From positions 1-58,907 of the forward strand of contig JACPLI010000003.1 of assembly GCA_016186635.1 (NCBI GenBank): a stretch of 58,907 nucleotides of DNA, given 5' to 3'. The stretch is from Candidatus Liptonbacteria bacterium. Its GTDB lineage: Bacteria; Patescibacteriota; Minisyncoccia; UBA6257; 2-01-FULL-56-20. This document shows, piece by piece, positions 1 through 58,907 of this stretch (position 1 is the first letter of the stretch; each line of letters starts with the position of its first letter). Below the pieces are notes generated by a model. The model was given only the letters and a program-made list of their open reading frames with translations. It was not told the origin of the DNA and searched no databases. Position numbers and translations under genes: made by a program.

Positions 1-1446
1 AAAGGATGGAAGTACGGCATCACGCCGATTGATAAGATTGAGAAACTTATCAAAGCTGTGCAAAACAATGACCCTTCGCTGAAAGTTGTGATTGAAGCGA
101 GAAATGCGGACGGGGACGTTGACCGCGCGGAGAAGGGAATTGCCTTCAACCTCTGCGCCCCGATGTGGGGGAATGGGCATCATAAAGTGGTGTATGAACG
201 AGGCACGAGCGCACTTGCCCCCCACAGCATCAATACTCTTATGACGGTGTTCTACCTTGTAGATAAAGAGGAAGACACGAGATTTTGGGGTTTCGAGCAA
301 GTTGACCCTTACGCAAAGTATAAGGAGAAGTTTTCCCACATTGTGAATCTTGCGCGCCGCGACGATTCGCTCTACCTCTGGGGAATTGCCTCGACGAAGA
401 CCCCTACGAGATACATGAGGGGGATTAATTCCGATTCTCCGTGCCATAGGTCGAGGGGAGATTATATGTATACCACCTACAACCACATACTGTACGCAGA
501 CGTGGAGGCGACAGTAGACGGCACTGCAATTGAGGGAATCGCAACGCTCGGGGGGAGAAACACTGTGGTGCACCCGAACGCTTCCGCCGATACCATTATG
601 CATGAGTTCGGGCACCTCTTCGCTGGTCTCCTCGATGAAAGTGGGGGAAAGGGCGGGATTACCCTTCATCAGCCGGAAAAAAATTGCACGTTCGACCCCG
701 TGTCAGATTTTGCATACGAGGGTAGGCAATACGGCGCGGGCGCTATAACAAGCGTGAGGGGGTGTAATCATGTGGGCGGGTCGCCGCTTCACAATATTTA
801 TCGGCCAAGCCCGACGGGTCTCATGAATTACGATACCGCTAAACTTCCCCGCGACAATCGGTTGAGTGCAGTAGATTGCGGGTTTGCCATCGCGGCGACC
901 ATAGGCGGAAAAGGACCGGAATATTTTCCTGAATGCATGGGGCTTAATGTAATAAAATCTACGGGGGCTTCGGCATTGTTACCTCGCAATCCTTTACTCG
1001 CTTCCATATCAAACGCGGCGCCCGCTGGCCAGTTCTCGGAGCCGGCTGAAACCGATATGCAGGGCGGGGTTATCTTCGAGCGCGACACGCCATCGGGCGA
1101 TATTCCTGCGGCGGGCGTCGTCTGGTACGACGGAGAACCCATGCCGCCGTCGCTGAAGTTCTTGGAAGCTCCGAGCACCGCTTCCGTCATCGAGCGCCTC
1201 CGCGCCCGCGTGCGGGAACTCACCACAGAGCGCAATACGCTGCGCACGCGACGCCGCCCCGCTCCGCGCGCAACTCGGCGACATTTCCTCCGCGCTGCAG
1301 GGTATTCTCGAAGCGATGCAGGAGGCAGTGCGATAAGGGCTGAATCTTTTGGGTTCTCAAATTCTAAATTCGAATATCGAAACTCTAAACAATATCTAAA
1401 CCCGAATGTTCCAAATTCAAAACAGTTTAGATTATTGGGATTTTGA
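1..1446 (+). CDS. Zinc metallopeptidase-domain protein (HEXXH; resembles M64/IgA-peptidase-like), 5'-truncated by the window edge, possible frameshift near 1245-1250
   Basis: Frame 1 is open from base 1. HEFGHLFAGLLDE zinc motif, later C..G, YRPS and GLM motifs. The frame-1 C-terminus reads through an AT-rich repeat; a frame-2 amphipathic tail ends at TAA 1336. Confidence 0.55.
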   Translation, partial: KGWKYGITPIDKIEKLIKAVQNNDPSLKVVIEARNADGDVDRAEKGIAFNLCAPMWGNGHHKVVYERGTSALAPHSINTLMTVFYLVDKEEDTRFWGFEQVDPYAKYKEKFSHIVNLARRDDSLYLWGIASTKTPTRYMRGINSDSPCHRSRGDYMYTTYNHILYADVEATVDGTAIEGIATLGGRNTVVHPNASADTIMHEFGHLFAGLLDESGGKGGITLHQPEKNCTFDPVSDFAYEGRQYGAGAITSVRGCNHVGGSPLHNIYRPSPTGLMNYDTAKLPRDNRLSAVDCGFAIAATIGGKGPEYFPECMGLNVIKSTGASALLPRNPLLASISNAAPAGQFSEPAETDMQGGVIFERDTPSGDIPAAGVVWYDGEPMPPSLKFLEAPSTASVIERLRARVRELTTERNTLRTRRRPAPRATRRHFLRAAGYSRSDAGGSAIRAESFGFSNSKFEYRNSKQYLNPNVPNSKQFRLLGF

Positions 1447-1492
1447 ATATTGGGATTTGTTTAGTAATTAGGTCAATTAGAAATTAGAAATT
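1355..1492. repeat. Family B AT-rich heptamer-periodic imperfect inverted repeat, copy B1
   Basis: AATTCTAAATTCGAATATCGAAACTCTAAACAATATCTAAA ... TTTGTTTAGTAATTAG..AATTAGAAATTAGAAATT. A 24-nt stretch is the exact reverse complement of part of B2's right arm. Confidence 0.8.
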
Positions 1493-1496
1493 GTAC

Positions 1497-3023
1497 TCAT
1501 ATGATTCCTTCGAGCAAACTTCTCCCCGTCATCTCCTCGGGTTGGGGAATACCGAAGAGTTCAAGGATGGTGGGCGCCACGTCCGCCAAGGTGCCCATCG
1601 TCTCCGTCGCGAGCGTCGCGGCGTTCGCGAACTTCTTGCCGCGGAATTCGTTCCCTACAAGGTAGAAAGGGACAGGGCTCGGGTCATGCTGGGATTCCAT
1701 GAGCCCCGTCGTGGGGTTCAGCACTTGCTCGATGTTGCCGTGGTCGGAGGTGATGAGGAGGATGCCGGACTCCGGGAGCGCCTGCACGAGCCGCGCAATT
1801 TCTCTGTCTATCACGCGCACGGCTTCGAGCGAGGCGTCGTAGTTCGCGGTGTGCGCCATCGTGTCCGGGTTCGCGTAGTTTGCGAGGATGAAGCGGAAGG
1901 AGTTGTTCGACAAGGCCTCGATGATGCGGTCGGTAATCGCGGTTGCCTGCATCTCGGGGTGCTCCTCGGGCTTCGCGGTGGAGAGCGAGGGCACCACCAC
2001 GCGATACTCGCCTTTGGATGGCTGTTCCTCGTAGCCGTTGAAGAAGTACGTCACGTGCGCGTATTTGTACGTCTCGGCAACGCGCAACTGGTTGATGCCT
2101 TGTGCGGAGAGTACCTTCCCAAGCGGCTCGCGCACGAGGTCTGGCGCGAATGCCGCGGGCACGGGGAGTGATTGTTCGTAGGGTGTCATGGTGGCGACAA
2201 AAAGATTGGGAAGCTCGCGGCGGGGGAATGCGGCAAAATCCGGCTTTGCAAATGCCTCGGCAATCTGCCGCACCGAGTCCTCGCGGAAGTTCCAAAAGAC
2301 GAGCGCGTCGTTCGCCTTGATTATTCCTTCCTTATCAAGCAGGAGCGGCGGGAGGTACTCCTCGGAGAGTCCTTTCGCGTACGTCGCCTCAATTGTGGGA
2401 GCGGGGTCAGTCGCCGCGGTTCCCACGCCCGCCATGAGGTCGTACACCGCTTTCGTGAGCTGCCAGTTTTTGTTTCGGTCCATCGCGTAGTAGCGGCCTA
2501 CGAGCGTCGCAAGATTCTCTTTCGGCAACTCGGCGAGAAGTTTGCCGAGCATCTTCGGCGGGCCGTCCTTGCCGTCTGCCCACACGTGGAGGCGCACCCG
2601 CGGTACCTTCTCCTGCTCCGCAAGCGCGAGGAGCGCTTTCACATGGCTCACCGAAGCGTGCACGTTCGCGCTCGTCAAAAGCCCCGCAAGGTGGAGCGTG
2701 GAGTTATGCTCCCGCGCGTGCGCGCAGGCACTCTTCAGCGTCTCGTTTGAGAAGAACGTCTTGTCGCGTATGGCGAGCGTGATTTTTGGGTAGTACTGGA
2801 AGAGCGTTTTCCCTGCGCCCAAGGTGAGGTGCCCCACTTCGCTGTTGCCGACCTCGCCCCACGGGAGCCCCACCGCGATGCCCGAGGCCTGCAAGCTCGT
2901 GAGGGGGAATTCCCGCGCAAGCGCGGTGAGGGTGGGGGGCTGGACTACATGGATGGGATTCGATTCGTCTTCTCTTCCGATACCCCAGCCGTCGAGGATG
3001 GCGAGTATGATACTTCTTTGCAT
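1497..3023 (-). CDS. gpmI: 2,3-bisphosphoglycerate-independent phosphoglycerate mutase
   Basis: ILDGWG, GNSEVGH, GRYYAMDR, AETYKYAHVTYFFNG, NPDTMAHT, SDHGN, LADVAPTIL motifs. Start at ATG 3023, 9 nt below TACAAT. Confidence 0.95.
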   Translation of the reverse strand: MQRSIILAILDGWGIGREDESNPIHVVQPPTLTALAREFPLTSLQASGIAVGLPWGEVGNSEVGHLTLGAGKTLFQYYPKITLAIRDKTFFSNETLKSACAHAREHNSTLHLAGLLTSANVHASVSHVKALLALAEQEKVPRVRLHVWADGKDGPPKMLGKLLAELPKENLATLVGRYYAMDRNKNWQLTKAVYDLMAGVGTAATDPAPTIEATYAKGLSEEYLPPLLLDKEGIIKANDALVFWNFREDSVRQIAEAFAKPDFAAFPRRELPNLFVATMTPYEQSLPVPAAFAPDLVREPLGKVLSAQGINQLRVAETYKYAHVTYFFNGYEEQPSKGEYRVVVPSLSTAKPEEHPEMQATAITDRIIEALSNNSFRFILANYANPDTMAHTANYDASLEAVRVIDREIARLVQALPESGILLITSDHGNIEQVLNPTTGLMESQHDPSPVPFYLVGNEFRGKKFANAATLATETMGTLADVAPTILELFGIPQPEEMTGRSLLEGII

Positions 3024-3045
3024 AACGGTTGTATTGTAACCCAAA

Positions 3046-3158
3046 AGAGTAATCGCTAATATCGCGAATCGCAGACAAATAACGCAAATGGTTCGATACA
3101 CTCACCACACGTGGATTCGCGTTATTGAGTCCAAATTTGCGTTATTCGTGATTACTCT
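3046..3158 (+). repeat. Family A hairpin element, copy A1 (25-nt loop)
   Basis: AGAGTAATCGCTAAT...ATTCGTGATTACTCT terminal inverted repeats; same internal 9-mer units as A2-A5. Confidence 0.85.
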
Positions 3159-3161
3159 CAT

Positions 3162-3190
3162 TTGACGAGCTTCCCGGTTTCCGCCATACT
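3162..3190 (+). promoter_or_regulatory. Sigma70-like promoter for rny
   Basis: TTGACG-N17-CATACT. Confidence 0.5.
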
Positions 3191-3251
3191 ACATGCATAG
3201 CTTCGTTTTCTCAAAAAGAGTCACTTATGTCGAACGTAGGATTACAAATTT

Positions 3252-4778
3252 ATGGAGTACGGATTGTGGGGGCCCCTTCTCGGGGCGCTCGTGGTTGGAG
3301 CGTGCATTGGGTATGTCGTGCGGCGCGCGTGGGCCTCACAGCAGGCGGCGCGGGCGGAGGGAAAAACTAAAGCAATCCTCGGCGGCGCCGAGGAGCGGGC
3401 GAAGAAAATAGTTTTGGACGCCGAGCATAAGGCGGCGGGTTTGCTTGCGGAGGTGAGAAAGGAGGAGCGGGAGCGGAAGACGGAATCGCACGAACTCGAG
3501 GAGCGGCTTCGCCGGCGCGAGGAGCTCCTTGACAAAAAACTCGCGTCACTCGGGAGCGATGAGGCCGCGCTCCGCGCGAAGGGCGAGGCGCTTGAGAAGC
3601 GCGAGGGCGACCTCAAAGGGCTTCTTAAAGAAGCTGAAACACGCCTCGAGCGGGTGGGGGGACTCTCGGCGGCGGATGCGCGCGATGAGCTGTTCCGGAA
3701 AGTTGCCGAAGACCGCAAGGCGGACATGGTGCAGCTCATACAGAAAGTGGAGAAGGAAAACCGCGACGAAGTCGAGAAAAAAGCGATGGAAGTTATCACC
3801 ATTGCGCTTCAGCGGTTCAGCCGGTCGCATGTCTCCGAGGTGACGACCACCGTGTTTCCCTTGGGTGACGAGGATATTAAGGGGAAAATCATCGGGCGCG
3901 AGGGGCGGAACATCCGGGCGCTTGAGCGCGCGACGGGCGTGGAGTTCGTGATTGACGAGACGCCGGACAGCGTCATTATTTCGTCCTTCGACCCGTACCG
4001 GAGGGAGGTGGCGCGGCTCGCCCTGGCGAAGCTCATCAAAGACGGGCGCATCCAGCCGGCGAAAATCGAGGAGAAAGTGGAGGAAGCGAAGCAGGAGCTT
4101 GCGAAGCGCATGCAGGAAATCGGGCAGGCGGCGGCGGACGAGGTGGGTGTCTTTGATTTGCCAAAAGAAATCGTACAGCTTGTGGGGCGGCTCCACTTCC
4201 GCACGAGCTACGGGCAGAACGTGCTTACCCACTCAATCGAGATGGCGCACCTTGCGACGATGATGGCAGGGGAGCTGGGATTGAATGTTGAGGTTGCGAA
4301 GAAAGGCGCGCTCCTCCACGACATCGGGAAGGCGCTCGACCACGAGATTGAGGGGACGCATGTGGATTTGGGCATGAAGATTCTGCGGAAGTACAGCATC
4401 GACGAGCGGGTGATTCAGGCGATGCAGTCGCACCATGAAGATTACCCCTACGCGATTCCCGAGGCATACGTGGTGACGGCGGCAGACGTGCTCTCCGCCG
4501 CGCGTCCCGGCGCCCGCCGCGGCACGATTGAAGCGTACATCAAACGCCTCGGCGACCTCGAGCGGATTGCGCTCGAGTTCCCTGGCGTGAAGAGCGCCTA
4601 TGCGATCTCTGCAGGGCGCGAGCTGCGCATATTCGTGATTCCCGAGAAGGTGGACGATTTCCGGGCGCTCGAGCTTGCCCGTGAGATTGCGAATAAAGTG
4701 CAATCCGAGTTAAAATACCCGGGTGAAATCAAGGTGAATGTCATCCGCGAGATGCGGGCGGTCGAATACGCCCGCTAG
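3252..4778 (+). CDS. rny: Ribonuclease Y
   Basis: N-terminal TM, coiled coil, KH (KGKIIGREGRNIR), HD (RTSYGQNVLTHS, LLHDIGK), AADVLSAARPGAR, YPGEIKVNVIRE. Confidence 0.97.
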   Translation: MEYGLWGPLLGALVVGACIGYVVRRAWASQQAARAEGKTKAILGGAEERAKKIVLDAEHKAAGLLAEVRKEERERKTESHELEERLRRREELLDKKLASLGSDEAALRAKGEALEKREGDLKGLLKEAETRLERVGGLSAADARDELFRKVAEDRKADMVQLIQKVEKENRDEVEKKAMEVITIALQRFSRSHVSEVTTTVFPLGDEDIKGKIIGREGRNIRALERATGVEFVIDETPDSVIISSFDPYRREVARLALAKLIKDGRIQPAKIEEKVEEAKQELAKRMQEIGQAAADEVGVFDLPKEIVQLVGRLHFRTSYGQNVLTHSIEMAHLATMMAGELGLNVEVAKKGALLHDIGKALDHEIEGTHVDLGMKILRKYSIDERVIQAMQSHHEDYPYAIPEAYVVTAADVLSAARPGARRGTIEAYIKRLGDLERIALEFPGVKSAYAISAGRELRIFVIPEKVDDFRALELAREIANKVQSELKYPGEIKVNVIREMRAVEYAR

Positions 4779-4785
4779 GACGTAC

Positions 4786-4946
4786 AATATCGAAGCACGA
4801 AATTCTAAATCCGAAACAAACCCTAATGTCCAAATTCCAATGAGTCAAACCGTTTCGAGTTTGGAACATTTTCCGCCAAAGGCGGATCCGCCTCGGGCGG
4901 AGAATTTCGATATTGTTTAGAGTTTCGATATTTGAATTTCGGATTT
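4786..4946. repeat. Family B inverted-repeat element, copy B2, with a nested GC-rich double hairpin
   Basis: CGAAGCACGAAATTCTAAA is identical to B3. Right arm GATATTGTTTAGAGTTTCGATATT. Confidence 0.8.
4872..4901. repeat. REP-like tandem palindromes TCCGCC-AAA-GGCGGA / TCCGCC-TCG-GGCGGA
   Basis: Two adjacent 6-bp-stem hairpins inside AT-rich B2. Confidence 0.75.
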
Positions 4947-4955
4947 ATCCATAAA

Positions 4956-6521
4956 ATGTTGCTCAAACTCACCAAATTCTTCACCTACGTATCGCTCTTC
5001 GCGGTGCTGGTGGTGTTGACCGGCGCCTTCTTCCCATTCATCGGGGGGAAAGCTTACTTTTTCAGGATTGCGGTGGAGGTGGCGGCTGCCTTCGCGCTCC
5101 TTTGGTGGGCATTCGAGTCCGCGCCGCGCGAGGCGGGACACCTCCTGCGGGGCGCGTTTCGGAAGCCGCTCGTCGTCGCGGTGTCCGTCTTCGCGCTCGC
5201 GTTTCTCCTCGCCGCGCTCTTCGCGGACAACCCGTACGCGGCATTCTGGTCCAACTATGAGCGCGGCGAGGGCGGGTTCCAGATGCTCCATTACTATGCG
5301 TTTTTCATGCTCCTTGCGCTTTTTTTCAAGGAGGCGCGCGACTGGGAGCGCTTCTTTAAGGTAGCGGTGCTCGCAGCGCTCCTCATGGTGCTCTACGGTG
5401 CTGGCTCCGCGGTGCTCAATGTCTCTCCCGCGGGTGCCCCTTCGAATCCGTTCGGGTTTGTGAGCGTCTACGTGGGTCCCGATGGAAAACCGATTGCCCC
5501 CACATTCCTTGGGCGCCTTTTCTCGCCGGAAGTGCGGTTTCAGGGGTCCCTTGGAAATCCTGCCTACGTCGCGCCGTACCTGATGTTTACCATGTTCTAC
5601 TGCTTCTACCTCTTTTCACGGCATACGAAGCGCTGGTGGTGGGTTGCCGGCGGAGTATTCTTCTTCGTCTTTCTCATTCTTACGCAGACGCGTGGAGCGC
5701 TCATCGGGACTGCGGCTGCGGCGGCGGTCTTCTTCCTCTACGCGATTGCCAACACTGAAGGGAAATCCCGGCGCACCTACACCATTCTCTTATGGGCGCT
5801 TGCGCTTCTTTACGGCGCGCTCCTGTATTACCGCACGTCAGAGTTTGTGACGAGCAACTTTCCGGTGCTCGAGCGGATTTTCGGGCTTGGCCTTTCCCCG
5901 AGCCAGGCCGGGAAACTCTGGCTTGCCGCGGCGGCAGCACTCCTTCTCCTCAACGTTTTCTTCGTGGCACAGCAGAAGATGCGGGTGGTTGCGGCGGCGC
6001 TTTTTCTCGCGCTCGCGGTGGGAGGCGGATGGTACGTGCGCACACTGAAGCAGTTCCCGGCGGCGGACAGTTTTGCGACGCGCGTGTGGACGTGGGGCAC
6101 CGCGGTCGAGGGGTTTAAGGAGCGCCCGCTCCTTGGGTGGGGGCCGGAGAATTTCCCTGCGGTCTTCGACAGGCATTTCGACCCCCGCCACTTTGTTCCC
6201 GGGCAGGGAACGGAAACGTGGTTTGACCGCGCCCACAGCGTGCTCTTCGACTACCTCGCGGAGACCGGCCTCGTGGGGCTCCTCGCGTATCTCGCCATCT
6301 TCATCACGTTTTTCAGGGAGTTTGCCCGCCGCGTCCGCGCGAGCGCAGAGCGCGTGCTCTCGCGGGCGCTGGTGGTTGCGCTCCCGGTGGGGTATCTTGT
6401 CCAAGCATTCGCACTCTTCGACGTGCTCCCTGTCTACATCAACCTGTTCCTTTTTCTTGCCTTCGCAAGCTGGTGGCTTTCGCTCGGCGCGCAGGCGCAT
6501 CATGGCGCTTTACCCGCATGA
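4956..6521 (+). CDS. O-antigen ligase / Wzy_C family membrane protein
   Basis: Polytopic; GSLGNPAY, TQTRGA, R..TW, PLLGWGPENF, FDRAHS motifs. Confidence 0.85.
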   Translation: MLLKLTKFFTYVSLFAVLVVLTGAFFPFIGGKAYFFRIAVEVAAAFALLWWAFESAPREAGHLLRGAFRKPLVVAVSVFALAFLLAALFADNPYAAFWSNYERGEGGFQMLHYYAFFMLLALFFKEARDWERFFKVAVLAALLMVLYGAGSAVLNVSPAGAPSNPFGFVSVYVGPDGKPIAPTFLGRLFSPEVRFQGSLGNPAYVAPYLMFTMFYCFYLFSRHTKRWWWVAGGVFFFVFLILTQTRGALIGTAAAAAVFFLYAIANTEGKSRRTYTILLWALALLYGALLYYRTSEFVTSNFPVLERIFGLGLSPSQAGKLWLAAAAALLLLNVFFVAQQKMRVVAAALFLALAVGGGWYVRTLKQFPAADSFATRVWTWGTAVEGFKERPLLGWGPENFPAVFDRHFDPRHFVPGQGTETWFDRAHSVLFDYLAETGLVGLLAYLAIFITFFREFARRVRASAERVLSRALVVALPVGYLVQAFALFDVLPVYINLFLFLAFASWWLSLGAQAHHGALPA

Positions 6522-7186
6522 ATCCCACACTCAACAAAATAGCCGCCATTCTCGGAGTGCTTGTGCTCGGCGTTGTGGCGTACTACGGCACCTATCTGCC
6601 GTTCCAGAAATCGCGGACATTTATTAACACCATCCGCGGGATGGGCGGCGCACGCTCGATTGAAGAATTCAAAAAAATGTTTGACGCGCCGCTTCGAATC
6701 CCGTCCCCCATTGGGCAGGAGGAACTTGTCCGGAACATGGCTTCCGAGATCGTGGGACTCGTGGGGAAAGGGAGCACCAATCCGGAAATCGAGGAAGAAC
6801 TCTTGAAGTTTGTCGCACAGCATTTTGAACCCTTCGTCGCGTCCGGCAAAGGAATGAGCTTCGGGCAGGATTTATACATCTTGGGCACACTCCACCGGAT
6901 AGTGTATCAGCACACCAAGAAGGCGGAGTACCTTGATGCCGCAGAGGGGTACTTTTTGAGGGCGCTTGAACTCGGGCCGAAGCGTCCCCAATCGCTCTAC
7001 ACTCTTCTCGACATCTACCTCGCGAAGCAGGACGTGGCGCGAGTAAAGCAGATTGCCGGGCAAATCAACAGGCAATGGCCCACCGATGCGCGCGTCTCAG
7101 AGATTCTCAAAGTGGTTCAGCAAGCCGAAGCGGCGTCTTCGTCTCCAGCTCCAGCTCCAGCCCTGGCTCCAAAAGCGAAGAAGTAG
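6518..7186 (+). CDS. Membrane-anchored TPR-like protein
   Basis: ATGA overlap with the ligase; N-terminal TM; [22 protein letters not shown] is TPR-like. Confidence 0.7.
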
Positions 7187-7202
7187 CTGTGTGCATACCT
7201 CC

Positions 7203-8201
7203 ATGGAGCAGAAAAAAGCTTTGATTACCGGAATTACCGGGCAAGACGGGAGCTACCTCGCGGAGCTTTTGCTCGAGAAGGGCTATGAGGTGCACGGCGT
7301 GATTCGCCGGGCATCCACATTCAACACGTTGCGCATTAGCCATCTCTACCAGGACCCGCACGAGAAGGGAAGGCGGCTCATGCTCCACTACGGGGACCTT
7401 GCGGACGCGAATACCGTGCGGAGGCTTTTGTACGAGGTGAAGCCGTCGGAACTCTATAATCTTGGCGCGCAGTCGCATGTGCGGGTGTCATTCGACATTC
7501 CGGAGTACACAGCGGACATCGTAGCGCTGGGCACGCTTCGCATCCTCGAAGCCATAAAGGACTATGAGAAAGAAACAAGCAAGAAAGTCCGGTTCTATCA
7601 AGCGTCGAGTTCGGAGATGTTCGGCGCCGCTCCGCCTCCGCAAAATGAGGAGACGTGTTTCCGTCCGCGGAGTCCGTACGCCGCCGCGAAGGTGTTTGCG
7701 TTTCACATGACGCGGAACTATCGCGAGGCGTACGGGCTCTTTGCGGTAAACGGAGTCCTTTTCAACCACGAGTCGCCGCGAAGAGGAGAAACGTTCGTGA
7801 CGCGCAAAGTTTCACGGGGAGTGGCGCGCATCAAGGCGGGACTCGACAAGAAACTGTACCTCGGGAATTTGAAGGCAAAGCGTGACTGGGGGTACGCGCC
7901 GGAATACGTGGAAGCGGCGTGGCGGATGCTCCAGCAGCCCGCGCCTGAGGACTATGTGATTGGCACGGGGGAATCGCACTCGGTGGAGGAGTTTGTCGCG
8001 GAGGCGTTCCGGGTGGCGGGGCTCGGGGATTGGAAAAAATATGTGGAGTTCGACCCGCGGTACCTGCGTCCGACGGAGGTGGACAACCTCGTCGCCGACC
8101 CGCGGAAGGCGAAAGAAAAGCTGGGGTGGGAGGCGAAGACGAAATTCAAAGAGCTGGTAAAACTTATGGTGGAGGCAGAGTTAAAACTCGTTCAGAGGTA
8201 A
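7203..8201 (+). CDS. gmd: GDP-mannose 4,6-dehydratase
   Basis: [58 protein letters not shown]. Confidence 0.96.
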
Positions 8202-8217
8202 AGGCAAGGAAGCCCGC

Positions 8218-9156
8218 ATGCTCGATTTGAAAACAAAAAAAATTCTCGTGACGGGCGCGAGCGGGTTTTTGGGTACGCATGCGCGCGCGGCATTAAAAGC
8301 CCGCGGCGTGGAGGATGACTCCATTGTTGCGCCGACGAGGAAAACATATGACTTTCGGGAGCGGAGCGCGTGCGCGGAGGCGGTGAAAGGCGTGGATGTG
8401 GTGCTCCATTTGGCGGGAGTCACCGGGAACACGGAGTTCCACAAGAGTGAACCCGCCCGCACGTATTACGATAACCTTATCATGGGGGTGTATCTGATGG
8501 AGACGGCGCGGGCCGCAGGGGTCCAAAAGTTTGTGACGATTGGGAGTGCCACCGAGTATCCAGAGAGAGCTCCCCTTCCGTTCCGCGAGGATGACCTTTG
8601 GATTGGGCCTCTCGAGGCAGACCATGCTCCGTATACCGTTGCGAAGAAAATGCTTTCGGTTCAGTCGCGGGCGTATTCCGAACAATATGGGTTCCGTGCG
8701 GTGCACCTTATCATGACAAACATGTACGGTCCCGGAGAAAACGTGGAGAGCGGCGTGTTTATCCCCACCCTCATCAAAAAAGTGCTCGAGGCGAAAGCAA
8801 ATTCGCTCTCTGCGGTCGAGATGCACGGGAATGGAGACGCCACGCGGGACTTTATCTATGTGAAAGACGCGGCGGAGGCGATTTGCCTGGCGGCGGAGAA
8901 AGGCGAGCGCCCTGACCCCATTAATATCGCTTCCGGATGGGAGATTTCAGTCCGGGAGCTTGCGGGTATTGTGAAGGATATTGCGGGTTTTGAAGGAACC
9001 ATCACCTTTTCTCCCCGTGCGGGCGGACAGCCGCGCCGAGTGCTCGATACCACTCGGGCTCGGGTACTCTTAGGATTTCAGGCGCAGACCGACTTCCGCA
9101 CCGGCATCGAGGAAACAATCAAGGATTTTTCAGCGCGCATGCGCATATCTCCATGA
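8218..9156 (+). CDS. Fcl-like GDP-4-keto-6-deoxysugar reductase (epimerase Cys/His apparently absent)
   Basis: GASGFLG, YTVAK, NMYGP, TRDFIYV. Has GSATEYP and SGVFIP where Fcl has SSCIYP and SHVIP. Confidence 0.8.
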   Translation: MLDLKTKKILVTGASGFLGTHARAALKARGVEDDSIVAPTRKTYDFRERSACAEAVKGVDVVLHLAGVTGNTEFHKSEPARTYYDNLIMGVYLMETARAAGVQKFVTIGSATEYPERAPLPFREDDLWIGPLEADHAPYTVAKKMLSVQSRAYSEQYGFRAVHLIMTNMYGPGENVESGVFIPTLIKKVLEAKANSLSAVEMHGNGDATRDFIYVKDAAEAICLAAEKGERPDPINIASGWEISVRELAGIVKDIAGFEGTITFSPRAGGQPRRVLDTTRARVLLGFQAQTDFRTGIEETIKDFSARMRISP

Positions 9157-10094
9157 GAGAACTTAAGGAGGCCGCCATTGTGGTGACGGGGGGAGCCGGA
9201 TTTTTGGGAACGCACCTCGTGGAGCGGCTGGTCGCCCATGGCGCGCGCCGCGAGCGCATTCAGGTGGTGCGCCGCGAGGAATACGACCTGCGGGAGCTCG
9301 AAGACTGCGCACAAGCGGTTGCGGGAAAGGATGTCGTGTTCCACCTCGCCGCAAAGGTGGGTGGCATTGGATTCAATCAGCAAAAGCCCGGGGAGCTTTT
9401 TTACGACAATATTGTGATGGCAACCCAGCTCGTCGAGGCGAGTTTTCGCGCCGGCGTGAAAAAGTTTGTGGGGCTGGGAACGGTCTGCGCCTACCCGAAG
9501 TTCACGCCGGTGCCCTTTAAGGAGGACTACCTGTGGGATGGATATCCCGAAGAAACGAATGCCCCCTATGGGCTCGCCAAGAAGGCGCTCCTCACCCAGC
9601 TCCAGGCGTACCGCACTCAGTACGGCTTCAATGGAGTTTATCTCCTGCCGGTGAATCTCTACGGGCCGGGGGACAGTTTTGACCCCGCGCGGTCCCACGT
9701 GATTCCCGCGCTCATACGAAAAGTGTATGAGGCGCGGCATGGGGGAGGCCCGGTGGAGGTGTGGGGGACGGGGCGCGCGACGCGGGAGTTTTTGTATGTC
9801 GAAGACGCGGCGGAGGGGATTGTGCGTGCCGCCGAGCGCTACGACAGCCCCATGCCGGTGAATGTGGGGTCCGGCGCAGAAATTTCCATTAAGGATTTAG
9901 TCTCTCTTATCTGCCGCCTTATGGAGTATGAGGGTGAGATTCGCTGGGATATCTCGAAGCCCGACGGCCAGCCCCGGAGAATGCTCGATACCACTCGGGC
10001 CGAGCGCGAATTCGCTTTCAAAGCGAGCGTGAGTTTCGAGGAGGGGCTGAGGAGAACAATCGCGTGGTATGAGGCAGAAATGGCCAAAAGGTAG
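9153..10094 (+). CDS. fcl: GDP-L-fucose synthase
   Basis: AAKVGGIGFN, LGTVCAYPK, YGLAK, NLYGPGD, SHVIPALI, WGTGRATREFLYV, KPDGQPR. Confidence 0.9.
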   Translation: MRELKEAAIVVTGGAGFLGTHLVERLVAHGARRERIQVVRREEYDLRELEDCAQAVAGKDVVFHLAAKVGGIGFNQQKPGELFYDNIVMATQLVEASFRAGVKKFVGLGTVCAYPKFTPVPFKEDYLWDGYPEETNAPYGLAKKALLTQLQAYRTQYGFNGVYLLPVNLYGPGDSFDPARSHVIPALIRKVYEARHGGGPVEVWGTGRATREFLYVEDAAEGIVRAAERYDSPMPVNVGSGAEISIKDLVSLICRLMEYEGEIRWDISKPDGQPRRMLDTTRAEREFAFKASVSFEEGLRRTIAWYEAEMAKR

Positions 10095-10143
10095 AGTACA
10101 ATGGGTTGCGGGGGGCGTGGAATTGCCATAGAATACTTCCGCG

Positions 10144-10611
10144 ATGCGAGGGAACGCCCGCTTTATTCCGGAAAAGCTCTATACGCAATTTCTTCAGAAG
10201 TTGCCTCTCTGCTGCGTGGACATCGTGGTGATGCGCGGCGATGAGTTTCTGCTGGTGAAGAGGAAACATGCTCCCGCGAAGGATAGGTGGTGGCTGCCGG
10301 GCGGGCGCCTCTGGTGGAGAGAGAGCCCTCCCGCTGCAGTGCGGCGGAAACTCCGGGAGGAGCTTGGCATCAAAAGCATCGCCGCGGTTGAGTTTTTGGG
10401 AATTGGCGAAAGCCGCTTTCAGAATGGATACTTCGGCGTTCCCTACCACTCGGTGAACCTCACCTTTCTCGCTCGAGTGAGCGAGGCGGCAGTGCGGCGC
10501 CTCGCGCTCGATAGAGTGCATCACACCGAGTACCGGTGGTTCAAAAAAATCACCCCCGCTACCCCCTCGTATGTGGCGAGATTTTTAACGCAGGCGGGGT
10601 TTACAAAATAA
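10144..10611 (+). CDS. NUDIX hydrolase, GDP-mannose mannosyl hydrolase-like
   Basis: LLVKRKHAPAKDRWWLPGGR..ES...AVRRKLREELG; lies next to gmd/fcl. Confidence 0.8.
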   Translation: MRGNARFIPEKLYTQFLQKLPLCCVDIVVMRGDEFLLVKRKHAPAKDRWWLPGGRLWWRESPPAAVRRKLREELGIKSIAAVEFLGIGESRFQNGYFGVPYHSVNLTFLARVSEAAVRRLALDRVHHTEYRWFKKITPATPSYVARFLTQAGFTK

Positions 10612-10616
10612 GAACG

Positions 10617-11549
10617 ATGCAAAAGCTCAAAAAAATTTTTGTCCCCGGTGGTTCGGGATTTTTGGGGAGCGCGGTGGTGAGAAAGCTCACGGAATATCGC
10701 TACGAGGTGCAATGGGGCGCACTCACCAACGGCCACGACTTCCGTGATTTCACCGCCACCTGCGCGTTGTTTGAGGAAGAGAAGCCGGACGCGGTCGTGA
10801 ACTGCGCGTCTTTCATTGGCGGGCTTCAGTTTGGCTACGAGCATCCCGGGGAAATCTTTTACAATAACAGCGTCATGTCGGCGAACATTATGGAGGCCGC
10901 GCGGCGCGCGGGAGTGAAGCGGTTTGTGAACCCGATTGCGAACTGCGTGTATCCGGGGCACCTCAGCCAATTTCGGGAGGAGGACTTATGGTCGGGCCCG
11001 ATGCACGAGTCGGTGCTCGCGTATGCGATGTGCAGGAAAGGGAGCTGGGTGCAGGGGTGGGCCTACCGGCATCAGTACGGGTTTGACTCGGTGCACCTCA
11101 TCCTCCCCAATATGTACGGGCCGAACGACCACTTTGATGCGGTTCGTTCCCACGCGCTCTCCGCGCTCATCATGAAGTTCGTCGAGGCGAAGCGGCACAA
11201 CTCGCCGGAGGTGGTGGTGTGGGGGACGGGGAGGCCGGTCCGGGAGTGGCTCTATGTGGATGACGGCGCGGAGGCGCTCGTCCTGGCATTGGACATGGCG
11301 CCTACGATAGAACCCATCAATATTGGAAAAAGCGAGGGAATTTCCATTAAGGAATTGGCTGAGCTTGTGAAAAAAGCCGCGGGCTTTGAAGGGAAAATTG
11401 TTTTCGACACGTCAAAGCCGGATGGCGCCTTCAGCAAAATTATGATTGCAGATAAAATGAAAGAGGCGCTTCGCTGGGAGCCGCGCACCTCGCTCGAGGA
11501 GGGAATCAAAAAAACAGTCGCGTGGTACGAAACCAATATTCACCCATGA
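10617..11549 (+). CDS. Third Fcl-like epimerase/reductase
   Basis: GGSGFLG, NCVYP, NMYGPND, SHAL, WGTGRPVREWLYV, KPDG; YxxxR in place of YxxxK. Confidence 0.82.
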   Translation: MQKLKKIFVPGGSGFLGSAVVRKLTEYRYEVQWGALTNGHDFRDFTATCALFEEEKPDAVVNCASFIGGLQFGYEHPGEIFYNNSVMSANIMEAARRAGVKRFVNPIANCVYPGHLSQFREEDLWSGPMHESVLAYAMCRKGSWVQGWAYRHQYGFDSVHLILPNMYGPNDHFDAVRSHALSALIMKFVEAKRHNSPEVVVWGTGRPVREWLYVDDGAEALVLALDMAPTIEPINIGKSEGISIKELAELVKKAAGFEGKIVFDTSKPDGAFSKIMIADKMKEALRWEPRTSLEEGIKKTVAWYETNIHP

Positions 11550-12319
11550 CCGCTAAAAATTACTATACCTACTACGACCGCCTTTTCTCAAAGAAGGACT
11601 ACGGCAGGGAGGTGGACGTCGTACTCCGGTTTGCGAAGGAGCACGGGATAAAGGGAACTGCAATTCTCGACGTAGGGTGCGGAACGGGAAGCCATGCGCT
11701 TGAATTTGCGCGCCGGGGGTATTCGGTGGTGGGCACCGATACGGATTGCGGCATGATTGCCGCCGCGAACGAGAAGCGGGAGCAGAGCGGGGAGCAGGAG
11801 AAGCTCACGTTTGTGTGCGGCGATATTTCCGACGCGCGCACGGGAGAGGCGGACATCGCGGTATCGCTCTTCCATGTGGTAAATTACATCCAGGAACCCG
11901 ATGCGCTGCGCGCCTTTTTCCGCGCGATTCACGAGCGGCTGCGCGGCGGCGGCATCTTTGTGTTCGACTGCTGGAACGGGGTTGCCGCGATTGCCGACAC
12001 CCCGAAGGAGAAAGCGACGAGTATCGAGTGCGAGGGCGAGCGCATCGAGACCTCAATGGTTCCTGACATCCACCTTATGGAGCAGCGGGTGGTGATGCAT
12101 GATGCCGTGCGCGTCCTCCGCGGGGGGGCCGAGAAGGCGTTGTTCCAATTTGAGTATGCCCAGCGGCTGTGGACGCCGTGGCACCTTACGGGGATCCTTC
12201 GGGAGAGCGGTTTTGAAACGGTGCGCATTACCTCGTGGGCGGAGCCGGAAAAAGCCGCGGCGCATGCCACGTGGAAAATAGTATTCGTATGCAAAAAAGA
12301 AATCATCTCACAAAAATAA
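11546..12319 (+). CDS. Class I SAM-dependent methyltransferase (sugar N/O-methyltransferase-like)
   Basis: ILDVGCGTGSH motif I; YD...KDY N-terminus. Confidence 0.8.
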   Translation: MTAKNYYTYYDRLFSKKDYGREVDVVLRFAKEHGIKGTAILDVGCGTGSHALEFARRGYSVVGTDTDCGMIAAANEKREQSGEQEKLTFVCGDISDARTGEADIAVSLFHVVNYIQEPDALRAFFRAIHERLRGGGIFVFDCWNGVAAIADTPKEKATSIECEGERIETSMVPDIHLMEQRVVMHDAVRVLRGGAEKALFQFEYAQRLWTPWHLTGILRESGFETVRITSWAEPEKAAAHATWKIVFVCKKEIISQK

Positions 12320-13398
12320 TCAGGAACATCGAGCCCGTGCTGGGGAAGGAGGAACTCAAGGAGCTCCGGGAGAGTATTGCCGCCCTGTGGATTTCCGGAG
12401 GTCCGAAAGTCAAGGAATTTCAGGAAAAGATTGCGAAACTCTGCGGCGTGAAGCACGCGATTGCCGTCTGCAACGGCACGCAGGCGCTCTACGTGGGGCT
12501 CCTCGCGCTCGGCGTGGGGAAAGGGGACGAAGTCATCGTGCCCGATTTCACGTTCATTGCCTCTGCGAATGCGGTCACATGGACGGGGGCGACGCCGGTC
12601 TTCGTGGATGTTGACCGGAGGACCTTCAACATTGACCCCCGCGAGGCGGAACGCGCCATCACGAAGCGCACCAAGGCGATTATGCCCGTGCACATTTACG
12701 GCCAGGCCGCGAACATGCGGGCAATCATGTCTCTTGCGAGGCGCCGGAAGCTCAAGGTCGTTGAGGACGCCGCGCAGGGGATAGGCGTCTCCTTCAAGGG
12801 GAAGCCCGTCGGCGGCTTTGGGGAAGTCGGCTGCATTTCGTTTTACGCCGACAAAATAATGACCACGGGAGAAGGCGGGATGATTGTGACGAACGACGAC
12901 GAGCTCGCGAAGCGTTGTGTGATACTTTTGAACCAAGGCCGCACGGGCCGGGGGTGGTACATCCACGATTATATCGGTTACAACTTCCGGATGACGGACC
13001 TCCAGGCGGGCGTGGGCCTCGCCCAGCTTCGAAAATTGCCTCGGCTATTAGAGAAACGCAGGCGCATCGAGCGCTGGTACCGGAGTTTCCTTAAGGGGGC
13101 GCCCGGCGTGACTTTTCCGTACGCTGCCCCCGAAGGCGTCCGCGTTCCCTACCGGATTACCATTATGGTCGAAGACCCCCAGGGGCTCATGGAGTTTTTG
13201 GACGCGCGGGGGATTAAGGCCGTGCGGTCGTTTTATCCGCTCCATCTCCAGCCCTGCTACAAGGGGCGGCGGCACAAGGGGTCTTTCCCGAACTCCCGCC
13301 ACGCGTACGCCCGCGTCCTGCGGCTCCCCTCGGGAAACACCTTGACGAAGGGAGAGGTAAAGAGGGTCTGCGGCGGCATTAAGGATTTCTTTGTATGA
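12289..13398 (+). CDS. DegT/DnrJ/EryC1/StrS sugar aminotransferase (perosamine-synthase-like)
   Basis: NGTQAL, TFIASANAV, VHIYG, EDAAQ, SFYADKIMTTGEGG, GYNFRMTDLQA. Confidence 0.92.
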   Translation: MQKRNHLTKIIRNIEPVLGKEELKELRESIAALWISGGPKVKEFQEKIAKLCGVKHAIAVCNGTQALYVGLLALGVGKGDEVIVPDFTFIASANAVTWTGATPVFVDVDRRTFNIDPREAERAITKRTKAIMPVHIYGQAANMRAIMSLARRRKLKVVEDAAQGIGVSFKGKPVGGFGEVGCISFYADKIMTTGEGGMIVTNDDELAKRCVILLNQGRTGRGWYIHDYIGYNFRMTDLQAGVGLAQLRKLPRLLEKRRRIERWYRSFLKGAPGVTFPYAAPEGVRVPYRITIMVEDPQGLMEFLDARGIKAVRSFYPLHLQPCYKGRRHKGSFPNSRHAYARVLRLPSGNTLTKGEVKRVCGGIKDFFV

Positions 13399-14471
13399 TA
13401 CAGGTATACATTGACCCATTCTCGCATGAAGACCTCACCCGCCAGCCAATCCGGAAGGAGGATATCACGGAGGATATGGACTTCTGGCTCGTGACGTGGG
13501 CATTCGTGAGGGAATACTGCAGAGAGAGGAACATCAATCTCCAGACGATTAACTTTTGGAACGCGCAGCGCGCCACTGCGGAAGACGTGTACGCCACGTT
13601 CAATTACAAGCTGCTCCTCACGAGGGTGTACTGGCACTGGCGGAAAAACAAGGCGTATCCAATCGTCGTGAATCCCCGGCGGTTCAAGAGGAGAATCATG
13701 TTCCAGGGGGAGCCGCCGAACATGCATCCGGAGGTGTATGTACAGATGGGCCGCTTGGCACGCATCTTCGATGCCATTTTTCTTACCGGCAAGACGGATG
13801 ACTCCCGATTCCGCCATTATTGGACCCCCCGGCCGTATACGCGCGTCCTGCCGCAGTATTGGGAGAACCGCCAGAGGAAGTTTCTGGTGATGGTGAATGG
13901 CAACAAAAGAGGGCGGCTTTTCCGGCGGGCGCTCATGCATTTCAATGCAAAATACTTCGCGCGGGACCTCATCGGCGAGCGCATCAGGATGGCCGCGTTT
14001 TTCGCCACATACGGGGAGCTCGATTTGTACGGGTACGACTGGGACAAGCGCCCTCCCTTCCCGTACTGGTTCTATAAGAAGAGGATAGAGAAGGCATATA
14101 AAGGCACCGTTCCGTCGAAACTGCAGACCTTGAGCGAGTATGCGTTTTGCCTTGCGCCGGAGAACCACATCGCGCGCGGTTTTCTCGGAGAAGCCCTGTT
14201 CGACTGCTTCTACGCGGGGACCGTGCCGGTCTACCTCGGCGCCTCGGACGTGGAAACATACATTCCGAAGAATTGCTTCATTGATATGAGGGACTTCGCG
14301 AACTACGAGGAGCTGCGGGCGTTTTTGAAGTCCCGCACGGAAAAAGACATAGAGGCGTATCGGGAACACGCACGCGCCTTTCTTGTCTCGGACAAGATGC
14401 ATCAGTTTACGAAAGAGCACTTTGCCGAGGTGTTTGTAGATGCGGTTACGGGGAAGCGCAGAGGAGTATAA
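13395..14471 (+). CDS. Glycosyltransferase family 10-like (fucosyltransferase-type)
   Basis: YAFCLAPEN...GFLGEALFDCFYAGTVPVYLG resembles the GT10 signature. Confidence 0.75.
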   Translation: MIQVYIDPFSHEDLTRQPIRKEDITEDMDFWLVTWAFVREYCRERNINLQTINFWNAQRATAEDVYATFNYKLLLTRVYWHWRKNKAYPIVVNPRRFKRRIMFQGEPPNMHPEVYVQMGRLARIFDAIFLTGKTDDSRFRHYWTPRPYTRVLPQYWENRQRKFLVMVNGNKRGRLFRRALMHFNAKYFARDLIGERIRMAAFFATYGELDLYGYDWDKRPPFPYWFYKKRIEKAYKGTVPSKLQTLSEYAFCLAPENHIARGFLGEALFDCFYAGTVPVYLGASDVETYIPKNCFIDMRDFANYEELRAFLKSRTEKDIEAYREHARAFLVSDKMHQFTKEHFAEVFVDAVTGKRRGV

Positions 14472-14474
14472 CCT

Positions 14475-15950
14475 ATGTCTAAGGAAGAGATTGAAAAACT
14501 CTCGCGGGTGGAGGTGGGCGACGACTACGAAGTGGTGCGTATGCGCCCCGCGGAACTTTTGACGCCCGCGAATTACGTGGACATCCTCGCGAAATACCTG
14601 TATGCGAAAGCGCATCGGGACGGCACGCTCACGGACTGGACGGTTGCGCTCTACCTCCGGCACCTCATGGTCCGGAACCGGCTGTTCGATGGGGTGGAGC
14701 GGGCATCCGCCGCCGCATTTCGGGAGAGCTTTCACGCGCTTCTCGATTCGATTGCCAAGGAGGGATTTGATGAGAAAAGGTCCATTGTTTCCGTCACGCG
14801 GACCTTGGACATTCTAGACGGGTACCACCGCGTTGCCGCCGCGCTCCTCTACGGCGGGGAGATTACGGTGGTGAAGACCGCGCGGCCGTGGCCCGCGTGG
14901 GGAGCGGATTCATTTCGGAAGCGGGGACTCGAAGAGACATTTTTGGACCAGGCATCGCTCGAGTACTGCAGGGTGAACCCCCACGCGAGGTTGGCAGTTA
15001 TCTTCCCGATAGTGAAAGATAAGTATGAAGCTATCAGGGACATGCTTGCCGCACACACGGTGTATTATGAGAAGCATTTCGTGCCCACCATTCAGGGCGT
15101 TGGCAATTTAATAGCCCAGATGTACAAGCCGAAGGATTGGCTGAACGCGGCAACGCGGGACAGGCACGCGGTACGGAGATTTGTGCGCGGTGCGCCGGTT
15201 CGCATCCTGCTCTTAAACCCAAAGACGCAGGAGGACTTGGTGAAGACGAAAGCGGGTATCCGGAAGATGTTCGACCACGAGAATCTTCCCATTCACACGT
15301 CTGATGACCGCGAAGAGACCCTGCGCGTGGCGGAGCAGGTTTTCAACGAGCACAGCATTCATTTTTGGAATAATGCCCACCCGACCAAATTTGAGAATTT
15401 TTCTAAGCTTTTCGAGCGTTATAAGGAATGGATACGGACGAACCACTACGACAAGGACGAGTTTTGCGTGGACGGCTCGGCGGTGCTCGCCGCATACGGC
15501 TTGCGGGACTGCGGGGATTTCGACTACCTCAGTTTGAGGGACACGCGTTCCGATGTAGAGAAAGTGCGGAGCCATAATGATTTTCTCTATCTCCACAGCC
15601 GGCCGCTTGTGGAACTTGTTTCTGACCCGCGCAACTATTTCTACTACGATGGCCATAAGTTCCTTGCGCTCGAGCGCGAGATTGAGTTCAAAGCGCGGCG
15701 GCGGGACCCGCAGGATGCGCGGGACGTTGCGCTCATGCGCGCGGTTCCTGCAGGGAAGTCGTTCCCCCGGACGCTTGGCCGGGCGCTTACCCCAAAACGC
15801 CTGTGGAACCACGCCGTTATGCACGGAGTCCACGCCTTGTGGCGTATGTATATCCTCCTCCCGAAAAAAACCCGGCCTTTCGCGGTGAAGCTCTACGGTG
15901 CTTTGAAAAAAATCTACCAGGCGGTGCGCAAGCTGGTGTGGAAGTATTGA
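14475..15950 (+). CDS. Hypothetical protein: ParB/Srx-like N-terminus plus Pol-beta-type nucleotidyltransferase-like C-terminus
   Basis: ILDGYHRVAAAL; VDGSAVLAAYGLRDCGDFDYL. Confidence 0.55.
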   Translation: MSKEEIEKLSRVEVGDDYEVVRMRPAELLTPANYVDILAKYLYAKAHRDGTLTDWTVALYLRHLMVRNRLFDGVERASAAAFRESFHALLDSIAKEGFDEKRSIVSVTRTLDILDGYHRVAAALLYGGEITVVKTARPWPAWGADSFRKRGLEETFLDQASLEYCRVNPHARLAVIFPIVKDKYEAIRDMLAAHTVYYEKHFVPTIQGVGNLIAQMYKPKDWLNAATRDRHAVRRFVRGAPVRILLLNPKTQEDLVKTKAGIRKMFDHENLPIHTSDDREETLRVAEQVFNEHSIHFWNNAHPTKFENFSKLFERYKEWIRTNHYDKDEFCVDGSAVLAAYGLRDCGDFDYLSLRDTRSDVEKVRSHNDFLYLHSRPLVELVSDPRNYFYYDGHKFLALEREIEFKARRRDPQDARDVALMRAVPAGKSFPRTLGRALTPKRLWNHAVMHGVHALWRMYILLPKKTRPFAVKLYGALKKIYQAVRKLVWKY

Positions 15951-15975
15951 CAAAGTTATATAAAGACGGTACACT
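15947..15975 (+). promoter_or_regulatory. Internal sigma70 promoter
   Basis: TTGACA-N17-TACACT. Confidence 0.65.
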
Positions 15976-16018
15976 GGCGGTGATTTTCAACCCTTGATTT
16001 TTGTCAATAAAAAAAGAA

Positions 16019-16273
16019 ATGAGAACGAACGAAGAACTGAAAGTCGGCGACCGCGTGGTAACAATAAGGAAGCTCCGGTTTTCACTCATTAACAAGGAGA
16101 TTCCCGCAGGGACGCTGGGGTTCGTGGCGCGCGTGCCGTCACACCCTACTTCCGTACACGTCCGTTTTGAGGGGGTGCGTGAGAATTTTCTCCTCGATAC
16201 GCGTCACATTAGAAGGGAAAGCGATCCCCCTTCGATTATGGAGAAAATTAGGTTGTTCCTCCAACAACCTTAA
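16019..16273 (+). CDS. Small hypothetical protein (SH3-like beta barrel?)
   Basis: LKVGDRVVTIR...IPAGTLGFV...VHVRF; flanked by its own promoter and a hairpin. Confidence 0.6.
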   Translation: MRTNEELKVGDRVVTIRKLRFSLINKEIPAGTLGFVARVPSHPTSVHVRFEGVRENFLLDTRHIRRESDPPSIMEKIRLFLQQP

Positions 16274-16286
16274 AAGCTATCAGCAA

Positions 16287-16327
16287 GCGGACTCGGCGCA
16301 AAAAGCGTCTGAGTCCGTCTCATTTTG
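16287..16327 (+). terminator. Probable intrinsic terminator
   Basis: GCGGACTCGGCGC-AAAAA-GCGTCTGAGTCCGT followed by CTCATTTTG. Confidence 0.5.
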
Positions 16328-16355
16328 TTGACTATCCCATGCTTTCCCATATACT
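16328..16355 (+). promoter_or_regulatory. Sigma70 promoter for the cupin gene
   Basis: TTGACT-N16-TATACT, 10 nt above ATG 16366. Confidence 0.55.
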
Positions 16356-16365
16356 AAATGGACAC

Positions 16366-16770
16366 ATGAAGCTCAAGATACTTGTCCCCTCCTGCAACCT
16401 CGACACGGTGCGCGACGGCCGAGGCGGCATTTTTACGTGGATTCCGGAGGATGCACTTGTGGAATTTAACCTGCTCTACTTTCAGCCGGGGAAAACGCGG
16501 GGGGACCACTATCACCCCGAGTTTGTGGAGTATTTTCTGGTGGTGGAGGGGTCGGGCGTGATGGTGACCAAGGATTCCGAAAAGGCGCCCGAGGAGGTGA
16601 TTCACATGAGCCGCGGCATGTGCACGCGGGCGCCGAAAGGTGTTTCCCACGCGTTTTACGCGATTACGCCGGTCACCGCCATCGCGATGCTTTCCAAAAA
16701 GTGGGACGACTGCAATCCGCCGCTCGTGAAGGTGGACGTGCTTGGGCAGCACAAGGCCCCTAAATCGTAA
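16366..16770 (+). CDS. Cupin (NDP-sugar isomerase/epimerase-like)
   Basis: DGRGG, RGDHYHPEFVEYF, PKGVSHAF cupin motifs. Confidence 0.75.
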   Translation: MKLKILVPSCNLDTVRDGRGGIFTWIPEDALVEFNLLYFQPGKTRGDHYHPEFVEYFLVVEGSGVMVTKDSEKAPEEVIHMSRGMCTRAPKGVSHAFYAITPVTAIAMLSKKWDDCNPPLVKVDVLGQHKAPKS

Positions 16771-16781
16771 ATCTCAAAACT

Positions 16782-17489
16782 ATGGTGGTGGGCGTGGTGG
16801 GCGCGCGAGGGTATGTGGGGAGCGAACTCGTGAAGGCATTTGAAGGAGTTCCTTCGTGCGAGGCGGTGAGCATCACGAGAGAAAATTACCCCGCCATGCA
16901 GGCGGGGGAGTATGATGTGCTCGTGAATGCCGCCATGCCCTCCGCGAGATTTTGGGCGAAGAACCATCCGCGCGAGGACTTTGCGGAAACAGTCCAGAAG
17001 ACGGCTGACCTCGTGTACGGGTGGCGGTTCAAAAAATTCGTGCACATCAGTTCGGTTTCGGCGCGGTGCCAGCTTGACACGGTCTACGGCCGGCATAAGG
17101 CCGCGGCGGAGGCGCTCGTGCACTTCGGCGGCAACTTAATTGTCCGATTCGGGGCGCTCTACAGCGACGGCCTCAAAAAAGGCGTGCTTATGGACATGCT
17201 CCATGGAAGGCAGGTGTTTGTGGACGGAAAAAGCAGATACTGCTTTACTCCCCTTGCCTTCGCCGCGGGATGGGTCGCAAAGAACTTCGAGCGCACGGGC
17301 ATTGTGGAGGTGGGCGCGAAGCACGCAATCCCGCTCGAAGAGGTGGCGCGCCGCATCAAGGCACGGGTGGAGTTTGAAGGGGCGCTCGACCACCAGGAGA
17401 TTCAGAATCCCGAGCCGGATTTTCCGGAGGCGCGGGACGTGCTCGCGTTCATGGAAGTTGCGAAACAGCGGATGCATCGAGTACAATAG
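16782..17489 (+). CDS. Short NAD-dependent sugar epimerase/reductase (RmlD-like)
   Basis: GARGYVG, HISS, YGRHK. Confidence 0.75.
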   Translation: MVVGVVGARGYVGSELVKAFEGVPSCEAVSITRENYPAMQAGEYDVLVNAAMPSARFWAKNHPREDFAETVQKTADLVYGWRFKKFVHISSVSARCQLDTVYGRHKAAAEALVHFGGNLIVRFGALYSDGLKKGVLMDMLHGRQVFVDGKSRYCFTPLAFAAGWVAKNFERTGIVEVGAKHAIPLEEVARRIKARVEFEGALDHQEIQNPEPDFPEARDVLAFMEVAKQRMHRVQ

Positions 17490-17494
17490 GGGGC

Positions 17495-18757
17495 ATGTCT
17501 CAAGAAAATGACACCCCCCAGAAAATCTCGGGGTGCCGTGCGTGCGGGAACGGGAACCTCGTGCCGTGCGTGAGCATCGGCTCGCAGTACCTCTCCTCGG
17601 TGTTTCCGGCGACGCTTGACTACGCAAATTCAGTGCCGCGGTGGCCGCTGGACCTCGTGATGTGCAAGAAGAGCGATGCCACCTGCGGACTCGTGCAGCT
17701 CGCGCACGCGATTGATTTGACGAGCATGTATGACGCGTATCCCTACACCAGCTCGACCAATTCCTCTATGGCGGGGATACTCCAAAGCGTTGCCGAAGAC
17801 GGCAAGGCGCTCAAAACCCTGGAATCCGGTGATGTGGTGCTTGATATCGGCGGGAACGACGGGACACTCCTCTCGTTTTTTAAGGACGCGCCGGTGTCGC
17901 TTGTAAACATTGACCCCGCAAAAAATGTGAAGCCGCTCTTGCAGTCCGAGCGCTACACGCACCTCGCCGATTTCTTCAGCGAAGCGGCGTTCAAAAAGGC
18001 GTCCGGCACAAAGGCGAAGCTCATTTTCAGCGTGGCGATGTTCTACCACTTGAGCGACCCGCTCCGCTTCACGCGGGAAGTCGCCGCATGCCTCCACAAT
18101 GCGGGCGCATGGATTATTCAGATGGCGTACCTGCCCGCGATGCTTTGGACCAATATGTACGACAACATTGTGCACGAGCACAACGGGTATTACGCGGCGC
18201 AGCACACGAAGTGGATTATGGAGCAAGCGGGACTCGAGGTGTTTGACGTGTCGGAGAATGCGGTCTACGGCGGGAGTTTCCGCGTGTTCGTGAAGAAGAA
18301 AGGGAATGCGCAATTTCCCCTTACCGCGCGCTATCAGAAAATGCTCGCGGATGAATTGCGGCAAGGCATCTTCGACGAGGAGACGTACCGCCAGTTTGCC
18401 GCGCGGATTCAAAAAACGAGGGAAGACCTCCGCGCGCTCTGCGCGTCGCTCCGGGATGCCGGGAAGGCGATTTGGATTTACGGCGCTTCCACGAAGGGGA
18501 ACACCATTCTCCAATACTGCGGGTTGGGCAAGGAGTACTTTACGGCGGCGGCGGACTCCAATCCTTTTAAGGTAGGGAAGTACATCATTGGTTCGGATGT
18601 GCCCATCACAAGCGAGGCGGAGATGCGCGCGGCGAAGCCGGATTATCTCCTCGCCCTGCCGTACAGTTTTGTGGACGCGTTTATGAAACGCGAAGCGGAT
18701 TTGGTGGTACAGGGCACGAAGTTCATAGTGCCTCTGCCGGCGGTGAAGGTTATATGA
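17495..18757 (+). CDS. NDP-sugar C-methyltransferase (Zn-binding; TylCIII/TcaB9-like)
   Basis: CRACG..C..CGLVQL Zn site, DIGGNDGTLL, YDNIVHEH, YGGS, YGASTKGNT. Confidence 0.88.
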   Translation: MSQENDTPQKISGCRACGNGNLVPCVSIGSQYLSSVFPATLDYANSVPRWPLDLVMCKKSDATCGLVQLAHAIDLTSMYDAYPYTSSTNSSMAGILQSVAEDGKALKTLESGDVVLDIGGNDGTLLSFFKDAPVSLVNIDPAKNVKPLLQSERYTHLADFFSEAAFKKASGTKAKLIFSVAMFYHLSDPLRFTREVAACLHNAGAWIIQMAYLPAMLWTNMYDNIVHEHNGYYAAQHTKWIMEQAGLEVFDVSENAVYGGSFRVFVKKKGNAQFPLTARYQKMLADELRQGIFDEETYRQFAARIQKTREDLRALCASLRDAGKAIWIYGASTKGNTILQYCGLGKEYFTAAADSNPFKVGKYIIGSDVPITSEAEMRAAKPDYLLALPYSFVDAFMKREADLVVQGTKFIVPLPAVKVI

Positions 18758-18775
18758 TTATGATACCGCGAGCGC

Positions 18776-18865
18776 ATATGCTTCACGAGGGCTTCTCGCA
18801 GACCGACGGGTCGAGAGAGAGTGCTGCGGCAGCCCGCCGCAGATAACGTCCCTCGTGAGGCATAT
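18776..18865 (+). other. Structured three-way-junction element, copy X (candidate ncRNA or small mobile palindromic element)
   Basis: 16-bp outer stem and two inner hairpins; core shared with 45784-45887 on the opposite strand, with compensatory changes. Confidence 0.65.
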
Positions 18866-18891
18866 CGTGAACGGTTAATGTCAAAATACAA

Positions 18892-20106
18892 ATGAAGATC
18901 GCGATAGTGTGCCTTAATCTTGGCTGGCAGACAGGCGGCCCGCGCCTCATCTTCTCTTCCGCGCAGGCCCTGAAGCGGCTTGGCCACACGGTGAAGATTT
19001 ATGCTCCCGATTATGACCCGAACACCTACCCCGAGCTTTCGGCGGGGCTTGATGCGCAAAAAGTGAGCGTGGGGAAAGACGTTTCGTGGAAGTATCACAG
19101 CAGCAACTTGCTTTTCCGCATCATGGAGAAAGTGAAGCGGGAGCGCACCTTGCAGGCGAGCGTGCGAAAAATCGCGCGCGTGATGGACGGCGACTTCGAC
19201 ATGGTGAATGTCCATGACTATGCCTACACGCTCGCCCCGCGCGTGCGGGAGCGGAATCCCCGAGCGACGGTAGTCTGGACCATGAACGACGTTCCCTATA
19301 TGTACATGCCGAAGAAGAACCTCGTCTATGACCTTTTGACGCGTCTCTACAACTGGTGGACTGCCCGCAGGGCGGACACCGCATACCTGCCGCACATTTC
19401 ATACGGGGTGGTGTTCCGCGAGCATAATGCGCAGTGGCTCCGGGCGCACGGCATCACGCCGATACTCCTCTGGCCGGGCATCAACTGCGAAACATTTTAC
19501 GCGCCCGTGCGCGCGCTCACCGCGCCCCAGAAGTCGTGCGTGCTCCTCGGCGTGGGCGCGTTCAACCGTTTTCGGAGATATGACGATATCATTGCGGCGG
19601 CCGCGATGCTTCGCAAGAAAGGATATGACGCGCGAGTGCTTTTGGTGTGCAAAGATATCTGGGACGCAGCGGAGGACAAAAAAGAAATACTCCGGAAAAC
19701 AAAGGAGCTGGGGATGGAGCTATATGTGACATTTCTCTTCGAGGGCGCTTCCGAGCGGGAACTCGCGCGTATCTACCGCGAGAGCGACGTGTTTGTGGCG
19801 TCCACCCACATCCCGCCGCCGCGGAGCGGGTACTCCTGGGGACTCGCGCTTTTTGAAGCCGCCGCGGCGGGCATCCCCATTGTGCTCTCAAATCGCAACG
19901 ACGCGCAGGAGGCGCTCCCGGGAGAAAAGGGCTCGCTCCTCTTTACTCCCTGCGAACCCAAAGAAATTGCAGAGCAGGTGGAGCGGTTCATGACGAACCC
20001 CGCGCTCCGCAATGCGCTCTGCGAGTACGCGCAACGGGTAGTGAAAGAGAAAATGAACTGGGACTATTATGCGCGCGAGTTAATAGCGCAAGCAAAACCG
20101 CGATGA
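18892..20106 (+). CDS. Glycosyltransferase family 4
   Basis: GGPR N-terminal motif; SDVFV...WGLALFEAAAAGIPIV. Confidence 0.85.
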   Translation: MKIAIVCLNLGWQTGGPRLIFSSAQALKRLGHTVKIYAPDYDPNTYPELSAGLDAQKVSVGKDVSWKYHSSNLLFRIMEKVKRERTLQASVRKIARVMDGDFDMVNVHDYAYTLAPRVRERNPRATVVWTMNDVPYMYMPKKNLVYDLLTRLYNWWTARRADTAYLPHISYGVVFREHNAQWLRAHGITPILLWPGINCETFYAPVRALTAPQKSCVLLGVGAFNRFRRYDDIIAAAAMLRKKGYDARVLLVCKDIWDAAEDKKEILRKTKELGMELYVTFLFEGASERELARIYRESDVFVASTHIPPPRSGYSWGLALFEAAAAGIPIVLSNRNDAQEALPGEKGSLLFTPCEPKEIAEQVERFMTNPALRNALCEYAQRVVKEKMNWDYYARELIAQAKPR

Positions 20107-20999
20107 GGGTACTCGTAACCGGCGGGACCGGCTTTATCGGTTCGAATATAGTGAAGGCGCTTCTCGCGCGGGGCGACGAGGTGGTAATGACGGGGAGCGA
20201 TGCCGAAGTCCGCATTCCGGAGTTTCATGGGGTCTACCTCCAGCCGGGACTTATCGGCATGGACTGGGAGCGCGTGGGCACGGTGGACGCGCTTGTGCAT
20301 GAAGCCGCAATCAATGACACCACATCACTTGATGAGCGAGAGATGTTTCGCGCGAACGTGGATGCCTCAAAAGTGCTCTTTGAATATGTGGTGAAGAACG
20401 GCTGCACAAAGATTGTCTACGCCTCTTCCACGGCGGTCTACGGCGATGCGCCCGCGCCGTACCGGGAAGGCGTAACGCCCCTACGCCCCCTGAACCCTTA
20501 CGCGCGGTCAAAAAAAGCGCTTGAGGATGTTGCGGCAGAGCTTCACGCGCAGCACCCCGAGGTGGGGGTCATCGGCTTGCGGTACTGCAATGTCTATGGC
20601 CCCGGCGAAGCGCACAAGGGCAGGCGCGCAAGCATGATTTTCCAGTTGGCCCAGCAGATGAAGGTCGGCAATCCCCGGATTTTTAAACAAGGGGAGCAGA
20701 AGCGCGATTACATCTATGTGGATGATGTCGTCCGCGCGAACCTCCTCTCGCTTGAATCAAGCTGGAGCGGGGTGGTGAATTGCGGCTCGGGGAAAGCGGC
20801 GAGCTTCAATGAAGTGGTGGAGCTTTTGAATGGCGCGCTCCGCACGAATCGCCGCCCCGAGTACATTGAGAATCCCTACGCGAAGCGCTACCAAGTTTAC
20901 ACCGAGTGCGATATGGCGCTCGCAAAAGAGAAAATCGGATTCATCCCTTCGTTTGATGTGGAACGCGGCATTGCGGAGTACTGTAAGAGAGGACTCTAA
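20103..20999 (+). CDS. ADP-L-glycero-D-manno-heptose 6-epimerase-like (HldD/RfaD family)
   Basis: GGTGFIG, AINDTT, YASSTAVYG, PLNPYARSK, NVYGPGEAHKGRRASM, KRDYIYVDDV. Confidence 0.8.
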   Translation: MRVLVTGGTGFIGSNIVKALLARGDEVVMTGSDAEVRIPEFHGVYLQPGLIGMDWERVGTVDALVHEAAINDTTSLDEREMFRANVDASKVLFEYVVKNGCTKIVYASSTAVYGDAPAPYREGVTPLRPLNPYARSKKALEDVAAELHAQHPEVGVIGLRYCNVYGPGEAHKGRRASMIFQLAQQMKVGNPRIFKQGEQKRDYIYVDDVVRANLLSLESSWSGVVNCGSGKAASFNEVVELLNGALRTNRRPEYIENPYAKRYQVYTECDMALAKEKIGFIPSFDVERGIAEYCKRGL

Positions 21000-21490
21000 C
21001 GCCCTCGATGGGTTCTGATTATTTTCTCTATCACCGCGGTCGTGGAGCGCCCCTTGTGATAGGGAGCGAGCACGATTTTCCCTCCATGGCGCCTCATCAC
21101 TGCGGCCTCCGCCATTTTTCCCGCCCGCTGCTCCGCGCCTTTCACGTGCACGTGCGGCTTGATTTTGTTGAGCCATGCATTCGGCGTCCCTCCGCCGAAG
21201 ATGAGCACATAGTCCACTGCCGCGAGCGATGCGAGGAGTTCCGCCCGTTCTCGCGCGGGAAGAATCGGCCTCCGGCGCCCTTTGAGGGCGCGCACGGACG
21301 CATCGGAGTTTACGCCCACAATCAGCACGTCGCCCAAGGACTTTGCGTAGGAAAGATTCCGGGTGTGGCCGACGTGGAGAACATCGAAACAACCGTTCGT
21401 AGTCACGATGGTTTTCCCCGCGCGCTTCGCGGCGCGGACGAGCGTGAGGAGCGCCGCAAGCCCCTTTATTTTGGAACGGGTTTTCGGCAT
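20996..21490 (-). CDS. Heptose-1-phosphate nucleotidyltransferase (RfaE domain II/HldC)
   Basis: TNGCFDVLHVGH, GVNSDASVRALKG..RP, HVKG, GRSTT. Confidence 0.9.
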   Translation of the reverse strand: MPKTRSKIKGLAALLTLVRAAKRAGKTIVTTNGCFDVLHVGHTRNLSYAKSLGDVLIVGVNSDASVRALKGRRRPILPARERAELLASLAAVDYVLIFGGGTPNAWLNKIKPHVHVKGAEQRAGKMAEAAVMRRHGGKIVLAPYHKGRSTTAVIEKIIRTHRGR

Positions 21491-21534
21491 GATTATAGTG
21501 TGAGGATACGTTATACGTTATTAGTTATCAAGGT

Positions 21535-22095
21535 ATGAGTATGAAAAAGCGCGCGGTGTTTCTTGACCGCGACGGGACGCTCGTCAAAGACAGCGGGTAT
21601 TTCCACGACGCGGAACGCGTGGAGTTCCTGCCCGGCGTCATCGAGGGGCTCCGGCGCCTGCAGTCCGCGGGATTTCTGCTTATCGTGGTGTCGAACCAAT
21701 CGGGCGTCGGGCGGGGGTATTTTCCCGAATGCGACACCATTGCGGTGAACGAGAAAATCACCGAGCTTTTGAAGAAGGAGGGCGTCCGCATCGCGAAGTT
21801 TTATTATTGTCCCCATGCTCCCGATGCGGGTTGCGCATGCAGGAAACCAAAGCCGTTGCTCGTTGCCCGCGCCGCAAAGGAGTTCGGCGTAGCTATCACC
21901 AGCTCTTTTTTCATCGGCAACCACGCGACTGACGTGGAGACGGGCCGCGCGGCGGGACTCACCGCCATGTTCCTCGGTTCCGCGGCGGAGGCGGCATCCG
22001 CGGGGGCGGACGCGCATGCGCCGGATATGCGCGCGGCGGCGGAAGAAATCTTGAAGACTGGTTCTAGACGAGGGGGGCGTTTCGCGGTACGATAG
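21535..22095 (+). CDS. gmhB: Heptose-1,7-bisphosphate phosphatase (HAD IIIA)
   Basis: FLDRDGT, SNQSGVGRG, CPH...CACRKP. Confidence 0.85.
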   Translation: MSMKKRAVFLDRDGTLVKDSGYFHDAERVEFLPGVIEGLRRLQSAGFLLIVVSNQSGVGRGYFPECDTIAVNEKITELLKKEGVRIAKFYYCPHAPDAGCACRKPKPLLVARAAKEFGVAITSSFFIGNHATDVETGRAAGLTAMFLGSAAEAASAGADAHAPDMRAAAEEILKTGSRRGGRFAVR

Positions 22096-22802
22096 TGCCG
22101 GTGAAGCGTGAATCTCGCTCGGTGCTTGTCACAGGCGCCTCGTCCGGACTCGGCGCTTTTTTGGCTCGTGCATTTGCGCATGCAGGATATGCGGTGGTGC
22201 TCCATGGGAGGGATGAAGCGCGCCTGCGCGCGCTCCACGGCGAGATTCTGAAGAAGGAAAAAGCGGATTGCCCGATGGTGGCGGGGGACTTGGGCACTCC
22301 GGCGGGAGTACGCGCCGTGCAAGCGGCGCTCGGCGCGCACGGCGTGGGCGTGCTCGTGAACAACGCGGCGGTGAATCCTGAACTCGCGAGCGGCGTTTCC
22401 GCAACCGAAATAGAGGACGTGCGCGCGGTGCTCGATGTGAACACCGCGGCGCCGATTGCGCTTTCCTATGCCGCCCGCGCACACTTCAAAGCTGCGGGAG
22501 GAGGCACCATCGTCAATGTGAACACGGTGGCAGGACTTCGGGGCAGTTCACGAGAGGTAATGTACGCCGTTTCAAAGTTTGGCTTGCGCGGTTTCTCCGA
22601 ATCGGTAAAGGAGGATTGGCTTAAGGAGGGGATAAAAATTATTGACGTATTCTCTGGCGCGCTCGGGACCGGAATGTCGGCACATCGGGCGGACAGAGAA
22701 CAGCTCATCGCTCCGCAGGAGCTTGCGGAATTCCTCGTGGGGCTTTGCGCAACGAAGAGCTTTTTTGTGAAAGAGTTGAATGTGCGAAGAACCGCCGTAT
22801 AA
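22095..22802 (+). CDS. SDR family oxidoreductase
   Basis: TGASSGLG, NNAA, YAVSK; the true start may be GTG 22101. Confidence 0.85.
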   Translation: MPVKRESRSVLVTGASSGLGAFLARAFAHAGYAVVLHGRDEARLRALHGEILKKEKADCPMVAGDLGTPAGVRAVQAALGAHGVGVLVNNAAVNPELASGVSATEIEDVRAVLDVNTAAPIALSYAARAHFKAAGGGTIVNVNTVAGLRGSSREVMYAVSKFGLRGFSESVKEDWLKEGIKIIDVFSGALGTGMSAHRADREQLIAPQELAEFLVGLCATKSFFVKELNVRRTAV

Positions 22803-22813
22803 TACCACAATTA

Positions 22814-23872
22814 ATGTCACCATTTCCTATGAAAGCCGCCGTGCTCGAAACCATCAATGCTCCGCTCACGGTTGCGGACGTGGAGCTTGGAGCGTTGTCT
22901 GTGGGACAGGTGCTCGTGAGGGTGCTCGTGAGCGGCATTTGCGGCGCCCAGCTTCAGGAAATTGCGGGGAATAAAAATAACGCGAAGTTTGTTCCTCATC
23001 TTCTGGGGCACGAAGGATGCGGCATCGTGGAGGAGGCGGGAGTGGGCGTCACCAGGGTGAAGAAAGGCGACAAGGTGGTGATGCACTGGCGGAAGGGAGA
23101 AGGCATCGAATCGGACTTCCCCTCGTATGTATTTAGGGGTAAGCCCATGCGGAGTGGGAAAGTAACGACGTTCAGTGAGTATTCCATTTGTTCCGAAAAT
23201 AGGGTTACTCCCGTGCCGGCAGACGCACCGAATGATTTGTGCGCCCTCTTGGGCTGCGGCTTTTCGACGGCGCTCGGAGTCATCGAGCACGAAGCGCAGG
23301 TGCGGCCCCATGAGAGCGTCATGGTAGTGGGCCTCGGGGGTTTGGGCGCCTGCTGCCTCAAGGCCGCGCGCTTTGCGCGCGCGAATCCGGTGATTGGGGT
23401 GGATATCCATGACCACAAGAAGGAAATGGTGGCGGCGCTTTGCGGGGGGCACTTCGTGAACAGCGCGAAGGAAGATGTTGCGGAGGCGCTTAAGCGCACG
23501 CTTGGCATGCCGGGAGTGGACGTGGTTATCGAGACAACCGGCGTTGCCCAGAGCATTGCGAACGCCATCCCTCTCTTGGGAGAAGGGGGAAGGTGCATTC
23601 TCGTTGGACAGCCGAAGCCCGGAGAAAGCTTGGAACTCAAAATGGCGAATCACCTTTTTGGGAGCGCGGAAGGGAAGACCGTGAAGGCGACCCAGGGCGG
23701 GCGGTTCATGCCGACGAGGGACATTCCCCGTTACGTGAGGATGTATCAGTCGGGGCTGCTCGATATTGAGAACCTCGTGACGCACCGCACCACGCTTCAC
23801 GACATAAACGGCGCCATTGCATTACTCAAGAGCGGAAAGGCAAACCGCATCATGATAGATATGGCAGCGTGA
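22814..23872 (+). CDS. Zinc-dependent (MDR) alcohol dehydrogenase
   Basis: SGICG, LGHEGCG, LLGCG, GLGGLG; alternative start at 22829. Confidence 0.87.
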   Translation: MSPFPMKAAVLETINAPLTVADVELGALSVGQVLVRVLVSGICGAQLQEIAGNKNNAKFVPHLLGHEGCGIVEEAGVGVTRVKKGDKVVMHWRKGEGIESDFPSYVFRGKPMRSGKVTTFSEYSICSENRVTPVPADAPNDLCALLGCGFSTALGVIEHEAQVRPHESVMVVGLGGLGACCLKAARFARANPVIGVDIHDHKKEMVAALCGGHFVNSAKEDVAEALKRTLGMPGVDVVIETTGVAQSIANAIPLLGEGGRCILVGQPKPGESLELKMANHLFGSAEGKTVKATQGGRFMPTRDIPRYVRMYQSGLLDIENLVTHRTTLHDINGAIALLKSGKANRIMIDMAA

Positions 23873-23887
23873 GCGGCCGCGCATCCC

Positions 23888-24667
23888 ATGAATCATCTCA
23901 AAGAAAAAATATTGAGGGCAGCCACTGCGGCGCAGGAGGGCCATATTCCGGCCGCGTACTCCATTTTGGACATCGTATGGGTCCTCTACGACCGGATACT
24001 CGGGGTGACGCCGGAAAATGCGAATGACCCGGACCGGAACCGCTTTATCTTGAGCAAAGGGCATGCGGCAGTGGGCCTCTACGTGGTGCTCGCCGAAAAG
24101 GGCTTCATCAGCTCTGACCTGCTCAAGGACTTCGGCAAGTTTGAGAGTCCCTTGGGCGGGCACCCCGACCGGCTCAAGGTGCCGGGCGTCGAGGCTTCGA
24201 CGGGGTCGTTAGGCCATGGGTTCCCGATGGCGGTGGGGCTCGCCTTGGGGGCAAAAATCAAGAAGAAGCCGAGCAGGGTGTATGTAATTGTCGGCGACGG
24301 CGAGGCGAATGAAGGTACGATATGGGAATCGGCAATGCTTGCGGCGCATCATAAGCTCGACAATCTCTATTGCATTCTGGACCATAATCATTCCGGTGAC
24401 GGCGCGATGGGGCCGGGGAATATGAGAAAGAAATTCGAGTCGTTCGGCTGGCACGCGAGCTCGATTGACGGGCATGACCAGAAGGCAATTCACGCGGCGC
24501 TCACGCAAAGGGTTTTAGGGAAACCCGTCGCCGTGATTGCGGAGACGGTGAAGGGCAAGGGAATCAAGATTATGGAAAACAGCCCCGAGTGGACGCATAA
24601 ATATCCCGCGCCGGAGCAGTTGGAAACGATGGCGCAAGAACTGCGCGCGATAAAAGACCATGCGTAA
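23888..24667 (+). CDS. Transketolase-like N-terminal (TPP-binding) subunit
   Basis: FILSKGHA, GHP, STGSLGHG, GDGEANEG, TVKGKG. Confidence 0.9.
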   Translation: MNHLKEKILRAATAAQEGHIPAAYSILDIVWVLYDRILGVTPENANDPDRNRFILSKGHAAVGLYVVLAEKGFISSDLLKDFGKFESPLGGHPDRLKVPGVEASTGSLGHGFPMAVGLALGAKIKKKPSRVYVIVGDGEANEGTIWESAMLAAHHKLDNLYCILDHNHSGDGAMGPGNMRKKFESFGWHASSIDGHDQKAIHAALTQRVLGKPVAVIAETVKGKGIKIMENSPEWTHKYPAPEQLETMAQELRAIKDHA

Positions 24668-25547
24668 ACAGCTTGCGGCGACAATCGAGGAGCTCATACA
24701 AAAGGACAGCACGTTAGTGCTGCTCTACGGCGACGTGGGCACCTACGGCTTCCGCCGTTCCCAGGCGCAGTTTCCCGAGCGCGTGCATAACGTGGGAATC
24801 CTCGAGCAGTCCATGGTGAGCATGGCGGCGGGACTCTCCATGCAGGGGTTCACCCCTGTGGTGCACACAATTGCGACATTTTTAGTCGAGCGGGCGCTCG
24901 AGCAGATTAAGGATGACTTCGGTTATCAGCGCCTCGGCGGGAATTTTGTGAGCATCGGGGCTTCATATGACCTCGCGTCGTGGGGATGCACGCATGAGTG
25001 CCCCGGAGACGTGGGAATTTTGAAAAATGTTCCGGAAGTGGAAATAGTCGTGCCGGGGAGCGCAGCCGAATTCGACAGTTTGTTTAAGCAGTCATACCGG
25101 AACGGGCACCCGACGTATTTTCGCTTGAGCAACAAGAGCAACCCCGCGAGCCATGAGGTTGAATTCGGAAAAGCAAACGTAATAAGAGTAGGAAAGCGCG
25201 CCACGGTCCTCGCCGCGGGTCCCATGCTCGGGCGGGTGGAAGAAGCGTGTAAGGATTTGGATGTGACAATTTTGTATTACACTACGCTTGCGCCGTTCGA
25301 TAATGAGACCCTGCGGCGCAATCTCGCGGGAGAGAACCTTATCGTGTGCGAGCCCTACTACAGCGGCGCATGCGCCGCGGATATCGCGGTTGCGCTTGGT
25401 TCGCGTCCCGCCGCGGTCAGCTACATTGGCGTCCCGCGGGAGTTCCCGCATCACTACGGCACAATGGATGACATCGACAAGCTGTTCGGCCTTACCGCTT
25501 CCGCTATGAGTGCTACAATCAAAAAGATACTTAGTAACAATGGTTGA
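24660..25547 (+). CDS. Transketolase-like C-terminal subunit
   Basis: NVGILEQSM, RALEQI, GCTH, PTYFRL. Confidence 0.9.
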   Translation: MRKQLAATIEELIQKDSTLVLLYGDVGTYGFRRSQAQFPERVHNVGILEQSMVSMAAGLSMQGFTPVVHTIATFLVERALEQIKDDFGYQRLGGNFVSIGASYDLASWGCTHECPGDVGILKNVPEVEIVVPGSAAEFDSLFKQSYRNGHPTYFRLSNKSNPASHEVEFGKANVIRVGKRATVLAAGPMLGRVEEACKDLDVTILYYTTLAPFDNETLRRNLAGENLIVCEPYYSGACAADIAVALGSRPAAVSYIGVPREFPHHYGTMDDIDKLFGLTASAMSATIKKILSNNG

Positions 25548-26853
25548 TTTTAGGGGGGCAATACAAAAATTTAAGAATGCGAAGGTGGTGGTCATCGGGG
25601 ACATCATGCTTGACCGGTACACTTATGGCGACGTTGAACGCGTGTCGCCGGAGGCGTCCGTCCCCGTGGTGCTCAAGGTGTCGGAAAAATTCACGCTCGG
25701 CGGCGCGGGAAATGTCGCGGACAACTTGGTGGCGCTCGGCGCGGATGTCGAGCTTGCGGGAGTGGTAGGGAAAGATGAGGCGGGGGAGCTTGTTATGAAA
25801 CTGCTTAAGGAGAAAGGCATCGGCGCCGCGGCGGTGGTGATGCTCCCGCACCGCCCCACAATTGAGAAACACCGCATTGTGGCGAGCGGAAACCACCAGC
25901 TTCTGCGGCTTGACCGGGAAAGCAAGGACCCCATGAGTCCCGAGGAAGAAGACCGTGGGTATCGTCTGCTCGAGCCGGCCGTGCGGCGGTGCGATGCCGT
26001 TATTTTTTCGGATTACGGAAAAGGGTTTTTCTCCGAGCGGTTTGCGAGGAAAATCGTCGCGCGTGCGAAGTCCGAACGGAAGCTGATGCTCGCGGATTTC
26101 AACACCGCGAAGCACAAGAAATATTTTATCGGAGTGGACGTGGTCACGCCCAACCTGAAGGAGGCGAGGGAATTCACCGGACTCCATGCGGTTGAGGAAA
26201 TCGGCCCCCAGCTTGTGAGCGACTTTGGCGCGCACGTGGTCCTCACCCGCGGCGGCGAGGGGATGTCGCTCTTCCGCCGCGAGGATGCGTCGCACCATCA
26301 CACACCGGGCAAAAAGGTGAGCGTGTTCGACGTCTCCGGCGCGGGGGACACTTCCATTTCGGTATTGGCGCTTGGAATGGCGGCGGGCGGGCTCGACATT
26401 GCTGATGCCGTGGCGCTTGCGAATGAGGCGAGCGCGCTTGTGGTGCAGAAGCCGGGAACCGCCGCCATTTCCCCCGAAGAATTGGCGTCGGTCGTGCGCG
26501 GAGATAATCACCTGGAGAACGTCGCGAGAGTTCCCAAGGTATGGGGATATGAGCAGTGGCTCGAGAATAACGAGAAATACTGCTGCAAAGTCCTCGCGCT
26601 GAACAAGGGGTACCAATGCAGTCTGCATTATCACAAAAAAAAGGACGAAACATTTTTGGTGACCGCCGGGCATGTGCGCCTGGAGCTTGGGGATGAGGTG
26701 CTCCACCTGCGGCCCGGGACGTTCGTGCGGGTGCCGCCGAACACCCGCCACCGCTTCGCCGGCATTGAGGACTCGGCAATTATCGAAGTGAGCACGCATC
26801 ATGATGAGGCAGACAGCTTCCGCATCGAAGAAAGCCGGAAGATGGACGCGTGA
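25540..26853 (+). CDS. Heptose-7-phosphate kinase (RfaE domain I/HldA, PfkB fold) fused to a C-terminal cupin
   Basis: GDIMLDRY, RVSPEA, GGAGNV, SDYGKG, TPNLKE, DVSGAGDT; then VPKVWGYE, SLHYHKKKDETF. Confidence 0.88.
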   Translation: MVDFRGAIQKFKNAKVVVIGDIMLDRYTYGDVERVSPEASVPVVLKVSEKFTLGGAGNVADNLVALGADVELAGVVGKDEAGELVMKLLKEKGIGAAAVVMLPHRPTIEKHRIVASGNHQLLRLDRESKDPMSPEEEDRGYRLLEPAVRRCDAVIFSDYGKGFFSERFARKIVARAKSERKLMLADFNTAKHKKYFIGVDVVTPNLKEAREFTGLHAVEEIGPQLVSDFGAHVVLTRGGEGMSLFRREDASHHHTPGKKVSVFDVSGAGDTSISVLALGMAAGGLDIADAVALANEASALVVQKPGTAAISPEELASVVRGDNHLENVARVPKVWGYEQWLENNEKYCCKVLALNKGYQCSLHYHKKKDETFLVTAGHVRLELGDEVLHLRPGTFVRVPPNTRHRFAGIEDSAIIEVSTHHDEADSFRIEESRKMDA

Positions 26854-28136
26854 TGCCGGTTCCTGCGATGGACATTTCTAAATTTTACGCGAAGCTCGCG
26901 GTCATCACGACTCGCGCGCTGCTGTTGCGGTTTATGCCGGTGCGCCCCAACCGGGAGGGGTGGGAGGGGCGCATGCTCCTCATCAATTTAGATTTCATCG
27001 GGGACTTGGTGATGTTTACTGCGGTCTTGAAGCATTACCGAAGGGCGTGCCCCGGCAAAACAATTTTTGTGCTTATAAACAGCGCGAGCGGCATGAGCCC
27101 GCTCCTTTTGGAGGGCTTCGCAGACGAGGTACTCACGCTTGACGCTGAGGCGTTCCGAACAAACGCGTGGTACGGATACCGATTCATCGCAAAGCTCCGC
27201 CGCATCGGCTTTGCGACTGTGGCTGAGCACAACCCCGCCATGGAGTTTATCGGGAGAACGATTGCGGTGGAGCTTGGCGCGGAAAGGGTTTTCGGGTATG
27301 AAGGGCTTGCTTTTGACCGAGATGTACCGCCGAGCAGGAATGCCGAATTAGGGACACGGTATTTCGACCGCGTACTTTCTAAGAAATTTACGAAGGTCAT
27401 TCCGAGGATTACCGAGCGTATCTCTCCGCGGTATCTCACGCATATGATTGCGCACCATGCCGCAATCTTTGAAGGCGTAACGGGGAGAGAAGCGCCGGAG
27501 AATCTTGCGCCGGAGCTCCCCCGTCTTCCGAGCGACGAGACTATTCAGGGCATGCTACGCAAGGAGGGGGTGAAACCCTATTCCTATGCGCTTATTGCGT
27601 TGGGTGCGAGTTCCTTTCGCAAAGAATGGCCGCCGGGAAAGTTTGCCGAGCTGGGGAAAGTGCTTGTCGGGAAAGCAATCCCCATCGTGCTTACGGGTGG
27701 TAAACGAGATGTGCCCGGAGCCCGCGCCTTTGCGGAGTTTCTCGGCAGTCCTTGCATTGACCTTGTGGGGAAGACTTCCATTCTTGATGTGGTAAGTTTG
27801 GTCCGGTACTCGCTCATTACGGTGAGCAACGACACCGCCCCCACGCACTTTGCGGTGGCTTTGAAGCGCCCGTCGCTCACCATCATGTATCCCACGCGGC
27901 CCGGGTGGGCGGGTCCCTACGGATACCGCGACATCAACCGGTGGGTAATACGGGAAGACGTGCCGTGTTTCGGCGACAACGGGCAGTGCGGCAATGCGGC
28001 GGGCCCGGGCGTGCTGGCGCCCTGCATAGCGGCCGTGACCGTCGAGGACGCGAAGAAAGAACTGGTACCGCTTCTCGCGCACATCACCTCGGGCGTTCCG
28101 TACCCCGCGACTCCTTTTTTGTTGTTTGCAAAGTAG
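26850..28136 (+). CDS. Glycosyltransferase family 9 (heptosyltransferase-like)
   Basis: FIGDLVM, RKEWP, DLVGKTS, SNDTAPTHFAVAL. Confidence 0.85.
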   Translation: MMPVPAMDISKFYAKLAVITTRALLLRFMPVRPNREGWEGRMLLINLDFIGDLVMFTAVLKHYRRACPGKTIFVLINSASGMSPLLLEGFADEVLTLDAEAFRTNAWYGYRFIAKLRRIGFATVAEHNPAMEFIGRTIAVELGAERVFGYEGLAFDRDVPPSRNAELGTRYFDRVLSKKFTKVIPRITERISPRYLTHMIAHHAAIFEGVTGREAPENLAPELPRLPSDETIQGMLRKEGVKPYSYALIALGASSFRKEWPPGKFAELGKVLVGKAIPIVLTGGKRDVPGARAFAEFLGSPCIDLVGKTSILDVVSLVRYSLITVSNDTAPTHFAVALKRPSLTIMYPTRPGWAGPYGYRDINRWVIREDVPCFGDNGQCGNAAGPGVLAPCIAAVTVEDAKKELVPLLAHITSGVPYPATPFLLFAK

Positions 28137-28151
28137 CGCGGCGGTTTACAT

Positions 28152-28190
28152 CCCGCCGGCGTCTCGGACGTCCGGCGGGGCTTTTTATTT
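28152..28190 (+). terminator. Intrinsic terminator
   Basis: CCCGCCGG-CGTCTCGGACGT-CCGGCGGG followed by CTTTTTATTT. Confidence 0.7.
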
Positions 28191-28225
28191 GCGCCGGAGG
28201 TGTTTTGGCAATAGAATTCATCAAC

Positions 28226-29086
28226 ATGAATCTGAAGAGCGTGGGTGTACAACTCAACGCGCGGTGGCGGGCGGTGCGTGGCGCCGCAGAGGGGCATATC
28301 CCGATGCGATACCTTCCGCAGTATTGTACCCACTCTTCCCGAGTGTGGACGCCGGAGTCGAAGAAGGCGTATATGGATTATCTCGATGTGCTCGCCAAAA
28401 GAAAATGCGGTGCGGAGCGCGCAGAGGCATTCCTCAAAGAGTGGCATATCGGCAGGGCGAGTTTTGCCGAGGCATATAATTTATACGAGCAAGTCTACGT
28501 GAAAGACCAGTACCACGCACGGGACCATATGAAGCCGGATGCCGTCGTCGTGGACGTGGGCGCGAATCTCGGATTTTTCGCGCGCCTCGCCGCGGAGCTT
28601 GCGCCGAAGGGACAGGTATACGCATTCGAGCCGGTGCCGAGCACGTTCGCGCTGCTCCAGAAAAATGCGCCGCAGGCGCTCTCGGTGATAAAAGGGCTGG
28701 GGGCAACCACCGAGAAGAAAAAAATATTTACTTCCGACATCTCGATGGATTGCTCGGTGCTCGCCGACAGCCCGCATGTGGGCGCAAAAAATGATGATTA
28801 TTCCAATGTGGAGGAGGTTGCGCTCACCTCCCTAGACGAGTTCGTCGCGGAGCGGAAACTCTCACGGGTGGATTTCATAAAAATAGATATCGAAGGGTAT
28901 GAACGCTTCGCGCTTGAGGGCGCGCGTGCAACGCTCACGAAGTGGAAGCCCGTGGTTGCGGTTTCCGCGTACCACAATCCTGACGACAAAACAGTGCTTC
29001 CGGCGCTCATGGCGTCCATTGACCCTTCCTATAGGTATACCATAAGCACCGACGGCGACGAGGATTTTATCTTTTCGGTGAGATGA
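28226..29086 (+). CDS. FkbM family methyltransferase
   Basis: VDVGANLG, AFEP, KIDIEGYE; upstream promoter TTGCGC-N17-TAGAAT. Confidence 0.87.
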   Translation: MNLKSVGVQLNARWRAVRGAAEGHIPMRYLPQYCTHSSRVWTPESKKAYMDYLDVLAKRKCGAERAEAFLKEWHIGRASFAEAYNLYEQVYVKDQYHARDHMKPDAVVVDVGANLGFFARLAAELAPKGQVYAFEPVPSTFALLQKNAPQALSVIKGLGATTEKKKIFTSDISMDCSVLADSPHVGAKNDDYSNVEEVALTSLDEFVAERKLSRVDFIKIDIEGYERFALEGARATLTKWKPVVAVSAYHNPDDKTVLPALMASIDPSYRYTISTDGDEDFIFSVR

Positions 29087-30042
29087 CCGCACGAGCACGG
29101 CCATGGTGGTTTCGCGGTGCGGGAACGTTCTACAGCAGAGCCGTGCGTTTTTTGAGCGGGAGGGGATTGTCACGATTCATGCTTCTTCGAAAACTCAACA
29201 CGTTTTTGGGTGCGTATTTCAGGAGCCGCGTGCCGGAGTTCGTGCTTCTCTTCGGAAACAAATTTTACCTCGACGGGGGAGACATCCTGGGGCTTTCGTT
29301 CGCCCTCTATGAGAAGGGTGTGGTGGACATGGTTCGGAACAACCTTCGCGAAGGGGACGTGTTTGTGGATGTGGGCGCGAATATCGGCTACTTTACCGTG
29401 ATTGCGGCGGGCGCGCTCAAAGGGAGCGGACATGTGTATGCGTTCGAGCCTGACCGGGAAAACTTTTTGCTCATGGAGAAAAACGTGCACGCGAACGGCT
29501 TTGCGAACGTAACACTCGAGCAGCGGGTTGTTTCCGAGCGCACCGGGCCGGTGCGGCTTTTCCTTTCGAAGTACAACAGGGGAGACCACCGGATGTACGA
29601 CCCCGAGGCGTCTCCTGCGTATCGGGAAGAGGAGCACGAGAGTTTTGACCAGCATACGCTCGAGGACAGGCGGCGGGCAGTTCCGGTGCCGGCAGTCGCA
29701 TTAGATGAGTATTTTGGCAGTCGCCCCGCCGCCTATTTCGTCAAAATTGACGTGCAGGGCGCCGAGGGCGCGGTACTCAAAGGCGCGCGCACGGTGCTCT
29801 CGGGCGCCCCTCGGGCAATCGTGGTAATGGAATTTTGGCCGAGAGGGATGGGGCTCTCCGGCATTGGTGCCGATGCGGCATTCGCGATGCTCAAGGAGTA
29901 TGGATTTTCGAAAATTTACCGGCTCGATGAGCGTCCGCAGAAATGGTCGGAGACCACGTTTGACGCGTTCGCGGCGTTCTACCGCGCGCATGAACGGAGT
30001 TCGATGTATGTCTGTGTCGCGAAGGAAGATATCATATTATGA
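29083..30042 (+). CDS. FkbM family methyltransferase
   Basis: VDVGANIG, AFEP, KIDVQGAE, MEFWP. Confidence 0.87.
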   Translation: MTARARPWWFRGAGTFYSRAVRFLSGRGLSRFMLLRKLNTFLGAYFRSRVPEFVLLFGNKFYLDGGDILGLSFALYEKGVVDMVRNNLREGDVFVDVGANIGYFTVIAAGALKGSGHVYAFEPDRENFLLMEKNVHANGFANVTLEQRVVSERTGPVRLFLSKYNRGDHRMYDPEASPAYREEEHESFDQHTLEDRRRAVPVPAVALDEYFGSRPAAYFVKIDVQGAEGAVLKGARTVLSGAPRAIVVMEFWPRGMGLSGIGADAAFAMLKEYGFSKIYRLDERPQKWSETTFDAFAAFYRAHERSSMYVCVAKEDIIL

Positions 30043-31082
30043 AAATACTCTACAGCGGCGTCCAGTATGCGAACTACGCTCCGCACAAGGGATTAAGCTT
30101 TGAGCATCGCAATTTTTGCTCCGCGCTCACGGCGATGCCTGGGGTGGAAGTTGTGTACGTGCCCTTCGACAGGATTCTCGAAGTCGGCACAAAGAAGTTC
30201 AATGAGGAGCTCCTCGAAGCCGTCCGCAGGGAGAAGCCGGATCTATTCTTCTGTTTCATGTATTCGGAAGAGTTTGAGCAGGGGGTTCTAGCAGAAATGA
30301 GAAAGTACACCACAACTATGGCGTGGTTTGGCGACGACTACTGGAGGTTTTGGAATTACTCGAGGCGCTGGGCGCCGCATTTTGACTGGGTGGTGACGAC
30401 TTCTGCGGAGGCCGCTCGCTGGTACGCGGAGGTGGGACATATGAACGTCATCCATTCCCAATGGGCGTGCAACACGGCGGAGTATAAACCGGTGGCGCCT
30501 CCGCCGGAGAAAGACATTGAAGTGAGCTTTGTGGGGCAGAGGAGGTCGGGACGCGCCCGCATGGTCACCGCGCTCCGAGGCGCGGGTATTCACGTGGCGT
30601 GCTTCGGTTCCGGCTGGGAGAAGGGGAGAGTGTCGCACGAGGAGATGCTCCGCGTGTTCGGGCGGAGCGCCATTTCCCTCAATCTCGCCGAGCGGAAGCG
30701 GTTGTGGGACCCTTCGGTCGTCGCGAGGATTTTTTTGAAGAAGTCGGTGAATCGAATCGTTCCCGATTTCCATATTCTCGACAACCTCCGGGCGTGGCGG
30801 CACTTTTCGATTCCTCATATCCATGCGAGACCCTTCGAGCTCGCCGGCTGCCGTGCCTTCGTGCTCTCAAGCTATGTGGAAGGAATAGAAGCGTACTACG
30901 AGCCCGACAAGGAAATGGTGTTCTACCGAAGCGTGCCCGAGTGCATCGAAAAAATCCGCTACTTCCTTGCACACGAGGGAGAGCGGGAAGCGATTGCGCG
31001 CGCAGGGTACGAGCGCACCTTGCGCGACCACACGTGGGAGAAGCGATTTGGAGATATATTTGTTAGAATTGGGTTACGGTGA
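30039..31082 (+). CDS. CgeB-like glycosyltransferase (GT-B)
   Basis: WFGDD, VSFVG, SAISLN, RPFELAGC, GYERTLRDHTW. Confidence 0.8.
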   Translation: MKILYSGVQYANYAPHKGLSFEHRNFCSALTAMPGVEVVYVPFDRILEVGTKKFNEELLEAVRREKPDLFFCFMYSEEFEQGVLAEMRKYTTTMAWFGDDYWRFWNYSRRWAPHFDWVVTTSAEAARWYAEVGHMNVIHSQWACNTAEYKPVAPPPEKDIEVSFVGQRRSGRARMVTALRGAGIHVACFGSGWEKGRVSHEEMLRVFGRSAISLNLAERKRLWDPSVVARIFLKKSVNRIVPDFHILDNLRAWRHFSIPHIHARPFELAGCRAFVLSSYVEGIEAYYEPDKEMVFYRSVPECIEKIRYFLAHEGEREAIARAGYERTLRDHTWEKRFGDIFVRIGLR

Positions 31083-31193
31083 AACGGGGGCGAAGCCCGT
31101 ATCGGTTTACGTTTCAAGCTCTCTGCGGCTTGGGACGGGTTTAGCCGAAAGCCGAACGACAAGTGACGTTACGGGCATCGCCAACGTACAACC

Positions 31194-32078
31194 ATGACTA
31201 ATCCAAAGGTTTCCATCATCACCCCTGCCTACAACGCCGAGAAGTATATCGGCGAGGCAATCGAGAGCGTGCTCGCCCAGACCTACAAGGATTGGGAGCA
31301 TATCGTCGTTGTTGACGGAGGAACAACGGACGGGACGGCGGCTGTCGTACGGCGGTACGCGGCGCGCGACCCGCGGGTTATCTATCATTACGACAAAGAG
31401 CACAAGCGGATGGCATCCGCGCGGAACGTGGGCATCCGCCTCGCGCGCGGGGAATATATCGCGTTTCTTGATGCGGACAACGTGTTCTCTGAAACGAAGC
31501 TCGAGGCGCAAGCGGCGCACCTTGACTCCGACGGGTCCTGCGGCGTCTCCTACGGGAAGGTGCTCCATTTCTACGGCGGCGCGCGCGATGTCCTTTGGGA
31601 GAACAAAAACGAAGCGCCTCTGCGGACGGACCAGCTCCGCGGCCTCTTATGGAGGAACTCCATCAACCTTCTCGCCGTGCTGGTGCGAAAGGAGTGCTTT
31701 GACCGGTGGGGGGCGTTTCCGGAAGGGTGGGCGGCATGCGACGAGCACTACGTGTGGATTAATCTCGCATCCCGCGGGGTGCGCTTCTGCCACATCGAAA
31801 AGATGGTGGGGCTTTCCCGTCTTCACATTGCAAGCGACTCGCGGAGAAAGGACCACATTTTGGATACCGCAAATCTTTTTTTGAAGATGCTTGATAGTGT
31901 GGAGAAAACGCTCCCGCCGGAGCAGAAGCGAGAATATGGAAGAGATTTTAAGGGGCTGCGGCGAAGTTGGAAGATAAAGCGTTTTATAGGAATCTTGCTT
32001 AACAATCGGTTCACGTCTCCATTGCTCCTGCCGCTCTACCTTGCGCGGCGCGAGAGAACATATGCGAAGGTTTCTTGA
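31194..32078 (+). CDS. Glycosyltransferase family 2
   Basis: VSIITPAYN, VDGG.TD, ARN.G, FLDAD. Confidence 0.9.
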   Translation: MTNPKVSIITPAYNAEKYIGEAIESVLAQTYKDWEHIVVVDGGTTDGTAAVVRRYAARDPRVIYHYDKEHKRMASARNVGIRLARGEYIAFLDADNVFSETKLEAQAAHLDSDGSCGVSYGKVLHFYGGARDVLWENKNEAPLRTDQLRGLLWRNSINLLAVLVRKECFDRWGAFPEGWAACDEHYVWINLASRGVRFCHIEKMVGLSRLHIASDSRRKDHILDTANLFLKMLDSVEKTLPPEQKREYGRDFKGLRRSWKIKRFIGILLNNRFTSPLLLPLYLARRERTYAKVS

Positions 32079-32109
32079 AGCGTGGCTCTATTTGCGGTAA
32101 GCTGTTCCC

Positions 32110-32940
32110 ATGGTCAGAACTTCCAAAGTCGCCCTTATTACCGGTGGCTCCGGCGGCATCGGCCGGACGGTTGCACGCGAACTCGCGCATAAAGGGTATA
32201 GAGTGGCGCTGGTAGACCGGAGCAAGCGCGAGCTTGCGTCCGTGCTCCGACTGATCCGGAAGGGAGGGGGCGACGCGCGCGCCGTCGCCGCCGACGTTTC
32301 GCGCCCTAAGGATGTCCGGCGCGCGGTCGCGGGAATACTCCAGTCACTCGGCCGCATTGACGTGCTCGTGAACTGCGCGGGCATTCAGGCGCCCATCGGT
32401 TCCTTCGCCGCGACCAAGCTTTCGGACTGGGAGTACAATCTCCGCGTGAATCTTTTTGGGACCGTGCATGCGGCGCACGCGGTGCTTCCCTCGATGGTGC
32501 GCCGGAAGGAAGGCGTGATTGTGAATTTCTCCGGAGGCGGTGCTACAGGGCCGCGCCCCAACTTTTCTGCATACGCGGTGGCTAAAATCGGAGTGGTGAA
32601 ATTCACGGAAATCCTTGCCGAGGAGCTCAAGGGCACGGGCGTGCGGGTGAACGCGGTGGCGCCCGGAGCGGTGAATACCGGCATGCTCAAGGAAGTGCTC
32701 CGCGCGGGTTCTCGGGCGGGCGCGAAGGAGCTTGCGGATGCGGAAAAGCGCGCGAAAGAAGGCGGCACGCCGCCCGAGCGGGTTGCGGGACTTATCGCGT
32801 TTCTTGCTTCTCCCAAAGCGCGGCTGCTCACGGGAAAACTCATCAGCGCGGTCTGGGACCCGTGGGAGAAGTGGACCCGGAAGGACATCGTGCGCATCGC
32901 CTCGACGGACATCTACACGCTCCGGCGAAGAACCGAATAG
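32110..32940 (+). CDS. SDR oxidoreductase (paralog of 38218-39048)
   Basis: TGGSGGIG, NCAG, FSAYAVAK, APGAVNT. Confidence 0.87.
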   Translation: MVRTSKVALITGGSGGIGRTVARELAHKGYRVALVDRSKRELASVLRLIRKGGGDARAVAADVSRPKDVRRAVAGILQSLGRIDVLVNCAGIQAPIGSFAATKLSDWEYNLRVNLFGTVHAAHAVLPSMVRRKEGVIVNFSGGGATGPRPNFSAYAVAKIGVVKFTEILAEELKGTGVRVNAVAPGAVNTGMLKEVLRAGSRAGAKELADAEKRAKEGGTPPERVAGLIAFLASPKARLLTGKLISAVWDPWEKWTRKDIVRIASTDIYTLRRRTE

Positions 32941-32941
32941 T

Positions 32942-33892
32942 ATGGAAAAGAAAAAGATTCTTGTAACGGGAGTCGCGGGTTTCATGGGCAGCAACCTCGC
33001 GGACCGCCTCCTTGCTGCAGGCCATCGTGTGGTTGGAATAGACAATTTGGAATACGGCCGCAAAGAACAGGTTGCGGAAGGAGTGGAGTTCCATAAAGCG
33101 GATATTCGCTCGAAAGAGATATACCCGCTCTTTGAAGGGGTGGATGCGGTGTTCCATCTCGCCGCGAAAAATTGCCTTCCGGATTGTCAGGCAGACCCGG
33201 TTGCTACCATGGACATCAATGTGACGGGCACCGCGAACGTGTTTGAGGCCGCGCGCCGCGCGAAAGTGCCCCGTACGCTCTATGCGGAGTCTTCTGCCGT
33301 GGAGGAAGGGGATGACCGGTTGAAAGGTTTTTACGCCATCTCCAAATTGGCAGACGGCAAAATCGCGGAGGGGTACCGCGCCGAGTTCGGGCTCGATATC
33401 GTAGGGCTCCGGTATTTCAATCTCTATGGCCCGCGCCAGGATTATCGAAGAAAATCTCCTCCCGTGATGAGCAAACTCATCATCACTTTTCTGAAAGGGG
33501 AGCAGTCCCTCGACCGTGAGCTCGGGGCCGAACGGCCGGTAGTCTTTGAGGGGGATGAAGACAATAAAAGGGATTTTATTTATGTGGACGACGTGAATGA
33601 TTTTCATATGCTCTGCCTCACGGACGGGAGAGTGAAGAATAAACTCTTCCGGCTGGGGAGCGGGAGGTCTACTTCCGTAAAGGAGGTGTATGACACCATT
33701 GTGAAACTTATGGGTGTGCAGCCGAACCCGATAGCGAAACCGCGCCCGCCGGGAGACCCCGTGGTGGCGACACTCGCGGACTGGAGCGAAGCCGGGAAAC
33801 TCGGCTGGAAACCGAAGACCTCGCTCGAAGACGGGCTCCGCGCGCAAATTGAGTGGATGCGGGAGGAGTTCAAAAAAGGAAACATTCGGTAA
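32942..33892 (+). CDS. NAD-dependent NDP-sugar epimerase/dehydratase
   Basis: GVAGFMG, HLAA, YAISK, RYFNLYGPRQ, RDFIYV. Confidence 0.85.
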   Translation: MEKKKILVTGVAGFMGSNLADRLLAAGHRVVGIDNLEYGRKEQVAEGVEFHKADIRSKEIYPLFEGVDAVFHLAAKNCLPDCQADPVATMDINVTGTANVFEAARRAKVPRTLYAESSAVEEGDDRLKGFYAISKLADGKIAEGYRAEFGLDIVGLRYFNLYGPRQDYRRKSPPVMSKLIITFLKGEQSLDRELGAERPVVFEGDEDNKRDFIYVDDVNDFHMLCLTDGRVKNKLFRLGSGRSTSVKEVYDTIVKLMGVQPNPIAKPRPPGDPVVATLADWSEAGKLGWKPKTSLEDGLRAQIEWMREEFKKGNIR

Positions 33893-33956
33893 TTGGAAAT
33901 TGAGTAATTGGTAATTGGGAATTGTTTAGAAATTAGTAATTAGAAATTAGATATTG
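33890..33956. repeat. Heptamer-periodic AT-rich tract (solo right arm of family B)
   Basis: AATTGG/AATTAG units; shares TTGTTTAG..AATTAGAAATTAG with the B1 right arm. Confidence 0.65.
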
Positions 33957-33969
33957 TATATTCCTATCT

Positions 33970-34956
33970 ATGATTATTACCCGTACGCCGTTTCGAGTAA
34001 CGCTCGGAGGAGGAGGCACCGACTTGCCTTCCTACTACGAAAAGCACGGCGGCTTCATTTTCTCCGCCGGCCTCGACAAGTATATGTTCGCGAGCGTGAG
34101 CCGCCCCATGGAAGATGATTTGATTCGGCTGAAGTACAGCGAAGCGGAGTACGTTGCGAGCGTGAGCGAAGTGAAGCATACGATTTTCCGCGAGATTCTC
34201 CGCTTTATGGGCATCGAGAAACAGATTGAGATTTCCACCGTTGCCGACGTGTCAGCTGGCACGGGGCTCGGCTCGTCGAGTTGTTTTACCGTTGCCGTGC
34301 TTCATGCACTCCACACTTTGAAGCGCGACTATGTCTCGCTCCAGACGATTGCCGAGGAAGATTTCACGATAGAGAACGGTATCCTCAAGCGTCCGATTGG
34401 CAAGCAGGATCCCTACATGGCCGCGTTCGGGGGGCTCACGGTTTTGGAGATTGCGAAGGATGGCACGGTCAAGGTCCGTAAGGCGAATGTGGCGCAGGAA
34501 ACGGCTGACGCGCTGAATCGCAACATGCTTATGTTCTTCACCGGCGTCAGGAGGAGTGCGGATACCATTCTCGCCGAGCAAACGAAGGGGATGAAGGAAG
34601 AGAAGAAAGACGTCATGGAAAGCATGCGTTACATTGAGGAAATCGGACGCCAAATCCTCGAGGCGGTGGAGGGCGACGACGTGGATGCGGTGGGGCGGCT
34701 TTTCGACGCGCACTGGCAGCACAAGAAGCGCACGTCGGCGAAAATGTCGAACCCGGAATTCGATACAATTTATGAAACCGCGAAGGCGGCGGGCGCCTTG
34801 GGCGGCAAGATTTCCGGCGCGGGCGGCGGGGGATTCTTTACGTTCTATGTTCCCGAGAAGCACAAAGAATTCCGCGAAGCGATGAAGCAGTTCGGCGTGC
34901 GGGAGATGCATTATCGGTTTGATTACGAAGGTTCAAAAGTGCTTGTGGACTTGTGA
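33970..34956 (+). CDS. GHMP sugar-phosphate kinase (HddA/LmbP-like)
   Basis: RTPFRVTLGGGGTDLPSYY, GLGSS, GKQD, GGKISGAGGGG. Confidence 0.9.
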   Translation: MIITRTPFRVTLGGGGTDLPSYYEKHGGFIFSAGLDKYMFASVSRPMEDDLIRLKYSEAEYVASVSEVKHTIFREILRFMGIEKQIEISTVADVSAGTGLGSSSCFTVAVLHALHTLKRDYVSLQTIAEEDFTIENGILKRPIGKQDPYMAAFGGLTVLEIAKDGTVKVRKANVAQETADALNRNMLMFFTGVRRSADTILAEQTKGMKEEKKDVMESMRYIEEIGRQILEAVEGDDVDAVGRLFDAHWQHKKRTSAKMSNPEFDTIYETAKAAGALGGKISGAGGGGFFTFYVPEKHKEFREAMKQFGVREMHYRFDYEGSKVLVDL

Positions 34957-34989
34957 AATATCGATATATCGACATATCAAAATTTTAAA

Positions 34990-35745
34990 ATGCCAGAGTC
35001 TCCCAAAAAAGCGCACGAGTTGCGCATTAAAATTTTTGCGGACGGCGCGGAGAAAGCAAGCATGGTGGAGCTTGCGAGCAAACCTCATATCAAAGGGCTC
35101 ACCACCAATCCTACGCTCATGCGCAAGGCGGGCGTGCTCGACTACGCCGCGTTTGCGAAAGACGTCCTCGCCGCGATTAAAGACAAACCCATTTCCTTCG
35201 AGGTGTTTTCCGATGACTTCAAGGAGATGGAGCGGCAGGCGGGTATTATTGCGGGATGGGCAACGAATGTGTATGTAAAAATCCCCATCACGAATACGAA
35301 GGGAGCGTCTTCGGTGCCGCTCGTGAAGCGCCTTGTGGCGCGGGGCGTGAAAGTGAATGTGACGGCGCTCCTCACGGGGAGCCAGGTGGAAGAAGTCGCG
35401 AAGGTGTTGTCTCCGAAGATTCCTTCCATCGTCTCGGTTTTCGCGGGGCGCATCGCGGACACAGGAAGGGACCCGCTTCCCTATATGGAAGAGGCGAAGC
35501 GAATTCTCGCGCCGAATCCCGCCGCGGAGCTCTTGTGGGCAAGCACGCGCGAGCTCTTGAATATTGTGCAGGCGGAAAAACTCGGGTGTCACATTATCAC
35601 CGCCACCCCCGACATTTTGAAGAAACTGGAGAAATTGCACTATGACTTGAGCCGGCTTTCGCTTGAAACGGTGCAGATGTTTTATGACGACGGGCAAAAA
35701 GTGGGGTATAAACTGTATGAAATTGAGTCGCCAAAGCAAGGTTAA
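34990..35745 (+). CDS. Transaldolase, small family (LmbR-like candidate)
   Basis: TTNPTL, VYVKIP (Schiff-base Lys), VNVT, VSVFAGRIAD, LWASTRE. Confidence 0.9.
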   Translation: MPESPKKAHELRIKIFADGAEKASMVELASKPHIKGLTTNPTLMRKAGVLDYAAFAKDVLAAIKDKPISFEVFSDDFKEMERQAGIIAGWATNVYVKIPITNTKGASSVPLVKRLVARGVKVNVTALLTGSQVEEVAKVLSPKIPSIVSVFAGRIADTGRDPLPYMEEAKRILAPNPAAELLWASTRELLNIVQAEKLGCHIITATPDILKKLEKLHYDLSRLSLETVQMFYDDGQKVGYKLYEIESPKQG

Positions 35746-35773
35746 ACCTTGATATGTGAAAAGGTTTAACCTT
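35738..35773. repeat. Paired REP-like palindromes AAGGTTAAACCTT / AAGGTTTAACCTT
   Basis: Two 13-bp palindromes that are reverse complements of each other; the first supplies the transaldolase stop codon. Confidence 0.7.
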
Positions 35774-35781
35774 TGAACTGC

Positions 35782-37080
35782 ATGACTAAGATTGGCGTTA
35801 TCGGCCTCTGGCATCTCGGCGAAGTGTACTCCGCCGGGTTTGCGGAACTTGGCCACACGGTGGTGGGGATAAGCGAGGATGCGGGCGTAATCGAGAACTT
35901 TGACAGAAATGTCCCGCCGCTCGCGGAACCGCGCCTTGCGGAGCTTATTGCAAAGCACCGCGCCGCAGGCCGGCTTGCCTACACGACACGCTGGGACTCT
36001 CTTAGCGGATGCGACGTGGTCTGGCTTGCGTTTGATACGCCGGTTGATGAAAGGGACGATGCAGATGTGTCGGTGATTATGGGCGCGGTGAAAAAAGCGA
36101 TTCCCCGCCTCCAGCACGGCGTATTGCTTGGAGCGTCGAGCCAGCTTCCCGTCGGGACGTCAAAAAGAATTTGTGACATGATACGGACCACGAGGCCGGA
36201 GCTGAAATTCGAGTACGTCTATGTGCCGGAGAACCTCCGTCTGGGAGACGCGGTGCGGGGCTTCCTCGAGCCGGAGCGGCTCGTCATCGGAGCGGATACT
36301 CCGGAAGCGCTCGCCCGCGCGCGCGCATTGTTCGCGCCTTTGAACGCGAACATTGTTTCCGTGTCGGTGCCTTCAGCGGAACTCGGGAAGCACGCCATGA
36401 ACGCGTTTCTTGCCGCTTGTATCAGCTTTGCGAATGACATCGCGGACGTCTCGGAGAAAGTAGGCGGCGACGTCGAGGATGTGATGCGGGTCTTGAAGTC
36501 CGACCCGCGCGTGGGCCCCAAAGCGTATCTCTTCGCGGGACTGGGATTCTCCGGCGGCACGCTTGCGCGCGACCTCACGGCGCTCATCCGCACGGGAGAA
36601 CGGGAGCACATTTCCCTTCCGGTAATTCAAGGAGTGCTTGAGAAGAACCGCACGAGAAACCTGCTCGTGAAAACCCGGCTTGAGGAGCAATGGGGGAGTG
36701 TGCAGGGCAAGGTGCTCGCCCTTTTTGGTTTGACCTACAAGGGCGGGACCCCCACGCTCCGGCGTTCGCAGGCGCTCGAGGTGGAGAAGATGCTCCGCGA
36801 GGCGGGCGCCACGCTCCGGCTTTACGACTCGCTTGCGAGCGAGGAGGAGGTGAGGGCGGCAACCCCCTCGCCGTTTTGGAGGGACCCGTACGTTGCCGCA
36901 GAAGGCGCGGACGCGGCGCTCGTGATGACCCCCTCGAGAGAGTTCAAGATGCTTGATTTTGCAAAACTGAAGTCTGTCATGCGCATACCCGTTCTTTTTG
37001 ACACGCAGAATGTCTTATGCGACAAAGAGAAAGATATCAAAGCTGCGGGAATCACCTATTTGAGTATTGGGAGGCAATGA
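35782..37080 (+). CDS. UDP-glucose/GDP-mannose dehydrogenase family protein lacking the catalytic Cys (LmbL-like candidate)
   Basis: GLWHLG, DTP, PENLRLG, SAELGKHAMN, DPRVG; GLGFSGGTLARD instead of GGSCFPKD. Confidence 0.85.
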   Translation: MTKIGVIGLWHLGEVYSAGFAELGHTVVGISEDAGVIENFDRNVPPLAEPRLAELIAKHRAAGRLAYTTRWDSLSGCDVVWLAFDTPVDERDDADVSVIMGAVKKAIPRLQHGVLLGASSQLPVGTSKRICDMIRTTRPELKFEYVYVPENLRLGDAVRGFLEPERLVIGADTPEALARARALFAPLNANIVSVSVPSAELGKHAMNAFLAACISFANDIADVSEKVGGDVEDVMRVLKSDPRVGPKAYLFAGLGFSGGTLARDLTALIRTGEREHISLPVIQGVLEKNRTRNLLVKTRLEEQWGSVQGKVLALFGLTYKGGTPTLRRSQALEVEKMLREAGATLRLYDSLASEEEVRAATPSPFWRDPYVAAEGADAALVMTPSREFKMLDFAKLKSVMRIPVLFDTQNVLCDKEKDIKAAGITYLSIGRQ

Positions 37081-37086
37081 ATTCTG

Positions 37087-37121
37087 GGAAGTCGGACTTC
37101 CTGAAGGAAGTCCGACTTCCT
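37087..37121. repeat. Paired REP-like palindromes GGAAGTC(G/C)GACTTCC, copy 1
   Basis: GGAAGTCGGACTTCC-TGA-AGGAAGTCCGACTTCCT; second pair at 57825-57858. Confidence 0.75.
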
Positions 37122-37151
37122 AACGTTGATGCCAACAATTACAATTCATCA

Positions 37152-38147
37152 ATGATTAAGCTGGCTTTAGTAGGCGCAGGCGGCATCGGAAAAATCTGGG
37201 CGGATGCGCTTAAAAAAACCGACAAGTTTGCGCTCGCGGCGGTGGTGGATGTGGATGCCGCGAAAGCCAAGGCAATCGCGGACGCATTTCCGGGCGCGGC
37301 GGTGTATGGGGAAATTAAGGAAGCTCTTGCGAAAGGGGACTTCGAGGCGGTGGTGATTGCGACGCCGCATGCGTTCTTGGCGTCCGTCTCGTATGCCGCG
37401 CTCGTGGCGGGGAAGCACGTGCTCTGCGAGAAGCCGGCGGGCATCTCCTCGGCGGAGGTTGCGGAGAATATCGCCGTTGCGGAAAAAGCAAAGCGTGTGT
37501 ATATGATTGGGTTCAATCACCGCTACCACCCCGCGTATATGCAGGCGAAGGAAATTGCGGACAAGGGCGAAATCGGGAAAATTATCTGCGTGCGGGCGCG
37601 CTACGGCTTCGGCGGGCGCCCCGGGTACGAGAAAGAGTGGCGGTTCAACAAAAAAATAAGCGGCGGCGGGGAACTCATTGACCAGGGGATGCACATGATT
37701 GACATGGCGCGGTGGTTTATGGGCGACTTTGCGGATGTCTTAGGGTTTGCGGAAAACCTCTACTGGGGTGGCGAGGTGGAAGATAACGGTTTTCTCCTCT
37801 TGCGCACCGCCGACAAGCGCGTGGCGCAGATTCATGTGAGCTGGACGAATTGGGAGTGGGTGCATTCATTCGAGATTTTCGGCACGAAGGGGTATCTCTC
37901 GGTAGATGGGCTTGACAAGCGCTACCGAGGTCCCGAGAAGCTCACCGTGGGGAAGGTAGACCCGCAGTCGGGAAAGTTTCCGGTGGAAACGGTGACCCCA
38001 TTCCCCGAGGAGAAGAAAGAAGATTCCTTTGCGCGGGAGCTTGAGGAGTTTGCTGCGGTCATCGGAGGTACGATGGAGTTGAAGTCCAAAGGAGAGGATG
38101 TGGTTGAAGTGCTCAAAATCGTCGAGCGGGTTTATGATAAGAAGTAG
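37152..38147 (+). CDS. Gfo/Idh/MocA oxidoreductase (LmbZ-like candidate)
   Basis: GAGGIG, ATP, KHVLCEKP, GFNHRY, GGGELIDQGMH. Confidence 0.9.
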   Translation: MIKLALVGAGGIGKIWADALKKTDKFALAAVVDVDAAKAKAIADAFPGAAVYGEIKEALAKGDFEAVVIATPHAFLASVSYAALVAGKHVLCEKPAGISSAEVAENIAVAEKAKRVYMIGFNHRYHPAYMQAKEIADKGEIGKIICVRARYGFGGRPGYEKEWRFNKKISGGGELIDQGMHMIDMARWFMGDFADVLGFAENLYWGGEVEDNGFLLLRTADKRVAQIHVSWTNWEWVHSFEIFGTKGYLSVDGLDKRYRGPEKLTVGKVDPQSGKFPVETVTPFPEEKKEDSFARELEEFAAVIGGTMELKSKGEDVVEVLKIVERVYDKK

Positions 38148-38149
38148 TG

Positions 38150-38207
38150 TGTCATTCCCGCAGAAGCGGGAATCCAGTCCTGGATCCCCGCGTGCGTGAG
38201 GATGACA
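38150..38207. repeat. GTCATTCCCG..CGGGAATCC-type palindromic repeat (dRS3/RPE-like)
   Basis: TGTCATTCCCGCAGAAGCGGGAATCCAG...CTGGATCCCCGCG..GAGGATGACA contains ATTCCC-N8-GGGAAT. Confidence 0.7.
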
Positions 38208-38217
38208 AAATACCCCA

Positions 38218-39048
38218 ATGGAAAAAATCCTCAAGAACAAAGTCGCGCTCATCACCGGCGGCAGCCGCGGCATCGGCAAGGCAATCGCCGAGGCCTACTT
38301 GAGAGAGGGGGCGAAAGTAATGCTCGTCGCACGAAGCCGCGAGGAGCTGAAAGCCGCGAAGGGAGAACTCAAGAAATTTGGCGAAGTGGAATCCTGCCCG
38401 GCGGATGTCTCGCGGGCGGGAGACGTGAAGGCGGCGGTTGAAGCCACGTTCCGTGTATTCGGGAGAATTGATGTTTTGGTGAACGGCGCGGGGGCTTACG
38501 GCCCTATTGGTCCTTCGGAGGAAGTGGACTTCGAGAAGTGGAAGAATACCTTTGAGATAAATGTGTTTGGGACATTTCGCATGATGCAGGAAGTGATTCC
38601 GCACATGCAGCGGCAGAAGTCCGGAAAAATTATCAACTTCTCTGGCGGGGGAGACACGGCGCTCCCGCGGTTCAGCGCGTATCACGCCTCGAAAGGCGCG
38701 ATTGTGCGGCTCACCGAGACAATCGCCGCGGAAGTGAAAGAATATGGCATCGAGGTGAACTGCTTTGCTCCCGGCGCGGTGAACACGAAGTTCCTCGACG
38801 AAGCGCTCGCGGCGGGCGAGGAAAAAGTGGGAAAGGAGCGGTACGAAAAACTTTTGAAACAAAAAGCCGAAGGCGGCGTGTCTCCCGAAAAAGCGGCGGC
38901 GCTTTGCGTCTTCCTCGCTTCATCCGCCTCGGATGGGCTCACGGGCAAATTCTTGAGCGCGGTCTGGGACGAGTATCCAAAATGGGGTCCCAAAGAAATC
39001 GCCGAAATTATGAAGACGGATCAGTATACCATGCGCCGGAAAGTTTAG
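38218..39048 (+). CDS. SDR oxidoreductase (paralog of 32110-32940)
   Basis: TGGSRGIG, NGAG, FSAYHASK, APGAVNT. Confidence 0.88.
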   Translation: MEKILKNKVALITGGSRGIGKAIAEAYLREGAKVMLVARSREELKAAKGELKKFGEVESCPADVSRAGDVKAAVEATFRVFGRIDVLVNGAGAYGPIGPSEEVDFEKWKNTFEINVFGTFRMMQEVIPHMQRQKSGKIINFSGGGDTALPRFSAYHASKGAIVRLTETIAAEVKEYGIEVNCFAPGAVNTKFLDEALAAGEEKVGKERYEKLLKQKAEGGVSPEKAAALCVFLASSASDGLTGKFLSAVWDEYPKWGPKEIAEIMKTDQYTMRRKV

Positions 39049-39077
39049 TTGACGAAAAGTATCCTTTCTTGTATTCT
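39049..39077 (+). promoter_or_regulatory. Internal sigma70 promoter
   Basis: TTGACG-N17-TATTCT. Confidence 0.55.
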
Positions 39078-39126
39078 CCTGAAGTTGTAGTTTATGTCAT
39101 AGTCATCGTTATCGTCATTGTTTTCA

Positions 39127-39735
39127 ATGTATAAACCCTACATCGAATCCTACTTCGCCGAGGCGAAGCAAATTATTGATGGGATTGACCACGCCGCAAT
39201 CGCGCGGATGATTGAGGTTTTGAAAGGCGTCCGCGAGAAGAAGGGGCGGCTTTTTATTTTGGGCGTGGGCGGCGGCGCGGGGCACGCGAGCCATGCGGTA
39301 AATGACTTCCGGAAAATCGCAGGTATTGAGTCCTACACTCCCGTGGACAACGTGGCGGAGTTCTCCGCCCGCGTGAACGATGACGGCTGGGATTCGGTAT
39401 TCGCGAAGTGGCTTGAGGGGAGCCAGCTTGGTTCGCGGGACGCGGTGCTCGTCTTCTCCGTGGGAGGCGGAAACGCGGAAAAGAAAGTGAGCGTGAATAT
39501 CGTGGAAGCGCTGAAGCACGCGAAGAACGTAGGCGCGAAAGTGTTGGGTGTCGTAGGGCGCGACGGGGGATATACAAAGACGGTAGCGGATGCGTGTGTC
39601 GTGGTGCCAGTCGTAAATCCGGACACTGTGACCCCGCACACGGAAAGCTTCCAGGCGGTGGTCTGGCACCTCATCGTGAGCCATCCGCATTTCAAGAAGC
39701 ACGAAGGGAAGTGGGAGACGGTGCAAAAAGCGTAA
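39127..39735 (+). CDS. SIS-domain phosphosugar isomerase (GmhA/LmbN-like)
   Basis: LGVGGGAGHASH, ARVNDDG, FSVGGG, GRDGG, TPHTE. Confidence 0.85.
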   Translation: MYKPYIESYFAEAKQIIDGIDHAAIARMIEVLKGVREKKGRLFILGVGGGAGHASHAVNDFRKIAGIESYTPVDNVAEFSARVNDDGWDSVFAKWLEGSQLGSRDAVLVFSVGGGNAEKKVSVNIVEALKHAKNVGAKVLGVVGRDGGYTKTVADACVVVPVVNPDTVTPHTESFQAVVWHLIVSHPHFKKHEGKWETVQKA

Positions 39736-39815
39736 TGTTGAGCGGTTAAGGTCAGGAAGCCCGTCAACTTTCACCCCTAAACAAAACCGGCGTCGTAACC
39801 CTTACCTATCCGCCA

Positions 39816-40367
39816 ATGAAGAAAACAGTCTTTCTCGACCGCGACGGAACGCTTATCGAGTACGTTCTCGAGCTCACGAAGCCAGAGCAACTCAAAATCC
39901 TTCCCGGCGCGGTAGAAGGAGTAAAAATGCTGAACGAAGCGGGGTTTTTGTGTATTATCCTCACGAACCAGCCCATTATCGAAAAGGGGAAAATCACCCA
40001 GGCGGAGGCGGAGGAAATTAACCGGGTACTTGCAGAACAATTCGCCGCGCAAGGGGCAATAATTGATGGGGCCTACATTTGTCCGCATCGTTTCAAAAAT
40101 CCCCAGCATTGCACCTGTCGCAAGCCCGATCAGGGGATGGTGCAGGAAGCCGTAAAGAAATTCGACATTGATCTCTCCCAAAGTTTCATGGTGGGAGACT
40201 CCTTGCGCGACATCGAAACCGGCAAACGCGGAGGTATGAAAACTATTCTTATCGGGGGAGGGCAGGGTGGTACCGAAGATGCAAAATTTTTTCCGAATAC
40301 CGTGCCCGACTACACCGTGCCCGATATGAAAGCCGCGGCGGAACAGATTCTTCGCCTTACCGAATAA
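39816..40367 (+). CDS. Second GmhB-like bisphosphate phosphatase (LmbK-like candidate)
   Basis: FLDRDGT, TNQP, CPH..CTCRKP, MVGD..RD. Confidence 0.87.
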   Translation: MKKTVFLDRDGTLIEYVLELTKPEQLKILPGAVEGVKMLNEAGFLCIILTNQPIIEKGKITQAEAEEINRVLAEQFAAQGAIIDGAYICPHRFKNPQHCTCRKPDQGMVQEAVKKFDIDLSQSFMVGDSLRDIETGKRGGMKTILIGGGQGGTEDAKFFPNTVPDYTVPDMKAAAEQILRLTE

Positions 40368-40370
40368 ATG

Positions 40371-40414
40371 TTTGCACCATTCTTTATCCCACGTGGGATA
40401 AAGAATGGTGCAAA
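40371..40414. repeat. Perfect 44-bp palindrome with no spacer, between convergent genes
   Basis: TTTGCACCATTCTTTATCCCAC|GTGGGATAAAGAATGGTGCAAA. Confidence 0.9.
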
Positions 40415-40526
40415 GAAATAAGCGATAGAAATGACTACGGGGACTTGTCTGCCTTCGCTAGTGAGCGAATGGCGAACAGTCCCCGTAATTTTTTTAAGCC
40501 CTTTCTTCTTAAATTTGAATTGTTGG

Positions 40527-41435
40527 TTATATCACCGTTTCTCGGAGGCGTTCCGCAGTCGCCTGATGCGACCAGAGGATGTTCCATTCGCGTCCCTCGG
40601 GGTTGCCGTCGTAGATGCTTGTCCATTCAAGCGTTCCGAGGTTGTTGAGAATAGGAATGAGCATCCCGAACATAACAGCATGGTGGCGGATGTAGAACTC
40701 CAGCATGTAGTCAGGCGCCATGCCCTGCGTACTACGGAATGCTGTAGCGAATGTCTGGATGAGGCGGTGCAGGTAGGCAGGGAAGTAAGGGTTCCCCAAA
40801 CTCACGACACTGTTCGCTCGAGGGAAAATAAAGACCTGTCCGGTACGGACCCCTCCAGCGACGGTTATGAGTTCTTCATCCCACACGACAGACGGCGAAG
40901 GAGAAGAAGGTCCTGCTACTTCCTGTATCCCCGCTCTCCATCCACGCAGTTCGTCCGAGTTTCTCATCGTCCGTTTCCGATAGATATGGAGGTGGTCGTG
41001 CCGTATGTTTCCTGCCGCGAGATCCCCGCGTTGGGTTGAGATCTGCACATCCGGTTCCTTGTCCTCGATGATGGTCTTTCTCACGATATGGACCGCGGCG
41101 TCGATTCCTTCTCTTCCGCCCATCGAACGTGTTTGTTCCTCATCCCAACACTGGTCAGTTAAAATCAGTTTGTGATAAGGCTCGGGTGCGAAGAGAGATT
41201 TCGCGAGGCGCCATGATTGGTAGCCAGTTTCTTCCACGTTGAATCTTCTCAAAATTTCCTCATCAGGGAGCTTGGCGAAGCGGCAGGTGCTTGCGTTGTG
41301 GATGTCGAGCGCCGGTTGCCATCGACGATTAAACTTCCCGGCTTCGGGCATCTTTTTCTTTGCTCCAGCTACGGATTTGAATCCGCCCGGCCACGATTGG
41401 ATGATGTTTCCTTCGGGTGTTATTTCTACGTTCAT
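40527..41435 (-). CDS. Hypothetical protein with a HIT/GalT-like HxHxH motif
   Basis: PEPYHKLIL, GDLAAGNIRHDHLHIY; SD AAAGGA; upstream TTGACA-N16-TAAAAT on the minus strand. Confidence 0.6.
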   Translation of the reverse strand: MNVEITPEGNIIQSWPGGFKSVAGAKKKMPEAGKFNRRWQPALDIHNASTCRFAKLPDEEILRRFNVEETGYQSWRLAKSLFAPEPYHKLILTDQCWDEEQTRSMGGREGIDAAVHIVRKTIIEDKEPDVQISTQRGDLAAGNIRHDHLHIYRKRTMRNSDELRGWRAGIQEVAGPSSPSPSVVWDEELITVAGGVRTGQVFIFPRANSVVSLGNPYFPAYLHRLIQTFATAFRSTQGMAPDYMLEFYIRHHAVMFGMLIPILNNLGTLEWTSIYDGNPEGREWNILWSHQATAERLRETVI

Positions 41436-41567
41436 AGTTCCTTTCGAATCTGGTTGATGTTTTTGGTTTGGTTTTCGCCCAACAATTCCAGTATTAAGTT
41501 GTCATTATTGAGCTGGCGATATTTTATAACATTTTTCCCTTTTGTCAAAAGGTGCTACACTTTCTGA

Positions 41568-42311
41568 ATGCAAAACAAAATTACGCAGGCAGTGATTGCG
41601 GCAGGGGGGCAGGGAACGCGGCTTCGCCCCACGACGGAGACGATTCCCAAAGTGATGATTCCCATATTAGGGAAGCCCATGTTGGAGTGGCACGTGGAGC
41701 AGTTCAAGAAGCACGGCGTCAAGGAATTTTTCTTCACGCTCCAGTACTTGCCGGAGGTGATTACCAATCACTTCGGCGACGGCTCGAAATGGGGAGTGAA
41801 AATAAATTACTTTGTGGAAAAGGAGCCGTTGGGCTCTGCAGGAGGCATCAAAGCATTCGAGAAGCAATTGGGCGATGAATTCTTCTTTATCTACGGCGAC
41901 ACGTTCAGTTTGGTGGACTACACGAAGATGACGGAGAACTGGGCGAAGAAGCCCGCGGACGCCTTGGGCATGCAGCGGATGAAAAAGACGCAGGACTATG
42001 CGGATGCGGACGTGGCGGAGCTTGACGCGGACGGGAAATTCGTGGCAATCCACACGAAGCCGCACACCGCAACGTATCCCAACGCCCACCGCATGCGGGG
42101 GGTTTTCATCATGCGGAAAGAAATTCTCCAGTATGTGCCGGAGAACACCGCATACGACCTTGGGAAGAAACTTATGTCCGATATTGTGAAGCGCAACCTG
42201 AAGTTCTATAGCTACGAGTGCGATGATTATTCAAAGGGGATTGATACGATAGAGAAATGGAAGGAGGTGGAAGAGAATGTGCGGAAACTTCAGTCCGAAG
42301 GGAAGGCCTAG
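41568..42311 (+). CDS. NDP-sugar pyrophosphorylase (HddC/LmbO-like)
   Basis: AAGGQGTRLRP..IPKVM, EKEPLGSAG, YGD. Confidence 0.87.
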   Translation: MQNKITQAVIAAGGQGTRLRPTTETIPKVMIPILGKPMLEWHVEQFKKHGVKEFFFTLQYLPEVITNHFGDGSKWGVKINYFVEKEPLGSAGGIKAFEKQLGDEFFFIYGDTFSLVDYTKMTENWAKKPADALGMQRMKKTQDYADADVAELDADGKFVAIHTKPHTATYPNAHRMRGVFIMRKEILQYVPENTAYDLGKKLMSDIVKRNLKFYSYECDDYSKGIDTIEKWKEVEENVRKLQSEGKA

Positions 42312-42351
42312 AAAAGAAAAGAACCGAGGGTGAGTCGGCTCCTTCTTTTTT
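42312..42351. terminator. Probable bidirectional terminator
   Basis: AAAAGAAAAGAACCGA-loop-TCGGCTCCTTCTTTTTT between convergent genes. Confidence 0.55.
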
Positions 42352-42423
42352 GTTGGTTGAAAGTGTTTTGCCTTAATCCTTGAGGTCAACCGTTTCCTCA
42401 AGGGTTTTTGCGGTGCGTGATGG

Positions 42424-43296
42424 TTAGTCGGCGCCGACGTTTTTCTGGAGAATGTCAAAGAGTTTTGGAACGAGTTCTGGGTGTCCGGCGACGAATCCCA
42501 GAACTTGCTGGTCGGTGTCGTAATCGTACCGCCCAAGTTTTTGGACGGGTTCAATCTTTCCATCCACGACATGGAAACATTGAAATGCCCCGTCTGCTTC
42601 AAGCACCATTGGCATGCCGCCGCACCAGTCCCATGGCATTTGCGGGGATTGAACAATGGCGTCAATGCGCCCGGCGGCGACAAGCGCAAGCCCGAGTGCT
42701 CCCGATTCCGCGATGCCGCGCGGCTTCAGGTTTTTTGGAAGCGCGGTCACGAATTTCCCGTAGGTGTCGGTGCGTGACACGTCGATCCCGAGGTACACAA
42801 GAGGTTTCGGGTCCCGCGCGCCGATGGAAACTTGGGCCGGTTCCGCTGCGCCATGTTCCCAGAGGAATACGCCTATGCCCCTTTCCCCCGCGATGGTAAG
42901 CCCGCCACGCACCTCCGGCGCGTGGATGACGCCGCCGACGTGCTTCCCGTTGCGCCCCACGCCGATTGCGGAACACCACTGGAACAGTTTCCGGCGATTT
43001 GGCGTTGTCCCGTCAATCGGGTCCAGCGAAAAGGCGCGTTCGCCGGTGAAATCTCCCGGGAAAGGATTGCCTTCTTCCTCCGCAAGGAAGGTCGCGTCGG
43101 GGAATTGATCGTGAAGCTTGGCGATTGCGATTAGTTGCCCTCCGGTGTCCGCCTCGGTGAACGAGGCGGTTTCGAATGTTGGATGCGGCTTGGTTTTTAT
43201 CTCTGTTGCCCACTTGCCACTCGCAATCAGGTTTCCGACCTTAATCGCGGTGTTCATTGCGGCCGCCATTTCTTCCGAGAAGTTTATAACAGTCAT
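42424..43296 (-). CDS. Inositol monophosphatase family protein
   Basis: TEAD, AEE, LDPIDGT, VAAGRID, PWD. Confidence 0.88.
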   Translation of the reverse strand: MTVINFSEEMAAAMNTAIKVGNLIASGKWATEIKTKPHPTFETASFTEADTGGQLIAIAKLHDQFPDATFLAEEEGNPFPGDFTGERAFSLDPIDGTTPNRRKLFQWCSAIGVGRNGKHVGGVIHAPEVRGGLTIAGERGIGVFLWEHGAAEPAQVSIGARDPKPLVYLGIDVSRTDTYGKFVTALPKNLKPRGIAESGALGLALVAAGRIDAIVQSPQMPWDWCGGMPMVLEADGAFQCFHVVDGKIEPVQKLGRYDYDTDQQVLGFVAGHPELVPKLFDILQKNVGAD

Positions 43297-43419
43297 AGGT
43301 TTAGTTGTGTTTGATTCTGGCTAGTCATGCCGGTTTGTTGTTGGTAAGACGACTGGGCGGAATTGAACCAGATTCTGGCTCGTTTGTAAACACGTATGCG
43401 CTTTGCTACGCTGTAGAGC

Positions 43420-44250
43420 ATGGCGTCTCCCAAAGTAACCATTATCATCGCCACCTACAACCGCACCCAGTATCTCGGGCGCGCGATTGAGTCCGCACAG
43501 GCACAGACCCTCAAGGACTGGGAAATGATTGCGGTTGAAGACGGCTCTCCCGATAACACGAGAGAAGTTGTGGCGGGGTACGCCGCGAGGGACCCGCGGG
43601 TGAGGTGCCTCTCCATTCCGCGCGCGGGGCGCATTGCGATTGTCTCGAACGCGGCGCTCCGCGAAGCGCGGGGCGAGTACATTGCGATTCTGGACGACGA
43701 CGACTGGTGGCTCGACCCGAAGAAGCTCGAAAAGCAGGCCGCGTTTTTGAATACGCACCCGGATTATGTGGGATGCGGCGGGGGAATCGTCACCGTGAAC
43801 CCGGAGGGCAAAGAAACCGGACGGGTCCTGAAACCGGAGACGAACGAGCGCATCAGAGCTTGCGCGCTCTACGCGAATCCGATGGCGAACTTGACCACGA
43901 TGTTTCGGCGGAGCGCCGCCGAGAAGGTTGGCAGGTACGACGAGACCATGCTCCAGTTCGCGGACTGGGACTTTTGGCTGAAGATGGGGCTTGAAGGGAA
44001 ACTTTACAACTTCCCGGAATACTTTGCCGCGTACCGCATGTGGGAGCGCGGGGCGTCATTCTCGAAGCAGCGCGAGATACGCATCTGTACGTGGCGCATC
44101 ATCCACCGGTATCGCGGGACGTATCCCGGGTTCGCGCGCGCGGTGGCGTTCGCCGTTTCGTACTCAATTTACTCGTGTCTGCCGCAAGGGCTCAAGAAGG
44201 TATTGAATGCGCCGCTCTCACGCCTCAAGAAGGCGCTCTTCAGTAACTAG
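43420..44250 (+). CDS. Glycosyltransferase family 2
   Basis: IIATYNR, EDGSPD, ILDDDD, DWDFW. Confidence 0.9.
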   Translation: MASPKVTIIIATYNRTQYLGRAIESAQAQTLKDWEMIAVEDGSPDNTREVVAGYAARDPRVRCLSIPRAGRIAIVSNAALREARGEYIAILDDDDWWLDPKKLEKQAAFLNTHPDYVGCGGGIVTVNPEGKETGRVLKPETNERIRACALYANPMANLTTMFRRSAAEKVGRYDETMLQFADWDFWLKMGLEGKLYNFPEYFAAYRMWERGASFSKQREIRICTWRIIHRYRGTYPGFARAVAFAVSYSIYSCLPQGLKKVLNAPLSRLKKALFSN

Positions 44251-44287
44251 TAATTGGTAATTACGCAATTACTATTTACCCAGTTAC
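44243..44287. repeat. GTAATT/AATTAC hairpin spanning two convergent stop codons
   Basis: GTAACTAGTAATTGGTAATT-ACGC-AATTACTATTTACCCAGTTAC. Confidence 0.6.
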
Positions 44288-45750
44288 GAGTGCATAATTG
44301 CTTGCTTCGCTTCTCTGAGCGACGGCTCCTTGAGGAAGTAGAGCACGGCGCCGTAGATTGCCGCGCCGAGCGCCACGGAGAGGAGCACGGGGAGCTTGAT
44401 GCTCATAAAGAGGAGCACCCCGCCCGCCATGATGGCGGTTGCGGTGAAGGCGATGGAGAGGCGGGGGAGGACGCTGAAGGGGTTCTCCTGCTTCACTTTC
44501 CTCCGGAGGTAGGCGGTGGAGCACACTTGCGCGATGAGCGTTGCCCATGCGCACCCCGTGATGCCGAAGGAAGGAATCAAGAGAAAATCGAGCGCGACAT
44601 TGAGTACGCCTCCTATCGCCGCGTATGCGGTGAGGAGCTTCGGGCGGTTGTAGGCAAATGCGGCGTGGGCGAGCACCACGACGGGGAAGTCCGCAAGGAG
44701 GGTGAGCATGAGGATTTGGAACGGAGCGGTGCCGGGGAGGAATTCGCTCCCGAAGAGAAGCTCGATAATCTGCGGCGCGAGGAGGAGGCCCCCCGCGGCG
44801 AGCGGGAGCGCCATGATGAATACGACCGCGAGCGTACGCTCAAGCGTTGAGCGCATCTGCGCCCTGTGGTTGTCCGCAAGGCGGGAGAATGTCGGGAATG
44901 CGCTCGAGGCGAGGATGCCGGGGAGCAGGTAAAGGAGCTGGACGACGCGGTACGCGGCGGAGTAGAAACCGACCTCTTCCGCGGAGCGAAGCCAGCCGAT
45001 GATGAGGATGTCAGTGTTAATCATAAGAATGCCGAGGAGCGAGGCGATGGAGAGCGGCCAGGCGGCGGAGAGGATGGGCCTGACGAGGCGCTTTGAAAAG
45101 CTCGCGATGAGATTTCTCGGGATGTATCCGCGGAGCACCACGAAGGTGAGCGCGGCGCCGATGCCGGTGCCCACCGTATAGCCCCACGTGAACGACTCCG
45201 CCGTCGGCGAGAGCAGAAGGAACCCGAATCCCGCGAGGACGATGGCGACGTTTGTCGCGAGGAAGAGTCCCGCTTCCCACTCCATCCGCTCGAGCGCGCG
45301 GGTAATCGCGGCGCCGAACTCGCGGAGCGTGTCGAAGGCGAGGAGGAATGCGATGATGGGGAGTATTACCTTCGCTTCTTCGATGGTGGTGAACCACGGC
45401 GCGGCGACGAGGATGATGAGTACGCCGAGGAGAAGGAGGACGAGCTTCAGGGAGAGGGTGGTGGAGAATACCCGCGCACGGTGCGCGGGGTCATCATTCT
45501 TCGCGGTTTCTCGGATGAGGAATTGGCTGAGCCCCACGTCGGTGAACGGCGTGAGGATTGCGGCGAGCGTTACGCCGTAGGAGAACACACCCCAGCCCTC
45601 GGCGCCCAAGATGCGTGCGCCGTAGACAATAATGATGGCGCGTATGAAGCGCCCTCCGAAGTTTGAGATGCCGAGCCAGACGACATTTTTGATGACCGTC
45701 TGGCGGGTGGTGGTGTTATTGAAGAGGAAGGATTGTACCCGCTTCAGCAT
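44284..45750 (-). CDS. wzx: Wzx-type polysaccharide flippase
   Basis: Many TM segments; KNVVWL, ARILGAEGWG, DVGL, D..IIGW..SAEEVGFYSAAYR, LIPSFGITG; start 7 nt below TACTAT. Confidence 0.88.
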   Translation of the reverse strand: MLKRVQSFLFNNTTTRQTVIKNVVWLGISNFGGRFIRAIIIVYGARILGAEGWGVFSYGVTLAAILTPFTDVGLSQFLIRETAKNDDPAHRARVFSTTLSLKLVLLLLGVLIILVAAPWFTTIEEAKVILPIIAFLLAFDTLREFGAAITRALERMEWEAGLFLATNVAIVLAGFGFLLLSPTAESFTWGYTVGTGIGAALTFVVLRGYIPRNLIASFSKRLVRPILSAAWPLSIASLLGILMINTDILIIGWLRSAEEVGFYSAAYRVVQLLYLLPGILASSAFPTFSRLADNHRAQMRSTLERTLAVVFIMALPLAAGGLLLAPQIIELLFGSEFLPGTAPFQILMLTLLADFPVVVLAHAAFAYNRPKLLTAYAAIGGVLNVALDFLLIPSFGITGCAWATLIAQVCSTAYLRRKVKQENPFSVLPRLSIAFTATAIMAGGVLLFMSIKLPVLLSVALGAAIYGAVLYFLKEPSLREAKQAIMHS

Positions 45751-45783
45751 GTGGTGTATAGTACTGCAATATGATGGGAAACA

Positions 45784-45887
45784 CGAGTACATAATATTTC
45801 GCAGGGACGCTATCTGCGGCTTACTGCCGCAGCGCTCTCTCTCCCGCCGTCGCGGTCCGAGAAGCCCTGCGAAATATTGTGTACTCG
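45784..45887 (-). other. Structured three-way-junction element, copy Y
   Basis: 23-bp outer stem; core matches 18789-18852 when read on the minus strand. Confidence 0.65.
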
Positions 45888-45912
45888 CAATCCTGCTTAC
45901 TACTTCTGCGTT

Positions 45913-46410
45913 ATGGAAAATAGTCCGAAGAAAAAAATCATGGTTGCGGTGAGCGGCGGGTTTGACCCGATTCACGTGGGGCACATCCGCCTTTTCGAGG
46001 AAGCGAGGAAACTGGGTGACGAGCTCGTCGTGATTTTGAACAACGATAACTGGTTGCACAAGAAAAAAAGGCATGTATTTATGCCCGAGGCGGAACGGAA
46101 AGAAATAATAGAAGCGTTAAAGCCGGTGGATCGGGTGGTGCTCACCAAACACGGCAAAAATCCCCAGATTCCTCATGACATGAGCGTTTCCCGCGAGCTC
46201 GAAGAGATTAGGCCGGATATTTTCGCGAACGGAGGGGACCGAGACGAGAAGAATGCGAGTGATCCGAACTCCTCGCTCTATGCGGATATCGAAACCTGCA
46301 AGAAACATGGAATCAAGATGATATTTAATATCGGGGACGGGGGGAAAGTGCAGTCCAGCTCCTGGCTCCTCAAAAATTATCTGGAGAAAGTTTCCAAAAA
46401 GGAGAAATAG
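45913..46410 (+). CDS. Cytidylyltransferase-like protein (TagD/RibL family)
   Basis: SGGFDPIHVGH, NND, ANGGDR, KVQSSS. Confidence 0.85.
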   Translation: MENSPKKKIMVAVSGGFDPIHVGHIRLFEEARKLGDELVVILNNDNWLHKKKRHVFMPEAERKEIIEALKPVDRVVLTKHGKNPQIPHDMSVSRELEEIRPDIFANGGDRDEKNASDPNSSLYADIETCKKHGIKMIFNIGDGGKVQSSSWLLKNYLEKVSKKEK

Positions 46411-46431
46411 CCGTGTGCTACAATTAAACAA

Positions 46432-47055
46432 ATGAGCAGGAAAGATATATTGGCGTCAATTCTTGCAGTGTGTGCCCTGCTTGCGGCGGGGGGCATGTGG
46501 TATTTCTCCCGGAGTGCCGCAGATGCCGTAAATGATTCTCTAAAAAATCAAATTTCGTTTGGGCAAACACTCGCTTCTCTGAACAAAACAGCGAATATGC
46601 TCCGAAGCGAGCTCGCTTCAAGTAGTCGCGCAATGCAGTCGCTCACGCAAGACTTTCTGCTAGTGAAATCCGTGTGTCAATCAGATCAATACTGTAACGA
46701 GCGTTACCGCAACGCATTGATAGGAGCGTTGCTGAAAAAAAATGGACTGGTGGTGGAAAAGGAAGAATATCAATCGAGCGGATTGAATTTCTATAAATAT
46801 TTTTTAGAACCTCCTCGCGTTCCCACGCGGGGCCCGAGTTCGCAGGAGGGAGGTCCTTTAGGTTCGGAACTCTTGGCGTTCATAAAAAATAACTGCCCTG
46901 CAAGCATAAGCATACCTGGGCTTTTATCGGTAAAGTATCGCTATAGAGTAGCAGACACAAAAGTAGCCGAAATTCTTATGAACGACGACAGTAACGATAT
47001 TACGTGCGCGTGGATAATAGACGAATCAGCAAAAACTTTCACAAAGCTTCAGTAA
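46432..47055 (+). CDS. Hypothetical membrane-anchored protein
   Basis: N-terminal TM, coiled coil, four Cys beyond the TM; extended -10 TGcTACAAT 7 nt above ATG; visibly AT-richer than neighbours. Confidence 0.7.
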   Translation: MSRKDILASILAVCALLAAGGMWYFSRSAADAVNDSLKNQISFGQTLASLNKTANMLRSELASSSRAMQSLTQDFLLVKSVCQSDQYCNERYRNALIGALLKKNGLVVEKEEYQSSGLNFYKYFLEPPRVPTRGPSSQEGGPLGSELLAFIKNNCPASISIPGLLSVKYRYRVADTKVAEILMNDDSNDITCAWIIDESAKTFTKLQ

Positions 47056-47077
47056 GAGAGGGTATCAATTCCCTCTA

Positions 47078-48013
47078 TTATAGTGCCAAGACGGTGCGCT
47101 CAATTCCTTTGCGAAGAGGGATGATTGGTTTCCAGCCGAGGATTTTTTTGGCGCGCGAGGCGTCGAGCGCGATTTGATACACCTCGCCTTTGCGGTAGGG
47201 GGCGTAGCGCGGTTTTCCTTTAAACCCGCAAGCGCGGGCGACTTCGGTAAAAATCATATTGTCGGAAATTTTCTTGCCCCAGCCAAGGTTGAGCGTTACA
47301 TCGGTCCCTTTCCGGAGCGCGACGAGGTTTGCCGCCGCGATGTCTCCCACATATACGTAATCCCTCGACTTGGTCCCGTCCCCGAAGATCGTAGGCGGTA
47401 CCCCTTCCTTCATCTGCTTTTGGAATATGGCGACCACTCCCGCTTCTCCGTGTGGATTTTGCCGGGGCCCGTATACGTTTGCATAGCGCAGGATGGTGTA
47501 AGGAAAATAGAACGCGCGGGCATAAAATTGCACGGTCTCTTCCGCGAGCAGTTTAGAAAGCCCATAGGGAGAAAGGGGACAAGGGGGAATTTTTTCCGAA
47601 ACCGGCAGCTTCTTAGGAGTCCCATACATAGCTCCGCCCGTGGAAATCATTATAAATTTTTTAGGGTTGCGGCTTTCCCCCGCCTGCTGGCGAGGCGTGC
47701 CAAACGCGCGAAGAAGATTTGCAGTGCCCGAAACGTTTACTTCAAAAGTCTCATTCGGATTTTTAATCGAGGCAATCACGCTCGCAAGGGCTGCATGGTG
47801 ATTCACGACTTCCGGTTCCTCCTTTCGGAAGATAATCTCGAGGAGTCTCTGGTTACGAATGTCCGCTTTATAAAACTTTGCCCGTGGGTTCAGGTTCCGC
47901 CGAAAGCCCGTCGAGAGGTCATCAATTATTATTACTCGATGCCCGGCTTTAACGTAAGCGTCCACAACATGTGAGCCGATGAAACCTGCGCCGCCAGTGA
48001 CGATGATTTTCAT
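47078..48013 (-). CDS. UDP-glucose 4-epimerase family protein
   Basis: GGAGFIGSH, STGGAMYG, PLSPYGLSK, RYANVYGPRQNPHGEAGVV. Confidence 0.9.
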   Translation of the reverse strand: MKIIVTGGAGFIGSHVVDAYVKAGHRVIIIDDLSTGFRRNLNPRAKFYKADIRNQRLLEIIFRKEEPEVVNHHAALASVIASIKNPNETFEVNVSGTANLLRAFGTPRQQAGESRNPKKFIMISTGGAMYGTPKKLPVSEKIPPCPLSPYGLSKLLAEETVQFYARAFYFPYTILRYANVYGPRQNPHGEAGVVAIFQKQMKEGVPPTIFGDGTKSRDYVYVGDIAAANLVALRKGTDVTLNLGWGKKISDNMIFTEVARACGFKGKPRYAPYRKGEVYQIALDASRAKKILGWKPIIPLRKGIERTVLAL

Positions 48014-48105
48014 GGAGTATTCGCGAATAATGCTAATTCGGATTCAATAATGCGAATCCCATTCGCGTTATTTTGCCATAGATTCGCGTTATTTGCGATT
48101 ACTCC
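48014..48105 (-). repeat. Family A hairpin element, copy A2
   Basis: Fills the whole spacer on the minus strand: TAG-GAGTAATCGC...TTCGCGAATACTCC-ATG. Confidence 0.9.
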
Positions 48106-49460
48106 TATTTCGGCGTCACAAACACCGTCTTCAGCGTCTTCAAAATAATCGCGAGGTCGAGGATGGGCGAGCGGTTCTTGACGTAGTAGAGGTCGTAGCG
48201 GAGTTTTTCCTGCGTGTCTTCCACAGACGCCGCATAGCGGTAGTTCACCTGCGCCCATCCGGTGACGCCCGGCTTCACCACGTGGCGCACTTCGTAGTAG
48301 GGGAGTTTCTCCGTAAGAAGCTCCACAAACTGCGGGCGCTCGGGGCGGGGCCCCACGAAGGACATCTCACCCTTCATGATGTTGATGAGCTGGGGGAGCT
48401 CATCCAAATGGGTATGGACGAGGAGTTGCCCGAAGGGAGTAAGCCGCGGGTCCGCGATGCGCCCCTCGCGCACCATCTTCCACTGCGGCCCATGCTGCTC
48501 TTTCTCATGGCAGGTGCGCATGGTCCGGAATTTGTAGTGCGTGTAGAGTTTGCCGCGGCAGCCCACGCGGGTCTGCGAACAGACCGCGGGTCCGGTGGGA
48601 GAAGTGAGGAAGACGAGCACGGCGATGAGGAGTTCAAGGGGGAGGAGCACGATGCCAAGGGCGAGGGCAATGAGGAGCTCCGCAGCGCGTTTCAGGGAGT
48701 CGTAGAACCGCGGGCGCGCGTTCACGTTGTCCAAGACCCAGCTTTCCTCAATCTCCTCGACGGGAATTTTTTTGAAGAGGAGTTCGTAGAGCACCGAAAG
48801 GTCCTGCACCTCGACTCCCTCCTGGAGAAGGCGGTAGAGTTCCCGCGAGAGGGACGGCAGCTGCTTGAGGCGGCGGTCAATGACGATGACGTTTGCGCTA
48901 TGGTGCGCAACAAGCGCACGGAGGTTGTGCAGTTCGCGCGACGCGGGCGAAGACGGCGCAATCCACGCTTTGAGTTCATAGCCGAGCTGGGGACTCTCCG
49001 CGATGAGCGTGCGAAGCTCGCCCGCGCTCGCACCTTCTCCGATGAGGAGGAGCTTATGGGGTGTGGTGCCGTTCGCGGCGCGGGCGTTCCACGTCCGCCG
49101 CCACAGCACCTCAAGCACGGCGAAGAACCCGAGAAAGATGAAAAAGTTCGTTTTGGGCGCGATGCCGAAGAAGGGGATGAGGTAAAAGAGCATGATGGTC
49201 ACAAGCGCGTTCGCCGCAAGCGCGAGGAGGAGCGTCTTTAGAAATTCAAGCCCGTTCCGGAGTTTGCGGATATCATAGAGCCCTGCGGCATAGAAGAGGA
49301 GGAGCCACACCGCGAAAATGACGGAAAAGGGCGCGAGATGGTGTTCTGCGAGTTCGCGCGAAAATCCGCCGCCGTAGCGGATGAGGAGCGCCCCCGCGAG
49401 CGAGACGTAGAGCGCCGCGACGTCTCCGAAAAGCAGCACCAGGATTTTGAGCGCGGCCAT
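48105..49460 (-). CDS. Polyprenyl-phosphate phosphoglycosyl transferase (WcaJ/WbaP family)
   Basis: N-terminal TMs; KFRTM, DPRLT, LDELPQL, GEMSFVGPRPE, KPGVTGWAQV, DLYY. Confidence 0.93.
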   Translation of the reverse strand: MAALKILVLLFGDVAALYVSLAGALLIRYGGGFSRELAEHHLAPFSVIFAVWLLLFYAAGLYDIRKLRNGLEFLKTLLLALAANALVTIMLFYLIPFFGIAPKTNFFIFLGFFAVLEVLWRRTWNARAANGTTPHKLLLIGEGASAGELRTLIAESPQLGYELKAWIAPSSPASRELHNLRALVAHHSANVIVIDRRLKQLPSLSRELYRLLQEGVEVQDLSVLYELLFKKIPVEEIEESWVLDNVNARPRFYDSLKRAAELLIALALGIVLLPLELLIAVLVFLTSPTGPAVCSQTRVGCRGKLYTHYKFRTMRTCHEKEQHGPQWKMVREGRIADPRLTPFGQLLVHTHLDELPQLINIMKGEMSFVGPRPERPQFVELLTEKLPYYEVRHVVKPGVTGWAQVNYRYAASVEDTQEKLRYDLYYVKNRSPILDLAIILKTLKTVFVTPK

Positions 49461-49471
49461 CCGAGTATGCT

Positions 49472-49801
49472 TCAGCTTTCCAAAATTCGTACTGACCTTT
49501 TGATCGCGACGAATCCGTATCCCCAAAGCAACGGGAGCCAGACGGGCATTACTCCCCACAAACTGTTCCGCACGAACGTTTCCACGCCGGTGCTCACGAA
49601 GAGAAGTTCCGAAAGAATCATTATCACCAATCCGAATGCACACACCGTAATGTCGTACCGTTCTCGCCGTATGGCGAATGCGGCAAGTATGATTGCGGCG
49701 TATATGCCCGCGAGGAGATAGTCGTCCGCGACGAGAGGAATCAGCCCTATCATCGCGAGGACGGGGATACTATTTAGGAAAATTCTCGAAATTTTTCTCA
49801 T
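49472..49801 (-). CDS. Small integral membrane protein
   Basis: About four TM segments; E..FV..G..F, PVWLPLLWG. Confidence 0.7.
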   Translation of the reverse strand: MRKISRIFLNSIPVLAMIGLIPLVADDYLLAGIYAAIILAAFAIRRERYDITVCAFGLVIMILSELLFVSTGVETFVRNSLWGVMPVWLPLLWGYGFVAIKRSVRILES

Positions 49802-49887
49802 ATGTTTCTTGTGCAGCGTGCGCAGCGCGCCGTGTGGAGCGCCGCGCTTCAGGCATGACGAAATCCTACGAGAACCCTTCCCTTCCG

Positions 49888-50664
49888 TCAATTCTTCGCG
49901 GCGGGGGCACCGGAGACGTCCTTCGGCGCCGCGGTGGTGAACGGTTTCTTGAGGAACGTGACCCAAAAGTAATTCACGGTGTAGCGGAGTCCGATGGCGA
50001 CGACTCCTTCTCGGGCAAGGCGTCGCCCCGAGGAGTAGACGGGGAAGGAGAGCGTGAATTTCACCGGACCTATCTTATGGAGGCGGCGGGCGATGTCGGT
50101 GTCTTCGCCGTAGAAGAGGATGTTTGTGTCGTATCCTCCGATTGCCTCAAGCGCACGCCGCCGCGCGACGAAGTTTCCGCCCTGAATCAGGGAGCCGACA
50201 CGCAGCACGTAGCGGTTGAGCGCGTACAGGAAATAGGCGAGGCCGTAGAATGCCGCAATTGCGGCACGCACCCTTCTCGGGAGGTCATAGTAGATGTAGG
50301 GTCCCGAGAGCGCGACGAGCTTCGGACTTTTTTCGAATTCGCGGAGAGTCTTCTCGAGCCACCTCGCGGGGAGCCGGGTGTCGGCGTCAATGTTTGCAAT
50401 AAGTTCCCCCGTCGCCTTGCGGAAGCCGGCATGTCGCGCGCGCGGGAGTCCTTTCACGGGCTCGTCCACGACGGTTACGCCGGGGTGCTCTAATGCAACA
50501 GCTTTCGTGCCGTCAGTCGAGGCGTTGTTGACCACGATGATTTCTGCAGGCACGGGGGTGCGCGCGAGTTCAGCCTTGATGGACGCAATGCATGCACTGA
50601 CGGACATCTCCTCGTTATGTGCGGGGATGACAAAGCTTATGGCGGCAGGGGAGCGCGTGGGCAT
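49888..50664 (-). CDS. Glycosyltransferase family 2
   Basis: VIPAHNEE, NNASTD, IDAD, GEDTD, SGRR. Confidence 0.9.
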   Translation of the reverse strand: MPTRSPAAISFVIPAHNEEMSVSACIASIKAELARTPVPAEIIVVNNASTDGTKAVALEHPGVTVVDEPVKGLPRARHAGFRKATGELIANIDADTRLPARWLEKTLREFEKSPKLVALSGPYIYYDLPRRVRAAIAAFYGLAYFLYALNRYVLRVGSLIQGGNFVARRRALEAIGGYDTNILFYGEDTDIARRLHKIGPVKFTLSFPVYSSGRRLAREGVVAIGLRYTVNYFWVTFLKKPFTTAAPKDVSGAPAAKN

Positions 50665-50670
50665 AGCTTG

Positions 50671-51864
50671 CTATCTATGGTACTCCGCGGCGGTGTTCTC
50701 GTACACCCGTTCCCACTCGTCGGCGATCGCCGGTGCGGATATGGTTTCCGCGAACGCCCGCCCCTTTGCGCCAAGTGCGGCGCGAAGCTGGGGGTTTTTG
50801 AAGAGCGCCGCGAAGTGCGCGGCGAGTCCCTGCACGTCCCCGGGCGCTACGGTGAGCTGTCCCGCCGCGCGGAGGTACTCGCCGATGCCCCATGCGTCTG
50901 ACCCCACGGCGGGGATGCCCGATGAGAGGGCCTGCATGGCGACGGTGCTTTGGGTCTCTACGGGGCTCATACTGGCGAAGAGGTCGCATGCCCTGTACGC
51001 GCGCGCGAGCGCTCCCGTGTCTTTCGGCAGGAACCCGAGGAATTGCACCTGTTTCTCGATGCCGAGTTGTTCAGCTTTTGCGCGGAGTCCGGCTTCGGAG
51101 GGGCCTTTCCCGGCGATGGCAAGCGCGGCGCCGGGGAAATCAGCTTTCCGTGCGGCGAATGCTTCGAGGAGGAGGTCAATGCGTTTCTCCGGAGCGAGCC
51201 GTCCCGCGTAGAGGATGGTGAACGGCGCGAACCCGAGTTCGCGCTTGAACGCGTTTCGGTCTCCTGCAGAGGGATGGAAAAGCGCGGTGTCAATCGGATT
51301 CGAGATGGCGCGGCGCGGTGCCCGAAACCCGTAGCGCTCCATCTCTTTGAAAATCGCCGCCGCAGGGGACGAGACGAAGGCACAACGGTTGTAATACCAC
51401 GCATCGTAGGAGAGAAGGAGCGACGTAAACCACGGTAGGCGGATAGGGCTGTACTTGATGAACTCGGCGAGCGGCGTGTGGTTGGTGCCTACCAGCGGAT
51501 GGTGGAGCAGGCGTGCGGCGGCGAGCGCCTCGAGCCCCACGCCGAAGATGGAGTGGGTGTGGATGAGGTCGGGTTTGAATTCGCGCACGAGGCGTGTGCG
51601 AAGCCCTGTGGGGACGACGATGCGGGCTTGCCCGCTGGGACCCCCGTAGGGGAGCGATGCGAAGCGGGTAACCGAAATCCGCTCGTGGAGCGCGGGTTCT
51701 CTTATGGAGAAACCAAGGGCGCGGTAATCCCGCGGCGCATATTTCGGCACGAAGAAACGGATGGTGTGCCCCCGCCTCGCGAGTTCCCGCGCGGCGGTGA
51801 TGATGGAATCGCTCACACCCGAGAGCTCGGGGTAGAAATTGTCCGAGAAAACGGCAATGCGCAT
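50671..51864 (-). CDS. Glycosyltransferase family 4 (glycolipid-synthase-like)
   Basis: FSDNFYPELSGV, HTH, GRLAPEK, ETQS..AMQAL..GIP. Confidence 0.88.
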   Translation of the reverse strand: MRIAVFSDNFYPELSGVSDSIITAARELARRGHTIRFFVPKYAPRDYRALGFSIREPALHERISVTRFASLPYGGPSGQARIVVPTGLRTRLVREFKPDLIHTHSIFGVGLEALAAARLLHHPLVGTNHTPLAEFIKYSPIRLPWFTSLLLSYDAWYYNRCAFVSSPAAAIFKEMERYGFRAPRRAISNPIDTALFHPSAGDRNAFKRELGFAPFTILYAGRLAPEKRIDLLLEAFAARKADFPGAALAIAGKGPSEAGLRAKAEQLGIEKQVQFLGFLPKDTGALARAYRACDLFASMSPVETQSTVAMQALSSGIPAVGSDAWGIGEYLRAAGQLTVAPGDVQGLAAHFAALFKNPQLRAALGAKGRAFAETISAPAIADEWERVYENTAAEYHR

Positions 51865-51865
51865 A

Positions 51866-51954
51866 GGAGTAATCGCGAATGGTGCTAATCTGGGTTCAAT
51901 AATGCGAATCCATCTGCGTTATTTACTCTTATTCGCATTATTTGCGATTACTCT
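51866..51954 (-). repeat. Family A hairpin element, copy A3
   Basis: Its GAG-TAA provides the dedA stop codon; it ends ACTCC-T-ATG at the GT4 gene. Confidence 0.88.
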
Positions 51955-52550
51955 CCTGTTTCTTTTTCTATCCGCTCCGAGAGCCGCTCAAGGAGACGGA
52001 GTCCTGCCGCGAAGACGAGGATAAGCGCGGCGATGACGATTCCGCCGAGGCGGAGATACCGTTCCGCCGTGTCATACGCCGCCCCGAAGTAGTACCCCAC
52101 GAGGAGATAGACAAGCGAGCTTGGCACGGCAATGACAATCGCCCACCATATGTAGGGGCGGAGGGGCACCTTGACGACGCCTGCCGTGACAAGGCCAGGG
52201 AGCGCGAGGAGCGGCACGAGCTTCGAGATGGTCATCGCCTTGCCGAGGTTTTCTGTGAGAAGTTTTTTGGATACTTTCAGGCGGGAGTGAGTGATACCGA
52301 CGTACTTTCCGTATCGTGCGATGAATTCTTGGTGGCCCCAGAATCCGATTGCGTAGAATACCGCATCACCAAGAAGGTTCGTGGCGAGCGAGAGTGCAAA
52401 CACTACCCACAGGTTGAAGTAGCCGAGCGCGGCGCCGAACGCCCCCGCGGCGGTGACGGGAGGACCCCACACGAGCATGCCGAAAAACATGACTACGTAT
52501 CCATGCGAGAGCACCCAGTCAGTCGTTGCCGCGAAGCTGATTGCATCCAT
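51948..52550 (-). CDS. DedA family membrane protein
   Basis: LGDAVFYAIG, SKLVP, AG..KVP; ATG 52550 lies 7 nt below TACAAT (52559 is an alternative start). Confidence 0.8.
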   Translation of the reverse strand: MDAISFAATTDWVLSHGYVVMFFGMLVWGPPVTAAGAFGAALGYFNLWVVFALSLATNLLGDAVFYAIGFWGHQEFIARYGKYVGITHSRLKVSKKLLTENLGKAMTISKLVPLLALPGLVTAGVVKVPLRPYIWWAIVIAVPSSLVYLLVGYYFGAAYDTAERYLRLGGIVIAALILVFAAGLRLLERLSERIEKETGE

Positions 52551-52564
52551 GCCGTTCATTGTAC

Positions 52565-52590
52565 GGAGTAATCGCGGATAACGCGAGTTT
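52565..52590 (-). repeat. Degenerate half copy of family A
   Basis: GGAGTAATCGCGGATAACGCGAGTTT. Confidence 0.55.
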
Positions 52591-52691
52591 GGTTGTATGC
52601 GTCATCACCTGCGCGATTTTTGTGATTGTGCGGAAGCTGTTCCCGAGAGATTATGAATTGGTGAGAGCAGAGCAGTTTCTTGCTCGGCGAG

Positions 52692-52719
52692 TTGACATGT
52701 GTATTACTGCAGATAGACT
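52692..52719 (+). promoter_or_regulatory. Promoter implying a leaderless dsbA-like mRNA
   Basis: TTGACA-N16-TAGACT, then 7 nt to ATG. Confidence 0.65.
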
Positions 52720-52726
52720 GTAGAGC

Positions 52727-53437
52727 ATGAGCGATGCGCCTTCCCCGAAGCGCGACCTTTTCCTGCCCGCAAGCATTCTTGCCGCGGGCGTTTTGATTGC
52801 GGGTTCCATTATCTACCTCGTGGGCGCGAAAAATACTCCTGCCGTCGGCCCTTCGGCGGGGGACGAGGGGCGCAGGGCGGCGGCACTTCTTGCCGTACTC
52901 GAGGATGATGCAGTGCTGGGGAGCAAGGACGCGCCGGTCATGGTGATTGAGTACGGCGACTATCAGTGCCCGTTTTGCGGGAGTTTCTTTAGGGATATTG
53001 AGCCAGCTCTCCGGGACACATATATAAAAACTGGCAAGGCGAAATTCGTATACCGCGATTTCGCATTTTTGGGGCCGGAGTCGCTTGCGGCGGCGGAGGC
53101 GGCGGAGTGCGCGCGGGAGCAAGGGCAGTTCTGGGCGTATCATGACGGGTTGTTTCGCGCGGAGGTCGCCGATAAGCGAGAGAACAACGGGAATCTCAAC
53201 GCGGAGCTTTTTGGAAAACTCGCGCAGGACGCCGGCCTTGATGTGAGCGCGTTTGAATCGTGCCGTGCGAGCGGGAAGTATCGCGCGCGCATCGGAGAGG
53301 AAACATCGGATGGACGGGTGCTTGGCGTGAACGCCACTCCCACTGCGTTTGTGAACGGCGTGGAAATCCGCGGGCTTGCGCCGAACGACACGCGCGTCGC
53401 GGATGCGATTGAGGCGGCATTGAAAACGGCGAAGTAA
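52727..53437 (+). CDS. DsbA family thiol-disulfide oxidoreductase
   Basis: TM anchor, EYGDYQCPFC, YRDFAFLG, GVNATPT. Confidence 0.92.
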   Translation: MSDAPSPKRDLFLPASILAAGVLIAGSIIYLVGAKNTPAVGPSAGDEGRRAAALLAVLEDDAVLGSKDAPVMVIEYGDYQCPFCGSFFRDIEPALRDTYIKTGKAKFVYRDFAFLGPESLAAAEAAECAREQGQFWAYHDGLFRAEVADKRENNGNLNAELFGKLAQDAGLDVSAFESCRASGKYRARIGEETSDGRVLGVNATPTAFVNGVEIRGLAPNDTRVADAIEAALKTAK

Positions 53438-53520
53438 TTAGGTAAATTTAGTAATTGAGTAATTACCCAATTTCCAATTACTTAATTACGCACTTTCGTT
53501 CAGCAATTACTCAATTACCA
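53436..53520. repeat. GTAATT/AATTAC periodic inverted-repeat tract
   Basis: AATTAGGTAAATTTAGTAATTGAGTAATTACCCAATTTCCAATTACTTAATTAC...CAATTACTCAATTACC. Confidence 0.6.
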
Positions 53521-53529
53521 TCTAAAGTC

Positions 53530-53769
53530 ATGTCTAACATTATTATTTATTCCACCCCTTCTTGCATCTACTGCAAGATGGCGAAGGAATTTTTCGCGAA
53601 GAATAACATTGCGTATAAAGAGTTCAACGTGGCGGAGGATGAAAAGGCCCGCGAGGAGATGGTCTCGAAGTCCCACCAGCTGGGCGTCCCCGTGATTGAC
53701 GTGGACGGAGAGATTTTCGTGGGATTTGACCGCGCGGGACTGGCGAAGGCGCTCAAAATCACTTCGTGA
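53530..53769 (+). CDS. Glutaredoxin/NrdH-like redoxin
   Basis: YSTPSCIYC, GVPVI, GFD. Confidence 0.9.
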   Translation: MSNIIIYSTPSCIYCKMAKEFFAKNNIAYKEFNVAEDEKAREEMVSKSHQLGVPVIDVDGEIFVGFDRAGLAKALKITS

Positions 53770-53770
53770 T

Positions 53771-53899
53771 AAATCTGAAATCCGAAGCACGAAATTCTAA
53801 ACAATATCGAATTTTCAAATTCGAATGTTCCAAACATTTTGAGTTTGGGTTTTCGATATTGGAATTTGTTTCGGATTTTGATATTAGGATTTAGTTTTT
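53771..53899. repeat. Family B inverted-repeat element, copy B3
   Basis: Fills the grx-trxB spacer; shares a 19-mer with B2 and CTAAACAATATC / CGAATGTTCCAAA with B1. Confidence 0.8.
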
Positions 53900-53904
53900 C
53901 CCTT

Positions 53905-54849
53905 ATGTACGACCTCTTAATTATCGGCGGCGGGCCCGGCGGCGTCGCCGCCGGGATTTATGCTGCGCGGAAAAAAATAAAGGCGGTACTTGTCACCGAC
54001 ACGTTTGGCGGGCAGTCGCTCGTATCGACCGATGTGCAAAACTGGGTGGGCACGAAGTCCGTGTCGGGTTTTGATTTGGGCAAAATGCTCGAGGAGCACC
54101 TCCGCGCGCAGGAGGACATTGAGATAGTGGATAGTGATGTAGTGGTGAGTGTGAAGGATGAGGCCCCGCCTTCGCGGGACGCTTCGGCGGGCGAAGGAAA
54201 ATTCATCGTAACTACAAAGAATGGAAAAATGCTTGAGTCAAAGTATCTTTTGATTGCGTCGGGGAGCCGCCGGAGGAAACTCGGCGTCACCGGCGAGCAC
54301 GAGCTTGACGGGAAGGGCGTGGCGTACTGCTCGACCTGTGATGCGCCGCTCTTCAAGGGGAAAACCGTCGCGGTTGTGGGAGGGGGAAACTCCGGGCTTG
54401 AGGCGGTGGGGGATTTGCTCCCGTATGCCGCAAAGATTTATCTCCTCGAACGCGGGGAGCGCCCGAAGGGTGACCCGGTGACTCTGGAGCGGATACAAAA
54501 GAGCGAGAAGTTTTCGCTTCTCACGAACATGCAGGTGCGCGAGATTTTTGGGGACGCCTTTGTGAAGGGGTTGAAGTATGCGGATACGAAAAGCGGGGAG
54601 ATGAAAGAGCTTGCGGTGGAGGGAGTGTTCGTCGAAATCGGCGCCGTCCCGAATTCGGAGTTTGTGAAAAACCTGGTGGCACTGAACAAGTTTGGCGAAA
54701 TCGTGGTGGACCACAAAACCCAGCGTACTTCGCACCCGCGCATCTGGGCGGTGGGGGATGTCTCGGACGTGCGCTACAAGCAGAACAACATTTCAGCAGG
54801 GGACGCCGTGAAGGGGATACTGAACATTTACGAAGAGATTCAGAAATAG
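53905..54849 (+). CDS. trxB: Thioredoxin reductase / AhpF-like disulfide reductase
   Basis: IGGGPGG, GKGVAYCSTCDAP, GGGNSG, VFVEIG, AVGD. Confidence 0.85.
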   Translation: MYDLLIIGGGPGGVAAGIYAARKKIKAVLVTDTFGGQSLVSTDVQNWVGTKSVSGFDLGKMLEEHLRAQEDIEIVDSDVVVSVKDEAPPSRDASAGEGKFIVTTKNGKMLESKYLLIASGSRRRKLGVTGEHELDGKGVAYCSTCDAPLFKGKTVAVVGGGNSGLEAVGDLLPYAAKIYLLERGERPKGDPVTLERIQKSEKFSLLTNMQVREIFGDAFVKGLKYADTKSGEMKELAVEGVFVEIGAVPNSEFVKNLVALNKFGEIVVDHKTQRTSHPRIWAVGDVSDVRYKQNNISAGDAVKGILNIYEEIQK

Positions 54850-54867
54850 ATTCTCCGAAGGCGCGCC

Positions 54868-54914
54868 TTGACAGTGCGAATCCGCGCGTTACACTGGAGT
54901 TGTACAGTTCAACT
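54868..54914 (+). promoter_or_regulatory. TA operon promoter with a palindromic operator
   Basis: TTGACA-N16-TACACT followed by AGTTG-N7-CAACT. Confidence 0.6.
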
Positions 54915-54922
54915 TTCCAACT

Positions 54923-55204
54923 ATGGCGCTGGTAACCGTCAAAAATAAATATCAGGTAGTGATTCCTGCGAAAGTCCGGGAGGAGGCGGGGATTGAAATC
55001 GGGGACTTGCTCGAGGCGAAGGTGGAACGCGGCAAGGTAACGCTCACGCCGAAATCCGTCATTGACCGGCGGCTTGACGCGGCGCTCGAAGACGTCCGAA
55101 AGGGGAGGACGTACGGGCCGTTCAACAGCGCCGAAGAAATGATTGTATCCCTCCACGCAGGCATAAAAAAGATACGCGCGGAACGGCGAAAGAAAGCGCG
55201 ATGA
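54923..55204 (+). CDS. AbrB/MazE/SpoVT-family antitoxin
   Basis: KYQVVIPAKVREEAGIEIGD swapped-hairpin motif; YGPF tail. Confidence 0.85.
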   Translation: MALVTVKNKYQVVIPAKVREEAGIEIGDLLEAKVERGKVTLTPKSVIDRRLDAALEDVRKGRTYGPFNSAEEMIVSLHAGIKKIRAERRKKAR

Positions 55205-55446
55205 CTCTGCGGTATACGCCGGGGTTTCTCTATGCGCTGGAGGTGGTGCCTCCGGAGGTGAGGAAAGCGTTTTTCAAGCAAGCCCGGTTTCTCGCGAGCA
55301 ATCTCCAGCATCCCTCGCTCCGCGCCAAGAAGTACGACGAGGCGCGCGGCGTCTGGCAAGCGAGGGTAAACAAGTATTGGAGATTCTATTTCCGAATTGA
55401 GGGAGGCACCTATTACATCCTCGATATCATGCTACATCCGAAGTAA
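55201..55446 (+). CDS. RelE/ParE-family toxin
   Basis: ATGA overlap with the antitoxin; HPSLRAKK..VWQARVNKYWRFYF. Confidence 0.8.
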   Translation: MTLRYTPGFLYALEVVPPEVRKAFFKQARFLASNLQHPSLRAKKYDEARGVWQARVNKYWRFYFRIEGGTYYILDIMLHPK

Positions 55447-55559
55447 AGGCGAGGCGTGGACTTGCGTTTTTCCGCGTGTTGGTTTCAAATCCTTAAAAGC
55501 ATCTCACATCATCAGAACTCCGACGAGTAACATCGCCGGGGTTTTGCATTTTACTGGGC

Positions 55560-55587
55560 TTGACACTCTTCCCATTGCGAATAGAAT
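55560..55587 (+). promoter_or_regulatory. groESL sigma70 promoter
   Basis: TTGACA-N16-TAGAAT. Confidence 0.75.
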
Positions 55588-55594
55588 ACTCCTA

Positions 55595-55621
55595 CTAGCA
55601 CTCTTTAGTCGGGAGTGCCAA
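55595..55621 (+). promoter_or_regulatory. CIRCE element (HrcA operator)
   Basis: CTAGCACTC-N9-GAGTGCCAA versus consensus TTAGCACTC-N9-GAGTGCTAA. Confidence 0.92.
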
Positions 55622-55623
55622 AA

Positions 55624-55714
55624 GAAGTAATCACTAATAGCGCGAATTGCTGGCAAATAACGCGAATAGGATTCGCATTATTAAATCCAAATTCGCATTA
55701 TTCGCGAATACTCC
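55624..55714 (+). repeat. Family A hairpin element, copy A4
   Basis: Starts 2 nt after CIRCE and ends ACTCC directly before the groES ATG. Confidence 0.88.
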
Positions 55715-56005
55715 ATGAATTTCAAACCATTATCCAATCATTTGTTCCTTGAAGGGCTGGAGGAAGAGAAGACAACGAAGTCGGGCATTGTGCTCCCCGA
55801 GACGGCGGAGAAAGAAAAGCCCGTGCGGGGAAAGGTGGTCGCGGTGGGTCCGGGGAAGTTGAATGAGAAGGGCGAGCGGGTTGCGATGTCGGTCAAGGTC
55901 GGCGATGTGGTCCTCTTCAAGAAGTACGGTCCCGACGAGATAGAACTCGACGGGAAGAAGTACTTGGTAGGGGACGAGGATGATATCCTTGCAATCATCG
56001 AATAA
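55715..56005 (+). CDS. groES: Co-chaperonin GroES
   Basis: KPL, TKSGIVLP, EKP, VAVGPG, VKVGD. Confidence 0.97.
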   Translation: MNFKPLSNHLFLEGLEEEKTTKSGIVLPETAEKEKPVRGKVVAVGPGKLNEKGERVAMSVKVGDVVLFKKYGPDEIELDGKKYLVGDEDDILAIIE

Positions 56006-56007
56006 TT

Positions 56008-57764
<1,757 letters not shown>

Positions 57765-57824
57765 ATAGCCACTAGGAATTAGCCCTTCCCGCCGGCCAGG
57801 CAGGCATTAGAATTTAGTTTTTTT

Positions 57825-57858
57825 GGAAGTCCGATTTCCTAAGGGAAGTCGGACTTCC
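57825..57858. repeat. Paired REP-like palindromes GGAAGTC(G/C)GACTTCC, copy 2
   Basis: GGAAGTCCGATTTCC-TAAG-GGAAGTCGGACTTCC. Confidence 0.75.
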
Positions 57859-58042
57859 TTAATATTGGGAGTCTCGCATTCGCTAACTTGCGGAGCGGGG
57901 CTTTGTGGTTTTGGAGCGCGGGCGTAGAACGAAACATATGAAGCGAAACTACCTCATCGCGGTAATGAGGAAAACGACCCCGCGCATGCGGCGCGGTACC
58001 CCCAACTTTTACAAAAAGTTGGTGCGAGGGTATAGTATCCGT

Positions 58043-58255
58043 ATGTCCGAGGCGGATAAAAAGATCGTAACAAAAGAACAACTCATAGAACGGTTGCAAG
58101 AGTTGGCCGGAAGCACAGAGGGATGGTCGGAGCAAAACCACAAAGGAGAAAGCCCTGAAAGCGCGCATGTGAAGGCAGACAGAGCGCTCCTCGAATATAT
58201 CGGGGATGAAGAAGTTACAAAGGTATTTGATAGCGTTGATAAGTGGTATGCATAA
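58043..58255 (+). CDS. Small hypothetical protein ending KWYA (phage-like small protein)
   Basis: TTTACA-N17-TATAGT, then 6 nt to ATG; ESAHVKAD.ALLEYIGDEEV...KWYA. Confidence 0.6.
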   Translation: MSEADKKIVTKEQLIERLQELAGSTEGWSEQNHKGESPESAHVKADRALLEYIGDEEVTKVFDSVDKWYA

Positions 58256-58258
58256 TTT

Positions 58259-58786
58259 ATGAGTAAAAAAGAACTATTCTCGATTGCAGTTGCGGTGCTC
58301 GTCGTGGGCGGGGGAGCGTATTGGTATAGCCAATATAAAACCTCGTATACAGAAGAGAAAAAATCCGAGACGAATGTACAAAATGTCTCTCCGCAAAGTT
58401 ACTCGTTCAAAGGTTTGTCGAAGCGCGTGCCCGAAAGAAAGTGGAACGACGTGTTTGTAGAGGTATATAAAAATGGAGAGCTAGTGCGATCGGTTAAGGT
58501 TGGGGAGGACGAGGCGAAGGCTTCGCAATTTACTATTTCTCCCGATGGAAGATATGTTGCGTTTGCGATTGGCACGGCAGGCGGGACGTGCGTGTATTTC
58601 GAGGACCCGTATGCAATAAATTTGGAGACTTTTTCAGTGGTCGCGTTTACCGCCGAAGACCCCAAGGAAAGAGAATCGTGGTTTCCGGGCAAAGATTGGG
58701 CTGCCACGCCCATTGAGCGTATCGCGTGGACCTCGAATAATGAAGTTGAGGCAACATTCCGGCTGGGGATGAAATTTGGGGGTTAA
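58259..58786 (+). CDS. Hypothetical membrane-anchored protein with a beta-propeller-like (ISPDGRYVAF) motif
   Basis: N-terminal TM; FTISPDGRYVAF. Confidence 0.65.
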   Translation: MSKKELFSIAVAVLVVGGGAYWYSQYKTSYTEEKKSETNVQNVSPQSYSFKGLSKRVPERKWNDVFVEVYKNGELVRSVKVGEDEAKASQFTISPDGRYVAFAIGTAGGTCVYFEDPYAINLETFSVVAFTAEDPKERESWFPGKDWAATPIERIAWTSNNEVEATFRLGMKFGG

Positions 58787-58816
58787 GGGAACTTTCGTGT
58801 TGGTTTTTTGAGTGTC

Positions 58817-58894
58817 GGCAGACGAAAAAGCTCGATATAGTCAAACTTTTTCGTCTGCCTTGACCGGAAGATAGACATCCGATTGTCTATCTTC
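58817..58894. repeat. Two consecutive hairpins (14-bp and 11-bp stems)
   Basis: GGCAGACGAAAAAG..CTTTTTCGTCTGCC; GAAGATAGACA-TCCGAT-TGTCTATCTTC. Confidence 0.65.
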
Positions 58895-58907
58895 ATGCAA
58901 AAACACA

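Follow-up and report, generated by a model that had tools for sequence, protein, structure and literature searches.

The REP/BIME/REPIN sequences of Proteobacteria are small, gene-less, multi-copy palindromes of extragenic space that are mobilised by RAYT transposases of the Y1 type. They are enriched at the 3' ends of genes and in convergent gaps, and transcription makes them part of mRNA tails; roles in mRNA protection, termination and DNA topology have been proposed for them, and their strand bias is usually explained by a single-stranded DNA stage. The Correia elements (CREE/NEMIS) of Neisseria and the ERIC sequences (IRU) of enterobacteria (~100-150 nt) are intergenic imperfect palindromes found near genes, which form long hairpins in the transcripts of these genes and the site occupancy of which varies by species. 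The pairing of their stems is reported to be kept by compensatory change, and RNase III has been reported to cut Correia hairpins. Intrinsic bidirectional terminators likewise place a strong hairpin directly behind stop codons, where it is often common to two convergent genes. The NTS/SRM repeats are hairpins that act in single-stranded DNA and are recognised by Ssn GIY-YIG single-strand nucleases, which are small dedicated enzymes; NTS elements measure about 28 nt, reach hundreds of copies and are clustered around the ssn gene (Nat Commun 2025, PMC11893778).

Here we analyse a palindromic element that was first noticed as two copies in a 58,907-nt stretch of a Candidatus Liptonbacteria contig (JACPLI010000003.1), hereinafter the window. 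Like the REP/BIME/REPIN sequences, the element is a small, gene-less, multi-copy extragenic palindrome, and like ERIC and Correia it has an intergenic position near genes, would form long hairpins in their transcripts and differs in site occupancy between species. It departs from these families in several respects. REP sequences have a conserved stem and a free loop, whereas the present element combines a free stem with a conserved tip, which branches into a three-way junction; copy numbers are in the tens rather than the hundreds, and no Y1/RAYT gene tracks the element. The ERIC and Correia sequences are conserved from end to end, with defined terminal repeats and with target duplications; in the present element, conservation is limited to ~60 nt of the tip, no target duplication is seen, and the element spans many families of a class-level lineage. 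With NTS/SRM it shares a repeated hairpin with an orientation-giving flank, and that system provides a model for a conserved hairpin 'handle', although the motif of our element is unrelated and far larger, and no gene recurs beside it. Compared with intrinsic terminators, the element mostly lacks a U-tract, its stem is three to four times longer and its tip is conserved and branched; ordinary terminators stand separately beside some copies. Thus, the element works most like REP/BIME, ERIC and Correia, yet differs from them in most of the properties by which these families are recognised, and it is best read as a structurally constrained variant of the extragenic palindromic repeats.

Two copies in a glycan locus

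The first-pass annotation of the window proposed two copies of an unassigned three-way-junction element, and this holds: a 40-nt pattern of the shared core has exactly two matches in the window and none in 100 shuffles. Both copies are intergenic and, as had been suggested and as Pfam matches of the neighbouring genes confirm, lie in a glycan locus (Table 1). The P1 stem of copy 1 starts (18776) 19 nt behind the methyltransferase stop codon (17 nt if counted to the model start at 18774), in line with the gene-end rule described below. Copy 2 is located between divergent genes, a setting that is rare in the family; on the flippase side, a TATAC -10-like box immediately 5' of the ATG is kept in the alignment of four sister species. 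Scans of the two copies detected no intrinsic terminator and no positioned sigma-70-like promoter.

Table 1. Coordinates of the two copies of the element, their parts and the neighbouring genes in the window.
Feature	Position	Strand	Details
Copy 1, whole element by covariance model	18774..18867	+	94 nt; CM R1 96.3 bits
Copy 1, P1 5' arm	18776..18791	+	16 nt; partner 18850-18865; one U-G pair
Copy 1, P2 hairpin	18794..18816	+	UCUC / bulge GCA / GACC / loop GACG / GGUC / GAGA; most conserved part of the family
Copy 1, P3 hairpin	18821..18847	+	CUGCGGC-AGCCC-GCCGCAG plus 2-bp extension (G-C, U-A)
Copy 1, P1 3' arm	18850..18865	+	
Copy 2, whole element with 23-bp P1	45784..45887	-	CM match 45789-45882; CM R1 103.3 bits
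Copy 2, P2 hairpin	45840..45862	-	UCUC / GGA / CCGC / GACG / GCGG / GAGA
Copy 2, P3 hairpin	45809..45835	-	CUGCGGC-AGUAA-GCCGCAG plus 2-bp extension
Sugar C-methyltransferase gene, upstream of copy 1	17495..18757	+	Pfam Methyltransf_14/23/13
GT1/GT4 glycosyltransferase gene, downstream of copy 1	18892..20106	+	Pfam; start 27 nt past the stem
Wzx-type polysaccharide flippase gene, downstream of copy 2 on its strand	44284..45741	-	Pfam Polysacc_synt
Cytidylyltransferase-like gene, divergent neighbour of copy 2	45940..46410	+	Pfam CTP_transf_like

The details of the proposed fold were borne out as well. The GACG loop is carried by a stem that changes in a compensatory manner between the copies (GACC/GGTC vs CCGC/GCGG), and the outer stems of 16 bp (copy 1) and 23 bp (copy 2) contain one non-Watson-Crick position apiece. 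A T/C change that had been paired with an A/G change turned out to be a compensated pair in the 2-bp extension of the third helix (P3); the U-A pair of this extension in copy 1 is C-G in most paralogues. The non-Watson-Crick position is, as pointed out previously, a G-T pair on the + strand in both copies, which corresponds to U-G in copy 1 and C-A in copy 2 when read on the strand on which the core was originally written (the core strand or element strand in the following). On the element strand, the minimum free energy (MFE) is -55.9 kcal/mol for copy 1 (z = -6.2) and -63.8 kcal/mol for copy 2 (z = -9.1), compared with -47.3 and -63.1 kcal/mol on the opposite strand, and none of the 200 shuffles of the core strand folds as well as the real copies. 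The original suggestion of a conserved fold with changed sequence is consistent with these z-scores and with the covariation among paralogues and distant copies described below.

Structure and covariation of the element

The element is a single long hairpin of 100-170 nt without genes, in which an outer stem (P1) of 16 to ~38 bp, including 29-38 bp in genome G125, carries a tip formed by a ~60-nt three-way junction. The sequence of P1 is free provided that the arms pair. P2 has the consensus UCUC, a 3-nt bulge G-N-A, 4 bp, a G-N-N-G loop and GAGA, and is followed by a purine-rich junction strand that ends with AG; P3 is a 7-bp helix with an AGYNN loop that stands on the 2-bp extension and is followed by A-N-A, after which a G-U return strand rejoins P1. 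Only ~15 unpaired positions are conserved, namely those in UCUCG-N-AG, the G-N-N-G loop, CGAGAG..AG, the AGYNN loop, A-N-A and G-U. In a genome from another family (G150), the segments TTCTCG-N-AG, GAGAG..AGCG and ATAGCGTCCC of the cores are nearly unchanged and every helix is different. The tip varies in some copies: in the window's own genome (G000), the junction strand of two copies is enlarged by one or two additional small hairpins and one copy has lost P2. Hairpin insertions of 20-40 nt in the junction strand are carried by the C26 copies.

All five helices covary. Among 10 paralogues from G000, 92.0% of the cells are paired and two-sided changes occur in 21 of the 35 pairs; slid controls reach 34-53% paired cells and, for this set, 6-11 two-sided pairs. 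For 59 copies from 22 other genomes, the corresponding values are 93.5% and 34/35, with a covariation score of 0.83 (0.12-0.15 in slid controls), and for 57 copies from named MAGs, 95.5% and 30/35, again with a score of 0.83; these alignments were fitted to the covariance model and hence lean toward its structure and strand, but the contrast with the slid controls is still large. In both the distant-copy and the named-MAG sets, all 18 pairs of P1 vary on both sides. By these counts, covariation in support of the fold is strong. By eye, no covariation indicative of P2-P3 loop-loop pairing is apparent among the G000 copies, and no pseudoknot is supported.

The element remains unassigned to known RNA families, as initially stated. 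A search of the whole window against Rfam 15 gave no match at the gathering score; at E<=10, the region 18600-19050 yields only DUF3800-IV (16.1 bits, threshold 60.7, E=7.2) and mir-360 (15 bits), which is chance level. The proposal of a ribozyme fared poorly: with no known ribozyme model matching and ~15 conserved unpaired positions, nothing points in this direction.

A multi-copy family of Patescibacteria

A covariance model (R1) was built from the 10 paralogues and used alongside a pattern search and nhmmer. The search for further homologues, which had been recommended, shows that the two copies are not a private pair but members of a many-copy family. The genome to which the window belongs (921 kb, 0.92 Mb) contains 12 covariance-model matches, and the element is present in 17 of the 41 related genomes and in 14 of the 151 genomes of an order-level sample, G000 being counted in both sets. 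The carriers possess from 1 to 19 copies, with the highest numbers in G125 (17-19) and G034 (16), compared with 10 in G150; the genomes in these sets are 0.5-1.3 Mb in size. No copies were detected in G001, a 96% complete genome of the same genus, and hence the element cannot be essential.

A scan of public records with a 28-letter pattern of conserved positions, one genome per species, yielded at least 120 loci, and the covariance model confirms 61 among the 120 pattern-selected loci listed. Titles are available for 80 of the listed loci, of which 42 are confirmed by the model; 35 of these have Patescibacteria-type labels, 7 have unspecific labels, and none of the 42 is labelled with another phylum. 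The labels of the confirmed loci include Kaiser-, Lipton-, Nomura-, Yonath- and Niyogibacteria, Paceibacterota, Parcubacteria, Minisyncoccia and some Saccharibacteria. A complete Kaiserbacteria chromosome contains only 2 copies, and a large contig of G125 was therefore chosen for the analysis of replichores below. Viral contigs gave 4 pattern matches, none of which was upheld by the model. The family is multi-copy and, among the records searched, confined to the Patescibacteria lineage. We found no description of it in the literature on ncRNAs and palindromic repeats of CPR/Patescibacteria, at the level of titles and the starts of abstracts.

Two further ideas concerning the origin and composition of the family were abandoned. 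Horizontal transfer is not supported as an explanation for the high-scoring copies of G150, the core identity of which to G000 (0.79) is at the same-genus level. A DnaA-box-like motif does not belong to the element and is a general motif of promoter regions in G000.

Location at the ends of genes

The element is found mainly right after stop codons and between convergent genes. By our own rough ORF calls, on which all these context counts rest, 118 classified copies include 71 in tandem, 35 in convergent and 12 in divergent settings. The 3' neighbour gene of the element is encoded on the other strand in 85 of 122 cases, with its stop codon at a median of ~21 nt from the model end, and co-oriented in 37. 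The background was derived from a single 602-kb contig taken whole (G125:C8), in which the 584 gaps between genes are tandem in 417, divergent in 84 and convergent in 83 cases (14%); its 19 copies are distributed as 10, 1 and 8, respectively, a significant excess of convergent sites (p=0.003). Nine of the 10 tandem copies on this contig sit 7-24 nt behind the preceding stop codon, in either orientation. At the locus L059, two convergent ORFs, DnaN-like and PBP-like to judge from their translations, are separated by nothing but the hairpin, the 31-bp stem of which includes the stop codons of both. This copy is necessarily part of a transcribed mRNA tail.

In tandem settings, the orientation of the element relative to the gene that it follows is mixed (48 anti, 23 co), and therefore a strand-specific role of the RNA cannot stem from simple co-transcription with the preceding gene. 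Nor is there support for a riboswitch or another 5'-UTR cis-regulator: the downstream gene is co-oriented in only 37/122 cases, and the flanking genes are diverse and housekeeping-looking (209 clusters from 243 ORFs), so that nothing points to a gene-specific cis-regulator. A canonical intrinsic terminator, that is, a G+C-rich hairpin with a U-tract, was rejected as well. On the element strand, 25 of 125 copies have at least 5 T in 8 positions within 16 nt past the stem, and 4 have at least 6 of 8; on the opposite strand, the numbers are 47 of 125 and 16. U-tracts are thus rare on both strands. Two loci (L033 and L036) and a C26 copy lie beyond a canonical terminator, and some other copies, including copy 2 of the window, are upstream of promoters or between divergent genes. 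The flanks in G034 had led us to guess that the element inserts beside tRNA genes; this was discarded, as none of 15 G034 loci contains a tRNA gene and the 7 that do among 60 scanned loci have it no closer than ~180 nt to the element.

Strand preference and replication

The first-pass annotation considered the functional strand ambiguous. This worry was justified, yet a signal for the element strand emerges, which is real but moderate: this strand has the lower MFE in 97 copies, compared with 26 for the other one. On the element strand, G-U pairs outnumber C-A oppositions 106:61 in P1 and 59:19 in the inner helices (43:19 without one lineage-specific column), and the bias persists where both neighbouring genes are on the other strand (P1 43:23, inner helices 23:11). 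An alignment-free walk along P1 gives 32:17 (p=0.04), weaker than the strand test on the model-based alignment.

The orientation of the element follows the replication strand. On the 602-kb contig, the cumulative GC skew has its minimum at ~380-390 kb, beside a DnaN-like ORF, and we take this minimum as the probable origin. Left of it, 9 of 12 copies are in '+' orientation, and right of it, 6 of 7 are in '-' orientation, the sole '+' copy adjoining the minimum, so that the element strand is on the lagging-strand sequence in 15/19 copies. Across 180 copies, the GC skew of the flanks on the element strand is negative in 122, positive in 57 and zero in one, and in G034 all 16 copies have the preferred direction. 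Where skew and gene direction are in conflict, the skew predicts the orientation 34 to 16. In the window, the skew of the + strand is positive throughout; copy 2 accordingly fits the replication-strand rule and copy 1 breaks it. The direction of this bias is puzzling, as the better-folding strand coincides for the most part with the leading-strand template and runs antisense to the majority of genes. This template is not usually exposed at replication forks, so that the notion of an ssDNA intermediate is not straightforward. Given the skew of the flanks, a replication-linked mutation bias would be expected to produce the opposite G-T asymmetry.

Gain, loss and the copied unit

Comparison of filled and empty sites indicates that the unit gained, lost and copied is the entire hairpin with its stem. 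The flippase/cytidylyltransferase gene pair that flanks copy 2 is kept in four sister species, with a gap ~100-130 nt shorter and no palindrome. A site downstream of a DHH-family gene is filled in G002, G003 and G004 and empty in G000 and G001, without a residual palindrome. Among recent paralogues, a trio in G034 is similar over exactly the 22-bp stem and the core, the similarity ending at the base of the stem, and the flanks are unrelated; more generally, paralogous flanks are alike in only 9 upstream and 6 downstream pairs of 532. The first-pass annotation had envisaged a small mobile element that sits in the centre of palindromes. Mobility in the sense of gain, loss and copying is borne out, but the empty orthologous sites hold no older palindrome and the similarity between recent paralogues stops with the stem, so that the whole hairpin is the unit, except that the stem can be site-private at its outer end. 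In G125, the inner hairpins of two loci (L121 and L127) are 98% identical and the stem runs on into different palindromic sequences that are private to each site.

Sites are nevertheless retained for long. Only 2-3 of the 12 sites of G000 are filled in sister species, one of them in inverted orientation relative to the shared neighbour, but orthologous copies in 2-3 species differ in the sequence of their stems and remain self-complementary, and the element occupies a site divergent from an MraZ-like ORF in 4 genomes, which belong to two families (f1 and f3). When the copies of one genome are compared, most multi-copy genomes show a median identity of 0.7-0.89 for the core (full range 0.54-0.89); for the outer 15+15 arm positions, the median is 0.5-0.63 (about 0.57), which is taken, without a control, as near background.

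The complementarity of the stem seems to be produced or extended locally. The site-private stem extensions of the G125 pair and the near-identical G034 copies, the few arm differences of which are already compensated, point to a DNA-level process, for example template switching within the hairpin, and the covariation of P1 is accordingly weaker as proof of selection on RNA. A promoter is not part of the copied unit: the 5' flanks of paralogues are no more alike than the 3' flanks, and the promoter scan gave no positioned match.

Relationship to known mobile repeats

The borders of recent copies in G034, G073 and G125 reveal no target-site duplication, and no transposase or nuclease gene recurs among the 243 flanking ORFs. 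The presence of mobilising enzymes does not follow that of the element either. The carriers G000, G125 and G150 (12, 17-19 and 10 copies) lack the Y1/RAYT transposase domain (PF01797), which does occur in G034 and in the copy-free G001. For reverse transcriptase (PF00078), G000 and G034 (12 and 16 copies) are negative and G001 is again positive, and a TnpB-type domain was found in none of five genomes. Thus, no Y1, RT or TnpB-type gene tracks the element.

Against this background, the element does not fit the following established classes. With respect to REP/BIME/REPIN, the extragenic position with enrichment at 3' ends and between convergent genes agrees (8/19 vs 83/584, p=0.003), whereas a RAYT gene is missing from carriers and, instead of a conserved stem with a variable loop, the core is conserved and the arms are near background. 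Classification as a MITE is at odds with the unconserved arms, the absence of target duplication and of a recurrent transposase beside the copies, and the lack of TnpB-type domains in the five genomes. A repeat derived from a group II intron or another retroelement is not indicated, given that RT does not co-occur with the element, and no Rfam 15 family claims it at the gathering threshold. Terminal repeats were likewise not found.

Possible functions and alternative explanations

The reading that we favour, to which we give about an even chance, is that of a non-autonomous element of the REP/ERIC/Correia type that is retained as a transcribed barrier at gene ends and the junction tip of which is read by a putative factor acting on single strands. 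The elements constitute a lineage-specific family of small, gene-less palindromes in Paceibacteria-type Patescibacteria, which would move slowly and not encode their own mobility. The hairpin would be transcribed as the tail of neighbouring mRNAs or through read-in from either side and, as a long RNA hairpin, would provide a 3'-end barrier between tightly packed genes, with protection from exonucleases and/or insulation from read-through and antisense transcription as possible effects. The conserved junction tip would then be the handle for a putative trans-acting factor; if this factor acts on the single-stranded form, the link between orientation and replication would be accounted for, as would the tolerance of G-U/G-T on one strand. 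The perfect pairing of the stem may be upheld in part by arm-to-arm correction at the DNA level and not by selection on RNA alone.

A bolder reading, which we consider unlikely, holds that the tip is the recognition module of an undescribed strand- and replication-direction-sensitive system of the CPR. A putative factor, of the host or selfish, would read the folded RNA or DNA strand at gene ends. In that case, the element would not be a passive palindrome or the relic of a classical transposon but a novel type of structured cis-element, such as a polar barrier against antisense or read-in transcription or against replication-transcription conflicts, that is built and lengthened by hairpin-templated DNA synthesis.

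Similarly unlikely is a dedicated structured RNA in which the junction is a binding site for a protein or a small molecule (e.g., an antitermination or RNA-chaperone platform, or a Y-RNA-like scaffold) and the stem presents it, that is, a regulatory or effector ncRNA rather than a repeat. Such an RNA would explain why unpaired junction letters are kept across families, almost unchanged in G150, while all helices covary, and why one strand folds better even when both neighbouring genes are on the other strand; to the eye, and without a count, the stem changes between orthologues look mostly like transitions, the route via G-U pairs. However, the copied unit has no promoter and none is positioned at the window copies, the element has no constant gene partner and a mixed orientation to its neighbours, and it is absent from sister species and without a match in Rfam.

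It is rather improbable that the element works or spreads as single-stranded DNA at the replication fork, as the target of a site- or structure-specific ssDNA enzyme (cf. NTS/Ssn and REP/RAYT) or as a polar signal for replication or repair, with RNA folding being incidental. The stronger association of orientation with the replication strand than with gene direction is what such an element would show, and the near-identical copies in unrelated flanks, the differences between species in filled sites and the site-private palindromic extension of the stem are compatible with it. A precedent exists in the NTS hairpin repeats cut by Ssn ssDNA nucleases (PMC11893778). Nonetheless, none of the Y1, RT and TnpB-type genes tracks the element and no nuclease or transposase recurs beside the copies, the better-folding strand coincides for the most part with the leading-strand template rather than with the exposed template of the lagging strand, each genome has a low number of copies (1-19), certain sites persist from family to family, and the pattern matches in viral contigs did not withstand the covariance model.

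More doubtful still are selfish or neutral palindromes, the covariation of which is mechanical, resulting from template switching and arm-to-arm correction, and which are found at 3' ends simply as tolerated insertion sites in a compact genome. Insertions are least harmful in intergenic space after stop codons; the distribution is patchy, the outer stems are near-perfect up to ~38 bp and the few arm differences of the similar G034 copies are compensated. But arm-to-arm correction cannot explain unpaired letters, and those of the junction are conserved across families; the G-U vs C-A asymmetry appears to run against the expected replication-linked mutation bias, and genomes of 0.5-1.3 Mb keep sites filled over long distances.

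Self-cleaving ribozymes typically are multi-copy and combine a variable closing stem with a conserved junction. A new class of these is extremely improbable here: the copy number, the variable P1, the conserved three-way junction and genomes rich in small mobile elements would suit it, but no hammerhead, twister, twister-sister, pistol, hatchet or HDV-like match appears even at E<=10, conserved unpaired positions are few, no pseudoknot is supported, the closing stem is much longer than ribozymes require and the C26 copies carry hairpin insertions of 20-40 nt in the junction strand.

Implications

The genomes of CPR/Patescibacteria are among the most streamlined known, and their non-coding repertoire is almost unexplored. 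In such genomes, of 0.5-1.3 Mb, a gene-less element of 100-170 nt is kept at up to ~19 copies, with an architecture that is reversed compared to the classical bacterial repeats, a conserved branched tip on a free stem. Even if it is merely a tolerated palindrome, the element shows how perfect long hairpins are kept up and extended in minimal genomes. It would also serve as a marker for the annotation of CPR genomes. If the tip has a specific partner, the element would provide a handle on the biology of gene ends in the CPR, be it termination, mRNA decay, the avoidance of conflicts or a new mechanism of mobility.

Internal variation, pairing and repetition of the element

Three copies in the genome that contains the window (G000) carry a second small palindromic module of the CCTGCC..GGCAGG type. 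In two of these, the module is nested in the strand between the helices of the three-way junction whereas in the third it replaces helix P2, and the element therefore tolerates insertions at that point. The outer part of the 3' arm of copy 2, ATATTATGTACT, shows a weak match, noticed by eye, to the native promoter stretch ATATTGCAGTACT located ~20 nt downstream; the stem may thus have been lengthened here with sequence copied from its flank, although the likeness may also be due to chance.

In two genomes, copies of the element form back-to-back pairs in opposite orientations, 50-70 nt apart. The copies at loci L077, L146 and L147 (and L141/L142) of genome G034 have both flanks in common with one another and thus lie within a larger repeated segment, which is not a tRNA gene. 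The reverse transcriptase domains of G150, a 0.8-Mb CPR genome with seven matches in five places on four contigs (C7, C19, C21 and C50), are unrelated to the distribution of the element.

Coordinates of the element-associated features
Feature	Genome and contig	Position (strand)	Locus
Two copies with nested CCTGCC..GGCAGG-type module	G000 C26	20837-20920 and 23664-23777	L008
Copy with P2 replaced by this module	G000 C19	3900-3978	L010
Copy 2, outer 3' arm	G000, window	45784-45800 (-)	
Native promoter stretch	G000, window	45752-45768 (-)	
Back-to-back pair	G125 C8	80392-80487 (-), 80559-80655 (+)	
Back-to-back pair		1354-1449 (-), 1501-1596 (+)	L062
-10-like box region, flippase	G000, window	45741-45770 (-)	
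Three clustered DnaA-box-like motifs	G000 C20	~15200-15330	L005/L111
Three clustered DnaA-box-like motifs	G026		L019

Putative promoter-region motifs next to the element

A -10-like box, TATAC(A), is located only ~5-7 nt upstream of the ATG of the Wzx-type flippase gene and is retained in all five species (the window and the orthologous sites of four sister species, G001-G004), suggesting that the flippase mRNA is leaderless. A comparable arrangement is seen at a GAPDH-like gene of G125 (L122).

The motif TTATCC[AC]CA, which is identical to the DnaA-box consensus, follows several copies of the element in G000 at a distance of 9-11 nt on their 3' side, for example those on contigs C2, C19, C25 and C29 (L001, L010, L002 and L009, respectively). 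It is present 42 times in this 921-kb genome (30 of these are exact TTATCCACA; a rough estimate of the expectation is ~7), and in many cases a TATAAT-like box follows ~22 nt downstream, including in front of pilin-like genes. The motif therefore seems to belong to promoter regions of this lineage in general, and we rejected it as a part of the element.

At one site, where the copy is divergent from an MraZ-like ORF, clusters of three DnaA-box-like motifs immediately follow the 3' side of the element. Four genomes belonging to two families (f1 and f3) carry a copy at this site, which could represent an origin-like or DnaA-controlled region.

Follow-up and report, generated by a model that had tools for sequence, protein, structure and literature searches.

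In the biosynthesis of lincomycin and celesticetin (S. lincolnensis, S. caelestis), the literature describes a GDP-octose branch in which the transaldolase LmbR, the isomerase LmbN, the kinase LmbP, the phosphatase LmbK and the nucleotidyltransferase LmbO are followed by the later-acting epimerase LmbM, dehydrogenase LmbL and oxidoreductase LmbZ (PMC4351081, PMC12945683). LmbR forms octulose-8-phosphate from fructose-6-phosphate (F6P) or sedoheptulose-7-phosphate (S7P) together with ribose-5-phosphate (R5P) (PMC5854111). All eight enzyme families of this branch are shared by the gene block analysed here, and the logic is the same, namely a transaldolase feeding a heptose-like activation route, in a likeness that is one of family alone; the label 'lincomycin-type', given in a first-pass annotation, likewise draws on matching enzyme families. 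Unlike the lincosamide genes, however, the block lies among the flippase, polymerase and glycosyltransferase genes of a surface-glycan locus rather than in an antibiotic cluster, its isomerase and oxidoreductase are without carrier-protein fusions, and in place of an LmbS-type PLP aminotransferase it has a conserved short-chain dehydrogenase (SDR) beside the UGDH-like and Gfo/Idh/MocA (Gfo) genes. The second system to be compared is the GDP-D-glycero-alpha-D-manno-heptose pathway (GmhA, HddA, GmhB, HddC), which shares four families and the kind of locus with our block.

The DNA under study (the window) is a stretch of 58,907 nucleotides from a Candidatus Liptonbacteria genome of 921,088 bases in 31 contigs, estimated to be 97.85% complete. 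These values, and the names on close homologues (Liptonbacteria, Kaiserbacteria or Paceibacterota), fit the CPR host that the first-pass annotation had thought probable. Its placement of the block in a surface-glycan locus is also borne out, as the flanking 5–52 kb contain Wzy_C, GDP-mannose dehydratase, DegT, many glycosyltransferases, a flippase and Bac_transf. A PfkB-cupin gene (25510–26853) and a GT9 'heptosyltransferase'-family gene (26850–28136) are found in the same region. At 32110–42311, Pfam and NCBIfam searches recovered every one of the ten gene families named beforehand, all on the plus strand, in the order SDR1, epimerase, GHMP kinase, transaldolase (TAL), UGDH-like, Gfo, SDR2, SIS, HAD and NTP-transferase. 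The description of these genes as one co-oriented block is thus right with regard to strand, but continuity is broken between the phosphatase and nucleotidyltransferase genes by a terminator-like hairpin with a 20-bp stem (40371–40414, no strand), situated between convergent genes, and by an opposite-strand gene of 302 aa (40527–41435, minus strand). This gene gave no Pfam match; it resembles GalT/HIT-type nucleotidyltransferases (ESM Atlas features 0.92–0.94; structure TM 0.72), the matches being GalP_UDP_transf/DUF4921 clusters, and is a putative sugar-1-phosphate nucleotidyltransferase or NDP-sugar phosphorylase. A promoter-like site (11/12 match) lies upstream of it. Since the gene was present in only one of the fetched loci, it is outside the conserved module. 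The window's sole DegT gene (12235–13398) is located 19 kb upstream of the block. No more than 12 of the fetched loci have a DegT homologue, and this enzyme, which the first-pass annotation (placing it at 12289) had suggested might act on the keto intermediate, does not belong to the conserved module.

The small TAL (251 aa, 34990–35745, plus strand; TAL_FSA 139 bits) passes the TIGR02134 small-transaldolase cut-off of NCBIfam (325 bits versus 282) and conserves the motifs VYVKIP, FEV and ADG (alignment A1), whose Lys, Glu and Asp we take to be the residues expected of a transaldolase. The host genome has no other TAL_FSA gene. Transketolase, Rpe and RpiB are encoded in a cluster elsewhere, on contig C22, that does not include TAL, and S7P and R5P can thus be made without it. 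Among 301 surveyed genomes of the class, only 37 had any TAL_FSA match, and with 264 genomes lacking one, TAL does not form part of the standard housekeeping set of this class. An SIS protein at least 35% identical to that of the window was found in 20 of the 301 genomes, and TAL lay 1–4 kb away in 19 of these; in G039, SIS was present and TAL was not found, the contig ending at that point. Orthologues of the UGDH-like protein lacking the catalytic Cys occurred in 13 genomes, with TAL on the same contig in 11.

The same coupling was seen from the side of the transaldolase. For a set of 80 loci centred on TAL, picked by TAL similarity alone and spanning at least 12 phyla, SIS or HAD was found within 8 kb of TAL in 73 and both in 60, while a GHMP kinase was found in 45 and Gfo in 34. 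There are also natural fusions, of HAD to TAL (four proteins), TAL to SIS (one) and SIS to HAD (two), and in five of five large genomes that carry a cassette TAL, a distinct canonical TAL with a better score is encoded as well. The window TAL falls in a clade of 91 rows, 72 of them cassette-linked; the clade also has members in catabolic settings, adjoining PTS genes on two Lactobacillaceae plasmids, as well as Treponema members next to carbohydrate-uptake genes and a Streptomyces plasmid member next to a lactone oxidase. In CPR, no fewer than two or three distinct TAL lineages have been recruited to SIS-HAD-kinase cassettes. Judged from synteny and fusions, which are its only basis, the conclusion is that TAL is a functional, integral member of a sugar-activation pathway. 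Indeed, the linkage in 19 of 20 SIS-bearing genomes and 73 of 80 loci, and the fusions, considerably strengthen the proposal that TAL sets this cassette apart from plain GDP-heptose cassettes.

The four core activation enzymes are a GHMP anomeric sugar kinase (328 aa, 33970–34956, plus strand; GHMP_kinases_N and _C in Pfam), a divergent, GmhA-like SIS ketose-phosphate isomerase (205 aa, 39118–39735, plus strand; SIS_2 33.9 bits), a HAD-IIIA GmhB-like sugar-bisphosphate phosphatase (183 aa, 39816–40367, plus strand; Hydrolase_like and HAD models) and a sugar-1-phosphate nucleotidyltransferase (247 aa, 41568–42311, plus strand; NTP_transferase 97 bits). Their best named NCBIfam matches are the models of the GDP-heptose pathway, all under the equivalog cut-offs: 154 bits against HddA (cut-off 600), 52 against gmhA (209), 129 against GmhB (178) and 90 against HddC (300). 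The class also has cassettes of GHMP, SIS, HAD and NTP genes that lack TAL, carried by genomes having no TAL, and these provide a natural control. In the SIS tree, the window protein belongs to a 34-row clade (SH-aLRT 99) in which all rows except one at a contig end are TAL-linked, and the SIS rows of TAL-less cassettes fall outside it; the latter score 88–219 bits with the gmhA model, versus 49–54 bits for the window type. In the GHMP tree, the kinases of TAL-less cassettes form a single clade (SH-aLRT 98) that does not include the window kinase. Both isomerase and kinase thus came out apart from the TAL-less type, which, like the obligatory linkage to a transaldolase, distinguishes the cassette from the GDP-heptose pathway. 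One genome, G082, carries both cassette types. The nucleotidyltransferase is less discriminating, as its closest relatives (46–58% identity) include ones from TAL-less cassettes (46–53%).

Turning to the tailoring enzymes, the UGDH-like NDP-sugar dehydrogenase (435 aa, 35773–37080, plus strand) keeps all three UDPG_MGDP_dh domains of its family, scores 242 bits against the solved UGDH 4a7p and retains the Lys, Asn and Asp aligned with residues of 4a7p that are presumably those of the active site. In contrast to the four-electron UDP-glucose/GDP-mannose 6-dehydrogenases, it is without the Cys of GGxCxxKD: as the first-pass annotation had noticed, the catalytic Cys is missing, with SGGTLARD standing against GGSCFPKD in 4a7p, a change of Cys to Thr, and the enzyme is consequently not expected to carry out the four-electron oxidation that yields a uronic acid. 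Nearly all sampled orthologues keep Thr within a GGTL.RD core, for which GF[SA]GGTL[AGM]RD is the typical form, with a few variants such as GFAGWSIARD, while GGSCFPKD is kept in 14 of 14 sampled canonical relatives of lower identity. Next to this gene lie the Gfo/Idh/MocA oxidoreductase (331 aa, 37152–38147, plus strand; N- and C-terminal GFO_IDH_MocA domains; earlier in-frame starts possible at 37017 and 37077) and SDR2 (276 aa, 38218–39048, plus strand; adh_short 187.7 bits). SDR1 (276 aa, 32110–32940, plus strand; adh_short 188.9 bits) is likewise a classical short-chain dehydrogenase, and the two are paralogues with 46% identity, as had been claimed. In 11 of 13 CPR loci a Gfo orthologue adjoins the UGDH-like gene, and SDR2 orthologues (43–56%) are adjacent in 11 of 13 and occur also in Lawsonia and R. 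jaguaris. Conservation of this UGDH-like-SDR-Gfo trio in CPR, Lawsonia and Rhizobium fits the earlier idea that the SDRs may act together with the UGDH-like/Gfo pair. The extended SDR of the NDP-sugar epimerase/dehydratase family (316 aa, 32942–33892, plus strand; Epimerase 164.5 bits; start set at MEKKKILVTG) stays under every NCBIfam equivalog cut-off and has orthologues at 51–56% in loci L005, L012, L013 and L025. Lincosamide tailoring, which Wang et al. are said to have described in 2020, reportedly consists of 6-epimerisation, 6,8-dehydration, 4-epimerisation and 6-transamination.

A second version of the TAL-SIS-HAD cassette (e.g. L063) invites comparison with the HldE-type ADP-heptose pathway, as a CTP_transf_like plus PfkB protein replaces the GHMP kinase and NTP-transferase; the PfkB-cupin gene of the window is a further point of likeness. 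Its domain order is the reverse of that of HldE, however, and the locus has TAL and a second, independent pair of a Cys-less UGDH-like enzyme (GGNLERD) and Gfo. In one case (G110/L124), a Cys-less UGDH-like gene lies near a cassette that has a true GmhA equivalog and no TAL, which indicates that such enzymes are not exclusive to TAL cassettes.

Taken together, the block probably encodes an NDP-octose pathway with tailoring by the trio of Cys-less UGDH-like enzyme, SDR and Gfo; the C8 chain length, GDP, all substrates and products and the order of tailoring are inferred. In the first module, TAL would join a C3 unit from F6P or S7P to R5P to give octulose-8-phosphate, which the divergent SIS isomerase would convert to the aldose. 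The GHMP kinase would then phosphorylate C1, the GmhB-like phosphatase would remove the terminal phosphate, and the nucleotidyltransferase would yield NDP-octose, where GDP is suggested by analogy only. In the second module, the epimerase, UGDH-like enzyme, Gfo and SDR ketoreductase(s) would tailor the side chain, the Cys-less dehydrogenase presumably performing a two-electron oxidation only, and oxidation, dehydration and reduction would probably lead to a deoxy-octose. The activated octose would then be consumed by the surrounding surface-glycan locus. Counting against this reading are the catabolic settings of some members of the TAL clade, the closeness of the nucleotidyltransferase to those of TAL-less cassettes and its separation from the block by the hairpin and the opposite-strand gene, the Cys-less UGDH-like gene of G110/L124 and the case of G039. 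To our knowledge, no linear octose has been reported from a bacterial surface glycan, and our literature search for such reports found none.

Synteny cannot separate C8 from C7, and a pathway-specific TAL could merely boost S7P. The cassette might accordingly be a divergent GmhA/HddA/GmhB/HddC set that makes a modified NDP-heptose, with TAL only lifting the S7P supply, a reading we consider unlikely. In its favour, paralogues for precursor supply are sometimes found in gene clusters, the heptose models are the best named families of the four core enzymes (though under cut-off), the JGI name for the SIS family is 'D-sedoheptulose 7-phosphate isomerase', the NTP gene has TAL-less-cassette genes among its closest relatives, and the GT9 gene at 26850–28136 belongs to a 'heptosyltransferase' family. 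Yet TAL-less cassettes work in class members without any TAL, and the host has transketolase, Rpe and RpiB for S7P. Nor would mere supply sit easily with the retention of a cassette TAL beside a canonical one in all five large genomes, with TAL fused to HAD or SIS, or with a TAL-linked isomerase and kinase outside the TAL-less clades, both cassette types being present in G082.

Transaldolases take several aldose phosphates, and the product might instead differ from the lincomycin-type D-erythro-D-gluco-octose in acceptor, chain length or configuration, for example an arabinose-5-phosphate-derived octulose or a nonulose from a hexose-6-phosphate. The recruitment of at least two or three TAL lineages to the CPR cassettes would suit such a difference, and the two activation routes (GHMP plus NTP, and HldE-like) mean that products may differ; direct evidence for any other acceptor is absent, however, and the sole characterised precedent for a TAL with a GmhA-like isomerase known to us is LmbR/LmbN with R5P (PMC4351081, PMC5854111), so we hold this to be distinctly improbable. 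That TAL is a housekeeping pentose-phosphate enzyme which came to lie in a glycan locus by chance seems scarcely credible: it is the sole TAL_FSA gene of the genome and exceeds the 'transaldolase' equivalog cut-off of TIGR02134, but we disfavour this reading because 264 of 301 class genomes do without a TAL_FSA match, the pentose-phosphate genes cluster elsewhere without TAL, and TAL of the window type adjoins SIS or HAD wherever present.

The cassette is not CPR-specific but widespread in at least 12 bacterial phyla, and two cultured species, Lawsonia intracellularis and Rhizobium jaguaris, have it as well. The block had not been studied before. It is conceivable, at somewhat short of even chances, that bacteria of at least 12 phyla use it to make nucleotide-activated eight-carbon sugars for surface glycans by a route that has so far gone unrecognised, of which the lincosamide sugar pathway would be a specialised offshoot. 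The phyla in this broad reading include CPR, Acidobacteriota, Actinomycetota, Pseudomonadota, Chloroflexota and Cyanobacteriota. If it is true, the invariant core would consist of a dedicated small TAL together with an isomerase of GmhA-like and a phosphatase of GmhB-like type, sometimes fused, with activation either by a GHMP kinase and nucleotidyltransferase or by an HldE-like enzyme. The Cys-less UGDH-like enzyme and Gfo would then be a two-enzyme unit that deoxygenates the extra side-chain carbons, and linear (deoxy)octoses would be overlooked components of the bacterial envelope.

The window is the complete contig C30 of a genome of 921,088 bases (31 contigs, 97.85% complete), and the names of the closest homologues of its proteins (Candidatus Liptonbacteria, Kaiserbacteria, Paceibacterota) make the first-pass assignment to a probable CPR organism a reasonable one. 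All gene families that had been claimed at 32110-42311 were found by Pfam on the plus strand: a classical short-chain dehydrogenase (SDR; 32110-32940), an extended-SDR epimerase (32942-33892, start set from the translation), a GHMP kinase (33970-34956), a small transaldolase of 251 aa (TAL; 34990-35745), a three-domain protein of the UDP-glucose dehydrogenase family (UGDH-like; 35773-37080), a Gfo/Idh/MocA oxidoreductase (Gfo; 37152-38147), a second SDR (38218-39048) with 46% identity to the first, a divergent GmhA-like SIS protein (39118-39735), a GmhB-like HAD-IIIA phosphatase (HAD; 39816-40367) and an NTP-transferase (NTP; 41568-42311). These ten genes do share one orientation, but the picture of a single co-oriented block had overlooked a hairpin with a perfect 20-bp stem 3' of the HAD gene (40371-40414) and a minus-strand gene of 302 aa (40527-41435) with a lower GC content of 0.51. 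The latter has zero Pfam matches and resembles GalT/HIT-type nucleotidyltransferases in the ESM Atlas (features 0.92-0.94, structure TM 0.72), and its sigma-70-like promoter matches 11 of 12 consensus positions; it could have been inserted later, or else encode an alternative enzyme of activation or phosphorolysis. Directly past the cassette lies an inositol-monophosphatase-family gene on the minus strand (42424-43296), homologues of which (32-34%) are present in two further CPR cassette loci (L004, L005). The glycan locus fills the remaining contig, from approximately 5 to 52 kb, with Wzy_C, GDP-mannose 4,6-dehydratase, DegT, NUDIX, C- and FkbM-type methyltransferases, glycosyltransferases of families GT1, GT2, GT9 and GT10, a Wzx-type flippase and a Bac_transf initiating transferase.

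The best NCBIfam matches of the four heptose-like enzymes are heptose models, all far under the equivalog cut-offs: 52 bits for the SIS protein with the gmhA model (cut-off 209 bits), 154 for the GHMP kinase with HddA (600 bits), 129 for HAD with GmhB (178 bits) and 90 for NTP with HddC (300 bits). TAL passed TIGR02134 (325 versus a cut-off of 282). The octose and heptose routes differ solely in TAL, which makes its membership of the pathway the crux. In the window's genome (G000), the cassette TAL is the only TAL_FSA gene; housekeeping transketolase (N-terminal part), Rpe and RpiB are clustered on contig C22 (5792-7895) with no TAL among them. A survey of cassette synteny across CPR genomes, as the first-pass annotation had suggested, was run on 301 sampled genomes of the window's class, where 37 have any TAL_FSA match and 264 have none. 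UGDH-like orthologues at ≥38% identity occur in 13 of these genomes, with TAL on the same contig in 11; the two others lie on a contig of 6.6 kb and at the end of a contig. Again, 20 class genomes encode an SIS protein ≥35% identical to that of the window, and TAL is found 1-4 kb away in 19 of them; in the one remaining (G039), the contig ends there. In 10 of 20 further TAL loci of the class, TAL is beside HAD, SIS and/or GHMP kinase, and the other 10, mostly with long-type or divergent TALs, have no such neighbours.

The same association was seen in a cross-phylum scan (one genome per species), in which the query was an alignment of TALs picked solely for high-GC composition. The 80 loci returned are from Acidobacteriota (32), Pseudomonadota (18), Actinomycetota (13), Myxococcota, Chloroflexota, Planctomycetota, Bipolaricaulota, Thermodesulfobacteriota, Elusimicrobiota, Cyanobacteriota, Vulcanimicrobiota and Verrucomicrobiota. 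Within 8 kb of TAL we found SIS or HAD in 73 loci and both in 60, as well as GHMP kinase in 45, NTP-transferase in 29 and Gfo in 34; five of the seven loci with none of these partners are short contigs or contig ends. Pfam also identified natural fusions of HAD with TAL (n=4), TAL with SIS (n=1) and SIS with HAD (n=2), namely proteins P0124, P0126, P0134, P0150 and P0125 and those at 8668-10017 of locus L065 and 8808-9998 of locus L085. In all five large genomes with a cassette TAL, a second, better-scoring canonical TAL is located elsewhere.

As a control, we used GHMP-SIS-HAD-NTP cassettes with no TAL nearby, from genomes of the same class without any TAL_FSA match, which account for at least 8 of 16 loci fetched. 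In the SIS tree, the window protein falls inside a 34-row clade (SH-aLRT 99) in which every row except that of G039 is TAL-linked, with the TAL-less rows on the opposite side; a smaller second TAL-linked clade sits among GmhA-like rows, and the TAL tree likewise has two or three separate lineages in SIS-HAD-type cassettes. With the gmhA model, SIS proteins of TAL-less cassettes scored 88-219 bits (one exceeding the cut-off) versus 49-54 bits for the window type. All 11 kinases from TAL-less cassettes group in a single clade (SH-aLRT 98) that includes no other kinase; their label requires 2 changes on the tree, which none of 500 shuffles equalled. Lastly, genome G082 carries both cassette types. 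From these observations we conclude that the TAL-linked cassette is a pathway of its own rather than a heptose cassette into which a TAL gene has strayed.

The UGDH-like protein had been described as lacking the catalytic Cys, and indeed its alignment to the solved UGDH 4a7p pairs SGGTLARD with GGSCFPKD, so that Thr replaces the catalytic Cys, with Lys, Asn and Asp retained; we take these four aligned positions to have active-site roles. Nearly all sampled orthologues from CPR to Acidobacteriota share a GGTL.RD core in which Thr stands in place of Cys (typically GF[SA]GGTL[AGM]RD), and a few have variant motifs, e.g. GFAGWSIARD or GFSGATLGRD. GYGGSCFPKD is retained by all 14 lower-identity relatives sampled in the class, none of which has Gfo, SDR or TAL as a neighbour. 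Of 13 CPR loci built around the UGDH-like gene, 11 have an orthologue of the SDR and 11 have one of Gfo. A distinct Cys-less UGDH-like protein (GGNLERD, Asn for the catalytic Cys) occurs with a more distant Gfo in 9 of the 80 TAL loci, among them L063 on a Parvibaculaceae chromosome (8829-20018), with the order SIS-HAD-TAL-epimerase-epimerase-[CTP_transf_like+PfkB]-Gfo-UGDH-like, where CTP_transf_like+PfkB is HldE-like. Loci of this type also contain further epimerase/dehydratases, NUDIX and a methyltransferase. As both the GGTL.RD and the GGNLERD type come with Gfo, there are two independent versions of the Cys-less UGDH-like plus Gfo pair, and these go with TAL-SIS-HAD under two different activation chemistries. 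A complex prediction for the UGDH-like protein and Gfo, with alignments as input and no controls, gave no call (score 0.00) and favours neither outcome.

To our knowledge, octoses in bacteria are a sugar class almost confined to lincosamide antibiotics. In the lincosamide literature, the Lmb set consists of LmbR (transaldolase), LmbN (isomerase), LmbP (kinase), LmbK (phosphatase), LmbO (nucleotidyltransferase), LmbM (epimerase), LmbL (dehydrogenase), LmbZ (oxidoreductase) and LmbS (aminotransferase), and GDP-octose is converted to GDP-D-alpha-D-lincosamide via LmbM, LmbL, CcbZ and CcbS (PMC4351081, PMC12945683); LmbR is described as forming D-glycero-D-altro-octulose from F6P or S7P and ribose-5-P (PMC5854111). 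The enzyme families of this route correspond one by one to those of the window, except that an SDR takes the place of the aminotransferase; the likeness is one at the level of enzyme family. No Lmb chains are among the PDB sequence matches of the window UGDH-like, TAL, SIS and Gfo proteins, Streptomyces is absent from the 80 loci of the high-GC TAL scan, the clusters of the ten representative-library TAL matches of most high-GC appearance bear no informative names, and in a homologue search from an actinomycete SIS the best 120 matches were all near-identical soil sequences. A Streptomyces plasmid TAL of the same clade as the window TAL was considered as a lead to an antibiotic cluster and rejected, as its neighbours are lactone oxidase, HxpB and transposases, with no cassette. 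Searches of an open-access collection of papers yielded no account of a transaldolase-linked, heptose-like cassette within glycan loci, and no report of a bacterial surface glycan that contains linear octoses.

A second set of sugar-phosphate genes in the window (21008-26853) comprises a 176-aa ORF, another GmhB-like HAD, one SDR, one Zn-ADH, a transketolase split in two (23888-24667 and 24660-25547) and a PfkB-cupin fusion kinase. Its PfkB and transketolase have homologues in HldE-type TAL-SIS-HAD loci of other phyla, and the set might provide another route of activation or branching on intermediates shared with the cassette. A GT9 ('heptosyltransferase' family) gene at 26850-28136 is the evident candidate for transferring the higher sugar; in a search for glycosyltransferases conserved along with the cassette, tblastn with this GT9 found homologues in none of the fetched cassette loci, and the GT2 and GT4-like window proteins gave sporadic matches only.

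Two cultured organisms carry the complete cassette. In Lawsonia intracellularis, it is on plasmid 3 (L132, 8724-17075) with the identical UGDH-like-SDR-Gfo order, annotated 'nucleotide sugar dehydrogenase', 'SDR family oxidoreductase' and 'Gfo/Idh/MocA family oxidoreductase', and flanked by 'SIS domain-containing protein', 'HAD-IIIA family hydrolase', 'transaldolase', 'galactokinase' and 'nucleotidyltransferase family protein'. These annotations are generic throughout, and past TAL there is one inserted gene, annotated 'lysylphosphatidylglycerol synthase transmembrane domain'. A matching arrangement was found by tblastn on chromid pRCCGE525c of Rhizobium jaguaris CCGE525 (L136, 2838-10708).

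The octose interpretation of the first-pass annotation is plausible and considerably strengthened by the TAL linkage, but it is unproven, and chain length is beyond the reach of synteny. On balance, we regard an NDP-octose pathway as the probable identity of the cassette. That its product is instead a modified heptose seems rather unlikely to us. There is one counter-example to the pairing of Cys-less UGDH-like genes with TAL cassettes: in locus L124 (G110 contig C14, 66-5897), the cassette is TAL-less (GHMP-HAD-NTP-SIS) and its SIS exceeds the gmhA equivalog cut-off, yet a Cys-less UGDH-like gene (GFSGTVARD) is located 3 kb away, so that heptoses too may be substrates of Cys-less UGDH-like enzymes. 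Moreover, the window NTP gene is set apart from the block, and its nearest relatives are NTP genes of TAL-less cassettes. Another higher sugar we consider less probable still. The notion of a housekeeping TAL that is merely co-located with the cassette has to contend with the repeated proximity of TAL to SIS or HAD, and appears highly improbable. TALs of the same clade do occur elsewhere, by sugar-uptake genes in Treponema and by PTS genes on two Lactobacillaceae plasmids (L133, L134), where TAL is immediately upstream of mannose/fructose/sorbose-type PTS genes, under a LacI regulator; the plasmid contexts suggest catabolic use of the same TAL family.

More important, in our view, is that the cassette has proved to be an uncharacterised module of wide distribution that cultured bacteria also carry, so that the question of its product can be tested directly; the two organisms named are direct places to seek the sugar. 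Should the product prove to be an octose, a lincosamide-associated sugar class would become a common cell-envelope building block, including in reduced CPR bacteria, whose attachment to the host is mediated by the cell surface. An octose would also assign a role to the very large family auto-annotated 'sedoheptulose-7-phosphate isomerase', 'transaldolase', 'galactokinase' and 'UDP-glucose dehydrogenase', and would explain the conserved Cys-less UGDH-like/SDR/Gfo trio. Even if the product is a heptose, a TAL obligatorily coupled to a GmhA/GmhB-type route would be a pathway variant not described before.
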